IMG/VR virus record: IMGVR_UViG_3300025598_000020 | From: a virus | Reading direction: 5' to 3' (one strand) | DNA: 64,000 nucleotides | Shown here: positions 1 through 64,000 of the stretch, piece by piece | Numbering within the stretch: position 1 is the first letter of the stretch | How the letters are laid out: the number at the start of each line of letters is the position of its first letter | Made by a program: the position numbers and the translations under genes | Notes under the pieces: model-generated | Told to the model about the DNA's origin: nothing | The model's input: the letters and a program-made list of their open reading frames with translations, nothing else | Databases searched by the model: none

Positions 1-37
1 ATTTGAATACCATAAGATTATTTATGAAACACTATTT

Positions 38-1717
38 TTATAAATTCTTCATCATATCTCTTATAAATGATCCATAGGTGTCTCCACCAACTGATGAGTC
101 CCATAAATCTCCATCCATCAACTCAAGTCCATGATTTAAACCATCTTCAATGATTGGCTCTGGTAGAGTTTCATCGTCTACCTGATTCATATGTTCTACT
201 TGAAACTGTTTACGAATGTCGTGGCTTACAATCTCTTTGAAGTATTTTTGAGTTGTGGCCCAAGCAAATGTCACTAAACACATCACCAAGTCATCATTTG
301 AACCTTCTTCAGCAGCAAATGAGTTTTTGTCCTGCACAAAAGTGGTCAATTCTGAGATAACATCAAAGTCATTGATAATCATCTTGTCACCCTCAACCAA
401 CATTTTTAAATTAGCGCAACCTATACGTTTCACTTGAGGTGACATTTTTAAACCTAACTGTACACCTCTTGCAAAGCCAGCAGACAGTTGTTGTGGTTTC
501 TTGTTACCTGTGAACACCTTCCATAAGTTTTCATACTCAAGTTCGCTATGTAGAATGTCAGCAACCTGTGGTGTGTTATTAATTTCAACCAACACATATG
601 CATCATTATATAATCTTGCTGTATTGTAAATTACAGTTGGAAACAATACTGGATGAATTGACGAACTGTGGTATGTGGCAACCATTTTATATGGCATAGC
701 AGAAATATCCATGACCACAAATGCTGATGCATCCATGTTCTTGCCTTCTGAAACATCAACACAAATTGCATATAAGTGGTCAGTTTTCTTTTCACCATCT
801 TCTTTTATTGGCATTTCAAAAATATTAACCTTATCGTGGTTAGCAATCGGATCCATATATGCCAATTGTGCCAATTTCTGGCCAGAGATAAGCGTATTGG
901 TAGAACCCAAGAACTCACACTCAAACTCTTGTCTGAATTGTTCTTCTGAGGTGTTACGAATAGTTTCTTCTTTCCATACTTCATCACGGCCTGGTACCAT
1001 AGACCAGTGAATCTCGAACGGTTGATAACCACTTTTCTTACCAATTGCATCCATCCACATCTTATAGAATAGATTCATACCGTTTGGTGTAGACACAATA
1101 ATAATCTTTGTCGTTTTACCTGATGAAATTACAGGGTAAACTGAGTTAAAGAATTCGTGTGCAATATTTGCCGGAACGAAAGCAAACTCATCCAAGAATA
1201 CACAGTTAAAAGAACCACCTCGAATTGCAGCAGAAGATGTTGAGTCTGCACGAATCTTAGAACCATTTTCAAGTTCTACGTTACCTTTGTTCCAGATTAC
1301 AACACCTTGTTGCAACCACATTGGTAAGTTTTCATATGCCAATTGGTACTTTGCAAGAATATCCCGTGCAAGAGAACCTTTGTTGGCCAGCACGGCTACG
1401 TTTTGTGTATCGTTGAATAGTGTCAACCAAAGAAGATACGCAACGGAGGTGGTGGTTTTACCAACCTGGCGAGGACATTTGGTGATAGCAAAACGATTCT
1501 TGTGGAACAGACGAATCATGTCCTTCTGAAAGTCCCACATTTCAAATGGCATCAAACCACGGTCAACGTTAACAATCTTGATATATCGTTCCGCAAAGTA
1601 AACTGGATCCTTTGCACACTTCATGAACTCTTCTACTTGTTCTTTAGTGTATTTTAATTGAATACCGACCTTCTTTAATAAAGGATTGTCACGGTAACTA
1701 TCTTTATTTTCACTCAT
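38..1717 (-). CDS. gp17: Terminase large subunit (T4 gp17-like)
   Basis: Walker A PRQVGKTT, Walker B VFLDEFAF, coupling motif STPNG, C-terminal nuclease with DD (SNDDLVM). Confidence 0.97.
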   Translation of the reverse strand: MSENKDSYRDNPLLKKVGIQLKYTKEQVEEFMKCAKDPVYFAERYIKIVNVDRGLMPFEMWDFQKDMIRLFHKNRFAITKCPRQVGKTTTSVAYLLWLTLFNDTQNVAVLANKGSLARDILAKYQLAYENLPMWLQQGVVIWNKGNVELENGSKIRADSTSSAAIRGGSFNCVFLDEFAFVPANIAHEFFNSVYPVISSGKTTKIIIVSTPNGMNLFYKMWMDAIGKKSGYQPFEIHWSMVPGRDEVWKEETIRNTSEEQFRQEFECEFLGSTNTLISGQKLAQLAYMDPIANHDKVNIFEMPIKEDGEKKTDHLYAICVDVSEGKNMDASAFVVMDISAMPYKMVATYHSSSIHPVLFPTVIYNTARLYNDAYVLVEINNTPQVADILHSELEYENLWKVFTGNKKPQQLSAGFARGVQLGLKMSPQVKRIGCANLKMLVEGDKMIINDFDVISELTTFVQDKNSFAAEEGSNDDLVMCLVTFAWATTQKYFKEIVSHDIRKQFQVEHMNQVDDETLPEPIIEDGLNHGLELMDGDLWDSSVGGDTYGSFIRDMMKNL

Positions 1718-2135
1718 TCATGCCTTTAATCAACTTATTGAGTTCTGATGTTGAACCGACAAAGAATGCTGCTTTATCAATATTTGTGGTACTTGCTTGA
1801 TTCTTTTTATCCATATCACGCATTTGTTTTTGAACTGCAAGAAGTTCTTTGTTGGCGTCTACCACATTTTTAAGTAACGTACCATAGACTTCAAAAGCAC
1901 GTGGATGTTGACCGTCTTTTGCAATTTGTAAGATTTCGGCCATTGCATCTTTACCTTGGTCAATCAAGTCTTGTAGATTGGCCTTAGTTTGTTCGTATGC
2001 ATCGGTCAAATCTTCTTCAAGTGTTTCTTTATCTACAACCGCAGGTAACTGTTGTTTTTTTACAACAGGCACCACCGGTGTTGGTGATGAAGTTACATCA
2101 AAGATTTCTTCCATGTTTTTATCAAAATTATTCAT
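1710..2135 (-). CDS. gp16: Terminase small subunit (T4 gp16-like)
   Basis: HPRAFEV motif and FVGSTSEL C-terminus; overlaps the start of gp17. Confidence 0.92.
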   Translation of the reverse strand: MNNFDKNMEEIFDVTSSPTPVVPVVKKQQLPAVVDKETLEEDLTDAYEQTKANLQDLIDQGKDAMAEILQIAKDGQHPRAFEVYGTLLKNVVDANKELLAVQKQMRDMDKKNQASTTNIDKAAFFVGSTSELNKLIKGMNE

Positions 2136-2153
2136 AGTTTAATTAAAAATTAA

Positions 2154-2984
2154 TTAACTTGTTGTGCCTTTGATGATTACATATTGAATCACTGGTGCTT
2201 CAGCTGTAACTGTTGTAATACCACGAACAGTAACGTTTGCTTGACCTGCACTTGTGTTTGCAGCAAAAACATAGTTACCTAGTGTGCCACCACTAAAGTG
2301 ATTCAATAATATAAAATCATTTGCAGCAATTGTAGAATTTGTTAATACAAAAGTATTTGCAGCACCTGCAGCCAATGCTTGTGAGAACAATGTAATTTGA
2401 CCTGATGGTTTGTTCAAGGTGACACCAGTAGTTCTACTTGTTGATTGTGTTACAGTACCACCAGCACCTGTTGAATAACCAATACCGTTACCGGATGTTT
2501 CTATCAAACCACCAGTGAATACATTGCCTGCAACTCCAACACCACCTGAAATAACTATTGCACCAGTTGTTGTATTAACAGAAGTATTAGAACTTTGAAT
2601 AAAAACTTCTGTGAAAGGTGTAAATATAACATCACCATAACCATCTGGATCGATAGTTAGATTAGAAGCAGAACCTGTTGCTGTTGTGATTGTGGTAGAA
2701 TAAAGATTGCCTCTAACGTTTGCGGTGCCAGTAATCAACAAGTTACCTGTTAGTGTACCACCTGTATTTGCTAAATCTGAACCAGCCGCATTAGCTGCCG
2801 CATTAGCGGTATTCCAAACTGTTTGCAAAGTGATTGCATTAGCTGCATACCAACCACCTGCTGTACTACCATCATGTACTGTGACTTGATTTAATGTAGT
2901 ATCAACAATCAATTCACCAGAGGCGCCAGTAATACTAGCAAGGTTACTTGTTGTATATCTTCTAAATTGTAACGTCTTTGACAT
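2154..2984 (-). CDS. Virion fibre/decoration protein with Mtd-like N-terminal domain
   Basis: N-terminus LQFRR..TGASGELIVDT..HDGST.GG; Thr/Gly/Asn-rich beta-type body. Confidence 0.65.
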   Translation of the reverse strand: MSKTLQFRRYTTSNLASITGASGELIVDTTLNQVTVHDGSTAGGWYAANAITLQTVWNTANAAANAAGSDLANTGGTLTGNLLITGTANVRGNLYSTTITTATGSASNLTIDPDGYGDVIFTPFTEVFIQSSNTSVNTTTGAIVISGGVGVAGNVFTGGLIETSGNGIGYSTGAGGTVTQSTSRTTGVTLNKPSGQITLFSQALAAGAANTFVLTNSTIAANDFILLNHFSGGTLGNYVFAANTSAGQANVTVRGITTVTAEAPVIQYVIIKGTTS

Positions 2985-2995
2985 TTTTTAACCTT

Positions 2996-4060
2996 TTATG
3001 TATTTGGATATTCCGTAATGGTAGTATTAATGGTGAATGGTCCAGAATTAGCCGTTTCGGTTGACATATCTTCCACACCAACATCAGTTCTTAAATCATC
3101 TGAACCAGTTTCTGATGACAAATCTTCAAATACATCACCGTAAACTGGAGAAACAACAATTTTAGCAAGTTCAATTGGTACAACTTTGTAGTTTAAAAAC
3201 TTTCTGGTTGCTTCTGATGTTTGGCCAATAATATTTTGATTTGAAACAAAATTGCCTGTCAGGTCAGAAAGAACCAAATTGTAGTTTTGATATGAAACTA
3301 CTTTACCAGTTGCTGTTGCAAATGAAGGTGATGTACCTTGATATGCAATTTCACCAATCTTATATTTTCCTGTGCCGACTTCATTCATTTCAAACAGAAC
3401 ATTATGTTCATCATCTATATTATTGTATATATTTGTGATGGATGTTTGAATTAAACCAACATTGTCATTAATGACACCAAAAATAAAACCTTTAACTGTG
3501 AAGTTTAAAGTCCAAATAACCATTCTGGTATCTGAATCTCTATCACCTTCATAAGTTACATCATATGTGGTGTTATTTAGTACAACAGGTACTTCTTTTA
3601 TGATTCCCATTTCTGGAATCATGTTAACTTTTATCGTATAATCTGGTGAAAAATATGGTAAAATATGTTCTATAATTTGATTGCCATCTTCAATATTACG
3701 AACATAAAGATAAAGACTAAAATCAAAGTTATATGGTACTGGTGTATATTGTGAGAGGTATTGTGAACCTGTATATGCAAAGTTCTTTATATTTGTTTGT
3801 TGTTTACGGCTTGCGTCATATGAAATACCGTTCATCTCATATGACATACGTGGCAAAGCCATTTGAATCTTTTTATCAAGGTTTGGATCACCTTGTAGAC
3901 GCATTACATACAATTCTTTTGTTGCATAATCCAATGGAACAATAAATCTTTCTTGTTCTGTTTCATCTGGATTATAACGAATCAACGTAATGTTATCAAA
4001 CAGATTGCCAAAAGCAACTGTTAGTTTACGAATCATTCTATTGTAAGTGGTATTAGACAT
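2996..4060 (-). CDS. gp15: Tail sheath stabiliser/terminator (T4 gp15-like) with C-terminal extension
   Basis: AFGNLFDNI, LPRMSYE, QIIEHILPYF motifs; synteny 13-14-15-16-17. Confidence 0.92.
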   Translation of the reverse strand: MSNTTYNRMIRKLTVAFGNLFDNITLIRYNPDETEQERFIVPLDYATKELYVMRLQGDPNLDKKIQMALPRMSYEMNGISYDASRKQQTNIKNFAYTGSQYLSQYTPVPYNFDFSLYLYVRNIEDGNQIIEHILPYFSPDYTIKVNMIPEMGIIKEVPVVLNNTTYDVTYEGDRDSDTRMVIWTLNFTVKGFIFGVINDNVGLIQTSITNIYNNIDDEHNVLFEMNEVGTGKYKIGEIAYQGTSPSFATATGKVVSYQNYNLVLSDLTGNFVSNQNIIGQTSEATRKFLNYKVVPIELAKIVVSPVYGDVFEDLSSETGSDDLRTDVGVEDMSTETANSGPFTINTTITEYPNT

Positions 4061-4941
4061 TATAAACCACCTATCGGATTAGTCTCAGATGTATTTAATA
4101 TCGCAGAAGCTGAACTACTAATTAAACTATTATCATATGGTTCTTTTACTGCTGGAACTTCTAGAGGATCGTATGTTGTTACAACATAACTTGCTCCACT
4201 TGTGTTACCAATAACTACTTGTCCGTCTGCAAACACACCTGAAATATTGGTTACTGCCATTTGTGATGCAGATGGAACCCAAGATTGAATTGTAGCCACA
4301 GCTGTTGCATTGGCGTAAGTATTATCAGGAGATTGAAATACCAATTCTTGTAAATTGTATGTTCCCGAACCAGTACCAGTATTCAAATGTATTGTGTAAG
4401 CCGAATCATATACAACAATGTCAATGTCCGGTATACCAGTAGAAATAACTTCTTGTGAGTATTTGAATTTCTCTAAATCCAATTCATAAAAATAAGGCAA
4501 TTTTCTACCCAATTGAAAAAAGTCTTTTGTTTGATTGGTGAATTTAATCTCATAAAGTTCACCTTGGCCATTCAAAATTGGAATATAGATTAAATCACCT
4601 TCACGTGGTCTTGTGAATGTATTTTGTGGTACTCTTTGACTGAAAGTTCTTTTAGAAACAATCACTGAAACTTGATTGCGAATTTCCAAACCAAACTTGG
4701 TAAACATTTCTCTGTCGCCATTATATTCTGTGGCATTAGAAAGATACATTTCCAACGGAAAAGCGGTATTAAATTTCTTAACCGGATCTTCACCATAAAG
4801 AAGGTCACGAGCTGCATCGTTATCATTAGGAAGATAATAAGCATTAAAACCCATAATTTTTATGGATTCTACAATTAAGTCTTCAATGATTTTTTGGTCT
4901 GGTCTAGACCCATAAAGATTAAAATATTGACTTGTTGCCAT
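4060..4941 (-). CDS. gp14: Neck protein (T4 gp14-like)
   Basis: ESIKIMG, KFGLEIRN, PREGDLIY, FFQLGR motifs. Confidence 0.92.
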   Translation of the reverse strand: MATSQYFNLYGSRPDQKIIEDLIVESIKIMGFNAYYLPNDNDAARDLLYGEDPVKKFNTAFPLEMYLSNATEYNGDREMFTKFGLEIRNQVSVIVSKRTFSQRVPQNTFTRPREGDLIYIPILNGQGELYEIKFTNQTKDFFQLGRKLPYFYELDLEKFKYSQEVISTGIPDIDIVVYDSAYTIHLNTGTGSGTYNLQELVFQSPDNTYANATAVATIQSWVPSASQMAVTNISGVFADGQVVIGNTSGASYVVTTYDPLEVPAVKEPYDNSLISSSASAILNTSETNPIGGL

Positions 4942-4942
4942 G

Positions 4943-5725
4943 TTAGTTCAAGAACCATTCTAGCGGACCGCCATAGTTTTCAATCATGTCTTTCTCTAAT
5001 CTGGCAATTTCTTCCATAGCTTCATCATAAGTTTCTTTGCCATTTAATGTGACACCACCAGGTAGTTGTAGTCCACCAAATTTTTTCATGTTCTCACCCC
5101 AAGTTCTCTTAATGAGTGCTGTGGCATATTCTTTTAACCAACGGTCATTCCATACATTTGGATACTCATTCGGATCAATTGCACCATAACATTCTGATAC
5201 AACAACTTGACCCACACCTACTTCGTAACCACTACCCCAAGCCCAATCAATATACAGTCTCTGCATATTACGTACAAAACGAATAGGAACTTCACCAGTG
5301 AACTGTAGTTCCAAAGAACGTAAGTGTTGTTGAGTTAATGTGTAATTGATGTAGGACGCAGAAGTAAAGTCATACAACTCATTTAGACGCAATTGGTATC
5401 TCAAGTCAAACATATTTATAGTTGCTTGAGAATCAGTCAAAGGAAAAATACGGGTGATACCAAGAATACTTACATTGTTACCGTTTGCATCTGTAGCTTG
5501 AGATGCATCCAGATATTGGTGAGCAATGTCATCTGCGGTAACATAGTGAATCCAGTAGAATTTTTGTGCACCATCAAAGTGGTAGTCTTGCCAGTATTGA
5601 ATAGCATCATCAATACGGTCGGATACTTGGTCTTCATCTACGTTGATATCAATGACAGGCGCACCCAGTCTACGTAAACAATAATTTGTAAAGTCTTGTC
5701 TATTTAAAATTGGTGCTGAAGCCAT
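4943..5725 (-). CDS. gp13: Neck protein (T4 gp13-like)
   Basis: LRRLGAPVIDINV, WLKEYATALIK, LPGGVTLNG. Confidence 0.95.
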   Translation of the reverse strand: MASAPILNRQDFTNYCLRRLGAPVIDINVDEDQVSDRIDDAIQYWQDYHFDGAQKFYWIHYVTADDIAHQYLDASQATDANGNNVSILGITRIFPLTDSQATINMFDLRYQLRLNELYDFTSASYINYTLTQQHLRSLELQFTGEVPIRFVRNMQRLYIDWAWGSGYEVGVGQVVVSECYGAIDPNEYPNVWNDRWLKEYATALIKRTWGENMKKFGGLQLPGGVTLNGKETYDEAMEEIARLEKDMIENYGGPLEWFLN

Positions 5726-5757
5726 GCAAAAATCTCCTGTTATTCCCTATTTATCTA

Positions 5758-7026
5758 TTAGATTTTTAGGGGACCAGGAAACCTCTCTCCTCCATCTTTT
5801 ACAGCAACCAACCACGCACTTGTGACACACACATTTAGACTTTTCAACCAATCATTTGGAAAGTGTGTTTCTCTACGATATTCTTGGAATCTAATAGATT
5901 TATTATCTATAAAACCAGCCAAATATGCATCTGTGTAATACAAGAAACTGTTTTCATTCCAATAACTTACATGAGTTGGGTCTTGAAAAGCACCACGACC
6001 ATCGGTACTCGGTACTTCAATAAATGCCCAACCACCATGTGCCAATACCCTATGTATCTCACCCATAATCTTAGTCTTGTCGTGCAAGTGTTCTAAGATA
6101 TGACTTGCATTTAATACACCAACTGAATTGTCTGGTAAAGGAATACCATTGTTTAAGTCACAAACATAATCAGCAGTATCTCTAAGGTCAACTGTTGTAT
6201 AACCTTCATATGGATTTAACCCACCACCAATGTCTACACACAATAAACCTTTATCTTTGGCATCTTTTTCTGCCAGAACTCTCGCATATTGTCTTTGTAA
6301 CTCTACAGTTTTGACTTGAATGGCTTCATTTCGTTCAAGGAAAGTATTATCTCCCGTGATTCGATATATGTATAAGACTTTTGGTACACGAACCATCTTT
6401 GTGTGTATGTAGGTTCTGATACACAATTCATGGTCATCACAGATAGAAAGTTCTGAATTGTGACCACCAATTTCTTCATATACAGTTTTACGCCAAGAAC
6501 GAACGTGGTCTGGTGCAAACCAAATGTATTGTAATGCTTGACTTGTTGGTTCAAAACTTTTCATTGCATGAAGTTCTTGACCTTTCCAGTTGAACATTTC
6601 AAATGTCCATCCGTTACCTTCATCATATGGTACAAACTCATTCTTCATGTGAAGAACTGCATTGTCACTATAAACAAAACCAACTGTATCGTCTTGGTAA
6701 GCTTTGTTCAATTCTTCTAAACAATCTGGTGTGATTAAGTCATCATGGTCCATTTCAACCAGAACATCGCCTGTGGCCAATGCAAATGCAACTCTCTTTA
6801 CTGCACCAACATTACTGTTTTTATCTTCTGTTCTAAAGATTTTAACTTGCCAGTCATCTTTTATAATGTCTGGAATGTTTTCGATAACACAATTGTTATT
6901 TAAGAATAATACCCATTCCCAGTTTTCATATGTTTGATTTCTAATAGAATCATAAAGTTCTAATAAAAACTTAATATTGTTTGGATTATGTTCGGGTGTT
7001 ATTAAACTAAACTTCAAATTTTTCAT
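5758..7026 (-). CDS. GT2-family glycosyltransferase fused to a class I SAM-dependent methyltransferase-like domain
   Basis: SLITP..SIRNQTYENWEW, DHDD (DxD), CDDHEL; C-terminal VDIGGG, SHILEHL, DPTHVSYWN. Start taken at MKNLK. Confidence 0.85.
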   Translation of the reverse strand: MKNLKFSLITPEHNPNNIKFLLELYDSIRNQTYENWEWVLFLNNNCVIENIPDIIKDDWQVKIFRTEDKNSNVGAVKRVAFALATGDVLVEMDHDDLITPDCLEELNKAYQDDTVGFVYSDNAVLHMKNEFVPYDEGNGWTFEMFNWKGQELHAMKSFEPTSQALQYIWFAPDHVRSWRKTVYEEIGGHNSELSICDDHELCIRTYIHTKMVRVPKVLYIYRITGDNTFLERNEAIQVKTVELQRQYARVLAEKDAKDKGLLCVDIGGGLNPYEGYTTVDLRDTADYVCDLNNGIPLPDNSVGVLNASHILEHLHDKTKIMGEIHRVLAHGGWAFIEVPSTDGRGAFQDPTHVSYWNENSFLYYTDAYLAGFIDNKSIRFQEYRRETHFPNDWLKSLNVCVTSAWLVAVKDGGERFPGPLKI

Positions 7027-7030
7027 AATA

Positions 7031-8704
7031 TTAATCAAAGAAGAACAAGTGTGTTAATCTACCAGTTTCATTATCTTGGCCAAAGTAATTGCCTGCCGAA
7101 TGAATGCTTTGTGCATCCATAATCACAAGTCTATTATATAAATTGCCTGCATCGGCAATAGTTTCAAACTTGGATGCATCATAGAAACCTCCTGCAAATG
7201 CACCTTCTATGTCATCATCACTCATGTGCATAGTTCCGTTTAACCTGGACCGATGCAGTCTTGTTCCTGAATCTACTGGTGCATTGGGTGTTAGATAAAT
7301 CATTGCCGCCCACTTTTGCAAGTCATGGTGGTAAACCTGTGGGTCTTCTGCCGTTACAATTTGAAAACAACCATTATGTCCGTGTTCTTCCCAATTGTTA
7401 ATCTTTTCACCAATAATAGATTCAAATGCTTCTTTTATGCCATCAAATCTAAATGGACCTGAGCGTTGTCCTTTATAATACTGAATATCTCTTTTGTATT
7501 CAGCTTGAAGTGCAATTTGTCTTACTTCATCTGGATTAGTATAAAAGTTGTCAACAACAAATAGTTTCTTTTTCATGTTCACATTTACATAAGATATTTT
7601 AGGTGGGTTCAATTTGTCTAACGCATAATTATGTAGGTCTTGTATTCTGGTGCCACCATCATGGTACATTGAACGGTCTATCATAACAACATATCTTGGA
7701 AATGCACAAGTTCTTTCCGGCTGAATCATGATTGATGTATACTTTAACATACTTTCATAATCACCCAACTCATTATATGTGTGTGCTAAACCCCACCAGT
7801 GGTCATTTCTTCCTGTGGCAAATCTGTCTGCATCAAGAAATGTTTGTATTGCTTCATCAACATCACCAATAAATTTCAAACATTCGGCCGAAAATATCTT
7901 GGCCATGTAACACATTTCATCTTCACCTTGTACATTTCTATGGAATACGTATTCGTTGAAATAGTAAATACAACGTCTGGCAAACTCTTTTCTTTGTGTT
8001 TCACCTAATGGAAATGAATGTTCTTGATATGCATCAAAGTAACTTTTACCAATGTACCAAAAATGATACCAATCGGTTAGTATAGAGTTTTCTTTAATCA
8101 TCTTTTCTTCTAAGATGAGTGCATCAGAAATAAATTTGGTTGGATTTGACCAACTCTGGCCTTCATTGAAACCAATTTGTCTGATTGTTAATGGTAAATC
8201 TACACGTTGAAAGTTTTCACCTGTGACGCCATCATCAAGATAGATTGTTTCGTGGCACGGATCATGGTTGAAACGCCATTTCAATTTGGCATTCCACATC
8301 CATGCACGATAATAAACACTTGAACCTGCTACTGCTGGTATATGAAATGATTGTATTGAAGTATCATCAAGTAAGGACCAATCAAAGTCATCATCGATTT
8401 CTAAGACTTCATCACAATCCATCTTAAGAATCCAATCACAACCGTGTTCAATATTTTGTGTATATTGAATTAAGTGGTCACGATTCCAACCAAAGCCAAC
8501 CCATCCTTCTTCTACATCGTAAAGAACACCTGGTATTTGTTTTTCTGTAAAGAAGTCTTTAACAATTTGGTCTGTACCGTCTGTTGAACCGTTGTTTTGT
8601 ATTACGAAATAATCAATATATTTGTAACATGATTCCAACATTCTTCTCATCACCGATGCTTCATTACGAAACATGGTGGTCATAACAATTTTCACCTTCT
8701 TCAT
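7031..8704 (-). CDS. GT2-like glycosyltransferase + TPR-like region + C-terminal 2OG-Fe(II) oxygenase-like (DUF6445-like) domain
   Basis: FRNEA..GSTDGT..MDCDE GT-A core; helical middle region; C-terminal VVDNFY..HHD..YLTPNAP..SGT..YNRLVI..H..R..LFFFD. Start taken at MKKVK. Confidence 0.8.
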   Translation of the reverse strand: MKKVKIVMTTMFRNEASVMRRMLESCYKYIDYFVIQNNGSTDGTDQIVKDFFTEKQIPGVLYDVEEGWVGFGWNRDHLIQYTQNIEHGCDWILKMDCDEVLEIDDDFDWSLLDDTSIQSFHIPAVAGSSVYYRAWMWNAKLKWRFNHDPCHETIYLDDGVTGENFQRVDLPLTIRQIGFNEGQSWSNPTKFISDALILEEKMIKENSILTDWYHFWYIGKSYFDAYQEHSFPLGETQRKEFARRCIYYFNEYVFHRNVQGEDEMCYMAKIFSAECLKFIGDVDEAIQTFLDADRFATGRNDHWWGLAHTYNELGDYESMLKYTSIMIQPERTCAFPRYVVMIDRSMYHDGGTRIQDLHNYALDKLNPPKISYVNVNMKKKLFVVDNFYTNPDEVRQIALQAEYKRDIQYYKGQRSGPFRFDGIKEAFESIIGEKINNWEEHGHNGCFQIVTAEDPQVYHHDLQKWAAMIYLTPNAPVDSGTRLHRSRLNGTMHMSDDDIEGAFAGGFYDASKFETIADAGNLYNRLVIMDAQSIHSAGNYFGQDNETGRLTHLFFFD

Positions 8705-8705
8705 T

Positions 8706-9284
8706 TTATCTCCACTTGGGCCCATCAAACCATGCGGCTATACTGTATCTTTTTCCTTTGGTTACTTTGCCTGCCTTGTGTCTTAACATTGAAGGAAAGA
8801 ATATAGCAGTTCCTTGTTCTCTGACATCTGGGTCAAGTGATTGAGTTGCTTCTGTGATAGTAAAATCTCCACCCTCATAATCAATATTTGGGTTAGATAA
8901 CTGAATGACACAGGATAATTTTCTGTGATAATCTGGATCATTATTCAACCAAAATACATCGTGGTGTTCTTTATATTCACCTTCATATGCTGCATCATAT
9001 TCAGCAAACTGAACAAACTCTAATTTGGAAATGTGAACGTTGAAGAAGTCTCTGTTGGCTTCAATAGCCATTTTCCACAAGTCATCAAACAACCAAGTGA
9101 AATTTGGGTCTTTGTCACTTAGAAATGTGACTCTACTTTTGCGAATAGAAGTATCTACTGCTGTACTGATACCATTAACGCCAACAACGGCATCTTGAGA
9201 TGGTAATTTCAATGCATCATTTATAAGTTTATAACAAGTATTAGCATCATAACGATGCTTAAAATAACACCACTCACCCTTCAT
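8706..9284 (-). CDS. 2OG-Fe(II) oxygenase, prolyl-4-hydroxylase/PKHD-like
   Basis: HHD..RKLS..YEGGDF..FFPS..H..GKRYSIAAW (HxD...H...R). Confidence 0.9.
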   Translation of the reverse strand: MKGEWCYFKHRYDANTCYKLINDALKLPSQDAVVGVNGISTAVDTSIRKSRVTFLSDKDPNFTWLFDDLWKMAIEANRDFFNVHISKLEFVQFAEYDAAYEGEYKEHHDVFWLNNDPDYHRKLSCVIQLSNPNIDYEGGDFTITEATQSLDPDVREQGTAIFFPSMLRHKAGKVTKGKRYSIAAWFDGPKWR

Positions 9285-9291
9285 AACAACC

Positions 9292-10596
9292 TCACAATTT
9301 TGAATTCAAATAATCTATTTGTGCCTTTTGCTCTTTCAATGCTTCAATCAAAAGTGGTACAACTCTTTCATACATAACGGTCAAATAATTTTCACCAGAA
9401 ATGCTGTTACCATATTTATCTGTGTCAAAGGGAGCCTTTTCAATGACTTCTGGTAACACATCGTTAATTTCTTGTGCAATCAAACCAACTTCACGTTCGT
9501 TTCCTTGATAACCAAACGACCTAGCCAAATCATTTTTAGTGTAGTAAACACCATTCAATGTCATAACTTTTTCAAGTGCTTGATTGATTTTGTTTATAAT
9601 ATCTTTTAGTCTACCATCAGAATAGTATGCAGTGATATTACCTGTTGCTTGAATTGTACCTGTTGGTCCAGCAGATGTATTAACACCTAAAGCTGAAACT
9701 TGTGTTGGTGCCGGACCAGTTGGGCCTGTTGATCCTTGTGGTCCCTGAGCACCAGTTGGGCCTGGACTGCCAGTGCTACCTGTTGGTCCAGTGGCTCCAG
9801 TTGGACCTGTAGGTCCTGGTGAACCTGTGGGTCCAGTTGGTCCAGGTGCTCCTTGATAACCAGATGGTCCAGTACCACCTTGTGGTCCCTGAGCACCAGG
9901 TGAACCTGTTGTGCCGGTTGAACCTTGTGGTCCCTGAGCACCAGATGTGCCAGCAGGTCCTTGTGTGCCTTGAAATCCAGAAGGTCCAGTAGAACCTTGT
10001 GGTCCTTGTGGTCCTGGATTACCTTGTGCACCGGAAGAACCTTGTGGTCCTTGAGCACCGGGAGAACCAGCTGGACCTTGTGTACCTTGGAAACCAGAAG
10101 GTCCAGTGCTACCCGTAGTTCCTTGTGCACCTGGTGTTCCAGTTGTGCCCGTACTTCCTTGTGGTCCTTGAGCTCCAGTAGAACCTTGAGGTCCTTGTGT
10201 GCCTTGAAATCCAGAAGGTCCTGTACTACCAGTAGAACCTTGAACACCGGCAGGTCCTTGTGCACCGGTTGGACCCTGAGGTCCTTGTGCACCAGACGCA
10301 CCAGTAGGTCCTTGAGTACCTTGAAAACCTGCTGGTCCTGTACTACCAGTAGAACCTTGAACACCCACAGGTCCTTGTGTTCCTGCCGGACCTTGCGGAC
10401 CCTGAGCACCAATAGTGCCAGCTGCACCTTGAGCACCTTGAACTCCTTGTGGTCCTTGTGCACCAACAGTGCCTTGAGGTCCTTGTGGTCCTAAAATGTT
10501 CGTTGTAGAACCAACCCAAACACCATTTGCTGCAACGACTGATGTAGTACCAACAGTCAATCCATTTTTAACTACAAAATTATTTGCTGTTGCCAT
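9292..10596 (-). CDS. Collagen-like fibre protein C with C-terminal peptidase S74 intramolecular chaperone
   Basis: About 87 Gly-X-Y triplets from Gly36; YYSDGRLKD cleavage motif, GLIAQE, C-terminal coiled coil. Confidence 0.92.
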
Positions 10597-11908
10597 TTAC
10601 TTTTTCCATTAATTTTGCAATTGTTTGTTGTTGTTCTTTAATTGCTTCTACAAGAACTGGTATCAATTTGTGATAATGAACTGTTAGATAGTTTTGACCA
10701 GATTTACTTTTTCCATTCTCATCTACGTCAAAAGGAGCTGGTACAACAATTTCAGGTATATGTGTTTGAATTTGTTGAGCTATAACACCAACATGTCTTG
10801 TTAAATCTCTTTTGTAACCAAATTTTTCTGCATGTCTATTTTGACTAAAATAAATTCCACTCAAAGACATAACTTTTTCCAATGCACCATCAATATTGCC
10901 AATAATATCTTTCAGTCTTCTATCTGAATAATAAGCAATAATGTTACCTGATGCTTGAATCGAACCTGTTGGTCCTGCTGGTGCAGAACCTACACCAAGA
11001 GCGGATATGTTTGGTGTAGATGTTGTTGTTACACTTCCAGTTGCACCGGTTGGTCCAGTACTACCAGTGGGTCCTTGTGCGCCTGATGGTCCTGTAGGAC
11101 CAGTAGAACCTTGTACACCTGAAGGACCAGGTGATCCAGTAGGTCCAGTGGAACCTTGTGCACCACTACCACCTTGTGGTCCTTGAAATCCTGATGGACC
11201 TGTACCTCCGGTTGAGCCGGTTGAACCTTGTACACCGGCTGGTCCTGGACTACCAGTTGACCCTGTTGTTCCTGTTACACCAGTTGTTCCTTGTGGTCCT
11301 TGGAAACCAGAAGGTCCTGTGCCGCCTGTGGCACCAGTTGATCCTTGAACACCAGCAGGTCCTGTACCTCCAGTTGCGCCTGTTGTACCTGTTGTGCCAG
11401 TTGGTCCTTGTGGACCTTGAAAGCCAGAAGGTCCGGTACTACCTGCACTACCTTGAACACCTTGAAAACCAGCAGGTCCGGTACTTCCCGTAACACCTGT
11501 TGTTCCTGTTGCACCTGTTGGTCCTTGTGGACCTTGGAAACCAGATGGACCTGTTGGTCCTTGAGTACCTTGAAATCCAGAAACACCTGTTGTTCCAGTG
11601 CTACCTGTAGTACCTTGAACACCTGAAGCGCCAGTTGGCCCCTGAGGACCTTGGAAACCAGATGGACCTGTTGGTCCTTGAGTACCTTGAGCACCAGGTG
11701 AACCTTGTGCACCTGAACTTCCTGGTGTTCCATTTGTTCCTTGCACACCGGCCGCGCCTTGAACTCCTTGTGGTCCTTGTGCACCTGGACTTCCTGTTGG
11801 TCCAGTATAAGAAGATGCTGCTGAAATCCAGACACCATTGGCTGCAATAACTGGAGTTGTACCTACAGTTAGTCCATTCTTAGCGACAAAATTATTTGCT
11901 GTTGCCAT
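10580..11908 (-). CDS. Collagen-like fibre protein B with S74 chaperone
   Basis: About 86 Gly-X-Y triplets from Gly36; [15 protein letters not shown]. Confidence 0.92.
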
Positions 11909-11909
11909 C

Positions 11910-13220
11910 TTACTTTAGTCTCTCTTCCAGAGATTCTATTTCTCTTTGTTGTTCTTTGATTGTCTCTATGATTAAAGGAATTAATAATTCATATTGTACT
12001 GTTAGGTAGTATTCTCCAGATTTGCTGCCGTCTTTTCCATCATTGTCAAATGGTGCACGTTTAATTACTTCAGGTAAAACTTTATGTACCTCTTGTGCAA
12101 TCACACCAACATAATTTTTATCATCGGTGTACCCATATTTTTTTGCAAGTTCATTATTTTTATAAATGATACCACTTAATGTGTATAATTTTTCAGCAGC
12201 ATTATTGATTGTTTCAATGTTATCTTTTAATCTTATGTCTGAGAAATATGCCGTGATGTTATTTGTTGCAACAATTTGGCCTGTTGTTGTTACTGCAGCA
12301 GTACCAACACCCAAATATGTGGCTGTTGTGCCTAATGTTCCGCTAGGGCCAGTTGCACCTTGATATCCTGATGGTCCTGTGCCGCCAGCTGGACCTTGTG
12401 CGCCTGGTGAACCTGTTGGTCCTCCACCACCCTGAGCACCAGGTGAACCTGTTGGTCCTGTAGGTCCTTGTGCACCTGTTGGTCCAGGAGAGCCAGTAGA
12501 ACCTTGTCTGCCAGCTGGTCCGGGAGAACCAGTTGGTCCTTGAGTGCCTTGATAACCGGATGGTCCAGTAGGACCTTGAACACCTTGGAAACCAGATGGT
12601 CCAGGAGAACCAGTAGAACCTTGTTGACCTGCTGGTCCAGGAGTTCCAGTTGGTCCAGGTGGTCCTTGATAACCTGATGGTCCAGTGGAACCTTGAACAC
12701 CTTGAACACCAGAAGGTCCAGTGGAACCTGTTGGTCCTTGAAAGCCTGATGGACCTTGTGCGCCTGCTGGTCCCGGAGCACCTTGTCTGCCAGCCGAACC
12801 TTGAGTGCCTTGAGCACCTTGAACACCTGCGGGACCAGTACTACCTGTTGGACCTTGAGCACCTGGTGTTCCTGTAGGTCCTTGAGCACCTTGAGCACCT
12901 TGGAAACCAGATGGTCCAGTAGAACCTTGAGCACCTTGTACGCCAGAAGGTCCAGGTGAACCTGTTGGTCCTTGAGCACCTGATGTACCTGTGGAACCTT
13001 GAGCACCAGGAGAACCTTGACTTCCTTGTGGACCGTTAGACCCTAATGTACCTTGTACACCTTGAGGACCCTGAGCTCCTTGTGCACCAGAAGTACCAGT
13101 AAATCCTTGTGGCCCAGTAATATTAGTACCAGGTCCAGTCCATTGTCCGGAAGAATTGATGACATTTGTAGTATTTACGGTTAAACCGTTCTTAACTACA
13201 AAATTAATTTGAGTTGCCAT
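11910..13220 (-). CDS. Collagen-like fibre protein A with S74 chaperone
   Basis: About 88 Gly-X-Y triplets from Gly36; [15 protein letters not shown]. Confidence 0.92.
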
Positions 13221-13251
13221 TAAGGTTCACTATCCCCTTTTTATTATAATC

Positions 13252-13259
13252 TATTTATT
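13252..13259 (-). promoter_or_regulatory. T4-type late promoter-like box (AATAAATA) upstream of the collagen operon
   Basis: nATAAATA in a short intergenic gap; similar boxes at 19-26, 5748-5755, 18297-18304, 23257-23264, 33969-33976 and 47996-48003; late coactivator gp33 is in the window. Confidence 0.6.
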
Positions 13260-16200
13260 AGACTGAGATTGTATCCCTAACAAGATTGATTGTCATTGAT
13301 GTTGCACTTACTGGATTAATTAATAAACTTAATGTAGAACCAGAAATTGATGCGTCAAAAGTTCCAAGAATAGTACCTGTTGTAACTTCACCATACTGTG
13401 TTAAGTAAGCTGTAGTGCCGTTTTGTATCAACAATAATTCAATCGTATGATAGTTGCTGCCTTGTGTCATTTGTACCAAATATTTGGCCGTGCGATATGT
13501 TGATGTTGACCAAGTATCAATTGCAGTTTGTGATGTTGTTGCAGTTGTAGATTGAACAATTGTTGTGTTAACTGTAGCAGAACTGTTTGTAATTGCAACT
13601 GAGTTTGATGTTGTTGTACCAACTACTGTTAATTTGGTTGTAGGCGAACTCGTCCCAATACCCAGACCTGTGCTGGTCAGGCGCATTTGTTCGGCGTTGT
13701 TTAAAGTAAAAACTGTATAAGCAGGTGAATCAAGTTTTAATCCATTGACATTTGTGTAATCTGCTTGAACAGAATAAACTCCTGAATCATTCCATATTTT
13801 GCCAATAGTTGCTGCGCCGCCATTGCCTTGCTGGATAGTTCCATTTACAAAAAATGTTGACCCATTCCACGTCAGCGCAGAACCATTAACCACATAACCT
13901 GTACCATTCGCATACATCACGCCATTGTTTGTGAAACCTGATGCAGCAAGCTTGGTGTTTGCGGTTGCAAATGCACCATTGGCATATACGCCTGCACTGT
14001 TAGCTGTATTATATGCAGAATTGGCCTGAACAAAAGAAGCGTTTGCTTGTACAAAGATTGAATTTGAAAAACTAAATGGTGCAGCTGCCGTATTTTGTGA
14101 TGTAGAATCAGCAAATTTGATTGGTAAATTCTTCATTACCAAACCAACATTATTCTTAAATCTTGCTATTTCATTACCAGTATTAACACCATTTGCAGTA
14201 AAGATAATGTCGTTTGGTGCACCTGTAGCAATAATCATGTTACCGCCGCCGGTATTTGTGTTGCCATAAGCAATCAAATATCCGTCATTTGGTCCAATCA
14301 TTGTGTAACCACTATAATTGTATGTACTACTACCCATACCTAAGTCAAGGAATGTATCGCTTGCAGTACCATTATCGGGTGTAATAAAGATATCAAAAGA
14401 AGCATTGTTGCCGCTATTGATATTTTGCATGTTAAGTCCAGAGTAACCGTTATAGTTACTGGACATTTGGAATACCATCTGAGGTTCTAAGAAGTAACCT
14501 GATGGGATACCAGCGTATAATGCACCAAAACCGTTTGAGGATGAACCAAAGAATTGACCAGTATTACCTGTGATGGTTGAATTGATTACATTACCGGTAA
14601 AATTAATATTACCACTAACTGTTAAGTTACCATTGATTGTGGTGTTACCAGAAATTGTACCACCAGTAGATGAGAACTTAGTATTAGCAACAGTAAAGGC
14701 ACCATTAGCATATACACCAGCAGAAATTGCTGTAGAGTTGGCTATATTTGCTACTAAAAATGCAGAGTTGGCATATACACCAGCAGAGTTAGCAGTATTG
14801 AAGGCCGCATTTGCTTGTACAAAAGCACCATTAGCATATATGCCTGCTGAGTTTGCTGTTAGATAAGATGAGTTGGCATAAGAACCTGCACTATTGGCAG
14901 CCGTAAATGCCGAGTTGGCATAAGAACTGGCTGAAGCTGCATTGGTAGTTGCAGTATTTGCTTGTGTGTATGCTGAGTTAGCATATGAACTTGCTGCAGC
15001 TGCATTGGTTACAGCTGTATTTGCCTGATTAAATGCCGAGTTGGCATAAGAACTGGCGGCACCTGCATTGGTTACAGCTGTATTTGCTTGTGTGTATGCT
15101 GAGTTAGCATATACACCAGCAGAAATTGCTGTAGAGTTGGCTATATTTGCTACTAAAAATGCAGAGTTGGCATATACACCAGCAGAAATTGCTGTAGAGT
15201 TGGCTGTATTTGCTACTAAAAATGCAGAATTGGCATAAGAACTGGCCGCACCAGCATTGGTTACAGCTGTATTTGCTTGGTTATATGCTGAATTAGCTTC
15301 TGCAAATGCACCGTTAGCATATGAACTGGCCGCAGCTGCGTTAGATATTGCAGTATTTGCCTGAGTGTATGCTGAATTGGCATAAGAACTGGCTGCAGCT
15401 GCATTGGTTACAGCTGTATTTGCTTGGTTATATGCAGAGTTTGCTTCAGCAAAAGCACCATTTGCATACGAAGCTGCAGCAGATATGTTTGTATTTTGTG
15501 TTGCATCGACACCAGTTTGTAAAGTGAACTGAGTATTAGCATAGTTATAAGCTGAATTGGCATATGAACCTGCTGATAATGCATTTGCATTGGCAGTATT
15601 TGCTTGGTTGTAAGCTGCATTGGCTTCTGCGAAAGCACCGTTAGCATAAGAAGATGCAGAAGCAATATTAGTATTTTGTGTTGCATCTATACCAGTTTGT
15701 AAAGTGAACTGGGTATTAGCATAGTTATAAGCTGAATTGGCTTCTGCGAAAGCACCGTTAGCATATACGCCGGCCGAGTTTGCAGTTGAAAATGCAGAGT
15801 TAGCATAAGAACTTGCAGAGACTGCATTATTTGCAGCGGTATTGGCAGCCGTAAATGCTGAATTGGCATATGAACTTGCTGCAGCTGCATTGGTTACAGC
15901 TGTATTTGCCTGATTAAATGCCGAGTTGGCATAAGAACTGGCTGCAGCTGCATTGGTTATAGCTGTATTTGCTTGTGTATAAGCTGAATTAGCAATATCT
16001 CTTGCAACATTATCAATTGCCGAACCACCACTAATTGTATTGGCAAAAGCATACACTATATTTGCCAAGGCAAAAGCACCATTGGCATATATGCCAGCAG
16101 AGTTAGCAGTTGAAAATGCACTATTAGCATAAGAACCAGCTGCATTTGCAGTTGAATATGCTGAATTGGCTTCGGCAAAAGCACCGTTAGCATATATGCC

Positions 16201-18270
16201 AGCAGAGTTAGCAGTTGAAAACGCAGAGTTGGCATATGAACTGGCTGCAGCTGCATTTGTGGTTGCAGTATTTGCCTGATTAAATGCTGAATTAGCATAA
16301 GAACTGGCTGCAGCTGCGTTGGTTACAGCTGTATTTGCAGTTGAATATGCAGAGTTTGCTTCTGTAAATGCACCATTAGCATATAAAGCTGCACTGTTAG
16401 CTGTACTATATGCCGAATTGGCTTCTACGAATGCCGCATTAGCTTGTACAAAGATTGAATTTGAGAAACTAAATGGCGCAGCTGCCGTATTTTGTTTAGT
16501 GGAATCTGCAAAAGTGAGTGGTAAAGATTTTAATACAAGACCCGTATTGTATTTGAAACGAGCAATTTCATTACCTGTTGTTGCACCATTTGCAGCAAAA
16601 ATGATATCTTTTGGTGTATTTGTATAAAATATTAAATTACCACCACCGGTTGTTGTATTACCTGAAGCATAAACATAACCATCATTCGGTCCAAACAAAT
16701 TATAGTTTGGATTTGAGTATGTTGAACTTGTAATACCCATGTCAATATAACCATCATTTGCAGTACCGTTGTCGGATGTTGCAGTATAATCGGCCGTTGC
16801 ATTGGCACCATTGTTCAGATTTTGCAAGTTTATCTGTACATAATCACCATAATTACCACTTGATTGTATAATTGTTTGTGGTTCAAAAGTAAATCCTGTT
16901 GGAACACCAGCATACAAAGCGCCAAAACCATTTGCACTTGTACCAAAAAATTCACCAGTGTTACCGGAAATTGTTTGATTGATAACGTTACCGGTATATG
17001 TAATGTTACCTGTAACACTCAAATCACCGGAAATAGTGACATTACCAGAAATTGTACCACCGGTAGATGAGAACTTACTATTGGCAGTATTGAAGGCCGC
17101 ATTTGCTTGTACAAAAGCACCATTAGCATATATGCCAGCAGAGTTTGCTGTTAGATAAGCTGAGTTGGCATATGCGCCAGCAGAATTGGCTGCTGTGAAA
17201 GCACTATTGGCATAAGAACTGGCTGCAGTTGCATTAGTTGCAGCGGAGTTAGCCTGAGTGTATGCTGAATTGGCATAAGAACTGGCTGCAGCTGCGTTGG
17301 TAGTTGCCGTATTGGCCTGAGTGTATGCTGAATTGGCATATGAAGATGCTGCTAACGCATTGGTTACAGCTGTATTTGCTTGTGTGTAAGCAGAGTTGGC
17401 ATAAGAACTGGCTGCAGCTGCATTGGTTACAGCTGTATTTGCTTGTGTATAAGCTGCATTGGCTTCCGCAAAAGCACCATTTGCATATGATGCTGCCGAA
17501 GTAATATTAGTATTTTGCGTTAAGTCTACACCAGTTTGCAAAGTGAACTGGGTATTAGCATAATTGTATGCAGAATTTGCTTCTGCAAATGCCCCATTAG
17601 CATAAGAAGATGCGGAGTTTGCAGTTATAAAAGCAGAGTTGGCATAAGAACTAGCCGCACCAGCATTGGTAGTTGCCGTGTTTGCTTGGTTATATGCAGA
17701 GTTGGCAGTTAATCTTGCAACATTATCAATTGCCGAACCACCACTAATTGTATTGGCAAAAGCATACACTATATTTGCCAAGGCAAAAGCACCATTGGCA
17801 TATACACCAGCAGAAGTTGCTGTAGAATTTGCAAGATTGGCTTCTGCATATGCTGAATTGGCTTGAACAAACGCTGCATTGGCCTGTATGAATGCTGGTT
17901 GTGCATATGTGCCTGCATTGTTGGCAGCATTGAAGGCTGCGTTAGCTTGTAAAAATGCTAAATTGGCCTGATTGTATCCATTACCTGCTAATACGAATGC
18001 ACTATTAGCTTCTATAAATGCTGCATTGGCATATGCACCAGCAGAATTGGCTGCTGTGAAAGCTAAATTGGCTTGTATAAAACTTGAATTGGCTTCAGAA
18101 AATAAAACGTTTACAGTATTTTGTGTAGCAATATAGTGACCGCCTCTGGTCACACCGTCTTGTAATACTAAAGTGTTGGCTTGTGTATCAACAGTAAGTT
18201 CACCAATGACACCAGTAAATGCCGCAATCTGTGATGTATTACCTCGTCTTAATTGTAATTGTGTTGACAT
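13258..18270 (-). CDS. Very long tail fibre with Mtd-like N-terminus, Ala/Asn-rich helical repeats and a duplicated globular domain
   Basis: LQLRRG..GELTVDT N-terminus; dozens of ANSAY/FxxANxA repeats; two similar domains of about 210 aa. Confidence 0.85.
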   Translation of the reverse strand: MSTQLQLRRGNTSQIAAFTGVIGELTVDTQANTLVLQDGVTRGGHYIATQNTVNVLFSEANSSFIQANLAFTAANSAGAYANAAFIEANSAFVLAGNGYNQANLAFLQANAAFNAANNAGTYAQPAFIQANAAFVQANSAYAEANLANSTATSAGVYANGAFALANIVYAFANTISGGSAIDNVARLTANSAYNQANTATTNAGAASSYANSAFITANSASSYANGAFAEANSAYNYANTQFTLQTGVDLTQNTNITSAASYANGAFAEANAAYTQANTAVTNAAAASSYANSAYTQANTAVTNALAASSYANSAYTQANTATTNAAAASSYANSAYTQANSAATNATAASSYANSAFTAANSAGAYANSAYLTANSAGIYANGAFVQANAAFNTANSKFSSTGGTISGNVTISGDLSVTGNITYTGNVINQTISGNTGEFFGTSANGFGALYAGVPTGFTFEPQTIIQSSGNYGDYVQINLQNLNNGANATADYTATSDNGTANDGYIDMGITSSTYSNPNYNLFGPNDGYVYASGNTTTGGGNLIFYTNTPKDIIFAANGATTGNEIARFKYNTGLVLKSLPLTFADSTKQNTAAAPFSFSNSIFVQANAAFVEANSAYSTANSAALYANGAFTEANSAYSTANTAVTNAAAASSYANSAFNQANTATTNAAAASSYANSAFSTANSAGIYANGAFAEANSAYSTANAAGSYANSAFSTANSAGIYANGAFALANIVYAFANTISGGSAIDNVARDIANSAYTQANTAITNAAAASSYANSAFNQANTAVTNAAAASSYANSAFTAANTAANNAVSASSYANSAFSTANSAGVYANGAFAEANSAYNYANTQFTLQTGIDATQNTNIASASSYANGAFAEANAAYNQANTANANALSAGSYANSAYNYANTQFTLQTGVDATQNTNISAAASYANGAFAEANSAYNQANTAVTNAAAASSYANSAYTQANTAISNAAAASSYANGAFAEANSAYNQANTAVTNAGAASSYANSAFLVANTANSTAISAGVYANSAFLVANIANSTAISAGVYANSAYTQANTAVTNAGAASSYANSAFNQANTAVTNAAAASSYANSAYTQANTATTNAASASSYANSAFTAANSAGSYANSSYLTANSAGIYANGAFVQANAAFNTANSAGVYANSAFLVANIANSTAISAGVYANGAFTVANTKFSSTGGTISGNTTINGNLTVSGNINFTGNVINSTITGNTGQFFGSSSNGFGALYAGIPSGYFLEPQMVFQMSSNYNGYSGLNMQNINSGNNASFDIFITPDNGTASDTFLDLGMGSSTYNYSGYTMIGPNDGYLIAYGNTNTGGGNMIIATGAPNDIIFTANGVNTGNEIARFKNNVGLVMKNLPIKFADSTSQNTAAAPFSFSNSIFVQANASFVQANSAYNTANSAGVYANGAFATANTKLAASGFTNNGVMYANGTGYVVNGSALTWNGSTFFVNGTIQQGNGGAATIGKIWNDSGVYSVQADYTNVNGLKLDSPAYTVFTLNNAEQMRLTSTGLGIGTSSPTTKLTVVGTTTSNSVAITNSSATVNTTIVQSTTATTSQTAIDTWSTSTYRTAKYLVQMTQGSNYHTIELLLIQNGTTAYLTQYGEVTTGTILGTFDASISGSTLSLLINPVSATSMTINLVRDTISV
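14700..18100 (-). repeat. Degenerate repeat tracts encoding ANSA(Y/F)xxAN(T/S)A units (7/14/21-aa multiples), interrupted by one globular domain
   Basis: Near-identical nucleotide units such as ggcataagaactggctgcagctgcattggttacagctgtatttgc recur many times. Confidence 0.85.
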
Positions 18271-18313
18271 GAATAATAGCCTTTGTTAACCTTTTTTATT
18301 TATGTTATTCTTT

Positions 18314-18931
18314 TTAGTATACTGTGCCTAAATCCACATCACCATATATTTCTATGCCTGTATCCACTGAGCCCAAATCTATGTATGGAAAACCACTACT
18401 AGAAGATGTATTTGCAGTAATTGTTATTTGTGATGTTGAAGGATTTGCAGTAATAACAACACCATCACCACCAACAAATTGTACTGTTTGACTGGTACTA
18501 CCACTAATGGTATCACCCATAGTATCTGTGAAAGCATTAAAACTTGTTGAAGCTAAACTATATGCAGAACAAGCAGTGGAATATGCAGAACTGGCTAAAG
18601 TATATGCTGAATTAGCCTCATCAAATGCCGCATTTGCAGTTGCTCTGGCCACATTATCGGATGAACTACCGGAACCAGAAGAATTGATTGTAACTGAATT
18701 TGTTACTGTATTGGTTGTTAGAGTAACATTGTTGCCTGCCACCAAAGTCAATGGTGAGTTTGCACTATTCGCAAGTACAGTTGACTGTCCTGATACTACA
18801 ATCGTACCAAAAGAGTTACCACCTTGATTGGAGACTTGTAAATCCCATGCATAACCATTGTATACCCAAGTCTTATTACCTACGGTATAACTTTGTCCTA
18901 CTGATGGAGATGATGGAAAATTTATTGCCAT
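18314..18931 (-). CDS. Fibre adaptor/virion structural protein
   Basis: N-terminus [21 protein letters not shown]; short ANSAY repeat; ends DLGTVY. Confidence 0.6.
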
Positions 18932-18934
18932 TTA

Positions 18935-20599
18935 TTATCCTATGTAAGCCACAGACCAATTGTCGTTGCTATCAAATATGATTGTACCAGAACTTGCAAT
19001 TAATTGTAGTGTATCGCCTACCGCCAGTTTCACAATGTTGGCGCCACCGGCATGGTTCATTGAAGTGTTTGGACCAAATTCAACCATAATACAAGTTGTT
19101 GTCCCACCACCAATTGCAGCAGTTTTTCTAACTAAGGCTTGAGCAATACCACTTGAACTATTATTATATGTTCTAATCACTAAATTAACTTGATATAAAC
19201 CTGCAACAGGCGCTGTAAATATACCAGTAGTTCCGTTCAGGTAACTTCCTTGATTATATTCAATATTCCAATTGCTATTCGTTAATGTGTTTGAGGAAGC
19301 AACTGAGCCACCATTACCTCTTACACAAAATGCTGGACGATTTGGTGCATAACCAGCAGCAATACCGTTTGTTGTTGTATTACCTGCAAGTGTTAAGTCG
19401 CCCGCATCACTCAAAGAAAATGATGTTATTAGGTATGCACTATTAACAACTTGTAATTCACCAACAGAACTTAAACGGATTGTTTTGTTTCCGTTTGTTG
19501 CGCCAGCAGATGTATTTGTAAATTTTAATACATCTGCATAACCTGTACCACCAATTGTATTGGCTGCAGTAATAGACAATCCTGAACCTGTTGTTGTGAC
19601 AGGTTGATATGTTATACTTACATTTCCTGTTATACTTCCACCAGTGTTTGCAAGTGCGTTGTTTGCTTTGGAGAAAGCACTATTAGCATATGAACCAGCT
19701 GAGTTTGCGGCAGTAAATGCTGAGTTTGCATAAGAACTGGCCGCATTAATAGAGTTATTTTGTGTAAGTTCTATGCCTGCTAAATTCACCGTATTGGATG
19801 CTGCGGTATTAGCTGCCGTAAATGCTGAATTGGCATAGGCACCAGCAGAATTAGATGCTGTGAAAGCTGAATTGGCATAAGATCCAGCACTATTAGCAGT
19901 TGAAAATGCACTATTAGCATAAGAACCAGCTGCATTGATGGAACTGTTTTGTGTTAATTCAATACCCACCAAATTAACAGTATTGGATGCTGATGTATTG
20001 GCTGCATTAAATGCCGCATTGGCTTGTGCAAAGATACTATTAGAATATAGTAATAATTCTACACCGCTGTCATAGATTGTATTTGAACTAACACTATTGA
20101 ATGTAGAAGTTGTGACATTACTTTGAGCACCAGTTGGTCCAAATTCTGCCCATATTGGATATGCCGTGTTGCCAAAGTTTTCATACATTACACCTGTATT
20201 AGAATTCAACCACAAATCGTTTGAATTTGGATTACTTGGTGCAGTATTTTGATAATATGTTTGTGTTTTTGCATTGGCTGCTGAGTAGACAATACTGCCA
20301 TCTAATGTAATTGTCTTACTAGTAGTATTAGCAAAAACACCAATACCATTTGCGCCTTTGAAACTTAGAGTGTCTGTGTTAGATGTTGCAAGTATTAGTG
20401 AACCAGATACGTTCATTGTTGAGAACGAATTGGTAAACTGACCGCTAGAGATATATGTTATTGTACCTGTAGCATTTTTATAATACAACTTTCCATCGTA
20501 GTAGTTAAGTGCCAACTCACCATAATTTAGTGATGCTGGTACGTTACCTGATACGCCAGATTTTCTTAGTTGAATTGTTGTATTTGCAATTGTTGCCAT
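18935..20599 (-). CDS. Tail fibre with T-even distal-fibre-like N-terminus and C-terminal C1q-like domain
   Basis: IQLRKS..GELALN N-terminus; C-terminal PAF..TGIFTAPVAGLYQV..VKLAVGDT. Confidence 0.75.
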   Translation of the reverse strand: MATIANTTIQLRKSGVSGNVPASLNYGELALNYYDGKLYYKNATGTITYISSGQFTNSFSTMNVSGSLILATSNTDTLSFKGANGIGVFANTTSKTITLDGSIVYSAANAKTQTYYQNTAPSNPNSNDLWLNSNTGVMYENFGNTAYPIWAEFGPTGAQSNVTTSTFNSVSSNTIYDSGVELLLYSNSIFAQANAAFNAANTSASNTVNLVGIELTQNSSINAAGSYANSAFSTANSAGSYANSAFTASNSAGAYANSAFTAANTAASNTVNLAGIELTQNNSINAASSYANSAFTAANSAGSYANSAFSKANNALANTGGSITGNVSITYQPVTTTGSGLSITAANTIGGTGYADVLKFTNTSAGATNGNKTIRLSSVGELQVVNSAYLITSFSLSDAGDLTLAGNTTTNGIAAGYAPNRPAFCVRGNGGSVASSNTLTNSNWNIEYNQGSYLNGTTGIFTAPVAGLYQVNLVIRTYNNSSSGIAQALVRKTAAIGGGTTTCIMVEFGPNTSMNHAGGANIVKLAVGDTLQLIASSGTIIFDSNDNWSVAYIG

Positions 20600-20602
20600 C
20601 TA

Positions 20603-21127
20603 TTAAAAACTTCCGCCATCCTCTATTGGATTTATAATTGTTGATGTCGTAATCAATTTATTTTCATCAATTTTCTTACGCTTTGCCGGAGTTAATTGCA
20701 AATAATTTATTTGTTCATTCAATGATTTAATTTTTGATTCATAATCGTCACGAGTTTTTTGGTGTTCATCTCGTTCTCTAATCAATTCATTTCTAAATGT
20801 ATCAACATGTTGAACTTGATGACGCACATTTTCATATTCATGTTTCACACTACTTAGATTATTGATTTCTTTTCTCAAGTCTTCAATAATTCTATCTTTA
20901 TTTTCAGATATAGTTCTCACTTGGTCACTCGCAATTTGTTGAGAACTTGATGTTTCTTTTCTTAGGTTCTCAACAATGCTTTCTAATTCTTCAACTTTTT
21001 GATTTAATTCACCAATTGCTTCGTCACTTATTTTAAGATTGGTCTGTAATGAAATATTTCTCAGTACAGCATCTTGCATCGTATTGGTCACCATTTCAAT
21101 ATAATAGTTCACATATTTCTCACTCAT
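20603..21127 (-). CDS. Coiled-coil hypothetical protein ending DGGSF
   Basis: 174-aa ORF with GGAG RBS and charged heptads. Confidence 0.7.
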   Translation of the reverse strand: MSEKYVNYYIEMVTNTMQDAVLRNISLQTNLKISDEAIGELNQKVEELESIVENLRKETSSSQQIASDQVRTISENKDRIIEDLRKEINNLSSVKHEYENVRHQVQHVDTFRNELIRERDEHQKTRDDYESKIKSLNEQINYLQLTPAKRKKIDENKLITTSTIINPIEDGGSF

Positions 21128-21158
21128 CTCAAACTCCTAATAAATCATAATATAGTAT

Positions 21159-22439
21159 TTAGAAGCTGCCTCCATCCATAGTTGTTGTCCACACTGGAAC
21201 ACCTGCATTTGTGACAGTCAAAACTTGATTAGAATATGTTTGGTCTGAATTACCCGCAGCTGCAGTTACACCTAATCCACTGGAACCATTTCCGTATGTA
21301 ATACCATTTGTTGTGAATGATGTTTGTCCTGTACCACCTTGGCCAACTGCAAGTGCATTAGTCAGTGATAGTGTACCAACTGTTGCATTTGTAATATTTG
21401 CAGTTGCAAATGTACCTTGGAAACCATTAACGTTTGTATATAATGTGGCAGTATTTGCCTGTGTAAAATAATTGTTACTTAATGTATTTGCTATTGAAGC
21501 ATTAGTAGCCGCAATGTTTGCAAACAAATAATAGTTTTTAGAACCTGCATCACGCAACAAACCAGTAATATTGTTTGTTGATCCGTTGTTATACAATCCA
21601 TAGAAACCAATATCAATTACGTCACCCGTAGTATTATTGGCTGCCAACTCAATCATTGAGTCATTGGTTTGTACAATAGATGTATTGACGTATGTTGCGG
21701 TACCAGAAACAATCAAGTTACCAGAGATAGAAAGGTCTGTACCAATTGTTTGTGGACCAACACCAGAAGTATTAGAACGTAAAATTGTATTGTCTGTACC
21801 AATCAATACCGTCTCTGAACCACCAGAACCAGTTACTGTTGTCGTAATACCAGATCCATTACCCTCAATTGTTAGTGTACCACCACCAGATTGTGAACCA
21901 GAACCTGTGTTACCAGATACAGTGAATGATGTTGCAATTGTGTTATTGGAAATGGCGGTGATACGACCTTTTGCATCTACTGTGATAGATGGAATTGTTG
22001 TTGTATTACCGTATGTACCAATGTTGGAGTTAACTGTTGCTAATGTGAATCCTAATTCAACGTTGGCAGTACCATTAAATGCTACGTTAGCCGCAGTAGC
22101 ATCACCATACGCACCAAAATATGTCGTTTGTGTTAATGAATTTGCTGAGTTAGCAATTAAACTACCAACAGTAATACCTGCCGCAGTAATATAACCAACA
22201 GAAATGTTACCGGATGCATCACGTTTAACAATGGTGCTTGGTGTATTTGCACTGGTCGCATTGTCAATTTGCGAAGTGTAGTATTGGCCACCTACGTTTA
22301 CAACACCAGTACCTGTTGAATTACCAATAAAAATGGTATTTGACAGATATGAATATGCTAATTCACCTGCCTTAAGCGAACTTGGTGTACCCGTTGCGGT
22401 AGAACGTTTAATTAAAATACTTGTATTGGAGATGGCCAT
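21159..22439 (-). CDS. Tail fibre/virion structural protein
   Basis: ILIKRS..GELAYS N-terminus, ITVDAKGRIT motif, ends DGGSF. Confidence 0.75.
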   Translation of the reverse strand: MAISNTSILIKRSTATGTPSSLKAGELAYSYLSNTIFIGNSTGTGVVNVGGQYYTSQIDNATSANTPSTIVKRDASGNISVGYITAAGITVGSLIANSANSLTQTTYFGAYGDATAANVAFNGTANVELGFTLATVNSNIGTYGNTTTIPSITVDAKGRITAISNNTIATSFTVSGNTGSGSQSGGGTLTIEGNGSGITTTVTGSGGSETVLIGTDNTILRSNTSGVGPQTIGTDLSISGNLIVSGTATYVNTSIVQTNDSMIELAANNTTGDVIDIGFYGLYNNGSTNNITGLLRDAGSKNYYLFANIAATNASIANTLSNNYFTQANTATLYTNVNGFQGTFATANITNATVGTLSLTNALAVGQGGTGQTSFTTNGITYGNGSSGLGVTAAAGNSDQTYSNQVLTVTNAGVPVWTTTMDGGSF

Positions 22440-22489
22440 TTTAGGTCCTTTTTATAATTGTTATAAGACTATTTATTGGAAAAGGTAAA

Positions 22490-22861
22490 TCAAAAAGTTC
22501 CCCCATCAATATTACCATTCGTTAACTGAGCAGAATTATTTGCTAAATAATATGCTGTATTGGCTTCAGTTATAGCGTTGTTAGCCAAAATCAATGCAGT
22601 ATTTGCTTCCGACAATGCTGAGTTGGCTGTACCACTTACTCCGCTAGCCAATGAATATGCAGTGTTGGCTTCAGCCAAAGCGGAAGTAGCAAGACCATAG
22701 ACTGAATTGGCATAAGTGTATGCTACATTTGCTTCTTGAGAAGCTGCATTGGCTGTTGCACCAATCACAGTTATTTCTGTTGCTAAGTTGGCTGAACCAA
22801 CAAAAGTGGTTGTACCCCTAACAGAAATATTTTGATTTGGATTTACTGTAAAGACTGCCAT
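22490..22861 (-). CDS. Short fibre linker protein ending DGGTF
   Basis: EANTAY repeats; start overlaps the upstream stop. Confidence 0.65.
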   Translation of the reverse strand: MAVFTVNPNQNISVRGTTTFVGSANLATEITVIGATANAASQEANVAYTYANSVYGLATSALAEANTAYSLASGVSGTANSALSEANTALILANNAITEANTAYYLANNSAQLTNGNIDGGTF

Positions 22862-23226
22862 TATACCTCTGATCCGTATGATGAAGATACACCAGTAACT
22901 CCAGGATTAACAAAAACTTGGCCCTCTACCACTCTTGTGATTGTATTACTTGAATCTTTGATGGTGATATCGTATACCAATTTACCTGCGGGAACATTAG
23001 CAGAATTTGCAGCAGATAAACTTAATTGTACAATTCCACCATTAGCATCTACAATTGAGGTTGTAAAATTAATAAAAACGTTACTGGAGTAATAAGATTT
23101 TTTGGCCTGTGCAGCAACAGTGAACCCTGTCAAATTATAACCATTACCATAAAGGTCGGTCAATGTGGTCTGAGAATTGAATGTTGAACCTTGGTCAAGG
23201 TACAAATCTGCGTAGGCTGCTGGCAT
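22861..23226 (-). CDS. Conserved phage fibre-attachment/adaptor protein
   Basis: LYLDQGSTF..YD..RVVEG.V.V.PGVT pattern. Confidence 0.7.
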   Translation of the reverse strand: MPAAYADLYLDQGSTFNSQTTLTDLYGNGYNLTGFTVAAQAKKSYYSSNVFINFTTSIVDANGGIVQLSLSAANSANVPAGKLVYDITIKDSSNTITRVVEGQVFVNPGVTGVSSSYGSEV

Positions 23227-23229
23227 GAT

Positions 23230-23264
23230 AATATCCTATAGGTGTATACTACAGGATATTTATG
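23230..23264 (-). promoter_or_regulatory. Late promoter box overlapping a 12-bp RBS-sequestering hairpin
   Basis: Minus strand: CATAAATA overlaps AATATCCTGTAG-tatacac-CTATAGGATATT, which contains AGGA 7 nt before the ATG. Confidence 0.55.
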
Positions 23265-23296
23265 CCTTTATTAACCAGAAGTATACCTGAGTGTAC

Positions 23297-26200
23297 TCAT
23301 TTATTATTTCCTTTGAGTACATCTATCTCTGCTTTGAGTTCTTTAATGGCCGCAAATGCAAGAGCACACATTTTTTCGTAATCTACTGCAAGAATTCCGT
23401 CATCTCTCAATCTTACCGCTAGTGGGAATACTGATTGAACGTCTTGTGCCACAACACCAAAGTCTTGTTTACGTACATAGTATCCGTCTTCACCACCACG
23501 TGCCTGAATGACTTCATCTTTCCAGTCAAATGTTTTACCACCAATTGTTGTGACTATATCAAGTGCATTTGAAATGTCTTGAATATTTTCTTTAAGACTT
23601 ATGTCTGAAGAATAATATGCAGTAATATTATTGGCCGCACGAATCTCACCAGATGCTCCAGATGCACCGGTGCCTACGCCAAATGAACCAAATTGAACAC
23701 TACTACTTGTTCCAAAATTACTAGAAATGGTGTTTGCCGCAGAAAAAGCACCATTAGCCTGCGTAAATGCTGAACCTGCATAAGAACTTGCATTGTTGGC
23801 CGCAGTAAATGCTGAATTTGCATATGAACTGGCTGCAGTTGCATTTGTGGTTGCAGTATTAGCCTGATTGTATGCTGAATTGGCATATGAACTGGCTGCA
23901 GCTGCATTGGTTGTAGCCGTATTAGCCTGATTGTATGCTGAACCAGCATATGAATTGGCTGCAGCTGCGTTGGTTGTAGCCGTATTTGCTTGTGTGTAAG
24001 CTGAATTAGCGTATGCACCAGCACTGTTAGCCGCAGTAAATGCTGAATTTGCATATGAGGCCGCAGAAGCAATATTCGTATTCTGTGTTGCATCTATAGG
24101 ATTTTGTACAGTATTGTTGGCATAGTATGTCACCAACTTACTTGTTAAACCATCAATTGCTAATTGAATTGTATTAGCAGTAGATGAAATATTACTATTA
24201 ACTGTAAATGCAATACTGTTCGCATAATTGGAAGCCCAATAGTAACTTCCTGAACCACCAGTTGTTAAAACATATCCAAAAGTTGCTCCTGTTGGTAAAA
24301 TGTTAGTTAATGCACCACCAGATGTTGTTGCACCGGTACCGCCAGATGTGATTGGCAACGCTGTGCTTAATGTTAGGCCATTAAATGTTGGAGATGCTGA
24401 TGTTCTCAGGTCTTGTGGTGTATTAACATACAGTGTGTTAACTTGTCCAGATACAACAACACCATTGTTACTAGAAAATGTTACTGCACCAGAACTGGCT
24501 GTTGCTGTGCCTGTAGTACCAAAGAATGTATTGGTTGAGGTATTTGCTCTAGAATATGCTGCATTTGCCTGAGAGAATACTGCAAGTATATTTGAAGATA
24601 TATTTGTATTCAGAGTTGATACGTTTGAAGATATATTTGTATTCAGAGTTGATACGTTTGAAGATATATTTGTATTCAGAGTTGATACGTTTGATGTCAA
24701 ATAATTCAATAGTGTATTTGCAACTGCTGATGCGGCAACTGTTGATGTACTTGTAGATATCAAACTATTGCTAATCAAATTAGCAGTCATAATCTGAGAG
24801 TAGTTTGTACCGTTGTTTACATCAAGTATATCCCAATATTTTGAACCTTCATTCCAACGAATTGATGCATTTGCACCAGAAGTTCCTCTATTTACATTTA
24901 ATGAAGCATTTTGACCTATTGTCGCATTTGCATTTAATACAAAAGTGTTACTATTGTAAACTGTAGAACCATTAATAACAAAGTTACCACCAATAGATAA
25001 TTGGTTTGAAACACTTAAATTATTAATAAAAGCTGTTGCATTATTGGCGAATAATGTTGAAGTAACATTTACTGTTGGTGTAGTAACACTAGTATTTGCT
25101 ACAACGAAATTTGAGTAAGATGTTCCGGTTACAGAAATTGCGGCAGTATTGATACCAGAATTTGCTTGTGTAAAATTAACATAATCTGTTCCAGTAACCG
25201 ACATCGATGCAGCATTAACAACTGAATTGGCTTGTAATACATTAACGAAACCTGTTCCTGTTGCAGAAAAAGTTGCTGTATTAACTGAAGTATTAGCCTG
25301 TACAGCATTCAGATAACCAGTAGTTGTGACACTTAATGTAGATGTGTTAACTAGTGTATTTGCTTGAACTGCATTTAAGTAACCAGTAGTTGTAACACTT
25401 AATGTAGATGTATTAACTAGTGTATTTGCTTGAACTGCATTCAGATAACCAGTAGTTGTAACACTTACAGTACCAGTATTGATACTTGTATTTGCTTGTA
25501 ATAAATTAGTAAATGTTGTACCTGTGACACTTAATGTAGATGTATTAACTGAAGTATTTGCTTGTAATAAATTAGTAAATGTTGTACCTGTGACACTTAA
25601 TGTAGATGTATTAACTGAAGTATTAGCCTGTACAGCATTCAGATAACCAGTAGTTGTGACACTTAATGTAGATGTATTAACTAGTGTATTTGCTTGTAAT
25701 AAATTAGTAAATGTTGTACCTGTAACACTTATAGTACTAGTATTGACACTTGTATTGGCCTGAACAATATTCAGATAACCATTAGTTGTAACACTTAATG
25801 ATGCGGTATTGATATTGGTGTTAGCCTGAATAATTGGCACATATAAATTTGTTGCACCAATAATTGTATTCGAAAACTGTGCGGCACCTGTAACAAATAT
25901 AGTATTAGAAATGCTGGTGTTTCCAGATACAGAGAGTGTACTACTTAGTGATGTGGCACCAGTAACACCTAGTGTTCCACCGACTGTTTCATTACTTCCA
26001 ATTGTTAATGTTCCAGATACGGTTGCATTATTTGCAACAGAAAGACCTGTACCAGAACCGTATGCGGAAATTTGTCCATTTGCAAAAAGACTTAATGCTG
26101 TGTTGGTGAAGTTAACTGTACCACCAACTCTAAGAGTGTTTTGAATGTATGCGGAAGAGCCAGTGCCTTGAACCTGGAATGCACCAGCAACAATAGCAGC

Positions 26201-26383
26201 AGTATTAACCTGTAGACCAAGAGAACCATCACCTAAAAATAATGTTCCAGATGGTTTTGTAAAATTGTTGGCCGCAAGGTCGTTATTTTGTTGTAGTAAT
26301 CCGTTAGTCGAAACCACCCAATCAGAGAATGTGTTGGCGTAACTTAAAACCGGAAATACTTGTGCTTGAGAATAATTAGCCAT
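23297..26383 (-). CDS. Long tail fibre with 22-aa and 11-aa repeats and C-terminal S74 chaperone
   Basis: ANTFSDW N-terminus; QANTxVNTSTLSV repeats; YYSSDISLKE..GVVAQD. Confidence 0.85.
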   Translation of the reverse strand: MANYSQAQVFPVLSYANTFSDWVVSTNGLLQQNNDLAANNFTKPSGTLFLGDGSLGLQVNTAAIVAGAFQVQGTGSSAYIQNTLRVGGTVNFTNTALSLFANGQISAYGSGTGLSVANNATVSGTLTIGSNETVGGTLGVTGATSLSSTLSVSGNTSISNTIFVTGAAQFSNTIIGATNLYVPIIQANTNINTASLSVTTNGYLNIVQANTSVNTSTISVTGTTFTNLLQANTLVNTSTLSVTTTGYLNAVQANTSVNTSTLSVTGTTFTNLLQANTSVNTSTLSVTGTTFTNLLQANTSINTGTVSVTTTGYLNAVQANTLVNTSTLSVTTTGYLNAVQANTLVNTSTLSVTTTGYLNAVQANTSVNTATFSATGTGFVNVLQANSVVNAASMSVTGTDYVNFTQANSGINTAAISVTGTSYSNFVVANTSVTTPTVNVTSTLFANNATAFINNLSVSNQLSIGGNFVINGSTVYNSNTFVLNANATIGQNASLNVNRGTSGANASIRWNEGSKYWDILDVNNGTNYSQIMTANLISNSLISTSTSTVAASAVANTLLNYLTSNVSTLNTNISSNVSTLNTNISSNVSTLNTNISSNILAVFSQANAAYSRANTSTNTFFGTTGTATASSGAVTFSSNNGVVVSGQVNTLYVNTPQDLRTSASPTFNGLTLSTALPITSGGTGATTSGGALTNILPTGATFGYVLTTGGSGSYYWASNYANSIAFTVNSNISSTANTIQLAIDGLTSKLVTYYANNTVQNPIDATQNTNIASAASYANSAFTAANSAGAYANSAYTQANTATTNAAAANSYAGSAYNQANTATTNAAAASSYANSAYNQANTATTNATAASSYANSAFTAANNASSYAGSAFTQANGAFSAANTISSNFGTSSSVQFGSFGVGTGASGASGEIRAANNITAYYSSDISLKENIQDISNALDIVTTIGGKTFDWKDEVIQARGGEDGYYVRKQDFGVVAQDVQSVFPLAVRLRDDGILAVDYEKMCALAFAAIKELKAEIDVLKGNNK
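24591..24694. repeat. Perfect 33-bp tandem repeat, 3 copies (SNVSTLNTNIS)
   Basis: tttgaagatatatttgtattcagagttgatacg at 24591, 24624 and 24657. Confidence 0.95.
25200..25835. repeat. Degenerate 66-bp (22-aa) tandem repeats, about 9-10 units
   Basis: QANT(S/L)VNTSTLSVT(T/G)T(GYLNAV/TFTNLL) units. Confidence 0.85.
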
Positions 26384-26411
26384 TTTTGCCTTTGTCTATC
26401 ATTGCCTTTTT

Positions 26412-26609
26412 CTATTTATTCAACAACGCCTGAAGCATTTTCTTTATCTCACCCACATCGGACTTCAAAGAATTTAATTCTTCTTCCATCTGTTTCTTCT
26501 TTCTATATTCAACTAAGGCTGCATAATTGGTATTTAATACAGCCTTACTTTCCATATCTCTCACTAAGTGTGGGTGGTCTTTGACTTTTGCTATTTTCAT
26601 ATTCATCAT
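26412..26609 (-). CDS. Small conserved T4-like hypothetical protein following the VrlC-like gene
   Basis: KVKDHPHLVRD..AVLN; C-terminal coiled coil; coupled to the upstream stop. Confidence 0.75.
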   Translation of the reverse strand: MMNMKIAKVKDHPHLVRDMESKAVLNTNYAALVEYRKKKQMEEELNSLKSDVGEIKKMLQALLNK

Positions 26610-29600
26610 TATGCAGTCGCAATCGCACGGAAGTTTTTAATTTGTGGTGTGATTGATGGATTACTTGAATACATTACAACCTTAATTGCAAATGTATTGA
26701 AGTTGTTGTATAATGCACCAGTTGTAATATCATTATATGAAATATTCAAAGCTTGATATGTGTCTGTTGTAAATGTGGTTGCATCTGTGTAAACAACACC
26801 AGATCCTGGAATTAGAATTGGGTTCATTAACACATATGGATTATTGTCAAAGTTGTTTGCATCATTAGAATTTAATACTTTGTAATACACTTCAATCTTA
26901 GTACCAATTTGACGGTTAACATCCAAAACAACAGTTATACCAGTTGACTGGAAGTTATTGTTCAAAGTAACTCGGCGTGTGATGTAACGTGCGGCCGCAG
27001 TACCATTACCAAAACCACCCAATGATTCGGAAACTGTATTGGCAGAATAATATGGTTTGATGGTATTTTGAACAAGGATAGTGTTCAAACGATCCAAGTC
27101 AATAACTGGAGATGTCCATCTATCACTATTTGTAACAGTTGGTTCAACAATCAAGTCGCCAGCAGTACTGTGTGTTTGTCTTGCTGAGAAATTGTAGTTT
27201 TGATGTGGTACAACTTTTACAGCAGAAGACAGTGTATTAGCAGATAAATTAGTTGTTTTAACTGCATAACTGATTGAATCTATACCATTAAATGATAGGT
27301 CATTATTCATCAGTTGCAACAAATCAAAGTTTGCGGTTGTTGGTGCAGAGTTAGCAGTTACATCAAATGTCACAGTTCCACCAGCAAAATCACAAATCTT
27401 CAAGTTAAAACACAATGTCTCAGACGGTGCAGGTATCCATGTAGAAGCATTTTGTGACTTGAATAGAGAAGCTGCATAATTCAATTGCGATAATGTAGCA
27501 TTTTGGCCATAAATTGTTTGACCAACTTTAGATGAATACATTGTATAATTGTTGGAGTTTGTTGCAACCATCAATGAATATTGACCTGGTGCCAAATAAA
27601 TTGGATGGTCAAATGTAAATGTTGTTGAAGGTCCAATGTTATTAGTAATCGAACTTGATGAGGGAACATTGATATCGGCAGGATTCATGTAAACAACTGA
27701 ACCAGGAATCTCATTTACAGAATCAGGATAACCATTAACTGTTGGTCTGATACGAACAGAGACTGGAATTGTAGGATCAATAGTTGCGAAATACAAATCT
27801 ACTGATGATAAGAACACACCATTAGGATATTGTGCTGCATTGACATAGAAGTTTTGTGATAATGGATCGACTGCACCAGACGTGGCATTTGCTGTAGTAC
27901 TGGATGTTGCGGATGCAGTTGCAGAGGCTAAGACTTTTTGAACAATAGCCGAAGAAGCTGTTAGTGTTGAAGCATCAACACCTTGAGCAACAGCAGTTGA
28001 CCAAATTTGTTCTCCAAGTGAAGCTATTGATGATGCTAATGATGATGCTCCAAAACCTGAAGCGGAAGCATTTCCTGGAGCGGTTTCACCAGTTATTGAT
28101 TGTGCTGCATTTACAATAGATGTATATAATCCACCATTATCCGATACCAAAGCTCCTTGATACCCCGCAACACCTTGAGTTTTTCCTTGACCCGAAATGA
28201 TTGATTGTCCATCAATACAAATTTTGGTCACAACAGTTGTTAATGGATCGGTTGAACTACCAAATAATAAGGGTTGATAACCAGTATTTCCATCACTTCC
28301 ATTATCTGCTGGAGGACCTGGATCATTTGGCACATCAACAACTTGTGGTTGTGGTTTAGCTGTCGCCTGTGGTGGTCTTGTTGATACTACTGTTGTTTGT
28401 ACAGTTTGCAATGTTCCTTGTGAATAGAAAGAAGTTGTTGCATACGAATGTGATAGAGCTGGAGATATGATACTATCAGACCACTCTACTTTCAAAGTTC
28501 CTGTTGGAAATAATAAAGCATTAGCTGAATTATTTAATGAAATTCCAAGAATACTTGCGGTGTTTTGTGCTGCCGCAGTAACTCCATTAGGAATTGTTAA
28601 TGTGCCTGATGCACTACCATTAATATCTGTAACTAACTGTGAACTTTGTGTTGGTGCTTGTGCAGTCAAAATAGCTTGAACTGTATTGCTACCTGTTACA
28701 GTAACATTAGGTGTTGAAGTATAACCAGCACCAGTTTGTACTAGATTAACTGCAATAATTTGTCCACCAGATACATTGGCTGTAAAGACAGCTGGAGATG
28801 TATTTGCACCAGTAATACTAATAATAGGTAAGTTATTACCATTAGTGTATCCTGAACCAGCGTTACTAATTGTCAGATTGTAAACTCTATCTGTAAATCC
28901 TGGTGTAACAAAACCATCTACATTTATACCATTGATATATGTGTGAATTGGTGTAAATGGTACCATACCATTAACATTAAAAGATACTGGAACACTTCTG
29001 GCATAAGGAATAATTGCACTAGACAGAACTTGAGTTGTGGATGAAACTTGAATTGGTCCACCTTGCAACGCAGAAGTTAATCCTTGAGACTGAATTGCGT
29101 TGGTAATTCCAGTTGTATCTCTTGTGATAGAAGCTTGGTCACTGGAGTTTACAATAGTATCAGTTGGTTGACCGGTCCAGTTTAGTTGCCAATCGTTCCA
29201 TTGAGAACCATTGCCTGTTCCATTAACTGCAGCCGTCCATGCAGCTTGGTCTTCTGTTGTAATATTGATATTTGGTTGTGTGGTTGTTGAATACCATACA
29301 TCACTTGATGGTGAAATTGTTGCATCACCATGAAAACTATAAACATTAAATGGATTAACAGAAATAACTTCTGTAGCTACATTTTGATAAATTAGTGACG
29401 CTTCATCATAAGAGAAGGTGATTAAATTATTATTGATTGATAACTGGTTGTTTGTTTTATTGCCAGGTGAAGTTACAAAAGTACCTTGACTTTGGTTGAC
29501 ATAATAATTGGCAACATTAGATAAGAATGTTGGTCTTGCTAATTGACTAACAGGATCGATAGCAATTGCATAATCAGGATTTTTCACATCACCAACACTT

Positions 29601-32587
29601 GAACCAGTGAAACCATCAACCAAGTAACCATTCTTAAACAACAAGTTCAAACCAGTTGAATCGGTTACACTAGAACCAGTAACTTGATTTTCCAATATGG
29701 ACAGAGCCGTAAATTGTTCCAAATTACCAATACGTTTGTCTAACACACCAATATCACGCATGGAATATTTACGAATGATATTAGGTGTTACAACAATATC
29801 ACCTTTAGAGAATGTATATGGTGCGTAATTGAGTGTAAACAGCGTCAATGTTCCAGGAACATCAGAAGGTGTTACAGGATTTGTATAAGAACTTGTGCCA
29901 GTAATTGTTTTGAATTGACCATTAGGATACAATACAATCTTATCTGTTCTAGACAAATAATAACCATAAGTTGCTGTGATGAATTCATTAGCAAATGGTG
30001 ATGGCAATTGGAATGTACTTAAACCAGTTTGGCCAACACCATCTGTTCTACGTGGTCTAAAGTCAATAACATCTCTCAGATTATATGTGGTACCATACTG
30101 TTGAGATGTGAATGATGGAATATTTGGATAAGAAACAGGATATGAATTCACATCAAAGAATCCTGTACCACCTGAATGTGTAAAATAAGTTAGAGTTACA
30201 ACAACATTACCTTTTGCTGCGCCACTAATATTTGTGATTTTACCATGGTCATAGAATGTGTCTCTTTGACCATTGTCTAATGTGTAATTTGCAATATTGT
30301 TTGAAATTTGCGACCACACAGTTACAATTGTATTTGGTGTATTGGCTACATTGGTATTTGCTGTAGACATGTAAACATGACCATCAGTAAATGAAACATA
30401 TGTGTTGCTAGAATAAATTGCGGTATTAGACCATGCACCAACATAGTTGGCTGTGTTGCCTAACTCATAAACACCAACATAATTATAAACATCAGAGTAA
30501 CCAACATCAATTGCTGTGTTTAATGTATTTGCAGAAACAAGAACTGCAACATTTGCTTGTAGTGTTTTACTCTTGATTGTATCGTTTGTTACACCAACTG
30601 TTGCATAGATTGTAGCAGAACCACCAAATCCGCCACCAATATTGATTGTGGCTTGTGGTGTTGCAGCACTATTATTGATTGTGATAGTTACGTTGGCACT
30701 GTCCATTGGAATAAATTGACCAGCAGTATAACTTCCACTTGTTGATGTTGCTACAACAGCAAAATATTGTTGAGCTTGAGATGAACTGATTGTTCCTGTA
30801 CCTGGATAGAACTGTTCATTAGTACCATTTGATGTAATTGTATATGAACCGTTTGTAAAACTTGTAGCAGTAAAATATCTGCGTGTACTATAGTTTACAG
30901 AGGAAACATTTGAGATGTTTGTCTGTGGCAATGGGAAAATCAAAGATTGATATGTATTATCAACTAAGTTGGCTGATGCAACTGTATTTGCTGAGAATGT
31001 AACACTTGAATAATTGTTTGCAGAACCGGGGATAATGAATGATTGTACGTTTGAGAATGAGTTGTTGGCCAACTTGACATCAAACATAAATGCTTTATAT
31101 GCAGTGTTTGCCAAAGTGCCGCTATCATAATCAAAATCACGAATACGAGCATATCCAATTTTTGTATTTGTGTTGGCTGTGCCAAAATGCACATTGTGTA
31201 ATTCTACTTGTGTACCAACTTGGAAGTTAGGTATTTCACCATTCAAATTTTTAATTGTGGTGTAATTACCATAATATGTGTCAATTTGCTGGGCTGATAG
31301 AACATTGATATCTCTTGCTTTGCTCAATACATAATTTGTCGGTGCACGATGTTCTACTGGATAACCATTTAGATAAACTTTACCTGCACTAATTGAAGAA
31401 AAGAATACATTAGATGTTGCATTACTTCCTGGAACACTATCAACAACTCTTAGGTTAAAAGGTTTAACAATGAAATCACCAGAAGTATCAGATACAGATT
31501 GAGCAATTGCTGCCGAAACATCAGTTAACACTGGAACATTTACAATATCTTCAACAGTACCAGCATTAATTCTAACCAATTCAATAAATTTACCATTAGT
31601 TAAGTTACCAAAAGCAATTGTTTGGTCACTTACATATGGTTGTGATGCAAGTACAAGTTGAATGCTGTAACGATCCGCACCGGGAGCTTGATAGTTAGAT
31701 GCACCAATTGCAGGATCCAACAAAGAAGGATCGGATGTAGAATCTATAATTGTTTCTTCTACTGTGTAACCAACAACAACAGATGGATATACACTTAAAG
31801 AATTAGGAACAATAGATGATGCATATGATTCAACAAAAACTCCATTGGTGAACCAAACACCAGCATCAATACTTACTTCCATAGCCTTAACAGAAATGTT
31901 ATTTGTGATAACAACTGCTGCATTAGTTACATCACTTGTTAGTGGTTTATTTACTGTAAGTGATGAAGATGAATCAATAGAAACAACTGTGGCTAAAAAA
32001 TTGATAGAAGAAATACTAATAGTATCACCAACACTAATACCAGATGTGGTCATTGATAGTGACTGTGATAGATAAGTTCCAGTAACCGTTCTGTTGATAG
32101 TTGCTGTTGTTAGTGTAGTTGAAGTGAACTGTGGAGTAACTATAGAATTCAAAGAATTCAATGCATCAATTTTGGATGTATAGAAATTGATGGTTTCTCC
32201 AGATGCAAAAGCGGAACCGTTGGAGATATTGATTAGTTTTGTAATGATATAGTAATTTGAAGTATCAACACTATTGACGTAACCAATAAAACCTGATGTT
32301 GCACCAACAACATATAGACCAGTCACATTATTGATAATTGTTGATGCGGATGCAACAAGCTTAGCAGTAACAACATTTGTATCAACTGTGATGTTACCAC
32401 CAGAAACTTTGGAACCATCAGCATAAACGCCTAAACCAAACTTAGAAATTTGGTCTTGTAGTATTGATTGAGATTGTGTTAGTTCTCTTGCCTGTACCGC
32501 ATATCCTGGCTTAAAAAGAATACGATAGAAATTCTTTTTAGGATCAAAATCGTCATAATATGGTGATACGTCAAAATCGAGTGCCAT
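26609..32587 (-). CDS. Large virion structural protein, VrlC/DUF4815-like
   Basis: PYYDDFD..YRILFKPGYAVQARELTQ; APGADRY; DFRPR; YSMRDIG; DPLSQNF; FKSQNASTW. Confidence 0.9.
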   Translation of the reverse strand: MALDFDVSPYYDDFDPKKNFYRILFKPGYAVQARELTQSQSILQDQISKFGLGVYADGSKVSGGNITVDTNVVTAKLVASASTIINNVTGLYVVGATSGFIGYVNSVDTSNYYIITKLINISNGSAFASGETINFYTSKIDALNSLNSIVTPQFTSTTLTTATINRTVTGTYLSQSLSMTTSGISVGDTISISSINFLATVVSIDSSSSLTVNKPLTSDVTNAAVVITNNISVKAMEVSIDAGVWFTNGVFVESYASSIVPNSLSVYPSVVVGYTVEETIIDSTSDPSLLDPAIGASNYQAPGADRYSIQLVLASQPYVSDQTIAFGNLTNGKFIELVRINAGTVEDIVNVPVLTDVSAAIAQSVSDTSGDFIVKPFNLRVVDSVPGSNATSNVFFSSISAGKVYLNGYPVEHRAPTNYVLSKARDINVLSAQQIDTYYGNYTTIKNLNGEIPNFQVGTQVELHNVHFGTANTNTKIGYARIRDFDYDSGTLANTAYKAFMFDVKLANNSFSNVQSFIIPGSANNYSSVTFSANTVASANLVDNTYQSLIFPLPQTNISNVSSVNYSTRRYFTATSFTNGSYTITSNGTNEQFYPGTGTISSSQAQQYFAVVATSTSGSYTAGQFIPMDSANVTITINNSAATPQATINIGGGFGGSATIYATVGVTNDTIKSKTLQANVAVLVSANTLNTAIDVGYSDVYNYVGVYELGNTANYVGAWSNTAIYSSNTYVSFTDGHVYMSTANTNVANTPNTIVTVWSQISNNIANYTLDNGQRDTFYDHGKITNISGAAKGNVVVTLTYFTHSGGTGFFDVNSYPVSYPNIPSFTSQQYGTTYNLRDVIDFRPRRTDGVGQTGLSTFQLPSPFANEFITATYGYYLSRTDKIVLYPNGQFKTITGTSSYTNPVTPSDVPGTLTLFTLNYAPYTFSKGDIVVTPNIIRKYSMRDIGVLDKRIGNLEQFTALSILENQVTGSSVTDSTGLNLLFKNGYLVDGFTGSSVGDVKNPDYAIAIDPVSQLARPTFLSNVANYYVNQSQGTFVTSPGNKTNNQLSINNNLITFSYDEASLIYQNVATEVISVNPFNVYSFHGDATISPSSDVWYSTTTQPNINITTEDQAAWTAAVNGTGNGSQWNDWQLNWTGQPTDTIVNSSDQASITRDTTGITNAIQSQGLTSALQGGPIQVSSTTQVLSSAIIPYARSVPVSFNVNGMVPFTPIHTYINGINVDGFVTPGFTDRVYNLTISNAGSGYTNGNNLPIISITGANTSPAVFTANVSGGQIIAVNLVQTGAGYTSTPNVTVTGSNTVQAILTAQAPTQSSQLVTDINGSASGTLTIPNGVTAAAQNTASILGISLNNSANALLFPTGTLKVEWSDSIISPALSHSYATTSFYSQGTLQTVQTTVVSTRPPQATAKPQPQVVDVPNDPGPPADNGSDGNTGYQPLLFGSSTDPLTTVVTKICIDGQSIISGQGKTQGVAGYQGALVSDNGGLYTSIVNAAQSITGETAPGNASASGFGASSLASSIASLGEQIWSTAVAQGVDASTLTASSAIVQKVLASATASATSSTTANATSGAVDPLSQNFYVNAAQYPNGVFLSSVDLYFATIDPTIPVSVRIRPTVNGYPDSVNEIPGSVVYMNPADINVPSSSSITNNIGPSTTFTFDHPIYLAPGQYSLMVATNSNNYTMYSSKVGQTIYGQNATLSQLNYAASLFKSQNASTWIPAPSETLCFNLKICDFAGGTVTFDVTANSAPTTANFDLLQLMNNDLSFNGIDSISYAVKTTNLSANTLSSAVKVVPHQNYNFSARQTHSTAGDLIVEPTVTNSDRWTSPVIDLDRLNTILVQNTIKPYYSANTVSESLGGFGNGTAAARYITRRVTLNNNFQSTGITVVLDVNRQIGTKIEVYYKVLNSNDANNFDNNPYVLMNPILIPGSGVVYTDATTFTTDTYQALNISYNDITTGALYNNFNTFAIKVVMYSSNPSITPQIKNFRAIATA

Positions 32588-32596
32588 TTTTTTCCT

Positions 32597-33964
32597 TTAG
32601 TAACCTAATACAATCTTAAATTGTTCTATTCCGTCTGTACTTCTCTGGATACCACTTCTATTTTCAATGAATGACATATAACCAGAGAATAATGTATAAT
32701 TTGGAACACTATACGATAATAATGTTCTTGTTGTTCCAGAAGTTTGTCCAAATATTGGTGAGTTAATCACTGGAGTACCGTTTGTATTTATGAGTTTTAC
32801 CACATTGTTTCCAACATCGTAACTCAATATGGTTGCAGTAAATGTAGCTGCAGCCAAACTGGTACCTTGATAGATGATTTCATCACTTAGATATGTACCA
32901 AAACCTGGAGCGACCACAAAATTAGTTGTAGAAGAATAAATTGTTCCGTTTGCAGGTATAGGTGAATATTGAGATGTGGTTGGGTTAACTATAATACCCA
33001 ACTGATGATATGTAATATCTGTTGGAATATAACCACCTTCTGAACCATTAAAGTCAACAGTGACCATAATGTTTGAACAACCCAATTCAGAAATTGGATC
33101 AAATGAATGACCACCAACTGGTGAAGCAAAAGCAACAGCTGCAGCATTAGAACCAGAAGCAGAAGTAATACTTACATTTGCATAAGAATAATTGGTACCT
33201 GTGTTTGCAACTAGAATGTCGGTGATTACACCACCAGAAACTACTGCTGTTCCAGATGCACCTACACCATCACCTGTAACAGTTACAGCAATGGTTGCAT
33301 TAGCTGGATCATATCCAGTACCACCATTTGTAACATTGATTACTTCAATATCACCATAACCAGCAGAAGTAAGTAGGGGATTTGGTGTGTTTGCGCCTAC
33401 TGGAACTGGAATCCATGTTGTGTCCATAAACTTAACTTTAAGTCCTGAACTAATGGTATACATGTATTTCCATTTGTATCCATCTACACTCTGAAAAATA
33501 TTATCTGTGCCATATGTTCCAGGTTGGAAAAAAGGCATTTGTGTTGAACCTGCACCATTATTGTTCCATAGACACTTAAACACTTGGTCATAAGCATTTT
33601 TCACATAGAACTGATAGATTGGCAATCCAGATATTGAATCTTTTTTGAACATATCAATACCGTCTTGATAATAATCATAAACAGTATTTGCGGTCCAATC
33701 AATACGAGAAATTACAGGACACAAATCATTTGATGTGACTTTTTTGGCCACAAATATGTTTTTAAATACAGATTTGATGTATTGTTGGTCTTGTGTTGGA
33801 ATTGGTGGTGTTGAATCATTTGGCCATGGGTTCACTCTTGATAAGAAAACATAAGAGGTTCCCAATGGAACATTAGTTCCTGGTATAACAGCGGAAGGCG
33901 AATAGTACAGCTGTTCTATGTTGCTGATTGCTGCGCCGTAAGTAAGAATGTTTTGATTTGCCAT
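32597..33964 (-). CDS. gp8: Baseplate wedge subunit (T4 gp8-like)
   Basis: VFKCLWNN, DGYKWKYMYTI, GGHSFDPISELG, ENRSGIQRS..EQFKIVL. Confidence 0.88.
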   Translation of the reverse strand: MANQNILTYGAAISNIEQLYYSPSAVIPGTNVPLGTSYVFLSRVNPWPNDSTPPIPTQDQQYIKSVFKNIFVAKKVTSNDLCPVISRIDWTANTVYDYYQDGIDMFKKDSISGLPIYQFYVKNAYDQVFKCLWNNNGAGSTQMPFFQPGTYGTDNIFQSVDGYKWKYMYTISSGLKVKFMDTTWIPVPVGANTPNPLLTSAGYGDIEVINVTNGGTGYDPANATIAVTVTGDGVGASGTAVVSGGVITDILVANTGTNYSYANVSITSASGSNAAAVAFASPVGGHSFDPISELGCSNIMVTVDFNGSEGGYIPTDITYHQLGIIVNPTTSQYSPIPANGTIYSSTTNFVVAPGFGTYLSDEIIYQGTSLAAATFTATILSYDVGNNVVKLINTNGTPVINSPIFGQTSGTTRTLLSYSVPNYTLFSGYMSFIENRSGIQRSTDGIEQFKIVLGY

Positions 33965-33978
33965 GATGTATTTATCTC

Positions 33979-36516
33979 TTAATTACCAACTCTTAACAAT
34001 GCCCAATTCAACACAATTGCATCTGATGCATCTTGTGGTGCTCCTGCACCATTATTGTAAACAAAAATATCAAAACTACCAACACGAACCGCACCTACTG
34101 TAACAGTATATAATCCAGCGGTAACAGGATTTTGTATTGCAATAATAGGTATATCATAAACGTGTTGCACATAACTATTATTAACTGTAAATGTAACTCC
34201 AGTTTGGTGATTCAATTTAGCATTGTTCATGGTAATTTGACCAGAAATACCGTTTGCGGTCACCGCAGTAGATTTGCTGGACAACTGAGTTACCATTGAG
34301 TTTGCAGTGTATGAACTCATTACAAAGGTGTTTGCAACAACAGTATTTGCAGTTGTTGTATTTGAACTAATTGCAAACAATGAAGTATTAATAGAGGCGG
34401 ATTGTGTTCTTACATTAGTACCAGTTTGTGTGGTATTAAATGTGATTGTAGAACCTTTGCTGGAATCAGTATAGTTTTCTGCAGCCAAATAATCAATTGT
34501 TGCACCACCAGATAAAGCAAACGTATTACTATAACCGTTGCCACCCCAACGCATCAATATATCACCAGATTGAACAGCTGTTGGGTTTGCAGAATTACCG
34601 CGAGCTGCACGACCTGCAAGTAAAGGATATGCATTAGCATTACCTAAACTGTAGTTATCAATAATCATTCGTGTTGCATAACCACCATCAAGTCCACTAA
34701 TTTGCAACATTGTACCAGCTGCGGTAGTTTGTTGTGCAATAGCATTATTTGAACCATCAATTCTTACACCAGATGTTGTTGATGGAAAATTAGAATTTTG
34801 TATTGTGACTGTACCGTTCATGGTCAATGTCTGTGCCGGTACATTAATTGTAAACACAGTATTGGCATTCAAATTATTTGTTATTGAAACTGAACCATTG
34901 AATTGTGTATTTCCATTGAATATTGATTGTCCGTTTGCAGTCAAAGTACCAACACTTACAACATTACCTGTGGTTGTTAAGTTACCATTATTAATTGTAT
35001 TGCCATTGTTTGTGGTTGCACCATTATTGATAAAGTTACCATTAAATGTTACTGGTCCTGTTGCAGTCAAATTGCCTGTGGTCACCACATTACCAGTAGT
35101 TGTCATTGCACCATACGTTACAATGTTACTATTAAATGCCGTATTTGCACCATTAATAGTTAGATTACCACTAACAGATAAATTTCCTGCAACAACAACA
35201 GAACCATTAGTTACATTACCTGTACCTGGGATCAAATTGATGTTGCCGCCAGTTCCACCGATTGCTGAACTGCTACCTGATGTGATGGTAATTGTACCTC
35301 CTGGATAACCACCAACATCAGAACCAGCAGTTAAATTCAAATTCTTATTATTGTTACTGCCATTAGATGTTAAAATTGTACCATTGCCAGATACAAAATC
35401 TACTTGATTTGAAATGAGAACATAATTTGCAGACACATTTCCAGTAATTGTTAATGAACCAGATAGTGTTCCTGTTGTATTTGCAAGAGCATTGTTTGCA
35501 GTTATGAAGGCAGCATTGGCTTGTGCAAACGCAGCAGTAATACTTGTATTTTGTGTAAGTTGTATACCTGCCAAATTAGCGGCCAAATTGGCGGTATTGG
35601 AAGCTGCGGTATTAGCTGCCGTAAATGCTGAATTGGCATATGCGCCAGCAGAATTGGCTGTTGTGAAAGCTGAATTGGCTTGTGTGAATGATGATGCAAT
35701 ACTTGTATTTTGTGTTGCATTAATTGCTGTTTGTTGTGAATTAATTGTATTAGCTGCCGTAAATGCTGAATTGGCATATGCGCCAGCAGAATTCGCAGCA
35801 GTAAAAGATGCATTGGCTTGTGCAAACGCAGCAGTAATACTTGTATTTTGTGTTGCATTAATTGCTGTTTGTTGTGAATTAATTGTATTAGCAAAAGCAA
35901 ATGCAGCTTGTGAGTATGCATATGTGGCCGCATTGGTTGTTTGTACTGTACCATCAGCAAAAGTCAAATAAGATTGTGTATTCAACACCAATCCATTTGC
36001 AGTCATTTTTGCAGAAATATTGTTTGCATATTGTCCACCAACAGCAAATACTAGATTAGTACCTGGATTTGCAGTACCAATTACTAAATTACCTGTTGCA
36101 TTTGAGGCTGGACCATCAACAATCAAATAACCATCTAATGCAAATTGTGAGGTTTGACCATATAAAACCGGATTCCATTGTGAGTTATTGATACCAAGGT
36201 CAATAAAACCACTAGTATCTGTACCCACATCAGTGGTAATAACCATATCACCTGCACCAGTGTTACTGAAGTTTTGCAAATTAACTTGAATGTAATTTGT
36301 ATCAGTACCAGAAAATTGTGCAACTGTGTTTGTTAATAGAATTGGATTTATACCAACTACAAGAGCATTGTTTGAATACAGACCTGCAGCTAATGTGGTT
36401 GCAGTAAACTTACCTGTTGTATCAGAAGGCACATCAACACCAACAAACAGCGTATTGGCTGTGTTTGAATTTAGTTGTGTCAGTGTGGGTAACTGTGAAA
36501 TTTTTATCGTACTCAT
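33979..36516 (-). CDS. Baseplate-associated fibre protein (KISQL N-terminus)
   Basis: MSTIKISQLP start; ANSAF repeats; domain related to the duplicated domain of 13258-18270. Confidence 0.75.
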   Translation of the reverse strand: MSTIKISQLPTLTQLNSNTANTLFVGVDVPSDTTGKFTATTLAAGLYSNNALVVGINPILLTNTVAQFSGTDTNYIQVNLQNFSNTGAGDMVITTDVGTDTSGFIDLGINNSQWNPVLYGQTSQFALDGYLIVDGPASNATGNLVIGTANPGTNLVFAVGGQYANNISAKMTANGLVLNTQSYLTFADGTVQTTNAATYAYSQAAFAFANTINSQQTAINATQNTSITAAFAQANASFTAANSAGAYANSAFTAANTINSQQTAINATQNTSIASSFTQANSAFTTANSAGAYANSAFTAANTAASNTANLAANLAGIQLTQNTSITAAFAQANAAFITANNALANTTGTLSGSLTITGNVSANYVLISNQVDFVSGNGTILTSNGSNNNKNLNLTAGSDVGGYPGGTITITSGSSSAIGGTGGNINLIPGTGNVTNGSVVVAGNLSVSGNLTINGANTAFNSNIVTYGAMTTTGNVVTTGNLTATGPVTFNGNFINNGATTNNGNTINNGNLTTTGNVVSVGTLTANGQSIFNGNTQFNGSVSITNNLNANTVFTINVPAQTLTMNGTVTIQNSNFPSTTSGVRIDGSNNAIAQQTTAAGTMLQISGLDGGYATRMIIDNYSLGNANAYPLLAGRAARGNSANPTAVQSGDILMRWGGNGYSNTFALSGGATIDYLAAENYTDSSKGSTITFNTTQTGTNVRTQSASINTSLFAISSNTTTANTVVANTFVMSSYTANSMVTQLSSKSTAVTANGISGQITMNNAKLNHQTGVTFTVNNSYVQHVYDIPIIAIQNPVTAGLYTVTVGAVRVGSFDIFVYNNGAGAPQDASDAIVLNWALLRVGN

Positions 36517-36523
36517 TTTTGTC

Positions 36524-39469
36524 CTAGTCTAATATGAGAATGTTTCCGTCTTCTGTTATCAATAATATTCCATCTTCAGTAGTCAATTCTGGAGTATAAG
36601 GTAGACCCAATGGTCCATAAATTACTATCTGTCCGTCACTTGCTGTCAATGTTCTGTTAACTGATAAGAAACCATTTGCGTTTGAAGTGAAATTGTTTGC
36701 TACTCTAATTGTACCATGAATATAATCCACACTGGATACAGTATAAATTGTATTATTGACTTGAACTAAATCACCTGCATATACAATATCCATTAACGGA
36801 TACATTGTATTACTATAAACACCGTCATTAATAATATCATAAGAACCAGTTAGTGACACTATATTTATTGTATTAGAACCTGAATTTGCAGTAACTGTTG
36901 CAACATTCGGGAAAGTGAGCCAATAACTTTCTCTTAAATTGATTGTTGTTGATTCGGCCATAAAGTCTTCCGAACCAGTTTCAACAGCCAAATCTTCTGA
37001 TCCTGTTGCTTTCAATAAGTCTATTGGAGGTACGTCTGCTATACTCCAGACTTCAGACCTCACATTTGGTCCGTGCGGTGTTTCAATTTGAATAATACTG
37101 TTTGCATAACCAACTTGATTACTGAATATGAAAGAAGTAATATCTGCACCAGCCAAATTATTAAACACAACTGTATTGGAACTCAATGAAGTGAAGTTTG
37201 CACTCATTGTTAAACCAGAACCATTTGTTCCAGTATAATATGATAATGGAACACCACGATATACAGCTTCTTGTGCAGTTGTTTGAATTGTTGCATTGGC
37301 TTTCAATGCAAAACGGCCGAGAACTTGCATACCAGATGGGTGTAGTAAGTTCAACAACACTTCACGGTATTTGGCAATTTCTTTTTGTACCGTAATTTCA
37401 TATGTGTAATTATTGTATATTGAACTTTGTAACACATCATATGAACTTGGTTGGCCACTTGAATTTAGATATTGACCTTGGCCAACCACCAAACCGTTTA
37501 AGAATGAAGCTGTAGCAACTGCTTTACCATCACCATAGTTTCTGACACCAAATGAATTATATTTTTCATTGTAGGCCACATTTTGTGTGACCATATGAAT
37601 ACTTTTACCAAAGATATTAATATTTTGACCAGGATTTGGTTGTGATGTATAATTAAATACTCTTAAGTTATACAATGATTGTGTTGGGTCTGCGTTTGGT
37701 ACCAACAATGTTACATTATTGACTGTTGATTTATAGAGTGCGGTATATACATTAGAACCTTGATATGCAATGTCACCAGTTTGTGGTAAGTTTGCAATCG
37801 TTACATTAGACACCACAATATCTTGAACCACCAATGAAACATTTGGTGCAGACACATAATCTTCACCAGGATTGATGATATTGATTGTGGTGATAGAACC
37901 AACTCTGTCAGTAACAGTTTGGAATGTGGCACCTACTCCAAGAATTCCTGGTATGGTCAGGACTGCATTGGCTGCTTGATTGTTTGCAGAAACCACGGTT
38001 ACAACTGGTATTTGTGAAGGAATGTAACCCATACCACCTAACGGATAATGATGTGGATCATCTGGATTAGGATAAACATAACCAACATTTTGAATTGCAC
38101 CGGTTGAATTAACCGATAAAACATTAGCATGTGCACCAATACCACCACCGCCTGTAATTACAATTGTGTCATTAACTTGATAACCATTACCACCGGATAC
38201 AATTTGAATCGGTGCCAAAATGCCTAAAGAAGAAATAAATGCAGATGCATTGGCCGTATCTGGATTATCTGTTTGTTCTTGTGAAATTGCTGTTACAACC
38301 GGTGGTGTAGAAATTCCACCGCCGCCATTCAATACAGTAATAGATGAAATTGGAAATGTTGAGAAAGATTGAAATGTTAATGCATTTGCCAATGTTGTAT
38401 TTGCATTGGCTGTATTAAGATTTGCAAAATGATATGCAGAATTACCAATTGTAATTCCTAATTTTGTTGCAATAGAATCAACAGAAAAATATGTAACATT
38501 AGCTTCTGAGTTTGCAGTAGGAACTAAACTACCAACAATTGCACTTGCGCCTGGTGCATTAGAAATATTGATTATTGTATTGGGAGAATAAGTGTAACCA
38601 TAACCACCTGTCAATACATTGATATTTTGAATTGAACCAGATGTAACAGTACCCACTTCTGCTGTTGCACCGATTGGGTTTGTAGTATTTGGATTCAAAC
38701 CACCATATACAATAACAGGATCACCTGGTTGATATAGTGTACCACGATAGTTTGAATTGATGTTGATTTTACTAATTTGGCCAACAATTTTTGCAACTAG
38801 TGTCTCAGCACCTATTGTTCCTGCCGTAACTTGAGCACCATTTTTGAAGTATACTGGTTGATTGTTTGAATCTACAACAATAACACTTTCACCTGATTGG
38901 AAAAGACGTTCAATGTTGGAAATAAAGACTTCTGTTTTTGTTCCAGATAGAACAGAATTTTCTACTGTAGCAATAGATTTTGAAGTAATACCAAAAAGTC
39001 TTAGATTGTTAATTTCTAAAAAGTTTTTGTCTACTGTAGCCAATCTCAAACTTTTAGGTACGTACCAATTACCAGCAGAAGCTCTAAGAACAGAATCACC
39101 AGTTACGTTATAGTCAAAATCTGAATTGAATAAGACTCTGAATAGAAATTGATATGATGCTGGTGTACCCTTAGATTGGTACATTTGTTTTGCAATTTTA
39201 ATAACTTTACTTTTATCCGCAAGAATATCCTGCGGAAAGTATGACATAAAATCGTTAACAAAGTAATTTAAAAATTCGGCCGTGGTTGTATCCACATCCA
39301 TGTAAGTCAATAGACTTTTAGTAAAGTCTAAGGTATTACCACTTTGTTCCATCCATTCATAATACGCCTTAATGAAAAGAACAAAATTGGCGTAATTTGG
39401 ATCTTCACCAATGAACTTGGGTAGTTCATATGGTACCAGCAACGATGTTTTTTGGTTACTTTGTATCAT
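36524..39469 (-). CDS. gp7: Baseplate wedge initiator (T4 gp7-like)
   Basis: FVLFIKAYYEWME, YQSKGT..SYQFLFRVLF, LLHPSGM; position after gp6. Confidence 0.8.
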   Translation of the reverse strand: MIQSNQKTSLLVPYELPKFIGEDPNYANFVLFIKAYYEWMEQSGNTLDFTKSLLTYMDVDTTTAEFLNYFVNDFMSYFPQDILADKSKVIKIAKQMYQSKGTPASYQFLFRVLFNSDFDYNVTGDSVLRASAGNWYVPKSLRLATVDKNFLEINNLRLFGITSKSIATVENSVLSGTKTEVFISNIERLFQSGESVIVVDSNNQPVYFKNGAQVTAGTIGAETLVAKIVGQISKININSNYRGTLYQPGDPVIVYGGLNPNTTNPIGATAEVGTVTSGSIQNINVLTGGYGYTYSPNTIINISNAPGASAIVGSLVPTANSEANVTYFSVDSIATKLGITIGNSAYHFANLNTANANTTLANALTFQSFSTFPISSITVLNGGGGISTPPVVTAISQEQTDNPDTANASAFISSLGILAPIQIVSGGNGYQVNDTIVITGGGGIGAHANVLSVNSTGAIQNVGYVYPNPDDPHHYPLGGMGYIPSQIPVVTVVSANNQAANAVLTIPGILGVGATFQTVTDRVGSITTINIINPGEDYVSAPNVSLVVQDIVVSNVTIANLPQTGDIAYQGSNVYTALYKSTVNNVTLLVPNADPTQSLYNLRVFNYTSQPNPGQNINIFGKSIHMVTQNVAYNEKYNSFGVRNYGDGKAVATASFLNGLVVGQGQYLNSSGQPSSYDVLQSSIYNNYTYEITVQKEIAKYREVLLNLLHPSGMQVLGRFALKANATIQTTAQEAVYRGVPLSYYTGTNGSGLTMSANFTSLSSNTVVFNNLAGADITSFIFSNQVGYANSIIQIETPHGPNVRSEVWSIADVPPIDLLKATGSEDLAVETGSEDFMAESTTINLRESYWLTFPNVATVTANSGSNTINIVSLTGSYDIINDGVYSNTMYPLMDIVYAGDLVQVNNTIYTVSSVDYIHGTIRVANNFTSNANGFLSVNRTLTASDGQIVIYGPLGLPYTPELTTEDGILLITEDGNILILD

Positions 39470-39478
39470 TCTTAGCTA

Positions 39479-41551
39479 TTAGTTCTTTGCGTTGACAGTA
39501 ACACTTACTGCTGCTGGGTCATATGGGTCTATTGTAATGATTCTATTATATGAAGAAGAAATAATTGTTGTGGTTGGTACTGTTGAGATAGTCAGTTGAC
39601 CTAATTCATTATCAATATTGATTGGATTAAAGTTTGTTAATGTAATAATACCATTTGTGTAATCAATTGTTCCTACATTGGCATTTAGAATTGTTTTAAC
39701 ATTTAATGTATTGTTGTAATATGTTCTTAATGTACCAAATTGACCTTGTAGGTTAACCGTTACTGCACCATTTGTGCCTGTTGTATCATTGGCCAAAGGT
39801 GTAATAGTTGCAATTGCACTTGTATAACCAGAACCTACATTAGTTATTGTGACAGCAGAAATACTTCCGTTGACAATTGTTGCGGTTGCGGTTGCACCAG
39901 AACCATCTCCAGATATAGTGATTGTTGGTGCATATTGATAACCAAAACCAGGATTCAATATCGAAATTGATGAGATGCCACTTGTAGAAGATGGAATTTC
40001 TTCAATGAATACACCATCAATAATACTTGCATTGTTTGCTGGGTCAACAAATTGCATAGCTGGTGTACTTGATACACCACTTTGGAACATACCTTTTTGT
40101 AATGAACTATTGTAATACAATGTGTATGTTTCAGAAGTTCCTAATGTTGGATAGAATTTCTTTTGTAAATTTAGTTTGAAATCACTGGTTATGACAGAAG
40201 GATCATAATTGTTAATTGTACTCAATACGTCAAATGAACTGAATGTGGAGTTAAAAGTATTCAAATTGTTAGCTGCATAACCATAAATGGCCTGTTGAAT
40301 GCCTGTTTTTAATGCAGATGGTGTTAATGTTGTTTGTGATTGATTGAACAATACATTTGATGTGACCTGAAAATATGTGTAATCTGGGTCTATAATTGTG
40401 GGTTGAACTGTCAAAACACTATATGGTTTCAGTACTTGATTGGCAATTAATTGTTTTTGTGTTGCAGTTAAGTCATATGCACCAGTTGGTTTTAGAGAAA
40501 TAAACACTTGGCCATATGCTGGTGGATTGTTTTCTTCTCCACCCCATACAGATACTGCATCAAAACTGATACCCAAATTATTTTGTTGTAGTAATGTAAT
40601 GTAGTCATTTTTTGTAACTGCACGACCTTGAGCCGCAAATGCTTTTGGTGCTTGAAACTTAATAGAATCAATATCTTCTTTATTTTCACCTTGTGTGGCA
40701 GAAAGATAAGGAGTTATGGTAACTGTACTATATGGTGCAAAGTTGGTCATCAAAGTAAAACCATTTGCTAATCCACCCGCAGTACCTTTTGTAGAAACAT
40801 AGGTAACTTTAATAACATTACCATCACTAAGTTTTTGACCTAAAATACCATCTCCAAAATAAATTTGGTAGTTGCCATCTGTTGCTTCTTGTAAAAAATA
40901 TACCGGATCAGTTGGTGTTAGTTCCAAATAATTGGTTGTTGGATAGAATACTTGTTGTGAGGTATTAGATGTTGATTGTTTAACCGTAACAGACATTGTG
41001 GATGTATCAATACCTGAATCGGGAATCTCAAAAATATATTTTGGATTTGTCGTGCTGTTGACTGTAAACGTATAGTTTTGCACTGAGCCTTGTTTGATTT
41101 CAACACCATTGAATGTGGCCACATTGGCACTTACAGGTACGGTTGTTTCATTCAATGTTACATAATTATAATTTATGTTGTTGATAGCTTCAGAACGGAA
41201 ACTTGTATATTGTGGAAGTGTATATGTACTAGTTGTTATTCCGGTGAATCTAAGATTGATAACAGCAACAGGACCAACAGCTGAACGTGGCACATAATTC
41301 AACATTTTTGCATGGGAAACCACAGATGAACGTTGTATCGCAGAGTCCAAGAACATTTCATTGGCTACCATGTTCAAATAGAAAGCATTGTATTGTGTAT
41401 TGTATGCAAGAACATCCAACAAAGTAGACAAAGAAGAACCTGTGAAGTTATAATCTTTGAAAGTATCTTGTGTTTGCAGATAATTGATGAAGTTCTGCTT
41501 AATGTTACTAAAATCTAAGCTAGCAACTTGAACATTTGTATTAGATGCCAT
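39479..41551 (-). CDS. gp6: Baseplate wedge subunit (T4 gp6-like)
   Basis: LDFSNIK, LLDVLAYNT, EMFLDSA, YFGDGILG, RAVTKNDY. Confidence 0.95.
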   Translation of the reverse strand: MASNTNVQVASLDFSNIKQNFINYLQTQDTFKDYNFTGSSLSTLLDVLAYNTQYNAFYLNMVANEMFLDSAIQRSSVVSHAKMLNYVPRSAVGPVAVINLRFTGITTSTYTLPQYTSFRSEAINNINYNYVTLNETTVPVSANVATFNGVEIKQGSVQNYTFTVNSTTNPKYIFEIPDSGIDTSTMSVTVKQSTSNTSQQVFYPTTNYLELTPTDPVYFLQEATDGNYQIYFGDGILGQKLSDGNVIKVTYVSTKGTAGGLANGFTLMTNFAPYSTVTITPYLSATQGENKEDIDSIKFQAPKAFAAQGRAVTKNDYITLLQQNNLGISFDAVSVWGGEENNPPAYGQVFISLKPTGAYDLTATQKQLIANQVLKPYSVLTVQPTIIDPDYTYFQVTSNVLFNQSQTTLTPSALKTGIQQAIYGYAANNLNTFNSTFSSFDVLSTINNYDPSVITSDFKLNLQKKFYPTLGTSETYTLYYNSSLQKGMFQSGVSSTPAMQFVDPANNASIIDGVFIEEIPSSTSGISSISILNPGFGYQYAPTITISGDGSGATATATIVNGSISAVTITNVGSGYTSAIATITPLANDTTGTNGAVTVNLQGQFGTLRTYYNNTLNVKTILNANVGTIDYTNGIITLTNFNPINIDNELGQLTISTVPTTTIISSSYNRIITIDPYDPAAVSVTVNAKN

Positions 41552-41943
41552 TATCTGGACCTTTGAAGAAAGAGATTAACATTTGTTGGTGTAGTATTAT
41601 TTCCAATAAAAAAGGTCAAGGTGACGCTGAAACCATTTTTATCCGTTGAAAGTTGCACATCAATATTACTAATTTTTGCTCTTGGTTCAAAATTTGCAAC
41701 AACATTTTGAATTTCATCAGCCAAAATACTTGAAGTGACATTAGTTGCAGGTTCAAACAATAAACCAGTTAAATTGGATCCAACGGTTGGTTGAAATGGT
41801 CTCTCATAAAAGTTTGTCAATAATAGATTTCTTACAGAAGCTATTACCGCCTGGTCGTCATAACGCAGGGCAACATCTTTTGTTACCGGTAACATTCTAA
41901 ATGTTAAGTCTAAGTCTGAATAGATTTTCTGTAAATTTGCCAT
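41551..41943 (-). CDS. gp25: Baseplate wedge subunit (T4 gp25-like)
   Basis: YSDLDL, VRNLLLTNFYERPF, FEPRA. Confidence 0.93.
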   Translation of the reverse strand: MANLQKIYSDLDLTFRMLPVTKDVALRYDDQAVIASVRNLLLTNFYERPFQPTVGSNLTGLLFEPATNVTSSILADEIQNVVANFEPRAKISNIDVQLSTDKNGFSVTLTFFIGNNTTPTNVNLFLQRSR

Positions 41944-41950
41944 CTGTTAT

Positions 41951-42775
41951 TTATGAGTTCAAATGGGCCTTTAATGCAGGAGTACCAATATAATTGTTTA
42001 AAAGAAAGTTTTGTGACTGTCCAAGATTATTAAGACCACTCAATTTGTTATAATCATGTATCACATTTGCAGAATTTTGAAAGAATTGTGAGTCTTGCTG
42101 TGGATAGTAATACATGACAAAATTGGCAGTTGAAACTACATTTTGTAAGGCTAGAGCGTTTGCGGTACTTATACTTGTAATGTATGTATTTGTTATAAAA
42201 TCATATGTTATGGAGTTTGATAAAATAATAGTCAATGTGTTCATTGAACTATACAAGTTGGCCAAAGTATTACCTAATGTAACACTTGAAAAATTACCCA
42301 TAATAACAGAAGTGTTTGCAATACCATCAGTTTGACTTGTGATGTATGACAACATTTTACCTTGAGCCGTAGCTGTGGTGTAATGTGGTGTCGTTGTGTC
42401 AGAATCTGGTGGAATAACGTTGGATTCTTTATTTGTTACATACAAATAGTTATTTGCTGTTGTGTTTGCTAATGTGACAGATGTTGCAACTATATTAGCC
42501 AACGCAGTTGTTACGGTTGGGTCCGATGATGTTAAATTGGCTGTAAGTCCAACCAGAGTATTTGACGTATTCCAAATTAACTGTGTCACATTTGCCACAG
42601 GATTCACAAAAAAACCATCAGTTCCGGTGCCAGTAGCCAAAGCATTAGCTTGCCATGGTTTCAATAACGATGGCAAAATTGTCATTTGTGTATTTACATT
42701 ACTACTGTAAGTTGATGACAATGAATTGATTGTTGGATTACTCGAATTGAAACCTAATCTTGCGTAAACGCTCAT
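41951..42775 (-). CDS. Hypothetical structural protein
   Basis: 274-aa ORF inside the baseplate operon. Confidence 0.6.
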   Translation of the reverse strand: MSVYARLGFNSSNPTINSLSSTYSSNVNTQMTILPSLLKPWQANALATGTGTDGFFVNPVANVTQLIWNTSNTLVGLTANLTSSDPTVTTALANIVATSVTLANTTANNYLYVTNKESNVIPPDSDTTTPHYTTATAQGKMLSYITSQTDGIANTSVIMGNFSSVTLGNTLANLYSSMNTLTIILSNSITYDFITNTYITSISTANALALQNVVSTANFVMYYYPQQDSQFFQNSANVIHDYNKLSGLNNLGQSQNFLLNNYIGTPALKAHLNS

Positions 42776-42781
42776 AATATA

Positions 42782-43585
42782 TTAAACTCCTATTTCTTGT
42801 GGAATTGGTGGACCCGTTGGTCCTTTAGGTGATATATGTATGTGTGCATTGTGTAGACTTAAATTAACCGTATCATAAGCCCATAATGCACTCATAACAC
42901 CAAATTCACCAAGTGGTGCAGAAACTTCAGCTAATGCGGTGACTGAACCTGGCGTTGCAATTGGTATTCCAGCAGAAACGCCACCCAAAACTGTAACAAA
43001 TCCTTCTACACCTGCACTCATGCCGGTCAAAGCGTCTATTCGACCAGTGGATGTTATTTTGCCAGCTGTAATCTCACCATCAACGGTCAAATCACCTGTG
43101 ATATGTTGGTAGTCACCTGTGTTTAATTTCAATCCACCACCAAGAGAACCACCTGCATTGATAACCGTATCACCAATTGAAGTTATACTGTATACACCTT
43201 GAACAACTTGTGTGAAATTTCCTTGTACATGTTGTTCAACATTACCATCAACCTGTTCAATTAAGTCTCCCGCAACATGAAGCTCGCAATCGCCTTGAAC
43301 TTCAATTTTCATTCTGCCTTGCACCAATAAATTTTTATTTTTAATTGTGATTTCATATCCATCACCATAAACCTTATGCACCTCATCACCATTAGGATGC
43401 ATTTCAATGAATGTACCTGTGCGGTGTTGCAGTCTTACACGTTCTCTTGTTGGTGTGTCATCCAATTCAAATGAATGTCCACTAGGTGTTTGTGTGGCAT
43501 TATTATATGGGTATACTGGTTGATATTGTGAATTGGCTGCCGATTCAGGCTCTGTCCATGCTGTAAAAAAATCTGGTTGATCCAT
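42782..43585 (-). CDS. gp5: Central spike C-terminal part (gp5 beta-helix) with HxH apex
   Basis: YPYN..T.SGH.FE.DDTP..ER..HRTGTF.E motif of T4-like gp5; VxG repeats; ends HIH..GPTGPP. Confidence 0.85.
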   Translation of the reverse strand: MDQPDFFTAWTEPESAANSQYQPVYPYNNATQTPSGHSFELDDTPTRERVRLQHRTGTFIEMHPNGDEVHKVYGDGYEITIKNKNLLVQGRMKIEVQGDCELHVAGDLIEQVDGNVEQHVQGNFTQVVQGVYSITSIGDTVINAGGSLGGGLKLNTGDYQHITGDLTVDGEITAGKITSTGRIDALTGMSAGVEGFVTVLGGVSAGIPIATPGSVTALAEVSAPLGEFGVMSALWAYDTVNLSLHNAHIHISPKGPTGPPIPQEIGV

Positions 43586-43594
43586 TCAAAGTCC

Positions 43595-44530
43595 TTAAGG
43601 TTGAGATGCTGTTTTTGCAGTTGTACCATAAGATGGTGTAGCTGACGCAACTGTTTCCGTTATATGATTGGTTAATGCACCAGCTGATGCAGCGGTTGGA
43701 TTAGTTACAGCATTTACTACTGCACTATTCAATGTGCTACCATAACTAGCGGTACTGTTAGTCAGTTGATTAATTGCACCACTAGTTATATTGTGTATGT
43801 TTGTTTGTGATTGAATGTTATTTACGGTTGAATTCAAAGAATTTTTAAAATTTGTCAAACAATGTGCCACAATTGCTTTTAATTGTGCTGGTAAAGTTTC
43901 TATCCATGTGATAATTTGTTGTAAATCTTTGGCTAAATTAACAATCAGAGATACATCATAAACAATTTGAGCAGCTCTATTGATTGCTTCAGTAACCAGT
44001 CTAACATAGTATTTGGCTGTAGAAAAGGAAAGAGATGCAACACCTGTTGGATCAAGATTTAATGCTGATAATATACCAGTCACGATAAGTCTGAAACCTT
44101 GTTGTAGTTGACTAATGGCTGCACGAATTGCATTAGCTGCGGCCATCTTACCATTCTTAACTGCATTTTGAAGTGCCGCAATGGGATTAATCAATCCACC
44201 TAAATCCAAACCAAGACTAAAAGTAAACTTGAAGTCACAAACGTGTGATAAATCTGCATTGTTAGTTGCTAATGAGGCATTTGCCAATGAACCTCTTGAA
44301 AGGCCTGGTGTGGTTTGTGAACCGGCCGTGTAGAAGAATCCACCATTTGGTAACTGTGGTGATTTTAATTCAAAGACTGCACCAACTGGAGAAATATTTG
44401 TTGGTGCTGCATTGACAAAAGATGTAGTAAAAGCATTCTCAGCACTAGTTATTGCACCAGTTACTGTGTTATAAATTATGTTGCTTGCGTTGTTAACCGA
44501 ACTTGCTGCTATATCTGATGCTGTTGCCAT
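43595..44530 (-). CDS. Helical hypothetical protein between the two gp5 parts
   Basis: 311-aa ORF with HVCD motif, Ala/Leu-rich helices; coupled via TAATG. Confidence 0.65.
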   Translation of the reverse strand: MATASDIAASSVNNASNIIYNTVTGAITSAENAFTTSFVNAAPTNISPVGAVFELKSPQLPNGGFFYTAGSQTTPGLSRGSLANASLATNNADLSHVCDFKFTFSLGLDLGGLINPIAALQNAVKNGKMAAANAIRAAISQLQQGFRLIVTGILSALNLDPTGVASLSFSTAKYYVRLVTEAINRAAQIVYDVSLIVNLAKDLQQIITWIETLPAQLKAIVAHCLTNFKNSLNSTVNNIQSQTNIHNITSGAINQLTNSTASYGSTLNSAVVNAVTNPTAASAGALTNHITETVASATPSYGTTAKTASQP

Positions 44531-44907
44531 TATGTTCCACTTTCTTCTTCTGAACTTGAATAATCAGTTGAACCAGTTGTAACAGATGATGAGGTTGCTG
44601 TGTTGGCGGCTGCAAAACCAGGCAATACACCCATCATAATAGGAAACTGACCACTTTCACCGTCCATAAAAAACCCTAAAACCCAATCACCTATCTCAAG
44701 TGGTTGGAATTGTTTAGCTGTATTTATTGAGTTCATTGGATGAGCCCAAGGTAAATCTGTGGTAGGAATTAAACTTGTATCGTCTGTATGCCAACCAAAG
44801 ATACGGACTTGACAACGACCAAGTGCAAGCGGATCAACTCTATTTTCAACTGCACCGACCCACCATATAAAACCATTAAGTCCTGCAAAATTATTTACTG
44901 TTTTCAT
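44530..44907 (-). CDS. gp5: Central spike N-terminal OB-fold part (gp5 N)
   Basis: WWVGAVENRVDPLALGRCQVR..LPWA..WVLGFFMDG..P.MMG. Confidence 0.9.
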   Translation of the reverse strand: MKTVNNFAGLNGFIWWVGAVENRVDPLALGRCQVRIFGWHTDDTSLIPTTDLPWAHPMNSINTAKQFQPLEIGDWVLGFFMDGESGQFPIMMGVLPGFAAANTATSSSVTTGSTDYSSSEEESGT

Positions 44908-46266
44908 TTAACCACCCACTGCTGTTTTCCAAGCAGAAGACTCAACTGGAATATCTGGATACTGATTTGGAACACTTTCTTTGGCTATTTCCATAACAGT
45001 CTTATAGTCATTTTGCGTCACCAAATGTCTCACCGCAGTAACTAGATAGTTTCCAGAATAAAATAAATCCAAACCTTTGCTGGATGGGTCTCGTGATATC
45101 AATTCAAATTCAATAACAGTACCAACAGTAAGATTTGGGTCACCAGGAACAGAAACTTTAAGTCTTGTATAGTTTGCTAAGGCTAACTGTGCTGTCCTAT
45201 ATGGTATGTATGTCTCTGCAAAAATGTTTGGTGCAACAGAACCTGGATTGGCTTGCACTACTGCATTATTAGCTTCATCAAAGTTGGAAAAAACCAATTT
45301 AAGTGTAGCTTGGTTTGTTTCGTTTAGTTTTTTGCCAAAACGGTTTTGATAGTTGTTTGTTATCGGATAGTTATTCAAACCACCTGTAGAACTATCATTC
45401 CAATACGCAAAGTAGTCAAAATTAGTTGTCATTCTCTTTCTTGTTAGAATGTCTACAGATAACAACTGATTGGCAAACATGCCAGAATTGATAGCATTTA
45501 ATGTATCATATGAATCTAGTATTTCATATGTTGTTACATTAAGAACTTCTTCTGTTAGATTTGCTTCATTGATATTTTTTGGATCATAACGATAAGTATT
45601 ATAGACGGTCAAATTATTACCGTCTGTTAAGGTCTGTAACGATTTGAAGTTAAACCCTTTGTTGTTTTCAAAAAACAACATATCCGCACCTGTGAATTTG
45701 TCTCCTGCGGAGTTACCATCATTTGGTCTAGCATATGTTGATAACCAATTGATAGCATCTAATGGCTTTAATTTCGGTATAACAAAACTATAGACACCAT
45801 AAGTCTCATCAATACTTAATCTGTCACTACTAATCCCCAATCCAGTTGTGCAAATATCTGTAATAACTTGGTTTATCTGTTGATTTGGATAAGATTTACT
45901 GAGTTTATACTGTTCTGAAACCAAAAGTTCTTCTGAACAAAATTGTAAACAAAAGGCTTCAGTATACATTGTACCACTAAGTTTTCTTTTGTCCATTTTA
46001 TAAACACGAAACTTTTTACTGATTATATCATTAGTATCAGCATACTTACTGAAGTTCAAAAGTAAGAATTCATTTCCCGTCAATGACAAAAGTTCCGAAT
46101 ATGCATTTGATTCTGTTACCATGACATAACCAGAAACCACACCACCAAACAAATCTTCATGGTATGATATTTCATTCATAATGTAACGCAGGTCGATAAA
46201 ACCGACCGAAGTCATTAGTGTTACCGTATCAAGTTGATAGTCACGGGTATTAAGAATTCCAGACAC
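44908..46266 (-). CDS. Baseplate hub protein (gp27-like)
   Basis: ISYHEDLF, FFEN.KGFNFKS, VPGDPNLTVG, SGNYLVTAVRH; lies between gp53 and gp5. Confidence 0.7.
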   Translation of the reverse strand: MSGILNTRDYQLDTVTLMTSVGFIDLRYIMNEISYHEDLFGGVVSGYVMVTESNAYSELLSLTGNEFLLLNFSKYADTNDIISKKFRVYKMDKRKLSGTMYTEAFCLQFCSEELLVSEQYKLSKSYPNQQINQVITDICTTGLGISSDRLSIDETYGVYSFVIPKLKPLDAINWLSTYARPNDGNSAGDKFTGADMLFFENNKGFNFKSLQTLTDGNNLTVYNTYRYDPKNINEANLTEEVLNVTTYEILDSYDTLNAINSGMFANQLLSVDILTRKRMTTNFDYFAYWNDSSTGGLNNYPITNNYQNRFGKKLNETNQATLKLVFSNFDEANNAVVQANPGSVAPNIFAETYIPYRTAQLALANYTRLKVSVPGDPNLTVGTVIEFELISRDPSSKGLDLFYSGNYLVTAVRHLVTQNDYKTVMEIAKESVPNQYPDIPVESSAWKTAVGG

Positions 46267-46270
46267 TTTA

Positions 46271-46927
46271 TTATCCTAATAATGAAGACAGTTGTTTTTC
46301 TAGTGCTCCAGCAAGATTCACATTTACAAGATTGATGCTTCGTTTAGCTTCATTAACTTGAACCTCATATTCAAAAATGCTTTGTGGTGCTGCAGCTGTT
46401 ATAACAGTTACACCTGCACCACTAGGTAATACAGCATTTTGAGTACCTTGAATTACATTTACATATGCATTTTCATCAATAATATAGATGTTTGTATTTG
46501 ATTCTCTTGATGTTGAATCTATTGTGGTTATTGTTTCAACATATTGGTATACGGTATTTTGTGTATATGTTAAAATTTGTGAAGATGTTACATTTGCAAC
46601 CGAAATATTTAATGAATTGGCTGTTGCTGATGCATACTTATCAACCAAATAATCATTGAACAAATTAGGATTCATTGGCCAATCACCAATAGAGTCGAAA
46701 AGTTGACTACCAAACATGGTAATCCAATATCTATAACTGTCACCATAATACTTTTGAGCAATGATATCTGGTGTATCACCATCTTTAATGTTATATGAAT
46801 AGAACACTAAAGCATTGTTCAATACAGTTGGAATAATTTCCGTTCTCTCCATGATGTTTGTTACATTGACAAAATTGCCATTGTAATCAGTCACTTTAAT
46901 GGTGGGAAATTGTTGAAAGTATTTCAT
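46271..46927 (-). CDS. gp53: Baseplate wedge subunit (T4 gp53-like)
   Basis: YF..FP start; GDTPDIIAQKYYGDS..W; NEAKRSI. Confidence 0.9.
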   Translation of the reverse strand: MKYFQQFPTIKVTDYNGNFVNVTNIMERTEIIPTVLNNALVFYSYNIKDGDTPDIIAQKYYGDSYRYWITMFGSQLFDSIGDWPMNPNLFNDYLVDKYASATANSLNISVANVTSSQILTYTQNTVYQYVETITTIDSTSRESNTNIYIIDENAYVNVIQGTQNAVLPSGAGVTVITAAAPQSIFEYEVQVNEAKRSINLVNVNLAGALEKQLSSLLG

Positions 46928-47967
46928 TATCGTAATCCAGCAACAGAATTTGGTGAAGTTGTAACAGTTGGTGAACCGACAGTTGCACCATAACCAGCAG
47001 CAATTTTTGCTTTTGTAACAATTTCAATTTCTTGGAATGATAGTGACAATTGTGTTTGAACAGGTGCACCATCATTGTGAGCTGCAAAACCATTTGGTGC
47101 ATAATTGACATCAATATCAGTTAATACACAATCACCATATCTCGGTAAAAATTGATTCTCATTATTATTGAACATAAATTCAATATTGAAGAAAGATGGT
47201 GGTATAAAGAACATACCACTAACTGCATTACCGGCTAACAGTAAGTCTGGTGCAAAATGGTATTTAAACGTTCCAATAATTTGATTAACCATTGTTGCTT
47301 CTGCTTGAGATGCTGGTGTAAACACAAAGTTTAATTGAAATTTTCTAAAACCAAGACCACGATAAATGACTTGCAATTGTGGGTTAATAGCAAAACCTTG
47401 TGAATTAAGTGCAATGTCGGTAACTCCACTACCACTTAAATCTATTGAAGTTTTGCCCACTTTTATGTTACTCAAAAATTTATTAAACGAAGATGCACCT
47501 GCATAAATTGCTGCTGGGTCAGAAGCACTAGCCGATGCTGAATTTTTTGATGCATTATCTTTTCCAGCAAATGATTGTATAGCTTGTAAACCTTGAATAC
47601 CTTTACCCAAATCGTTTGTTATACTCAATTCGTCATAAGAAGCATTGTATGATGCAGTCAAACTATCTGGCATGTATAAACAAATTACACCGACCGCATC
47701 TTGAACTGGGGTTTGAAAGTTCAATGATAATAATCTATCGATAACTCCTTTTGATTCTGTGGAATCTGGGTTTGTGCTAGATACTGGTGTTGACGGATTT
47801 ACTTTTTTGATAGAAAACTTAACGTAATGGTTTTTAGTTGAAGAACCCAAATCGGCTGGATAAACCAATGGTGTCAGACCTGGACTTTTTTGATCCAAGG
47901 CGGCTAAAGGTCCAGTGGTCTGGTCTGCTGATGGTCCAGTTGAAATGGAAGTTATATCTATTGCCAT
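46927..47967 (-). CDS. gp48: Baseplate tail-tube cap (T4 gp48-like)
   Basis: LVYPADL, LYMPDS, NPQLQVIY..R.F, CVLTDIDVNYAPNG, LSFQEIE. Confidence 0.85.
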   Translation of the reverse strand: MAIDITSISTGPSADQTTGPLAALDQKSPGLTPLVYPADLGSSTKNHYVKFSIKKVNPSTPVSSTNPDSTESKGVIDRLLSLNFQTPVQDAVGVICLYMPDSLTASYNASYDELSITNDLGKGIQGLQAIQSFAGKDNASKNSASASASDPAAIYAGASSFNKFLSNIKVGKTSIDLSGSGVTDIALNSQGFAINPQLQVIYRGLGFRKFQLNFVFTPASQAEATMVNQIIGTFKYHFAPDLLLAGNAVSGMFFIPPSFFNIEFMFNNNENQFLPRYGDCVLTDIDVNYAPNGFAAHNDGAPVQTQLSLSFQEIEIVTKAKIAAGYGATVGSPTVTTSPNSVAGLR

Positions 47968-48000
47968 TAATTTCTCTAAAAAAGATTATACATACTATTT

Positions 48001-48435
48001 ATGGCTTATTCTGGCAAATTTACACCTAAGAATCCACAGAAGTACGTGGGTGACTATACCAATATTATTTATCGCTCGTCTTGGGAGGCGAGGGTGATGA
48101 CTTGGCTCGACAAAGAACCAAGTATAGTATCATGGGCTTCAGAAGAACTTATAGTACCTTACATTTCACCTGTGGATGGTAAAAAACATAGGTATTTTCC
48201 AGATTTTCTGGTCAAAGTTAGAAACAAAGACGGTCAGTTAAAGACCATGTTGATTGAGATTAAACCTAAAAAACAGGCTATGGAACCTGTTAAGAAGAAA
48301 AGAGTTACTAAACAATATATCCAAGAAGTGGTTACTTATAGTGTCAACCAAGCCAAATGGAAGGCTGCAACCGAATATTGTTTAGACAGAGGTTGGGATT
48401 TCAAAGTTTTGACTGAAGAACATCTTGGATTCTAA
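48001..48435 (+). CDS. gp4: Head completion nuclease (T4 gp4-like)
   Basis: YSGKF.PKNP.KY, YRSSWE, HRYFPDF, NQAKW. Confidence 0.95.
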   Translation: MAYSGKFTPKNPQKYVGDYTNIIYRSSWEARVMTWLDKEPSIVSWASEELIVPYISPVDGKKHRYFPDFLVKVRNKDGQLKTMLIEIKPKKQAMEPVKKKRVTKQYIQEVVTYSVNQAKWKAATEYCLDRGWDFKVLTEEHLGF

Positions 48436-48447
48436 CCTAAATATATT

Positions 48448-49077
48448 ATGACTTCAAAACTTACATCACTCGCAGAAGCAAAGAAACTAAATGGACATAA
48501 AACTATGTCCAAAGATGCCGTATCTTGGCTTCAAGATAAGATAGATGAGATTAAAAGACCGTCTGCAATACCAAATACTATTAAAGGTGAGGTAAACAGA
48601 CACAAACAACAAGGCCAGTTAAGAATTGGCATGTTATATTGTTATTATTATGACCCTAAGACTAAAGATGATTTGCCATATTGGGACAGATTTCCAATGG
48701 TGTTGGTCTTAGAAAAGTATAATGATGGATTTCTTGGTTTAAATTTGCACTACTTGCCAGTCAGATATCGTATTGCATTTTTACAGAAGTTAATGAAGTA
48801 TGCTCAGTTGACACCTGAACAAGATATTAGAAGAATGAGAATTTCTTATGATATCTTACAGTCAACCAAAAGATTTGCAGAGTTTAGGCCATGTTTGAAA
48901 CGATATTTGTTTAGTCATATGAGGTCTAGATTGTTGATGATAGAACCTGATGAGTGGGATGTAGCAACCATGTTACCTATCCAACAATTTAGAGGTGCAA
49001 AACCACAAAAAGTTTGGATGGATTCAGTAAAAGAGTACAAAGAGCATATGGCTCATTTTAACCAAGACGAAGAATAA
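48448..49077 (+). CDS. gp2: DNA end protector protein (T4 gp2-like)
   Basis: YDPKTK..LPYWD.FP, GLNLHYLP, CLKRYL. Confidence 0.93.
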   Translation: MTSKLTSLAEAKKLNGHKTMSKDAVSWLQDKIDEIKRPSAIPNTIKGEVNRHKQQGQLRIGMLYCYYYDPKTKDDLPYWDRFPMVLVLEKYNDGFLGLNLHYLPVRYRIAFLQKLMKYAQLTPEQDIRRMRISYDILQSTKRFAEFRPCLKRYLFSHMRSRLLMIEPDEWDVATMLPIQQFRGAKPQKVWMDSVKEYKEHMAHFNQDEE

Positions 49078-49856
49078 TGGCACTAGTAGACTTTATTTCA
49101 TCTTTCACAACTGATGTAGCAAGACCTAATAAGTTTGATGCTACTATTGTTGTTCCTGGTCTGTTAAGAGACTATAATCCAATACTACGCAACCTAACTT
49201 TGCGTTGTGAAGCTACTGAATTGCCTGGTAGAACATTTGGTACAGTAGAACAAAAGTTTGGTTCTAATCCAACAACCAAATTTCCAATGCATTCATCATA
49301 CAATGACCTAACAATGACATTTATTGTATCTGGTGATATGTCTGAAAAAACATTTTTTGATGTATGGATGGAATATATTAATCCAACCACATCATTTGAC
49401 TTTGATTATAAACAAAACTTTGCTGGCACAATCAACATTAAACAATACGACCTGCAAGATGTAATTGTTTATTCTGTTAACCTCTTTAATGCATATCCTA
49501 TTGCCGTCAATCAAATGGATTTAGATTGGTCTAATGACGGTTTTCATAAACTGACTGTGGTTTTTGCTTATGATTACTGGCAAAATGCTGGTATCGAAAA
49601 TCTAGGAAACTTATTGCCAGCATACAATCAATCAGGTTTATCATTTAATTCATTCTTTGACCAAGGCACAGCAAGTGATTTCTTTACACCACAAATTGCT
49701 ACCAATACATTGACAACAATTCCTGACAATCAATACGACCAGTCTTTAGTTGATTCTTTTGCAGAACAACAACGTGCTGAAGCTGCTGCAAATTATGAAG
49801 CAGAACAAGAACAGAATCAAGCAGCAATTGATGCTGCTTTATCTGGAGAAGAATAA
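49077..49856 (+). CDS. gp54: Baseplate tail-tube initiator (gp54/gp19 family)
   Basis: ARPNKF, CEATELPG, FFDVW, AYP..V..MDLDW. Confidence 0.75.
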   Translation: MALVDFISSFTTDVARPNKFDATIVVPGLLRDYNPILRNLTLRCEATELPGRTFGTVEQKFGSNPTTKFPMHSSYNDLTMTFIVSGDMSEKTFFDVWMEYINPTTSFDFDYKQNFAGTINIKQYDLQDVIVYSVNLFNAYPIAVNQMDLDWSNDGFHKLTVVFAYDYWQNAGIENLGNLLPAYNQSGLSFNSFFDQGTASDFFTPQIATNTLTTIPDNQYDQSLVDSFAEQQRAEAAANYEAEQEQNQAAIDAALSGEE

Positions 49857-49882
49857 TTTTATTTTTAATGGAGTGAATTATA

Positions 49883-64000: not shown

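Follow-up and report, generated by a model that had tools for sequence, protein, structure and literature searches.

The locus studied lies in a window of 64,000 nucleotides (the whole stretch of DNA analyzed, from IMG/VR record IMGVR_UViG_3300025598_000020), whose source is an uncultured T4-like myovirus. Six genes, carried on the minus strand from 13220 to 5758, successively encode three collagen-like chains (ColA, ColB, and ColC), a 2OG-Fe(II) oxygenase, a GT2-TPR-DUF6445 fusion, and a GT2-methyltransferase (GT2-MT) fusion (Table 1). As stated in the original prediction, the six genes are tightly coupled, with successive junctions of +1, -17, +7, -23, and -8 nt. The late-promoter-like box proposed at position 13252 was confirmed as an ATAAATA heptamer but it differs from the T4 late consensus, as the exact TATAAATA is not found there. 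The same heptamer stands 29-38 nt before the start of seven minus-strand genes, including ColA and gp13, and no copy stands between ColA and the last enzyme gene, the next one downstream being that of gp13. The collagens and the enzymes look like a single late transcription unit. Downstream, gp13 is followed by gp14 and gp15; in T4, the slot just upstream of gp13, i.e., that of the cassette, is filled by wac (fibritin).

Table 1. Coordinates of the collagen cassette, its promoter-like boxes, and the neck genes that follow.
Feature	Position	Strand	Length	Domains and remarks
ATAAATA late-promoter-like box	13252-13258	-		read from the sequence; 38 nt 5' of the ColA start codon
ColA	11910-13220	-	436 aa	Pfam Collagen 9e-40, Peptidase_S74 7e-12; SDIRLK at residue 327
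ColB	10580-11908	-	442 aa	Pfam Collagen and Peptidase_S74; SDRRLK at residue 328
ColC	9292-10596	-	434 aa	Pfam Collagen and Peptidase_S74; SDGRLK at residue 326
2OG-Fe(II) oxygenase	8706-9284	-	192 aa	Pfam 2OG-FeII_Oxy_3, E 1e-14
GT2-TPR-DUF6445 fusion	7031-8728	-	565 aa	Pfam Glycos_transf_2 and DUF6445; GT2 about 10-245, TPR about 250-340, DUF6445 about 376-565
GT2-MT fusion (GT2 and class I SAM methyltransferase)	5758-7038	-	426 aa	Pfam Glycos_transf_2 7e-15, Methyltransf_11 4e-8
Next ATAAATA box	5748-5754	-		29 nt 5' of gp13; end of the six-gene unit
gp13 neck protein	4943-5725	-		Pfam T4_neck-protein; homologues in relatives labeled Phage_T4_gp13
gp14	4060-4941	-		after gp13
gp15	2996-4060	-		after gp14; Pfam T4-gp15_tss

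The three chains share a common plan, in which a 35-aa N-terminal domain is followed by an uninterrupted Gly-X-Y tract from residue 36 and by a C-terminal S74 intramolecular-chaperone domain. Across the chains, E-values range from 1e-36 to 5e-41 for Pfam Collagen and from 2e-9 to 7e-12 for Peptidase_S74, the latter above the Pfam cut-off in each case, and the S74 Ser/Lys motif SDxRLK is located at residues 326-328. The tracts of ColA, ColB, and ColC contain 88, 86, and 87 triplets without breaks, respectively. They are nearly free of charge, as had been claimed, with 2/176, 0/172, and 0/174 charged X/Y positions, and Lys is absent from all three. The residue counts also match the composition first described, X being often Pro (29, 26, and 33) and Y mostly Gln (34, 27, and 38), Thr (22, 36, and 25), or Ser (11, 11, and 7) with some Pro (11, 5, and 7). 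A 13-triplet (117-nt) period is present in each gene. Pairwise identity among the chains amounts to 57-59% for the tract and 47-54% for the C-terminal domain.

In a tree of the S74 domains from 14 genomes, three clades of 14 are found, each with one chain per genome. The third-position chain (ColC type) forms a single clade in 14/14 genomes (support 100/99), and the ancient clade to which the S74 domain of ColB belongs includes neither ColA nor ColC. Tract length varies between genomes, from about 60 to 200 triplets, and is matched within a genome (ICC 0.96; none of 20,000 shuffles was equally tight). As the matching is looser in some genomes (75/58/62 and 168/140/165 triplets), a strict heterotrimer is poorly compatible with these data. 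S74 domains are C-terminal trimerization domains that self-cleave. The retention together of three paralogous S74 types per genome points to a role in chain selection, comparable to that of procollagen C-propeptides, and the parallel already drawn between both appears reasonable given that every genome has a single copy of each of three ancient types.

The 192-aa oxygenase is modeled with a prolyl-4-hydroxylase (PHD/P4H) fold (AF2, pLDDT 87.6), its Z-scores being 19.6 with P. putida P4H, 18.0 with PHD2, 17.9 with algal P4H, and 17.0 with PBCV-1 vCPH. H107, D109, H169, and R179 of its HxD...H...R motif are invariant among 46 homologues, and the catalytic motifs are likewise invariant in all five enzyme domains of the cassette. 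The proposed chemistry of hydroxyproline combined with Thr/Ser glycans is not borne out as it was put forward: the P4H fold is there (Z 17-19.6), but the closest structures are EF-Tu/HIF-type rather than collagen hydroxylases. Pseudomonas PPHD acts on EF-Tu, and OGFOD1/Tpa1 acts on the ribosomal protein uS12. It is conceivable, if rather unlikely, that this PHD-like enzyme likewise hydroxylates a non-collagen substrate, either a translation factor of the host or some other protein of the phage, so that the link to collagen is restricted to the GT fusions. The ranking of the P. putida P4H-EF-Tu complex and PHD2 slightly above collagen-type P4Hs points that way, whereas Z gaps of 1-2 inside one fold clade do not fix the substrate. 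The family is moreover very widespread (675 homologues, and 325 phage records, mainly from cyanophages), and relatives with 50-57% identity also adjoin non-collagen fibers or have no fiber nearby (collagen-free contexts L013, L059/60, L079/80, and L091/92). It is essentially absent from bacterial collagen/GT2-MT loci (1 weak match in 80), and a related 2OG oxygenase has been reported from a cyanophage virion proteome (PMC12801897). Members with at least 50% identity, however, are almost always encoded by the next gene after an S74-ended fiber, often with a collagen segment and in several arrangements, and the collagens of loci with the small oxygenase but no GT are Pro-rich (median 63% Pro at X), both of which argue against that reading.

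The start of the 565-aa fusion is ambiguous (TTG 8728, ATG 8725, or ATG 8704). Profile comparison with the PDB recovers the TPR region with an E-value of 3e-13, and the best match of the GT2 part is GmaR (E 1.5e-5), a weak match spanning only about 95 residues. The DCD motif (D104 and D106), H467, D469, H543, and R557 are invariant among homologues. The model of the DUF6445 domain (pLDDT 94) displays a DSBH fold, with Z-scores of 13.7 to OGFOD1, 11.0 to the hydroxylase domain of mimivirus L230, and 10.2 to LH3. As the domain also ties structurally with sugar and natural-product oxygenases, at a Z of about 12, it may act on sugar instead of protein. For GT2-MT, whose likely start is the ATG at 7026, the residues invariant among homologues include DHDD (97-100) and, within the VDIGGG motif, G271/G273, and PDB profile matches include TarP/TarS (1e-8) and GalT1 (1e-7). 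In sequence, its GT2 is closest to teichoic-acid/polysaccharide GT2s, namely TarP/TarS and chondroitin synthase, with matches to TuaG/WcaA far under their cut-offs.

The whole cassette is found again in dozens of related phage contigs, in which the order collagen x3, oxygenase, GT2-TPR-DUF6445, GT2-MT, gp13 is kept and the enzymes are 57-93% identical. A co-occurrence of collagen-S74 genes with the enzymes in relatives was borne out: among phage loci with both GT fusions and enough upstream sequence, collagen-S74 lies directly upstream in 25/26, its end less than 1.5 kb away, although these counts are not independent because many loci are closely related. In variant loci (L097-L100), a collagen/S74 fiber is followed by Oxy_3, a stand-alone DUF6445, an optional NDP-sugar epimerase, GT2-MT, and gp13. 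Relatives of the GT fusions (47-51% identity) also occur among ThyX, RNR, and GT4 genes in L006-L008, where collagen was not found in fragments that are themselves merely 15-31% complete. In the cultured phage S-CRM01, GT2-MT is unlinked to the collagens and placed among early and metabolic genes.

A new finding is that GT2-MT homologues adjoin collagen genes, at a distance of up to about 1 kb, across many bacterial phyla. Full-length homologues, 80 in number and 37-53% identical, are present in Actinomycetota, Planctomycetota, Proteobacteria, Bacteroidota, and others. Counting ORFs of at least 40 triplets and fully flanked loci only, a collagen ORF lies within 1.5 kb of GT2-MT in 35/46 cases, the other 11 being without a long collagen nearby, and the more distant flank (471 kb) holds zero such ORFs. 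Pfam Collagen was confirmed at two loci, where the remaining neighbors are housekeeping genes, and the linked gene is the sole collagen gene in 2/5 genomes checked. As it is found with collagen genes in bacteria too, GT2-MT would be the core collagen-dedicated enzyme. From the 25/26 phage loci, this bacterial adjacency, and the apparently single late unit, the claim that the enzymes belong with the collagens stands, and a functional tie between them appears well supported.

The partner collagens are marked by Gln at Y. Its median frequency at phage loci is 0.50 with GT2-MT versus 0.02 without, and it is always present in the bacterial partners (median 0.60, range 21-91%), the tracts of which can be poor in Thr/Ser (0-5%) or free of Pro (0%). 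In the genomes of these bacteria, three unlinked collagen genes do not exceed 16%, and the S-CRM01 collagens reach 53-67% although GT2-MT is unlinked. We infer that Gly-X-Gln triplets, rather than Pro or Thr/Ser, define the partners of GT2-MT. Since partners without Thr/Ser or Pro exist while Gln at Y is constant, Thr/Ser glycosylation with Pro hydroxylation had to be abandoned as the general mechanism of GT2-MT, or of DUF6445.

The GTs and oxygenases might instead modify a non-collagen target, either host LPS/surface glycans (for superinfection exclusion or receptor masking) or another virion protein, and owe their place in the fiber region solely to its being the plastic, hypervariable part of T4-like genomes. 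GTs in the tail-fiber hypervariable regions of pelagimyophages and cyanomyophages are indeed read as O-antigen modifiers (PMC7029224), and the GT2 relatives of GT2-MT, the non-structural context of L006-L008, and the S-CRM01 placement are of the same tenor. Chance position nevertheless fails for GT2-MT beside collagen in unrelated bacteria with housekeeping neighbors, and its presence predicts Gln-at-Y collagen even when unlinked in S-CRM01. As late co-transcription with structural genes is also more consistent with maturation of the virion than with alteration of the host surface early on, such a target is judged distinctly improbable. Very little probability is given to a further scenario, in which the enzymes build a methylated glycan, either free or linked to lipid, to which the fiber binds or in which it is anchored, the collagen itself not being covalently modified. 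Gene linkage by itself does not tell substrates and binding partners apart; in bacteria, several of the partner collagens end in lectin-like or propeller domains (e.g., Kelch in Mucilaginibacter), and the GT2 folds are similar to those of polysaccharide synthases. A phage particle, however, has neither membrane nor wall to hold such a glycan, and tract composition co-varies with the enzyme. The TPR fused to GT2 and oxygenase also suggests a polypeptide substrate, GmaR, the flagellin O-GlcNAc transferase of Listeria, having the same GT2 plus TPR plan.

The preferred reading, with a probability of roughly 0.6, is that the six genes form a late module making a collagen-like virion fiber and maturing it with predicted modifying enzymes. 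All of the support comes from gene linkage and folds. Each chain would be anchored by its 35-residue N-terminal domain, whereas the S74 domains would initiate and select trimers from the C-terminal end before self-cleaving like a procollagen C-propeptide. The resulting fiber, placed near the neck, may be a heterotrimer of A, B, and C; alternatively, each chain may form its own homotrimer, the three being equal in length and assembling together. The co-transcribed oxygenase, GT2-TPR-oxygenase, and GT2-MT would modify the chains before or during folding, the TPR possibly holding the unfolded chain. Given Gly-X-Gln-defined partners, the collagen chain likely receives either a methylated glycan or both a glycan and a methyl group. 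Thr/Ser are possible acceptors in the present phage, Gln being the sole candidate residue that all partners share. As one cassette enzyme also adjoins Gln-rich collagens in many bacterial phyla, the phage probably modifies its own fibers, with a chemistry that differs from the one known for animal collagen.

S74 domains are shared with endosialidases and phage tail fibers, but here they cap a pure collagen stalk, with three paralogous types per genome. T4 fibritin is a trimeric fiber with a C-terminal folding nucleus, and complement C1q is a heterotrimer of length-matched collagen chains A/B/C encoded by three tandem genes; the likeness to both is one of position and logic only. The 192-aa oxygenase resembles PBCV-1 vCPH, Chlamydomonas P4H-1, Bacillus anthracis P4H, and animal C-P4H alpha in fold and HxD...H...R motif. 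In animal C-P4H alpha and P3H1, a TPR-type peptide-binding domain is paired with the catalytic domain, and the 565-aa fusion likewise pairs TPR with an oxygenase domain. Classical C-P4H modifies Pro at Y, whereas Pro in the phage tracts is mostly at X.

The glycans of BclA include methylated deoxy-sugars produced by nearby genes. The BclA proteins of Bacillus and Clostridioides difficile form collagen-like surface filaments with O-glycans (PMC8968730, PMC7743900); BclA tracts are GPT-rich, whereas those of the phage are G-X-Q-rich. Phage-encoded GTs glycosylating virion proteins are known in mycobacteriophage (Freeman et al. 2023, as cited in PMC12801897), but both this system and GmaR operate without oxygenase or collagen, unlike the phage cassette. 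Mimivirus hydroxylates and glycosylates its own collagen (PMC8968730). As with its L230 (lysyl hydroxylase-glucosyltransferase), a virus-encoded collagen is accompanied here by a GT and a 2OG-Fe(II) oxygenase in one polypeptide. The hydroxylysine route is excluded by the lack of Lys in the tracts, and the cassette differs from L230 and LH3 (PLOD3) in that its closest structural matches are prolyl rather than lysyl hydroxylases, its GT belongs to GT2, its host is bacterial, and it includes a methyltransferase.

The window comes from a T4-like myovirus whose terminase, neck, baseplate and fibre genes are carried by the minus strand (see the table). Its gp15 shares only 37-42% identity with that of Synechococcus myophages, and a megablast of the cassette region against 50,697 phage records returns no DNA-level match, the relatives being detected at the protein level only. 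A complete tmRNA gene is also present (Rfam beta_tmRNA, 134 bits for a cut-off of 84), overlapped by the permuted tmRNA model and with a tag peptide read by ARAGORN as ANDEKFALAA. This tmRNA is of the betaproteobacterial type, a hint at a possible betaproteobacterial rather than cyanobacterial host.

All six genes of the predicted cassette are found as described, between a 1670-aa fibre gene and gp13. They encode three collagen chains (ColA, ColB and ColC), a 192-aa oxygenase, a 565-aa GT2-TPR-DUF6445 fusion and a 426-aa fusion of a GT2 with a methyltransferase (GT2-MT), the two fusions being referred to below as the GT pair. In T4, wac (fibritin) occupies the position immediately upstream of gp13. 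The junctions between the cassette genes measure +1, -17, +7, -23 and -8 nt. The heptamer ATAAATA stands 38 nt upstream of ColA and is found at a similar distance before six other minus-strand genes. The exact T4 late octamer TATAAATA is not found at the cassette box, and ATAAATA, one base shorter, is probably the late-promoter core of this phage. The next heptamer downstream of that of ColA precedes gp13 and none precedes any gene inside the cassette, which we infer to be a single late transcription unit. A scan for sigma-70 promoters and terminators performed no better than on shuffled sequences and yielded no operon boundaries.

Features of the window discussed in the text
Feature	Coordinates	Strand	Remark
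Terminase (gp17, gp16), gp15, gp14, gp13, then baseplate (gp6-, gp8-, wedge-like) and several fibre genes		-	
Mtd_N protein	2154-2984	-	
gp13	4943-5725	-	flanks cassette downstream
GT2-MT	5758-7038	-	426 aa
GT2-TPR-DUF6445	7031-8728	-	565 aa
Small oxygenase	8706-9284	-	192 aa
ColC	9292-10596	-	434 aa
ColB	10580-11908	-	442 aa
ColA	11910-13220	-	436 aa
Mtd_N/alanine-zipper fibre gene	13258-18270	-	1670 aa; flanks cassette upstream
Fibre-region protein	18935-20599	-	554 aa
TnsA-like protein	48001-48435	+	
tmRNA gene	58423-58814	-	
ATAAATA	29-38 nt upstream of starts at 5725, 13220, 18270, 22439, 23226, 26383, 47967	-	

Other features of the window lie outside the cassette. An Mtd_N (major tropism determinant N-terminal) domain begins two proteins, the longer of which carries extended Ala/Asn/Ser-rich 'alanine-zipper' repeats. 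The 554-aa protein of the fibre region displays a weak C-terminal C1q match (E 2e-4, slightly short of the Pfam cut-off). A protein with a TnsA-like endonuclease N-terminal domain (E 4e-26) marks the switch from minus-strand to plus-strand structural gene blocks.

The three collagen chains share a common plan, with a 35-residue N-terminal domain carrying the motif F-V-(V/A)-K-N-G-L-T-V, an unbroken Gly-X-Y tract starting at residue 36 (88, 86 and 87 triplets, respectively) and a C-terminal Peptidase_S74 domain. By sequence, the tracts belong to the collagen triple-helix repeat proteins (PF01391, 125-139 bits for a cut-off of 27.2), and the C-termini are predicted to be S74 intramolecular chaperones, as they display both the domain (38-46 bits for a cut-off of 22) and the catalytic Ser/Lys motif S-D-x-R-x-K (SDIRLK, SDRRLK and SDGRLK at residues 326-328). 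The tracts are nearly charge-free, as had been claimed, with 2, 0 and 0 charged residues in ColA, ColB and ColC. Their counts also agree with the announced make-up, in which Pro is frequent at X (26-33 per chain, against 5-11 at Y) and Y is mainly Gln (27-38 per chain) or Thr (22-36), Thr or Ser together filling 37-55% of the Y positions. Lys is absent from all three tracts and found 0-1 times in those of the relatives examined. The hydroxylysine route of the LH3 and mimivirus L230 type, in which Lys at Y is the acceptor, is therefore ruled out.

A period of 117 nt (13 triplets), marked by GPSG(F/Y)QG, runs through all three collagen genes. Their mutual identity, reaching 57-59% in the tract (63-66% for DNA), 47-54% in the S74 domain and 54-69% in the N-terminal domain, indicates that they are old paralogues. 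Tract lengths are matched inside each of 16 distinct genomes (88/86/87, 121/122/122, 99/99/97, 144/144/138 or 202/196/201 triplets), while ranging from about 60 to 200 triplets between genomes; the intraclass correlation is 0.96, and the observed within-genome spread was reached by none of 20,000 shuffles. When 42 post-collagen S74 domains from 14 genomes are placed in a maximum-likelihood tree, three strongly supported clades of 14 emerge, each containing exactly one chain per genome. The third collagen gene always carries the same S74 type, and the first two types exchange order. Recent gene conversion is rejected as the cause of the matching because the chains are well diverged, their tract DNA being 63-66% identical and the S74 types ancient. 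We read the matched lengths and the S74 types as reflecting selection on a three-component fibre, which would be either an A-B-C heterotrimer or three homotrimers needing equal length. A strictly obligate heterotrimer fits poorly with looser cases (75/58/62 and 168/140/165) and with relatives that possess just one or two collagen genes.

Both fusions have the sequence hallmarks of inverting GT-A glycosyltransferases of the GT2 family, with Glycos_transf_2 matches of 33.8 and 55.8 bits for a Pfam cut-off of 23.3 and invariant DxD motifs (D104-C-D106 in the 565-aa protein and D97-H-D-D100 in the 426-aa protein). In the 565-aa protein, the GT2 is followed by TPRs (profile E 3e-13 to consensus TPRs) and by DUF6445 (PF20043, 37.4 bits for a cut-off of 24). 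The best solved relative of its GT2 is GmaR, the flagellin O-GlcNAc transferase of Listeria, at the weak level of E 1.5e-5. As sequence searches of the PDB gave nothing meaningful for DUF6445, its fold was obtained by prediction. Modelled alone (pLDDT 94), DUF6445 adopts a double-stranded beta-helix with invariant H467, D469, H543 and R557, closest to OGFOD1 (Z 13.7) and PHDs (about 13), with the sugar and natural-product oxygenases AviO1, HygX and PolD close behind (Z about 12). It is thus modelled as a double-stranded beta-helix oxygenase of HxD...H...R type, and a literature search retrieved no paper on this family. In the 426-aa protein, a GT2 resembling TarP/TarS and GalT1 is fused to a putative class I SAM-dependent methyltransferase (Methyltransf_11, 34.2 bits for a cut-off of 21.2), recognized by a VDIGGG motif with invariant G271 and G273. 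An NCBIfam search assigns only far-sub-threshold GT2 names to this protein and nothing to the 565-aa fusion. The catalytic residues are kept across homologues in all five catalytic domains of the cassette.

The 192-aa protein is a member of 2OG-FeII_Oxy_3, in which H107, D109, H169 and R179 are invariant over 46 sequences. Its AlphaFold model (pLDDT 87.6) superposes on 4iw3 with Z 19.6 and an rmsd of 2.7 over 180 residues, and its top 30 structural matches are all prolyl hydroxylases. The modelled DSBH fold, the HxD...H triad and the 2OG-binding Arg place it in the protein prolyl 4-hydroxylase clade. The fold does not separate collagen-type enzymes, such as the Chlamydomonas P4H with a (Ser-Pro)5 peptide (Z 17.9) and the PBCV-1 collagen prolyl hydroxylase (Z 17.0), from the PHD and EF-Tu types (PHD2, Z 18.0; P. 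putida P4H/EF-Tu, Z 19.6). Some weight is kept for the view that this PHD-like oxygenase targets a translation factor. The company it keeps is also mixed. Among small-oxygenase loci without the GT pair, a long collagen lies close by in 13 of 30, S74 fibres of 14-39 triplets accompany several others, and the remaining ones are associated with non-collagen fibres or unrelated neighbours, so that the small oxygenase alone is less faithfully associated with collagen than the GT pair. In one more distant T4-like phage (L013, 7610-9809; L-numbers designate related phage or bacterial loci), it lies upstream of gp13 together with a tryptophan-halogenase-like gene, a 2OG-FeII_Oxy_5 gene, three Gly_rich_2 proteins and a non-collagen S74 fibre.

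With the cassette enzymes as queries, IMG/VR and public assemblies yielded more than 90 phage loci, among which the full arrangement recurs at 57-93% enzyme identity. The order is generally three collagen-S74 genes, the oxygenase, often a second oxygenase of 234 aa, GT2-TPR-DUF6445, GT2-MT and gp13. The expected co-occurrence in related genomes is borne out, since a collagen gene ends within 1.5 kb upstream in 25 of the 26 GT-pair loci having at least 2.5 kb of upstream sequence. Variant loci (L097-L100) reshuffle the fusions yet keep the collagen association, the order there being a collagen/S74 fibre, Oxy_3, a stand-alone DUF6445, in some cases an NDP-sugar epimerase/dehydratase, then GT2-MT and gp13. 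The GT pair also has more distant relatives (L006-L008, 47-51% identity), which stand near ThyX, RNR and GT4 genes, with no collagen within these short fragments. The 234-aa enzyme, a 2OG-FeII_Oxy_3/Oxy_4 protein encoded between the 192-aa oxygenase and GT2-TPR-DUF6445, is present in most relatives (L009-L012, 10578-11282, and most of L017-L078) and absent from the window and its three closest relatives.

GT2-MT is also widespread in bacteria, where it accompanies Gly-X-Gln collagens. When the GT2-MT alignment was used to scan prokaryotes at one genome per species, at least 80 full-length bacterial homologues (37-53% identity) were recovered, in Actinomycetota (Micromonospora, Luedemannella, Streptomyces, Gryllotalpicola), Planctomycetota, Beta-, Gamma- and Deltaproteobacteria (Thiothrix, Thiolinea, Casimicrobiaceae), Bacteroidota (Mucilaginibacter), Chlamydiota, Bdellovibrionota and others. 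In 56 of 80 loci, GT2-MT has a collagen-like ORF with 40 triplets or more no further than 1.1 kb away (median 180 nt). Where at least 2.5 kb is available on both sides, one is found within 1.5 kb in 35 of 46 loci, which extends the co-occurrence to bacteria; no such ORF was detected in 471 kb of flank located more than 3 kb from GT2-MT. The Pfam Collagen domain was confirmed in a Mucilaginibacter locus (collagen plus Kelch propeller) and in a Thiolinea locus, where a DUF6445 protein adjoins and LpxB and RNase HII are the other neighbours. DUF6445 homologues adjoin GT2-MT in seven bacterial loci. In five bacterial genomes searched whole, the linked collagen gene is the sole one in two, and the other three each contain one extra, unlinked collagen gene, with no GT2-MT within 7-8 kb. 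The linkage does not depend on how phage genomes are organized, and no other evidence speaks as strongly for GT2-MT working on or with collagen-like proteins. Together with the late structural context, the linkage also makes DNA modification an unlikely role for the enzymes. Among the linked collagens, those of Thiothrix and Thiolinea (L114, L121, L125, L131) include Thiothrix proteins with an odd Gly/Trp/Cys tail, e.g., GGGCDWGWGWGWC, and those of Planctomycetota share a conserved C-terminal domain ending in ...RFPRKTRDQMLRNNAFW...

The composition of the tracts tells more about the possible substrate. In bacterial collagens linked to GT2-MT, Gln occupies Y in 21-91% of triplets (median 60%), against 16%, 15% and <7% in the three unlinked collagen genes of the same genomes. 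In phages, the median per-locus fraction of Gln at Y is 0.50 with GT2-MT (n = 35), 0.43 with only a distant GT2-TPR-DUF6445 relative (n = 4) and 0.02 with the small oxygenase alone (n = 16), where tracts are rich in GP(T/S); the difference between locus classes gives a Mann-Whitney p = 8e-8 on loci that are non-independent. The cyanophage S-CRM01, the sole cultured phage with the enzyme, carries GT2-MT as g90, 50 kb from its collagen genes g13, g20 and g23, which have 53-67% Gln at Y, and S-PRM1, with oxygenases only, has 7%. From these counts, it is concluded that enzyme make-up tracks collagen composition and that GT2-MT occurs with collagens of the Gly-X-Gln type. The sole tract feature common to all partner collagens of GT2-MT is Gln at Y. 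Indeed, Thr/Ser is near-absent from some linked tracts (0% in Micromonospora, 3-5% in Mucilaginibacter) and Pro wholly absent from several, namely those of the Thiothrix group, which also has DUF6445.

The cassette is thus best read as encoding a collagen fibre of the phage together with enzymes dedicated to its modification, with a probability of about 0.6. This part of the predicted procollagen system is sustained by gene linkage, whereas its chemistry, hydroxyproline plus Thr-linked glycans, is a proposal. Thr/Ser O-glycosylation and Pro hydroxylation may take place in this phage, both kinds of residue being available in its tracts. Neither can be what GT2-MT or DUF6445 does in general, as partner collagens can be free of Thr/Ser or Pro, and the two are unlikely to be the whole story for GT2-MT, the core enzyme. 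Either Gln would be the acceptor, or Gln-rich helices would need a glycan elsewhere on the protein. A bolder and rather improbable proposal is that GT2-MT, with DUF6445 where present, performs an undescribed modification of Gly-X-Gln collagen and that the S74 types specify an obligate A-B-C heterotrimer. N-glycosylation or N-methylation could target the side chain of Gln itself, a site proposed because only Gln at Y is common to all partners. If true, a collagen-maturation system would be conserved from many bacterial phyla to phages, and the phage trimer would be the first heterotrimeric prokaryotic or viral collagen. Some weight is kept for a glycan acting as a non-covalent partner of the collagen, and likewise for an action on host glycans, as proposed for pelagimyophage glycosyltransferases (PMC7029224), set against the collagen linkage.

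Prokaryotic and phage collagens are mostly treated as unmodified homotrimers stabilized by charge pairs or polar residues, and viral collagen maturation is on record only for mimivirus, a giant virus of eukaryotes (PMC8968730). Literature searches on phage collagen with a hydroxylase or glycosyltransferase found no description of the cassette, nor was the bacterial GT2-MT/collagen gene pair found described in the searchable literature; this linkage is new. The cassette provides a bacteriophage lineage with a complete candidate set for collagen maturation. If real, the modification would explain how charge-free, Pro-poor triple helices are stabilized or shielded, would define a new family of protein-modifying enzymes whose substrate is simple and repetitive, a point of interest for recombinant collagen materials, and would offer a way into how phages adjust their neck or tail fibres. 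With three length-matched chains retained together, whether a prokaryotic collagen can be heterotrimeric becomes directly testable, and cultured carriers exist for work on GT2-MT and collagen (phage S-CRM01, Thiothrix eikelboomii ATCC 49788, Mucilaginibacter flavidus, Gryllotalpicola species such as G. daejeonensis JCM 17590, and Luedemannella and Micromonospora species).

Two known systems offer a comparison. In collagens of the BclA type, Thr-rich GPT repeats bear O-glycans made by linked sugar genes. No sugar genes of that type (rhamnose, anthrose) were seen within the window, and the Thr/Ser share of Y in its own chains compares with values as low as 0-5% in GT2-MT partner collagens elsewhere. 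The other parallel lies in procollagen, whose C-propeptides sort chains, as the S74 domains would do here whether the fibre is a heterotrimer or three homotrimers.

Follow-up and report, generated by a model that had tools for sequence, protein, structure and literature searches.

Three collagen-S74 genes of an uncultured T4-like aquatic phage as probable strands of one heterotrimeric fibre

Three adjacent genes in a 64,000-nucleotide stretch of viral DNA (IMG/VR record IMGVR_UViG_3300025598_000020, referred to as the window) code for collagen-like chains that, judging from sequence comparisons, most likely form one mixed triple helix of ~75 nm in an uncultured T4-like aquatic phage. The three products are, with high probability, the A, B and C strands of a single heterotrimeric collagen-like fibre. 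This ABC arrangement had been put forward in the initial annotation on the basis of matched length and register. It is supported by the classes of the S74 tails, by the coupling of chain lengths across related phages, by the fit of lengths in triplet steps together with a common super-period, and by charges that are complementary between chains.

Organization of the three collagen genes

The genes occupy positions 9292-13220 of the window, all on the minus strand, and have the following anatomy:

11910..13220, minus strand: collagen chain 1, 436 aa, alpha-class S74 tail
13116-13220: chain 1 head, aa 1-35
12324-13115: chain 1 tract, 88 Gly-X-Y triplets, aa 36-299
12243-12323: chain 1 linker, aa 300-326
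11913-12242: chain 1 S74 chaperone, from Ser327, with Lys332
11913-11978: chain 1 predicted C-terminal helix, aa 415-436
10580..11908, minus strand: collagen chain 2, 442 aa, beta-class S74 tail
11804-11908: chain 2 head, aa 1-35
11030-11803: chain 2 tract, 86 Gly-X-Y triplets, aa 36-293
10928-11029: chain 2 linker, aa 294-327
10583-10927: chain 2 S74 chaperone, from Ser328
9292..10596, minus strand: collagen chain 3, 434 aa, gamma-class S74 tail
10492-10596: chain 3 head, aa 1-35
9709-10491: chain 3 tract, 87 Gly-X-Y triplets, aa 36-296
9622-9708: chain 3 linker, aa 297-325
9295-9621: chain 3 S74 chaperone, from Ser326

Read along the minus strand, position 13115 opens the tract of gene 1 and position 9709 closes that of gene 3. 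The stop of chain 1 is separated by 1 nt from the start of chain 2, and the last 17 nt of chain 2 are shared with the start of chain 3. All three ORFs begin with a homologous 35-aa head and enter Gly-X-Y at Gly36, as initially annotated. The tracts, whose sizes had been approximated by coordinate arithmetic, hold exactly 88, 86 and 87 triplets without a break, 264 residues at 0.286 nm giving the ~75 nm already proposed. The Pfam Collagen family (PF01391) matches the three chains with E-values of 1e-36 to 1e-41, and each has the long unbroken Gly-X-Y stretch with X and Y rich in Pro that characterizes this family. Chains 1, 2 and 3 have 29, 26 and 33 triplets with Pro at X, and 11, 5 and 7 with Pro at Y, and charged residues are nearly absent from the tracts (2 Arg in 783 residues). 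The knob domain that had been envisaged is absent, the gap from tract to cleavage Ser being just 27, 34 and 29 residues. Triplet number and linker length offset each other in the window (88+27, 86+34 and 87+29 residues).

A super-repeat of 13 triplets had been described together with a GPS-G(F/Y)Q marker. The period holds, since lag 13 tops lags 1-30 in all three chains, with XY identities of 0.47, 0.53 and 0.54 versus a 99th percentile of 0.34-0.38 in triplet shuffles, used as the null (p<2e-4). The marker follows it less faithfully: its spacing is strictly 13 triplets in gene 3 only (5 copies), partly so in gene 2 (9, 4, 8, 5, 13, 13) and irregular in gene 1 (18, 8, 9, 4, 21). The divergence of the chains, also part of the earlier description, amounts to 63-65% nucleotide identity between tracts, with 20-28% identity at in-register XY positions. 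The S74 domains, with 62-64% nucleotide identity, have diverged to the same extent, which speaks against recent gene conversion. At the protein level the three S74 tails are 49-53% identical.

Three classes of S74 chaperone

Peptidase_S74 (PF13884) matches all three chains (E 2e-9 to 7e-12) with bit scores of 45.9, 38.1 and 43.6, above the curated cutoff of 22, and a profile of gamma tails also hits the chaperone chains of MYRF and S16 gp37, for which structures have been solved. The motif S-D-x-R-L-K is present at Ser327, Ser328 and Ser326, with a Lys five residues on, and recurs in all relatives; the equivalents at the T5 pb1 cleavage site are Ser1264 and Lys1269 (PMC4690869). An AF2 monomer model of the alpha tail, poor overall (pLDDT 55), has a helix over the last 26 residues. 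The C-terminal heptad pattern and the i/i+5 charge pairing of 99 relatives fit a parallel coiled coil.

In the tree of the tails, alpha (99/94) and gamma (100/98) each form a clade, and the remaining tails make up beta. Each phage carries exactly one alpha, one beta and one gamma tail, first in 14 genomes and later in all 20 distinct triads. Alpha, beta and gamma are three old chaperone classes. Two linkages of head to tail type are found: type I combines H1-alpha, HY-beta and H3-gamma (the window and 9 others) and type II H1-beta, H3-alpha and HY-gamma. That the two types are cyclic shifts was rejected as proof of a fixed chain order, because swapping two tail-plus-next-head junction blocks yields such a shift automatically.

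Coupling of chain lengths across related triads

Lengths were measured from the head Trp to the S74 cleavage Ser in 17 complete distinct triads, the class counts being taken over 20 distinct triads. Whether tract lengths co-vary in relatives had been suggested as a check on the heterotrimer, and the result is strongly positive: r is 0.976-0.998 between chains of one phage. This length spans 116 to 711 residues between phages, with a median within-triad range of 4 aa versus a between-phage SD of 162 aa (permutation p<1e-5). Representative alpha/beta/gamma lengths, with related loci given by number, are:

Window: 300/301/299
L120: 455/456/456
L001: 646/649/647
L002: 116/119/117
L003: 504/504/502

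Changes between sister triads are coordinated likewise, with +347/+348/+349 from the window to L001, +156/+155/+158 from the window to L120, +133/+131/+128 from L002 to L021 and -127/-126/-127 from L004 to L009. The rule is broken in one chain in 3 of the 17 complete triads and in one contig variant: L016 gamma is without a ~160-aa insert present in its alpha and beta, L123 alpha deviates by +36, L047 beta by -17 and L011 gamma by -108, seven near-identical contigs of the latter being full length.

Equal lengths could also arise if the genes coded for three separate homotrimeric fibres (AAA, BBB, CCC), whose S74 classes diverged to avoid mixing and whose side-by-side work on the virion selects for one length. 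Homotrimers are formed by all solved S74 chaperones and by all characterised prokaryotic or phage collagens (PMC4690869, PMC8968730), the latter point having been made, in general terms, by the initial annotation and being borne out by a 2022 review (PMC8968730). Other phages commonly carry a collagen-S74 gene in single copy, length outliers exist, and the upkeep of three tail classes is predicted by both models. Selection for similar length, however, hardly accounts for an agreement within 1-5 residues across lengths of 116-711. Since mature tips and heads are conserved and resemble one another from chain to chain, the fibres would be redundant, and one would not expect every relative to retain all three. 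Separate homotrimers are an unlikely explanation, on which the two following sections bear further.

Interruptions and triplet steps

The tracts of relatives carry interruptions of Gly-X-Y. When each interruption is counted as one triplet step, the spread of lengths within a triad becomes narrower in 12 triads and wider in 1 (sign test p 0.003). The lengths of L008 change from 537/531/539 to 539/540/539 in this phase-counted form, and those of L047 alpha and gamma from 583/607 to 581/581. The super-period is 39 aa in every chain of the window, L120 and L001, 36/36/35 aa in L004, L005, L008 and L123, and 105/106/106 aa in L009. The period of 35 aa corresponds to 11 triplets plus 2 residues, and the chains of L008 stack over 167/167/168 steps, each with a period of 12 steps. 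Length match and super-period are preserved in triplet steps, not in residues.

The positions of interruptions in the chains of relatives follow no general pattern of coincidence. Few coincide, as 55 residues before Ser in L004 alpha and gamma, and in L009 there are 0, 5 and 3 per chain at different places. As they mostly differ between chains, a mixed helix must tolerate bulges in one chain. Such differences would cost separate homotrimers nothing, but these leave unexplained why triplet steps match better than residues (12 triads against 1) and why an interrupted chain has a 35-aa period beside partners of 36 aa.

Some interruption motifs recur in more than one chain of the same phage, such as SSIA in the alpha and gamma chains of L009 and AQ throughout the L004 triad, showing that some exchange between tracts happens. 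This exchange could help to equalise chain lengths. Concerted evolution by gene conversion or unequal crossing-over of the tandem repeats might then, in principle, level the lengths with no structural coupling at all. Such a process agrees with interruption motifs and super-periods that are common within a phage and different between phages, and with the repeated swapping of tail-plus-next-head junction blocks between close relatives, from which it follows that recombination in tracts occurs. It is extremely unlikely as the full explanation: the tracts of one phage have diverged as much as the tails, their interruptions differ in number and place, patchy conversion fails to give equality within 1-3 residues or in triplet steps, and the charge complementarity between chains described below is left unexplained.

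Charge pairing in the C-terminal helices

Helix positions 13 (g) and 18 (e', i+5) were compared in 99 distinct single-copy S74 tails: they carry charges (-,+) in 26 and (+,-) in 25, and like charges in none of the 99. In the solved chaperone of T5 pb1, Arg1386 and Glu1391 form a bridge between neighbours that runs from i to i+5 beside stated core residues (PMC4690869). The putative equivalence of 13/18 to this pair rests on heptad pattern and distance to the C end, not on alignment.

In the triads, alpha position 13 is always acidic (E in 19/20, D in 1/20) and alpha position 18 is E in 10/20, resulting in a like-charge pair within alpha. The pair beta13/alpha18 is opposite in 9 triads and like in 0, in both orientations. 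Its correlation (r -0.75) is the second strongest among 471 cross-class pairs, with a family-wise p of ~0.04 for a pair that was framed after part of the data had been seen. The single-pair permutation p is 2e-4; the shuffles of all these covariation tests ignore shared descent, and the pair represents ~8 independent lineages. An opposite-minus-like pair score was discarded as family-wise statistic and replaced by Pearson r, since columns of skewed composition score high and 80% of shuffles therefore attain the observed 9. Little weight is given to the strongest cross-class pair, alpha column 72/gamma column 84 (r -0.81), because only two lineages lie behind it.

Alpha13/gamma18 is an acid-Lys pair in 17/20 triads. 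Pairs around the ring beta -> alpha -> gamma -> beta are opposite in 26 cases and like in 0, against 5 like pairs in the reverse ring. The charge rule that alpha breaks internally is satisfied again only by pairs of different chains, ordered as in the ring beta-alpha-gamma. In the window, most of the diagnostic positions are uncharged (T at beta13, N at gamma18), and only the E13/E18 clash of alpha is informative there. Prediction of the alpha+beta+gamma tail complex, with own alignments, scored 0.34, as compared with 0.44 for a control with a substitute chain 2, and discriminates neither way.

An alpha homotrimer would set E13 against E18 in 10/20 phages, a like-charge pair found in 0/99 single-copy tails. 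Promiscuous or partial mixing (A2B, AB2, ABC and homotrimers) with no fixed order, in which the length match would let any mixture form, has to be weighed too. The tails are similar enough that they may cross-associate, and the related locus L100 has only two such genes (649 and 639 aa), which implies a 2:1 or homotrimeric design there. The retention of one tail of each class in 20/20 triads argues against free mixing, as do charges that fit one directed ring and disfavour both the reverse ring and alpha-alpha contacts; such mixing is very unlikely. The triplet-step match and the inter-chain charges both fit one in-register helix better than three fibres of like length.

Neighbouring genes and relatives

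The triad is followed on the minus strand by these genes:

8706..9284, minus strand: 2OG-Fe(II) oxygenase (PF13640), directly downstream of the triad
5758..8728, minus strand: two glycosyltransferase genes
7031-8728, minus strand: GT2 + DUF6445
5758-7038, minus strand: GT2 + methyltransferase

The oxygenase is found at the same place in 17/19 distinct related triad loci. It is a candidate collagen-modifying enzyme, considered as context rather than as a proven part of the fibre. The glycosyltransferase genes, likewise context, also follow the triad in relatives, and both oxygenase and glycosyltransferases adjoin it in 17/19. The triad occupies the position of the T4 whisker gene wac, just before gp13-gp14-gp15.

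A near-identity DNA search among isolated phages gave no match, and the S74 tail relatives in isolated phages are all below 47% identity. By baseplate gp6, the nearest isolates are pelagimyophages and Methylophilales phage Melnitz (38%). No published description of a three-chain collagen-S74 phage family was found.

A model for assembly of the ABC fibre

We infer co-assembly, cleavage, direction of folding and place on the virion along the following lines. The three genes, 1 nt apart or overlapping, would probably yield their products in equal amounts. The alpha, beta and gamma S74 domains would join through their last helices in one asymmetric three-helix coiled coil of fixed order, the g face of beta meeting e of alpha, g of alpha meeting e of gamma and g of gamma meeting e of beta. 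This mixed coiled coil would set the 1:1:1 composition and the register. Triple-helix folding could next proceed along the Gly-X-Y tracts in the C-to-N direction, giving a rod of ~75 nm, with the three 35-aa heads gathering at the other end as an attachment piece. Each S74 domain is predicted to cut itself off at the Ser of S-D-x-R-L-K, leaving mature chains of ~325 residues that end in a short mixed tip. By selecting chains, setting register and detaching, the S74 domains would thus play the role of the animal procollagen C-propeptide.

It is likely, on the whole, that this is a true ABC phage collagen whose composition and register come from three co-evolved self-removing S74 domains, which would make it a naturally occurring, non-animal counterpart of the procollagen system. 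Such a family would extend across uncultured T4-like aquatic phages with rods of ~20 to ~200 triplets, maybe placed at the neck, the site of the T4 whiskers.

A mixed collagen helix from three genes has been described so far for animal collagens alone. Heterotrimeric collagen is regarded as an animal invention, and reviews call prokaryotic collagens homotrimers. If the ABC fibre is real, a phage family came by chain selection and register control independently, using another domain, and the triad is a clear case of a homotrimer interface split into three complementary ones after gene triplication. No solution exists yet for the well-known problem of producing heterotrimeric collagen of defined register in bacteria, and three small orthogonal self-cutting domains, one for each chain, would be a ready-made tool for it. 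The widely differing rod lengths with locked partners offer a natural series for the study of helix folding.

Comparison with known systems

Bacterial and phage collagen-like proteins include streptococcal Scl1/Scl2, Bacillus BclA, SPP1 gp12 and PRD1 P5. They share with the present chains a Gly-X-Y tract flanked by a trimerising non-collagen domain and a role in surface fibres; to our knowledge none is a length-locked three-gene set.

The solved S74 fibres (K1F endosialidase, the T5 L-shaped tail fibre pb1 and the GA-1 neck appendage) have in common with the present chains PF13884, the cleavage Ser with Lys at +5, a predicted C-terminal helix with a heptad pattern and a chaperone that should nucleate the folding of the trimer before removing itself. 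They are homotrimers of one gene product, a trait that is not part of the Pfam definition and that, on sequence evidence, the phage triad does not share: here there are three paralogous classes, one of each per genome, with charge complementarity between classes and not within them. The chaperone adjoins the collagen helix almost directly (27-34 aa), whereas in the solved fibres it follows a beta-helix or receptor-binding domain.

In the virophage DSLV2, three paralogous fibre genes lie in tandem, and their proteins co-purify as a heterotrimer (PMC12724248). Its tripartite tail proteins form a triad that is conserved across relatives and are related to aquatic phage fibres (PMC12724248). They have a gp37-tip-like fold of ~16 nm, with neither a collagen tract nor S74, and the likeness to the present triad is one of arrangement.

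C1q (A, B and C chains) and other heterotrimeric animal collagens are made of three distinct chains from separate genes, as here, and the C1q chains are encoded by three neighbouring genes. A short N-terminal piece and length-matched Gly-X-Y tracts are common to the animal heterotrimers and the present chains, in which length, period and register match in triplet steps at the sequence level. In the animal proteins a C-terminal non-collagen domain sets chain choice and register, as proposed here, and the procollagen C-propeptide is removed after folding (PMC5353611, PMC8968730). The selecting domain of the phage chains would be S74, which has no sequence relation to gC1q or the fibrillar C-propeptide; Peptidase_S74 is the only C-terminal domain found, with no homology to gC1q, NC1 or fibrillar C-propeptides. 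Its predicted removal is by self-cleavage, while animal procollagen depends on a separate protease. The phage tract differs further from animal collagens in having almost no charged residues and few Pro at Y. The phage fibre would work like the heterotrimeric collagens (C1q type and types I, IV and IX) without being a member of them.

Organization of the three collagen genes

The products of three tandem collagen genes each carry an amino-terminal head, a Gly-X-Y tract and a carboxyl-terminal Peptidase_S74 chaperone domain (tail).

11910-13220, minus strand, gene 1 (alpha tail), 436 aa
10580-11908, minus strand, gene 2 (beta tail), 442 aa
9292-10596, minus strand, gene 3 (gamma tail), 434 aa

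Genes 1 and 2 are 1 nt apart, and genes 2 and 3 overlap by 17 nt. The initial annotation proposed that one strand from each gene joins in a single ABC heterotrimeric helix, and the sequence data make this the likely best explanation of the triad. The anatomy on which it drew stands: a 35-residue head in each chain, Gly-X-Y from Gly36, uninterrupted tracts of 88, 86 and 87 triplets (genes 1, 2 and 3) and diverged chains (heads 54-69% identical, S74 domains 49-53%, tract DNA 63-65%). Tract DNA identity is no higher than tail DNA identity among these paralogs, which are old. Linkers of 27, 34 and 29 residues lead from the tracts to the S74 domain, which begins in all three chains at an S-D-x-R-L-K motif; the knob domain anticipated between helix and chaperone is not present in the window chains. 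Asp, Glu, Lys and His are absent from their tracts, which contain two Arg in total. The best self-similarity lag is 13 triplets in every chain (p<2e-4), as claimed for the super-repeat, while its supposed marker GPS-G(F/Y)Q is strictly periodic in gene 3 only.

Related loci and tail classes

Scans that used the tail as query against viral and metagenome contigs yielded 199 loci (designated by L numbers), and 20 distinct phages, the window counted, have exactly three tandem collagen-S74 genes. The tail tree resolves an alpha clade (support 99/94) and a gamma clade (100/98), beta tails being the remainder, and each triad phage holds one tail of each class. In many other phages the collagen-S74 gene is single and its tail unclassed, and one locus type has two genes (L100, 649 and 639 aa); the triad is thus derived from the common single-gene fibre.

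The two-gene locus (L100:1515-5386, also L095) is of the same kind, with a large fibre upstream and a glycosyltransferase downstream, and the Gly-X-Y pattern of its second gene is very broken; a 2:1 design or an intermediate state is possible. L116:2-6758 codes two tandem collagens without S74 motif (1156 and 1080 aa, 226 and 221 triplets) adjoining two shorter collagen-S74 genes (55 and 59 triplets), and is a further length-matched set from a different family. Tail order is alpha, beta, gamma in type I triads (window, L002) and beta, alpha, gamma with re-paired heads in type II (L001, L120, L021). Both recur even among the closest relatives, as if recombination in the collagen repeats had swapped two 'tail plus next head' junction blocks.

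Length coupling and register of the chains

Chain length was measured from the conserved head Trp to the cleavage Ser.

Chain lengths in representative triads (residues, alpha/beta/gamma)
Window: 300/301/299
L120: 455/456/456
L001: 646/649/647
L002: 116/119/117
L003: 504/504/502

Tract lengths co-vary across relatives, as an ABC trimer had been expected to show (r 0.976-0.998 between chains, 17 complete triads). The within-phage spread has a median of 4 residues against a between-phage SD of 162, and none of 100,000 shuffles, which ignore shared descent, gave as close a match. Lengths change in concert by +347/+348/+349 from the window to L001, +156/+155/+158 from the window to L120, +133/+131/+128 from L002 to L021 and -127/-126/-127 from L004 to L009. 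Recent gene conversion fails as a cause of the match because tracts within one phage differ in sequence and interruptions.

Regular breaks of the Gly-X-Y pattern are frequent in one chain of relatives' triads. They were scored by triplet phase, two residues counting as one step short by one residue and one or four as a one-residue bulge. This counting narrows the within-triad spread in 12 cases and widens it in 1 (p 0.003): 537/531/539 residues become 539/540/539 in L008, and 583/607 become 581/581 for L047 alpha/gamma. The super-period follows the same pattern: it is 39 aa in every chain throughout the window clade, 36/36/35 aa in L004, L005, L008 and L123 (35 aa being 11 triplets plus two residues) and 105/106/106 aa in L009. 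When the L008 chains (167, 167 and 168 steps) are arranged in rows of 12 steps, the repeat of each chain stays in fixed columns along the same part of the rod.

Agreement to about one triplet step is needed if the chains are to lie in register within one helix. The main rival, three separate homotrimers (AAA, BBB and CCC), is unlikely: any match between separate fibres of like physical length should be loose and in residues. In its favour, interruptions seldom coincide between chains of a triad and one chain violates the length rule in 3 of the 17 complete triads (L016, L123, L047) and in one contig variant (L011), both caveats to the ABC heterotrimer.

In L016 (5856-13027) alpha and beta each have a non-collagen mid-rod insert of ~160 aa, at different heights, while gamma has none and is ~135-150 residues shorter. 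Interruption motifs (SSIA, S[AS]V[AT], AQ) are the same across chains of one phage and different between phages (L009 alpha and gamma, L003, L004, L019), so tracts of one genome exchange or co-evolve repeat units, a further caveat to the ABC heterotrimer.

The putative chaperone coiled-coil interface

The chaperone of phage T5 pb1 terminates in three helices wound into a central coiled coil, where folding is thought to begin and Arg1386 contacts Glu1391 of the adjacent monomer (PMC4690869). The last helix of the collagen-S74 family has core positions 3, 7, 10, 14, 17 and 21, which puts position 13 at g and position 18, five residues later, at e. These would correspond to Arg1386 and Glu1391, an equivalence taken from the heptad pattern and from how far each lies from the C end rather than from an alignment. 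Among 99 distinct single-copy tails, positions 13/18 are (-,+) in 26 and (+,-) in 25, the rest having at least one neutral residue; like charges occur in none. Such a pattern is what an inter-helix g to e' pair would leave in the sequence of a homotrimer.

In triads, alpha position 13 is always acidic (E 19, D 1) and position 18 is Glu in 10 of 20, breaking the rule within the chain. Beta 13 and alpha 18 are opposite in nine cases and like in none, in both orientations and ~eight separate lineages (permutation p 2e-4, the shuffle ignoring shared descent); their r of -0.75 is the second strongest among 471 cross-class pairs (family-wise p ~0.04). Alpha 13/gamma 18 is acid-Lys in 17/20 triads, and gamma 13 (Gln) lies opposite beta 18 (Leu or Met). 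Followed around the ring in the direction beta to alpha to gamma to beta, 26 pairs are opposite and none is like; in the reverse direction five are like. That the rule is broken within alpha and kept between chains argues against separate homotrimers. The ancestral self-complementary pair would have been divided among the three paralogs, as it appears from these residues and as expected when a homotrimer turns into an obligate ABC trimer. The diagnostic charges are mostly neutral in the window's own chains.

Genomic setting

The window comes from an uncultured T4-like myovirus, of which it is a part. PHROGs identified baseplate wedge gp6, gp7 and gp8 and several fibres; gp6 comparison places Pelagibacter and Methylophilales myophages closest among isolates (38%). 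Directly downstream of the triad come a 2OG-Fe(II) oxygenase and two glycosyltransferase genes, candidate collagen-modifying enzymes, and then the neck genes.

4943-5725, minus strand, gp13-like adaptor
4060-4941, minus strand, gp14 neck protein
2996-4060, minus strand, gp15

The oxygenase follows the triad in 17/19 relatives; it is absent downstream of the triad in L002 and L004, which keep the glycosyltransferases. This order places the triad at the position of the whisker gene wac in T4, before gene 13. The fibre could thus be, as a reasonable guess by analogy, a whisker or collar fibre of the neck, a baseplate location being a conceivable alternative.

A complete tmRNA gene (58423-58814, minus strand; Rfam beta_tmRNA, 134 bits; gathering score 84) codes the tag ANDEKFALAA (ARAGORN), and its betaproteobacterial type may hint at the host group. 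A 554-aa protein of the fibre cluster (18935-20599, minus strand) has a weak C-end match to the C1q domain (PF00386, E 2e-4, 22 bits; cutoff 23.7).

Comparison with known systems

Prokaryotic collagens were described as homotrimers in a 2022 review (PMC8968730), and a pelagimyophage survey mentions among fibre domains only 'triple collagen repeats' (PMC7029224). In the way it works, a three-chain phage fibre would come nearest to C1q and to procollagen and its C-propeptide. Among viruses, the nearest precedent is virophage DSLV2, whose tail heterotrimer is built from three genes and contains neither collagen nor S74 (PMC12724248). Collagen repeats, S74 chaperones and phage fibres are already known; new, if true, would be a 1:1:1 collagen assembled by means of three co-evolved S74 domains.
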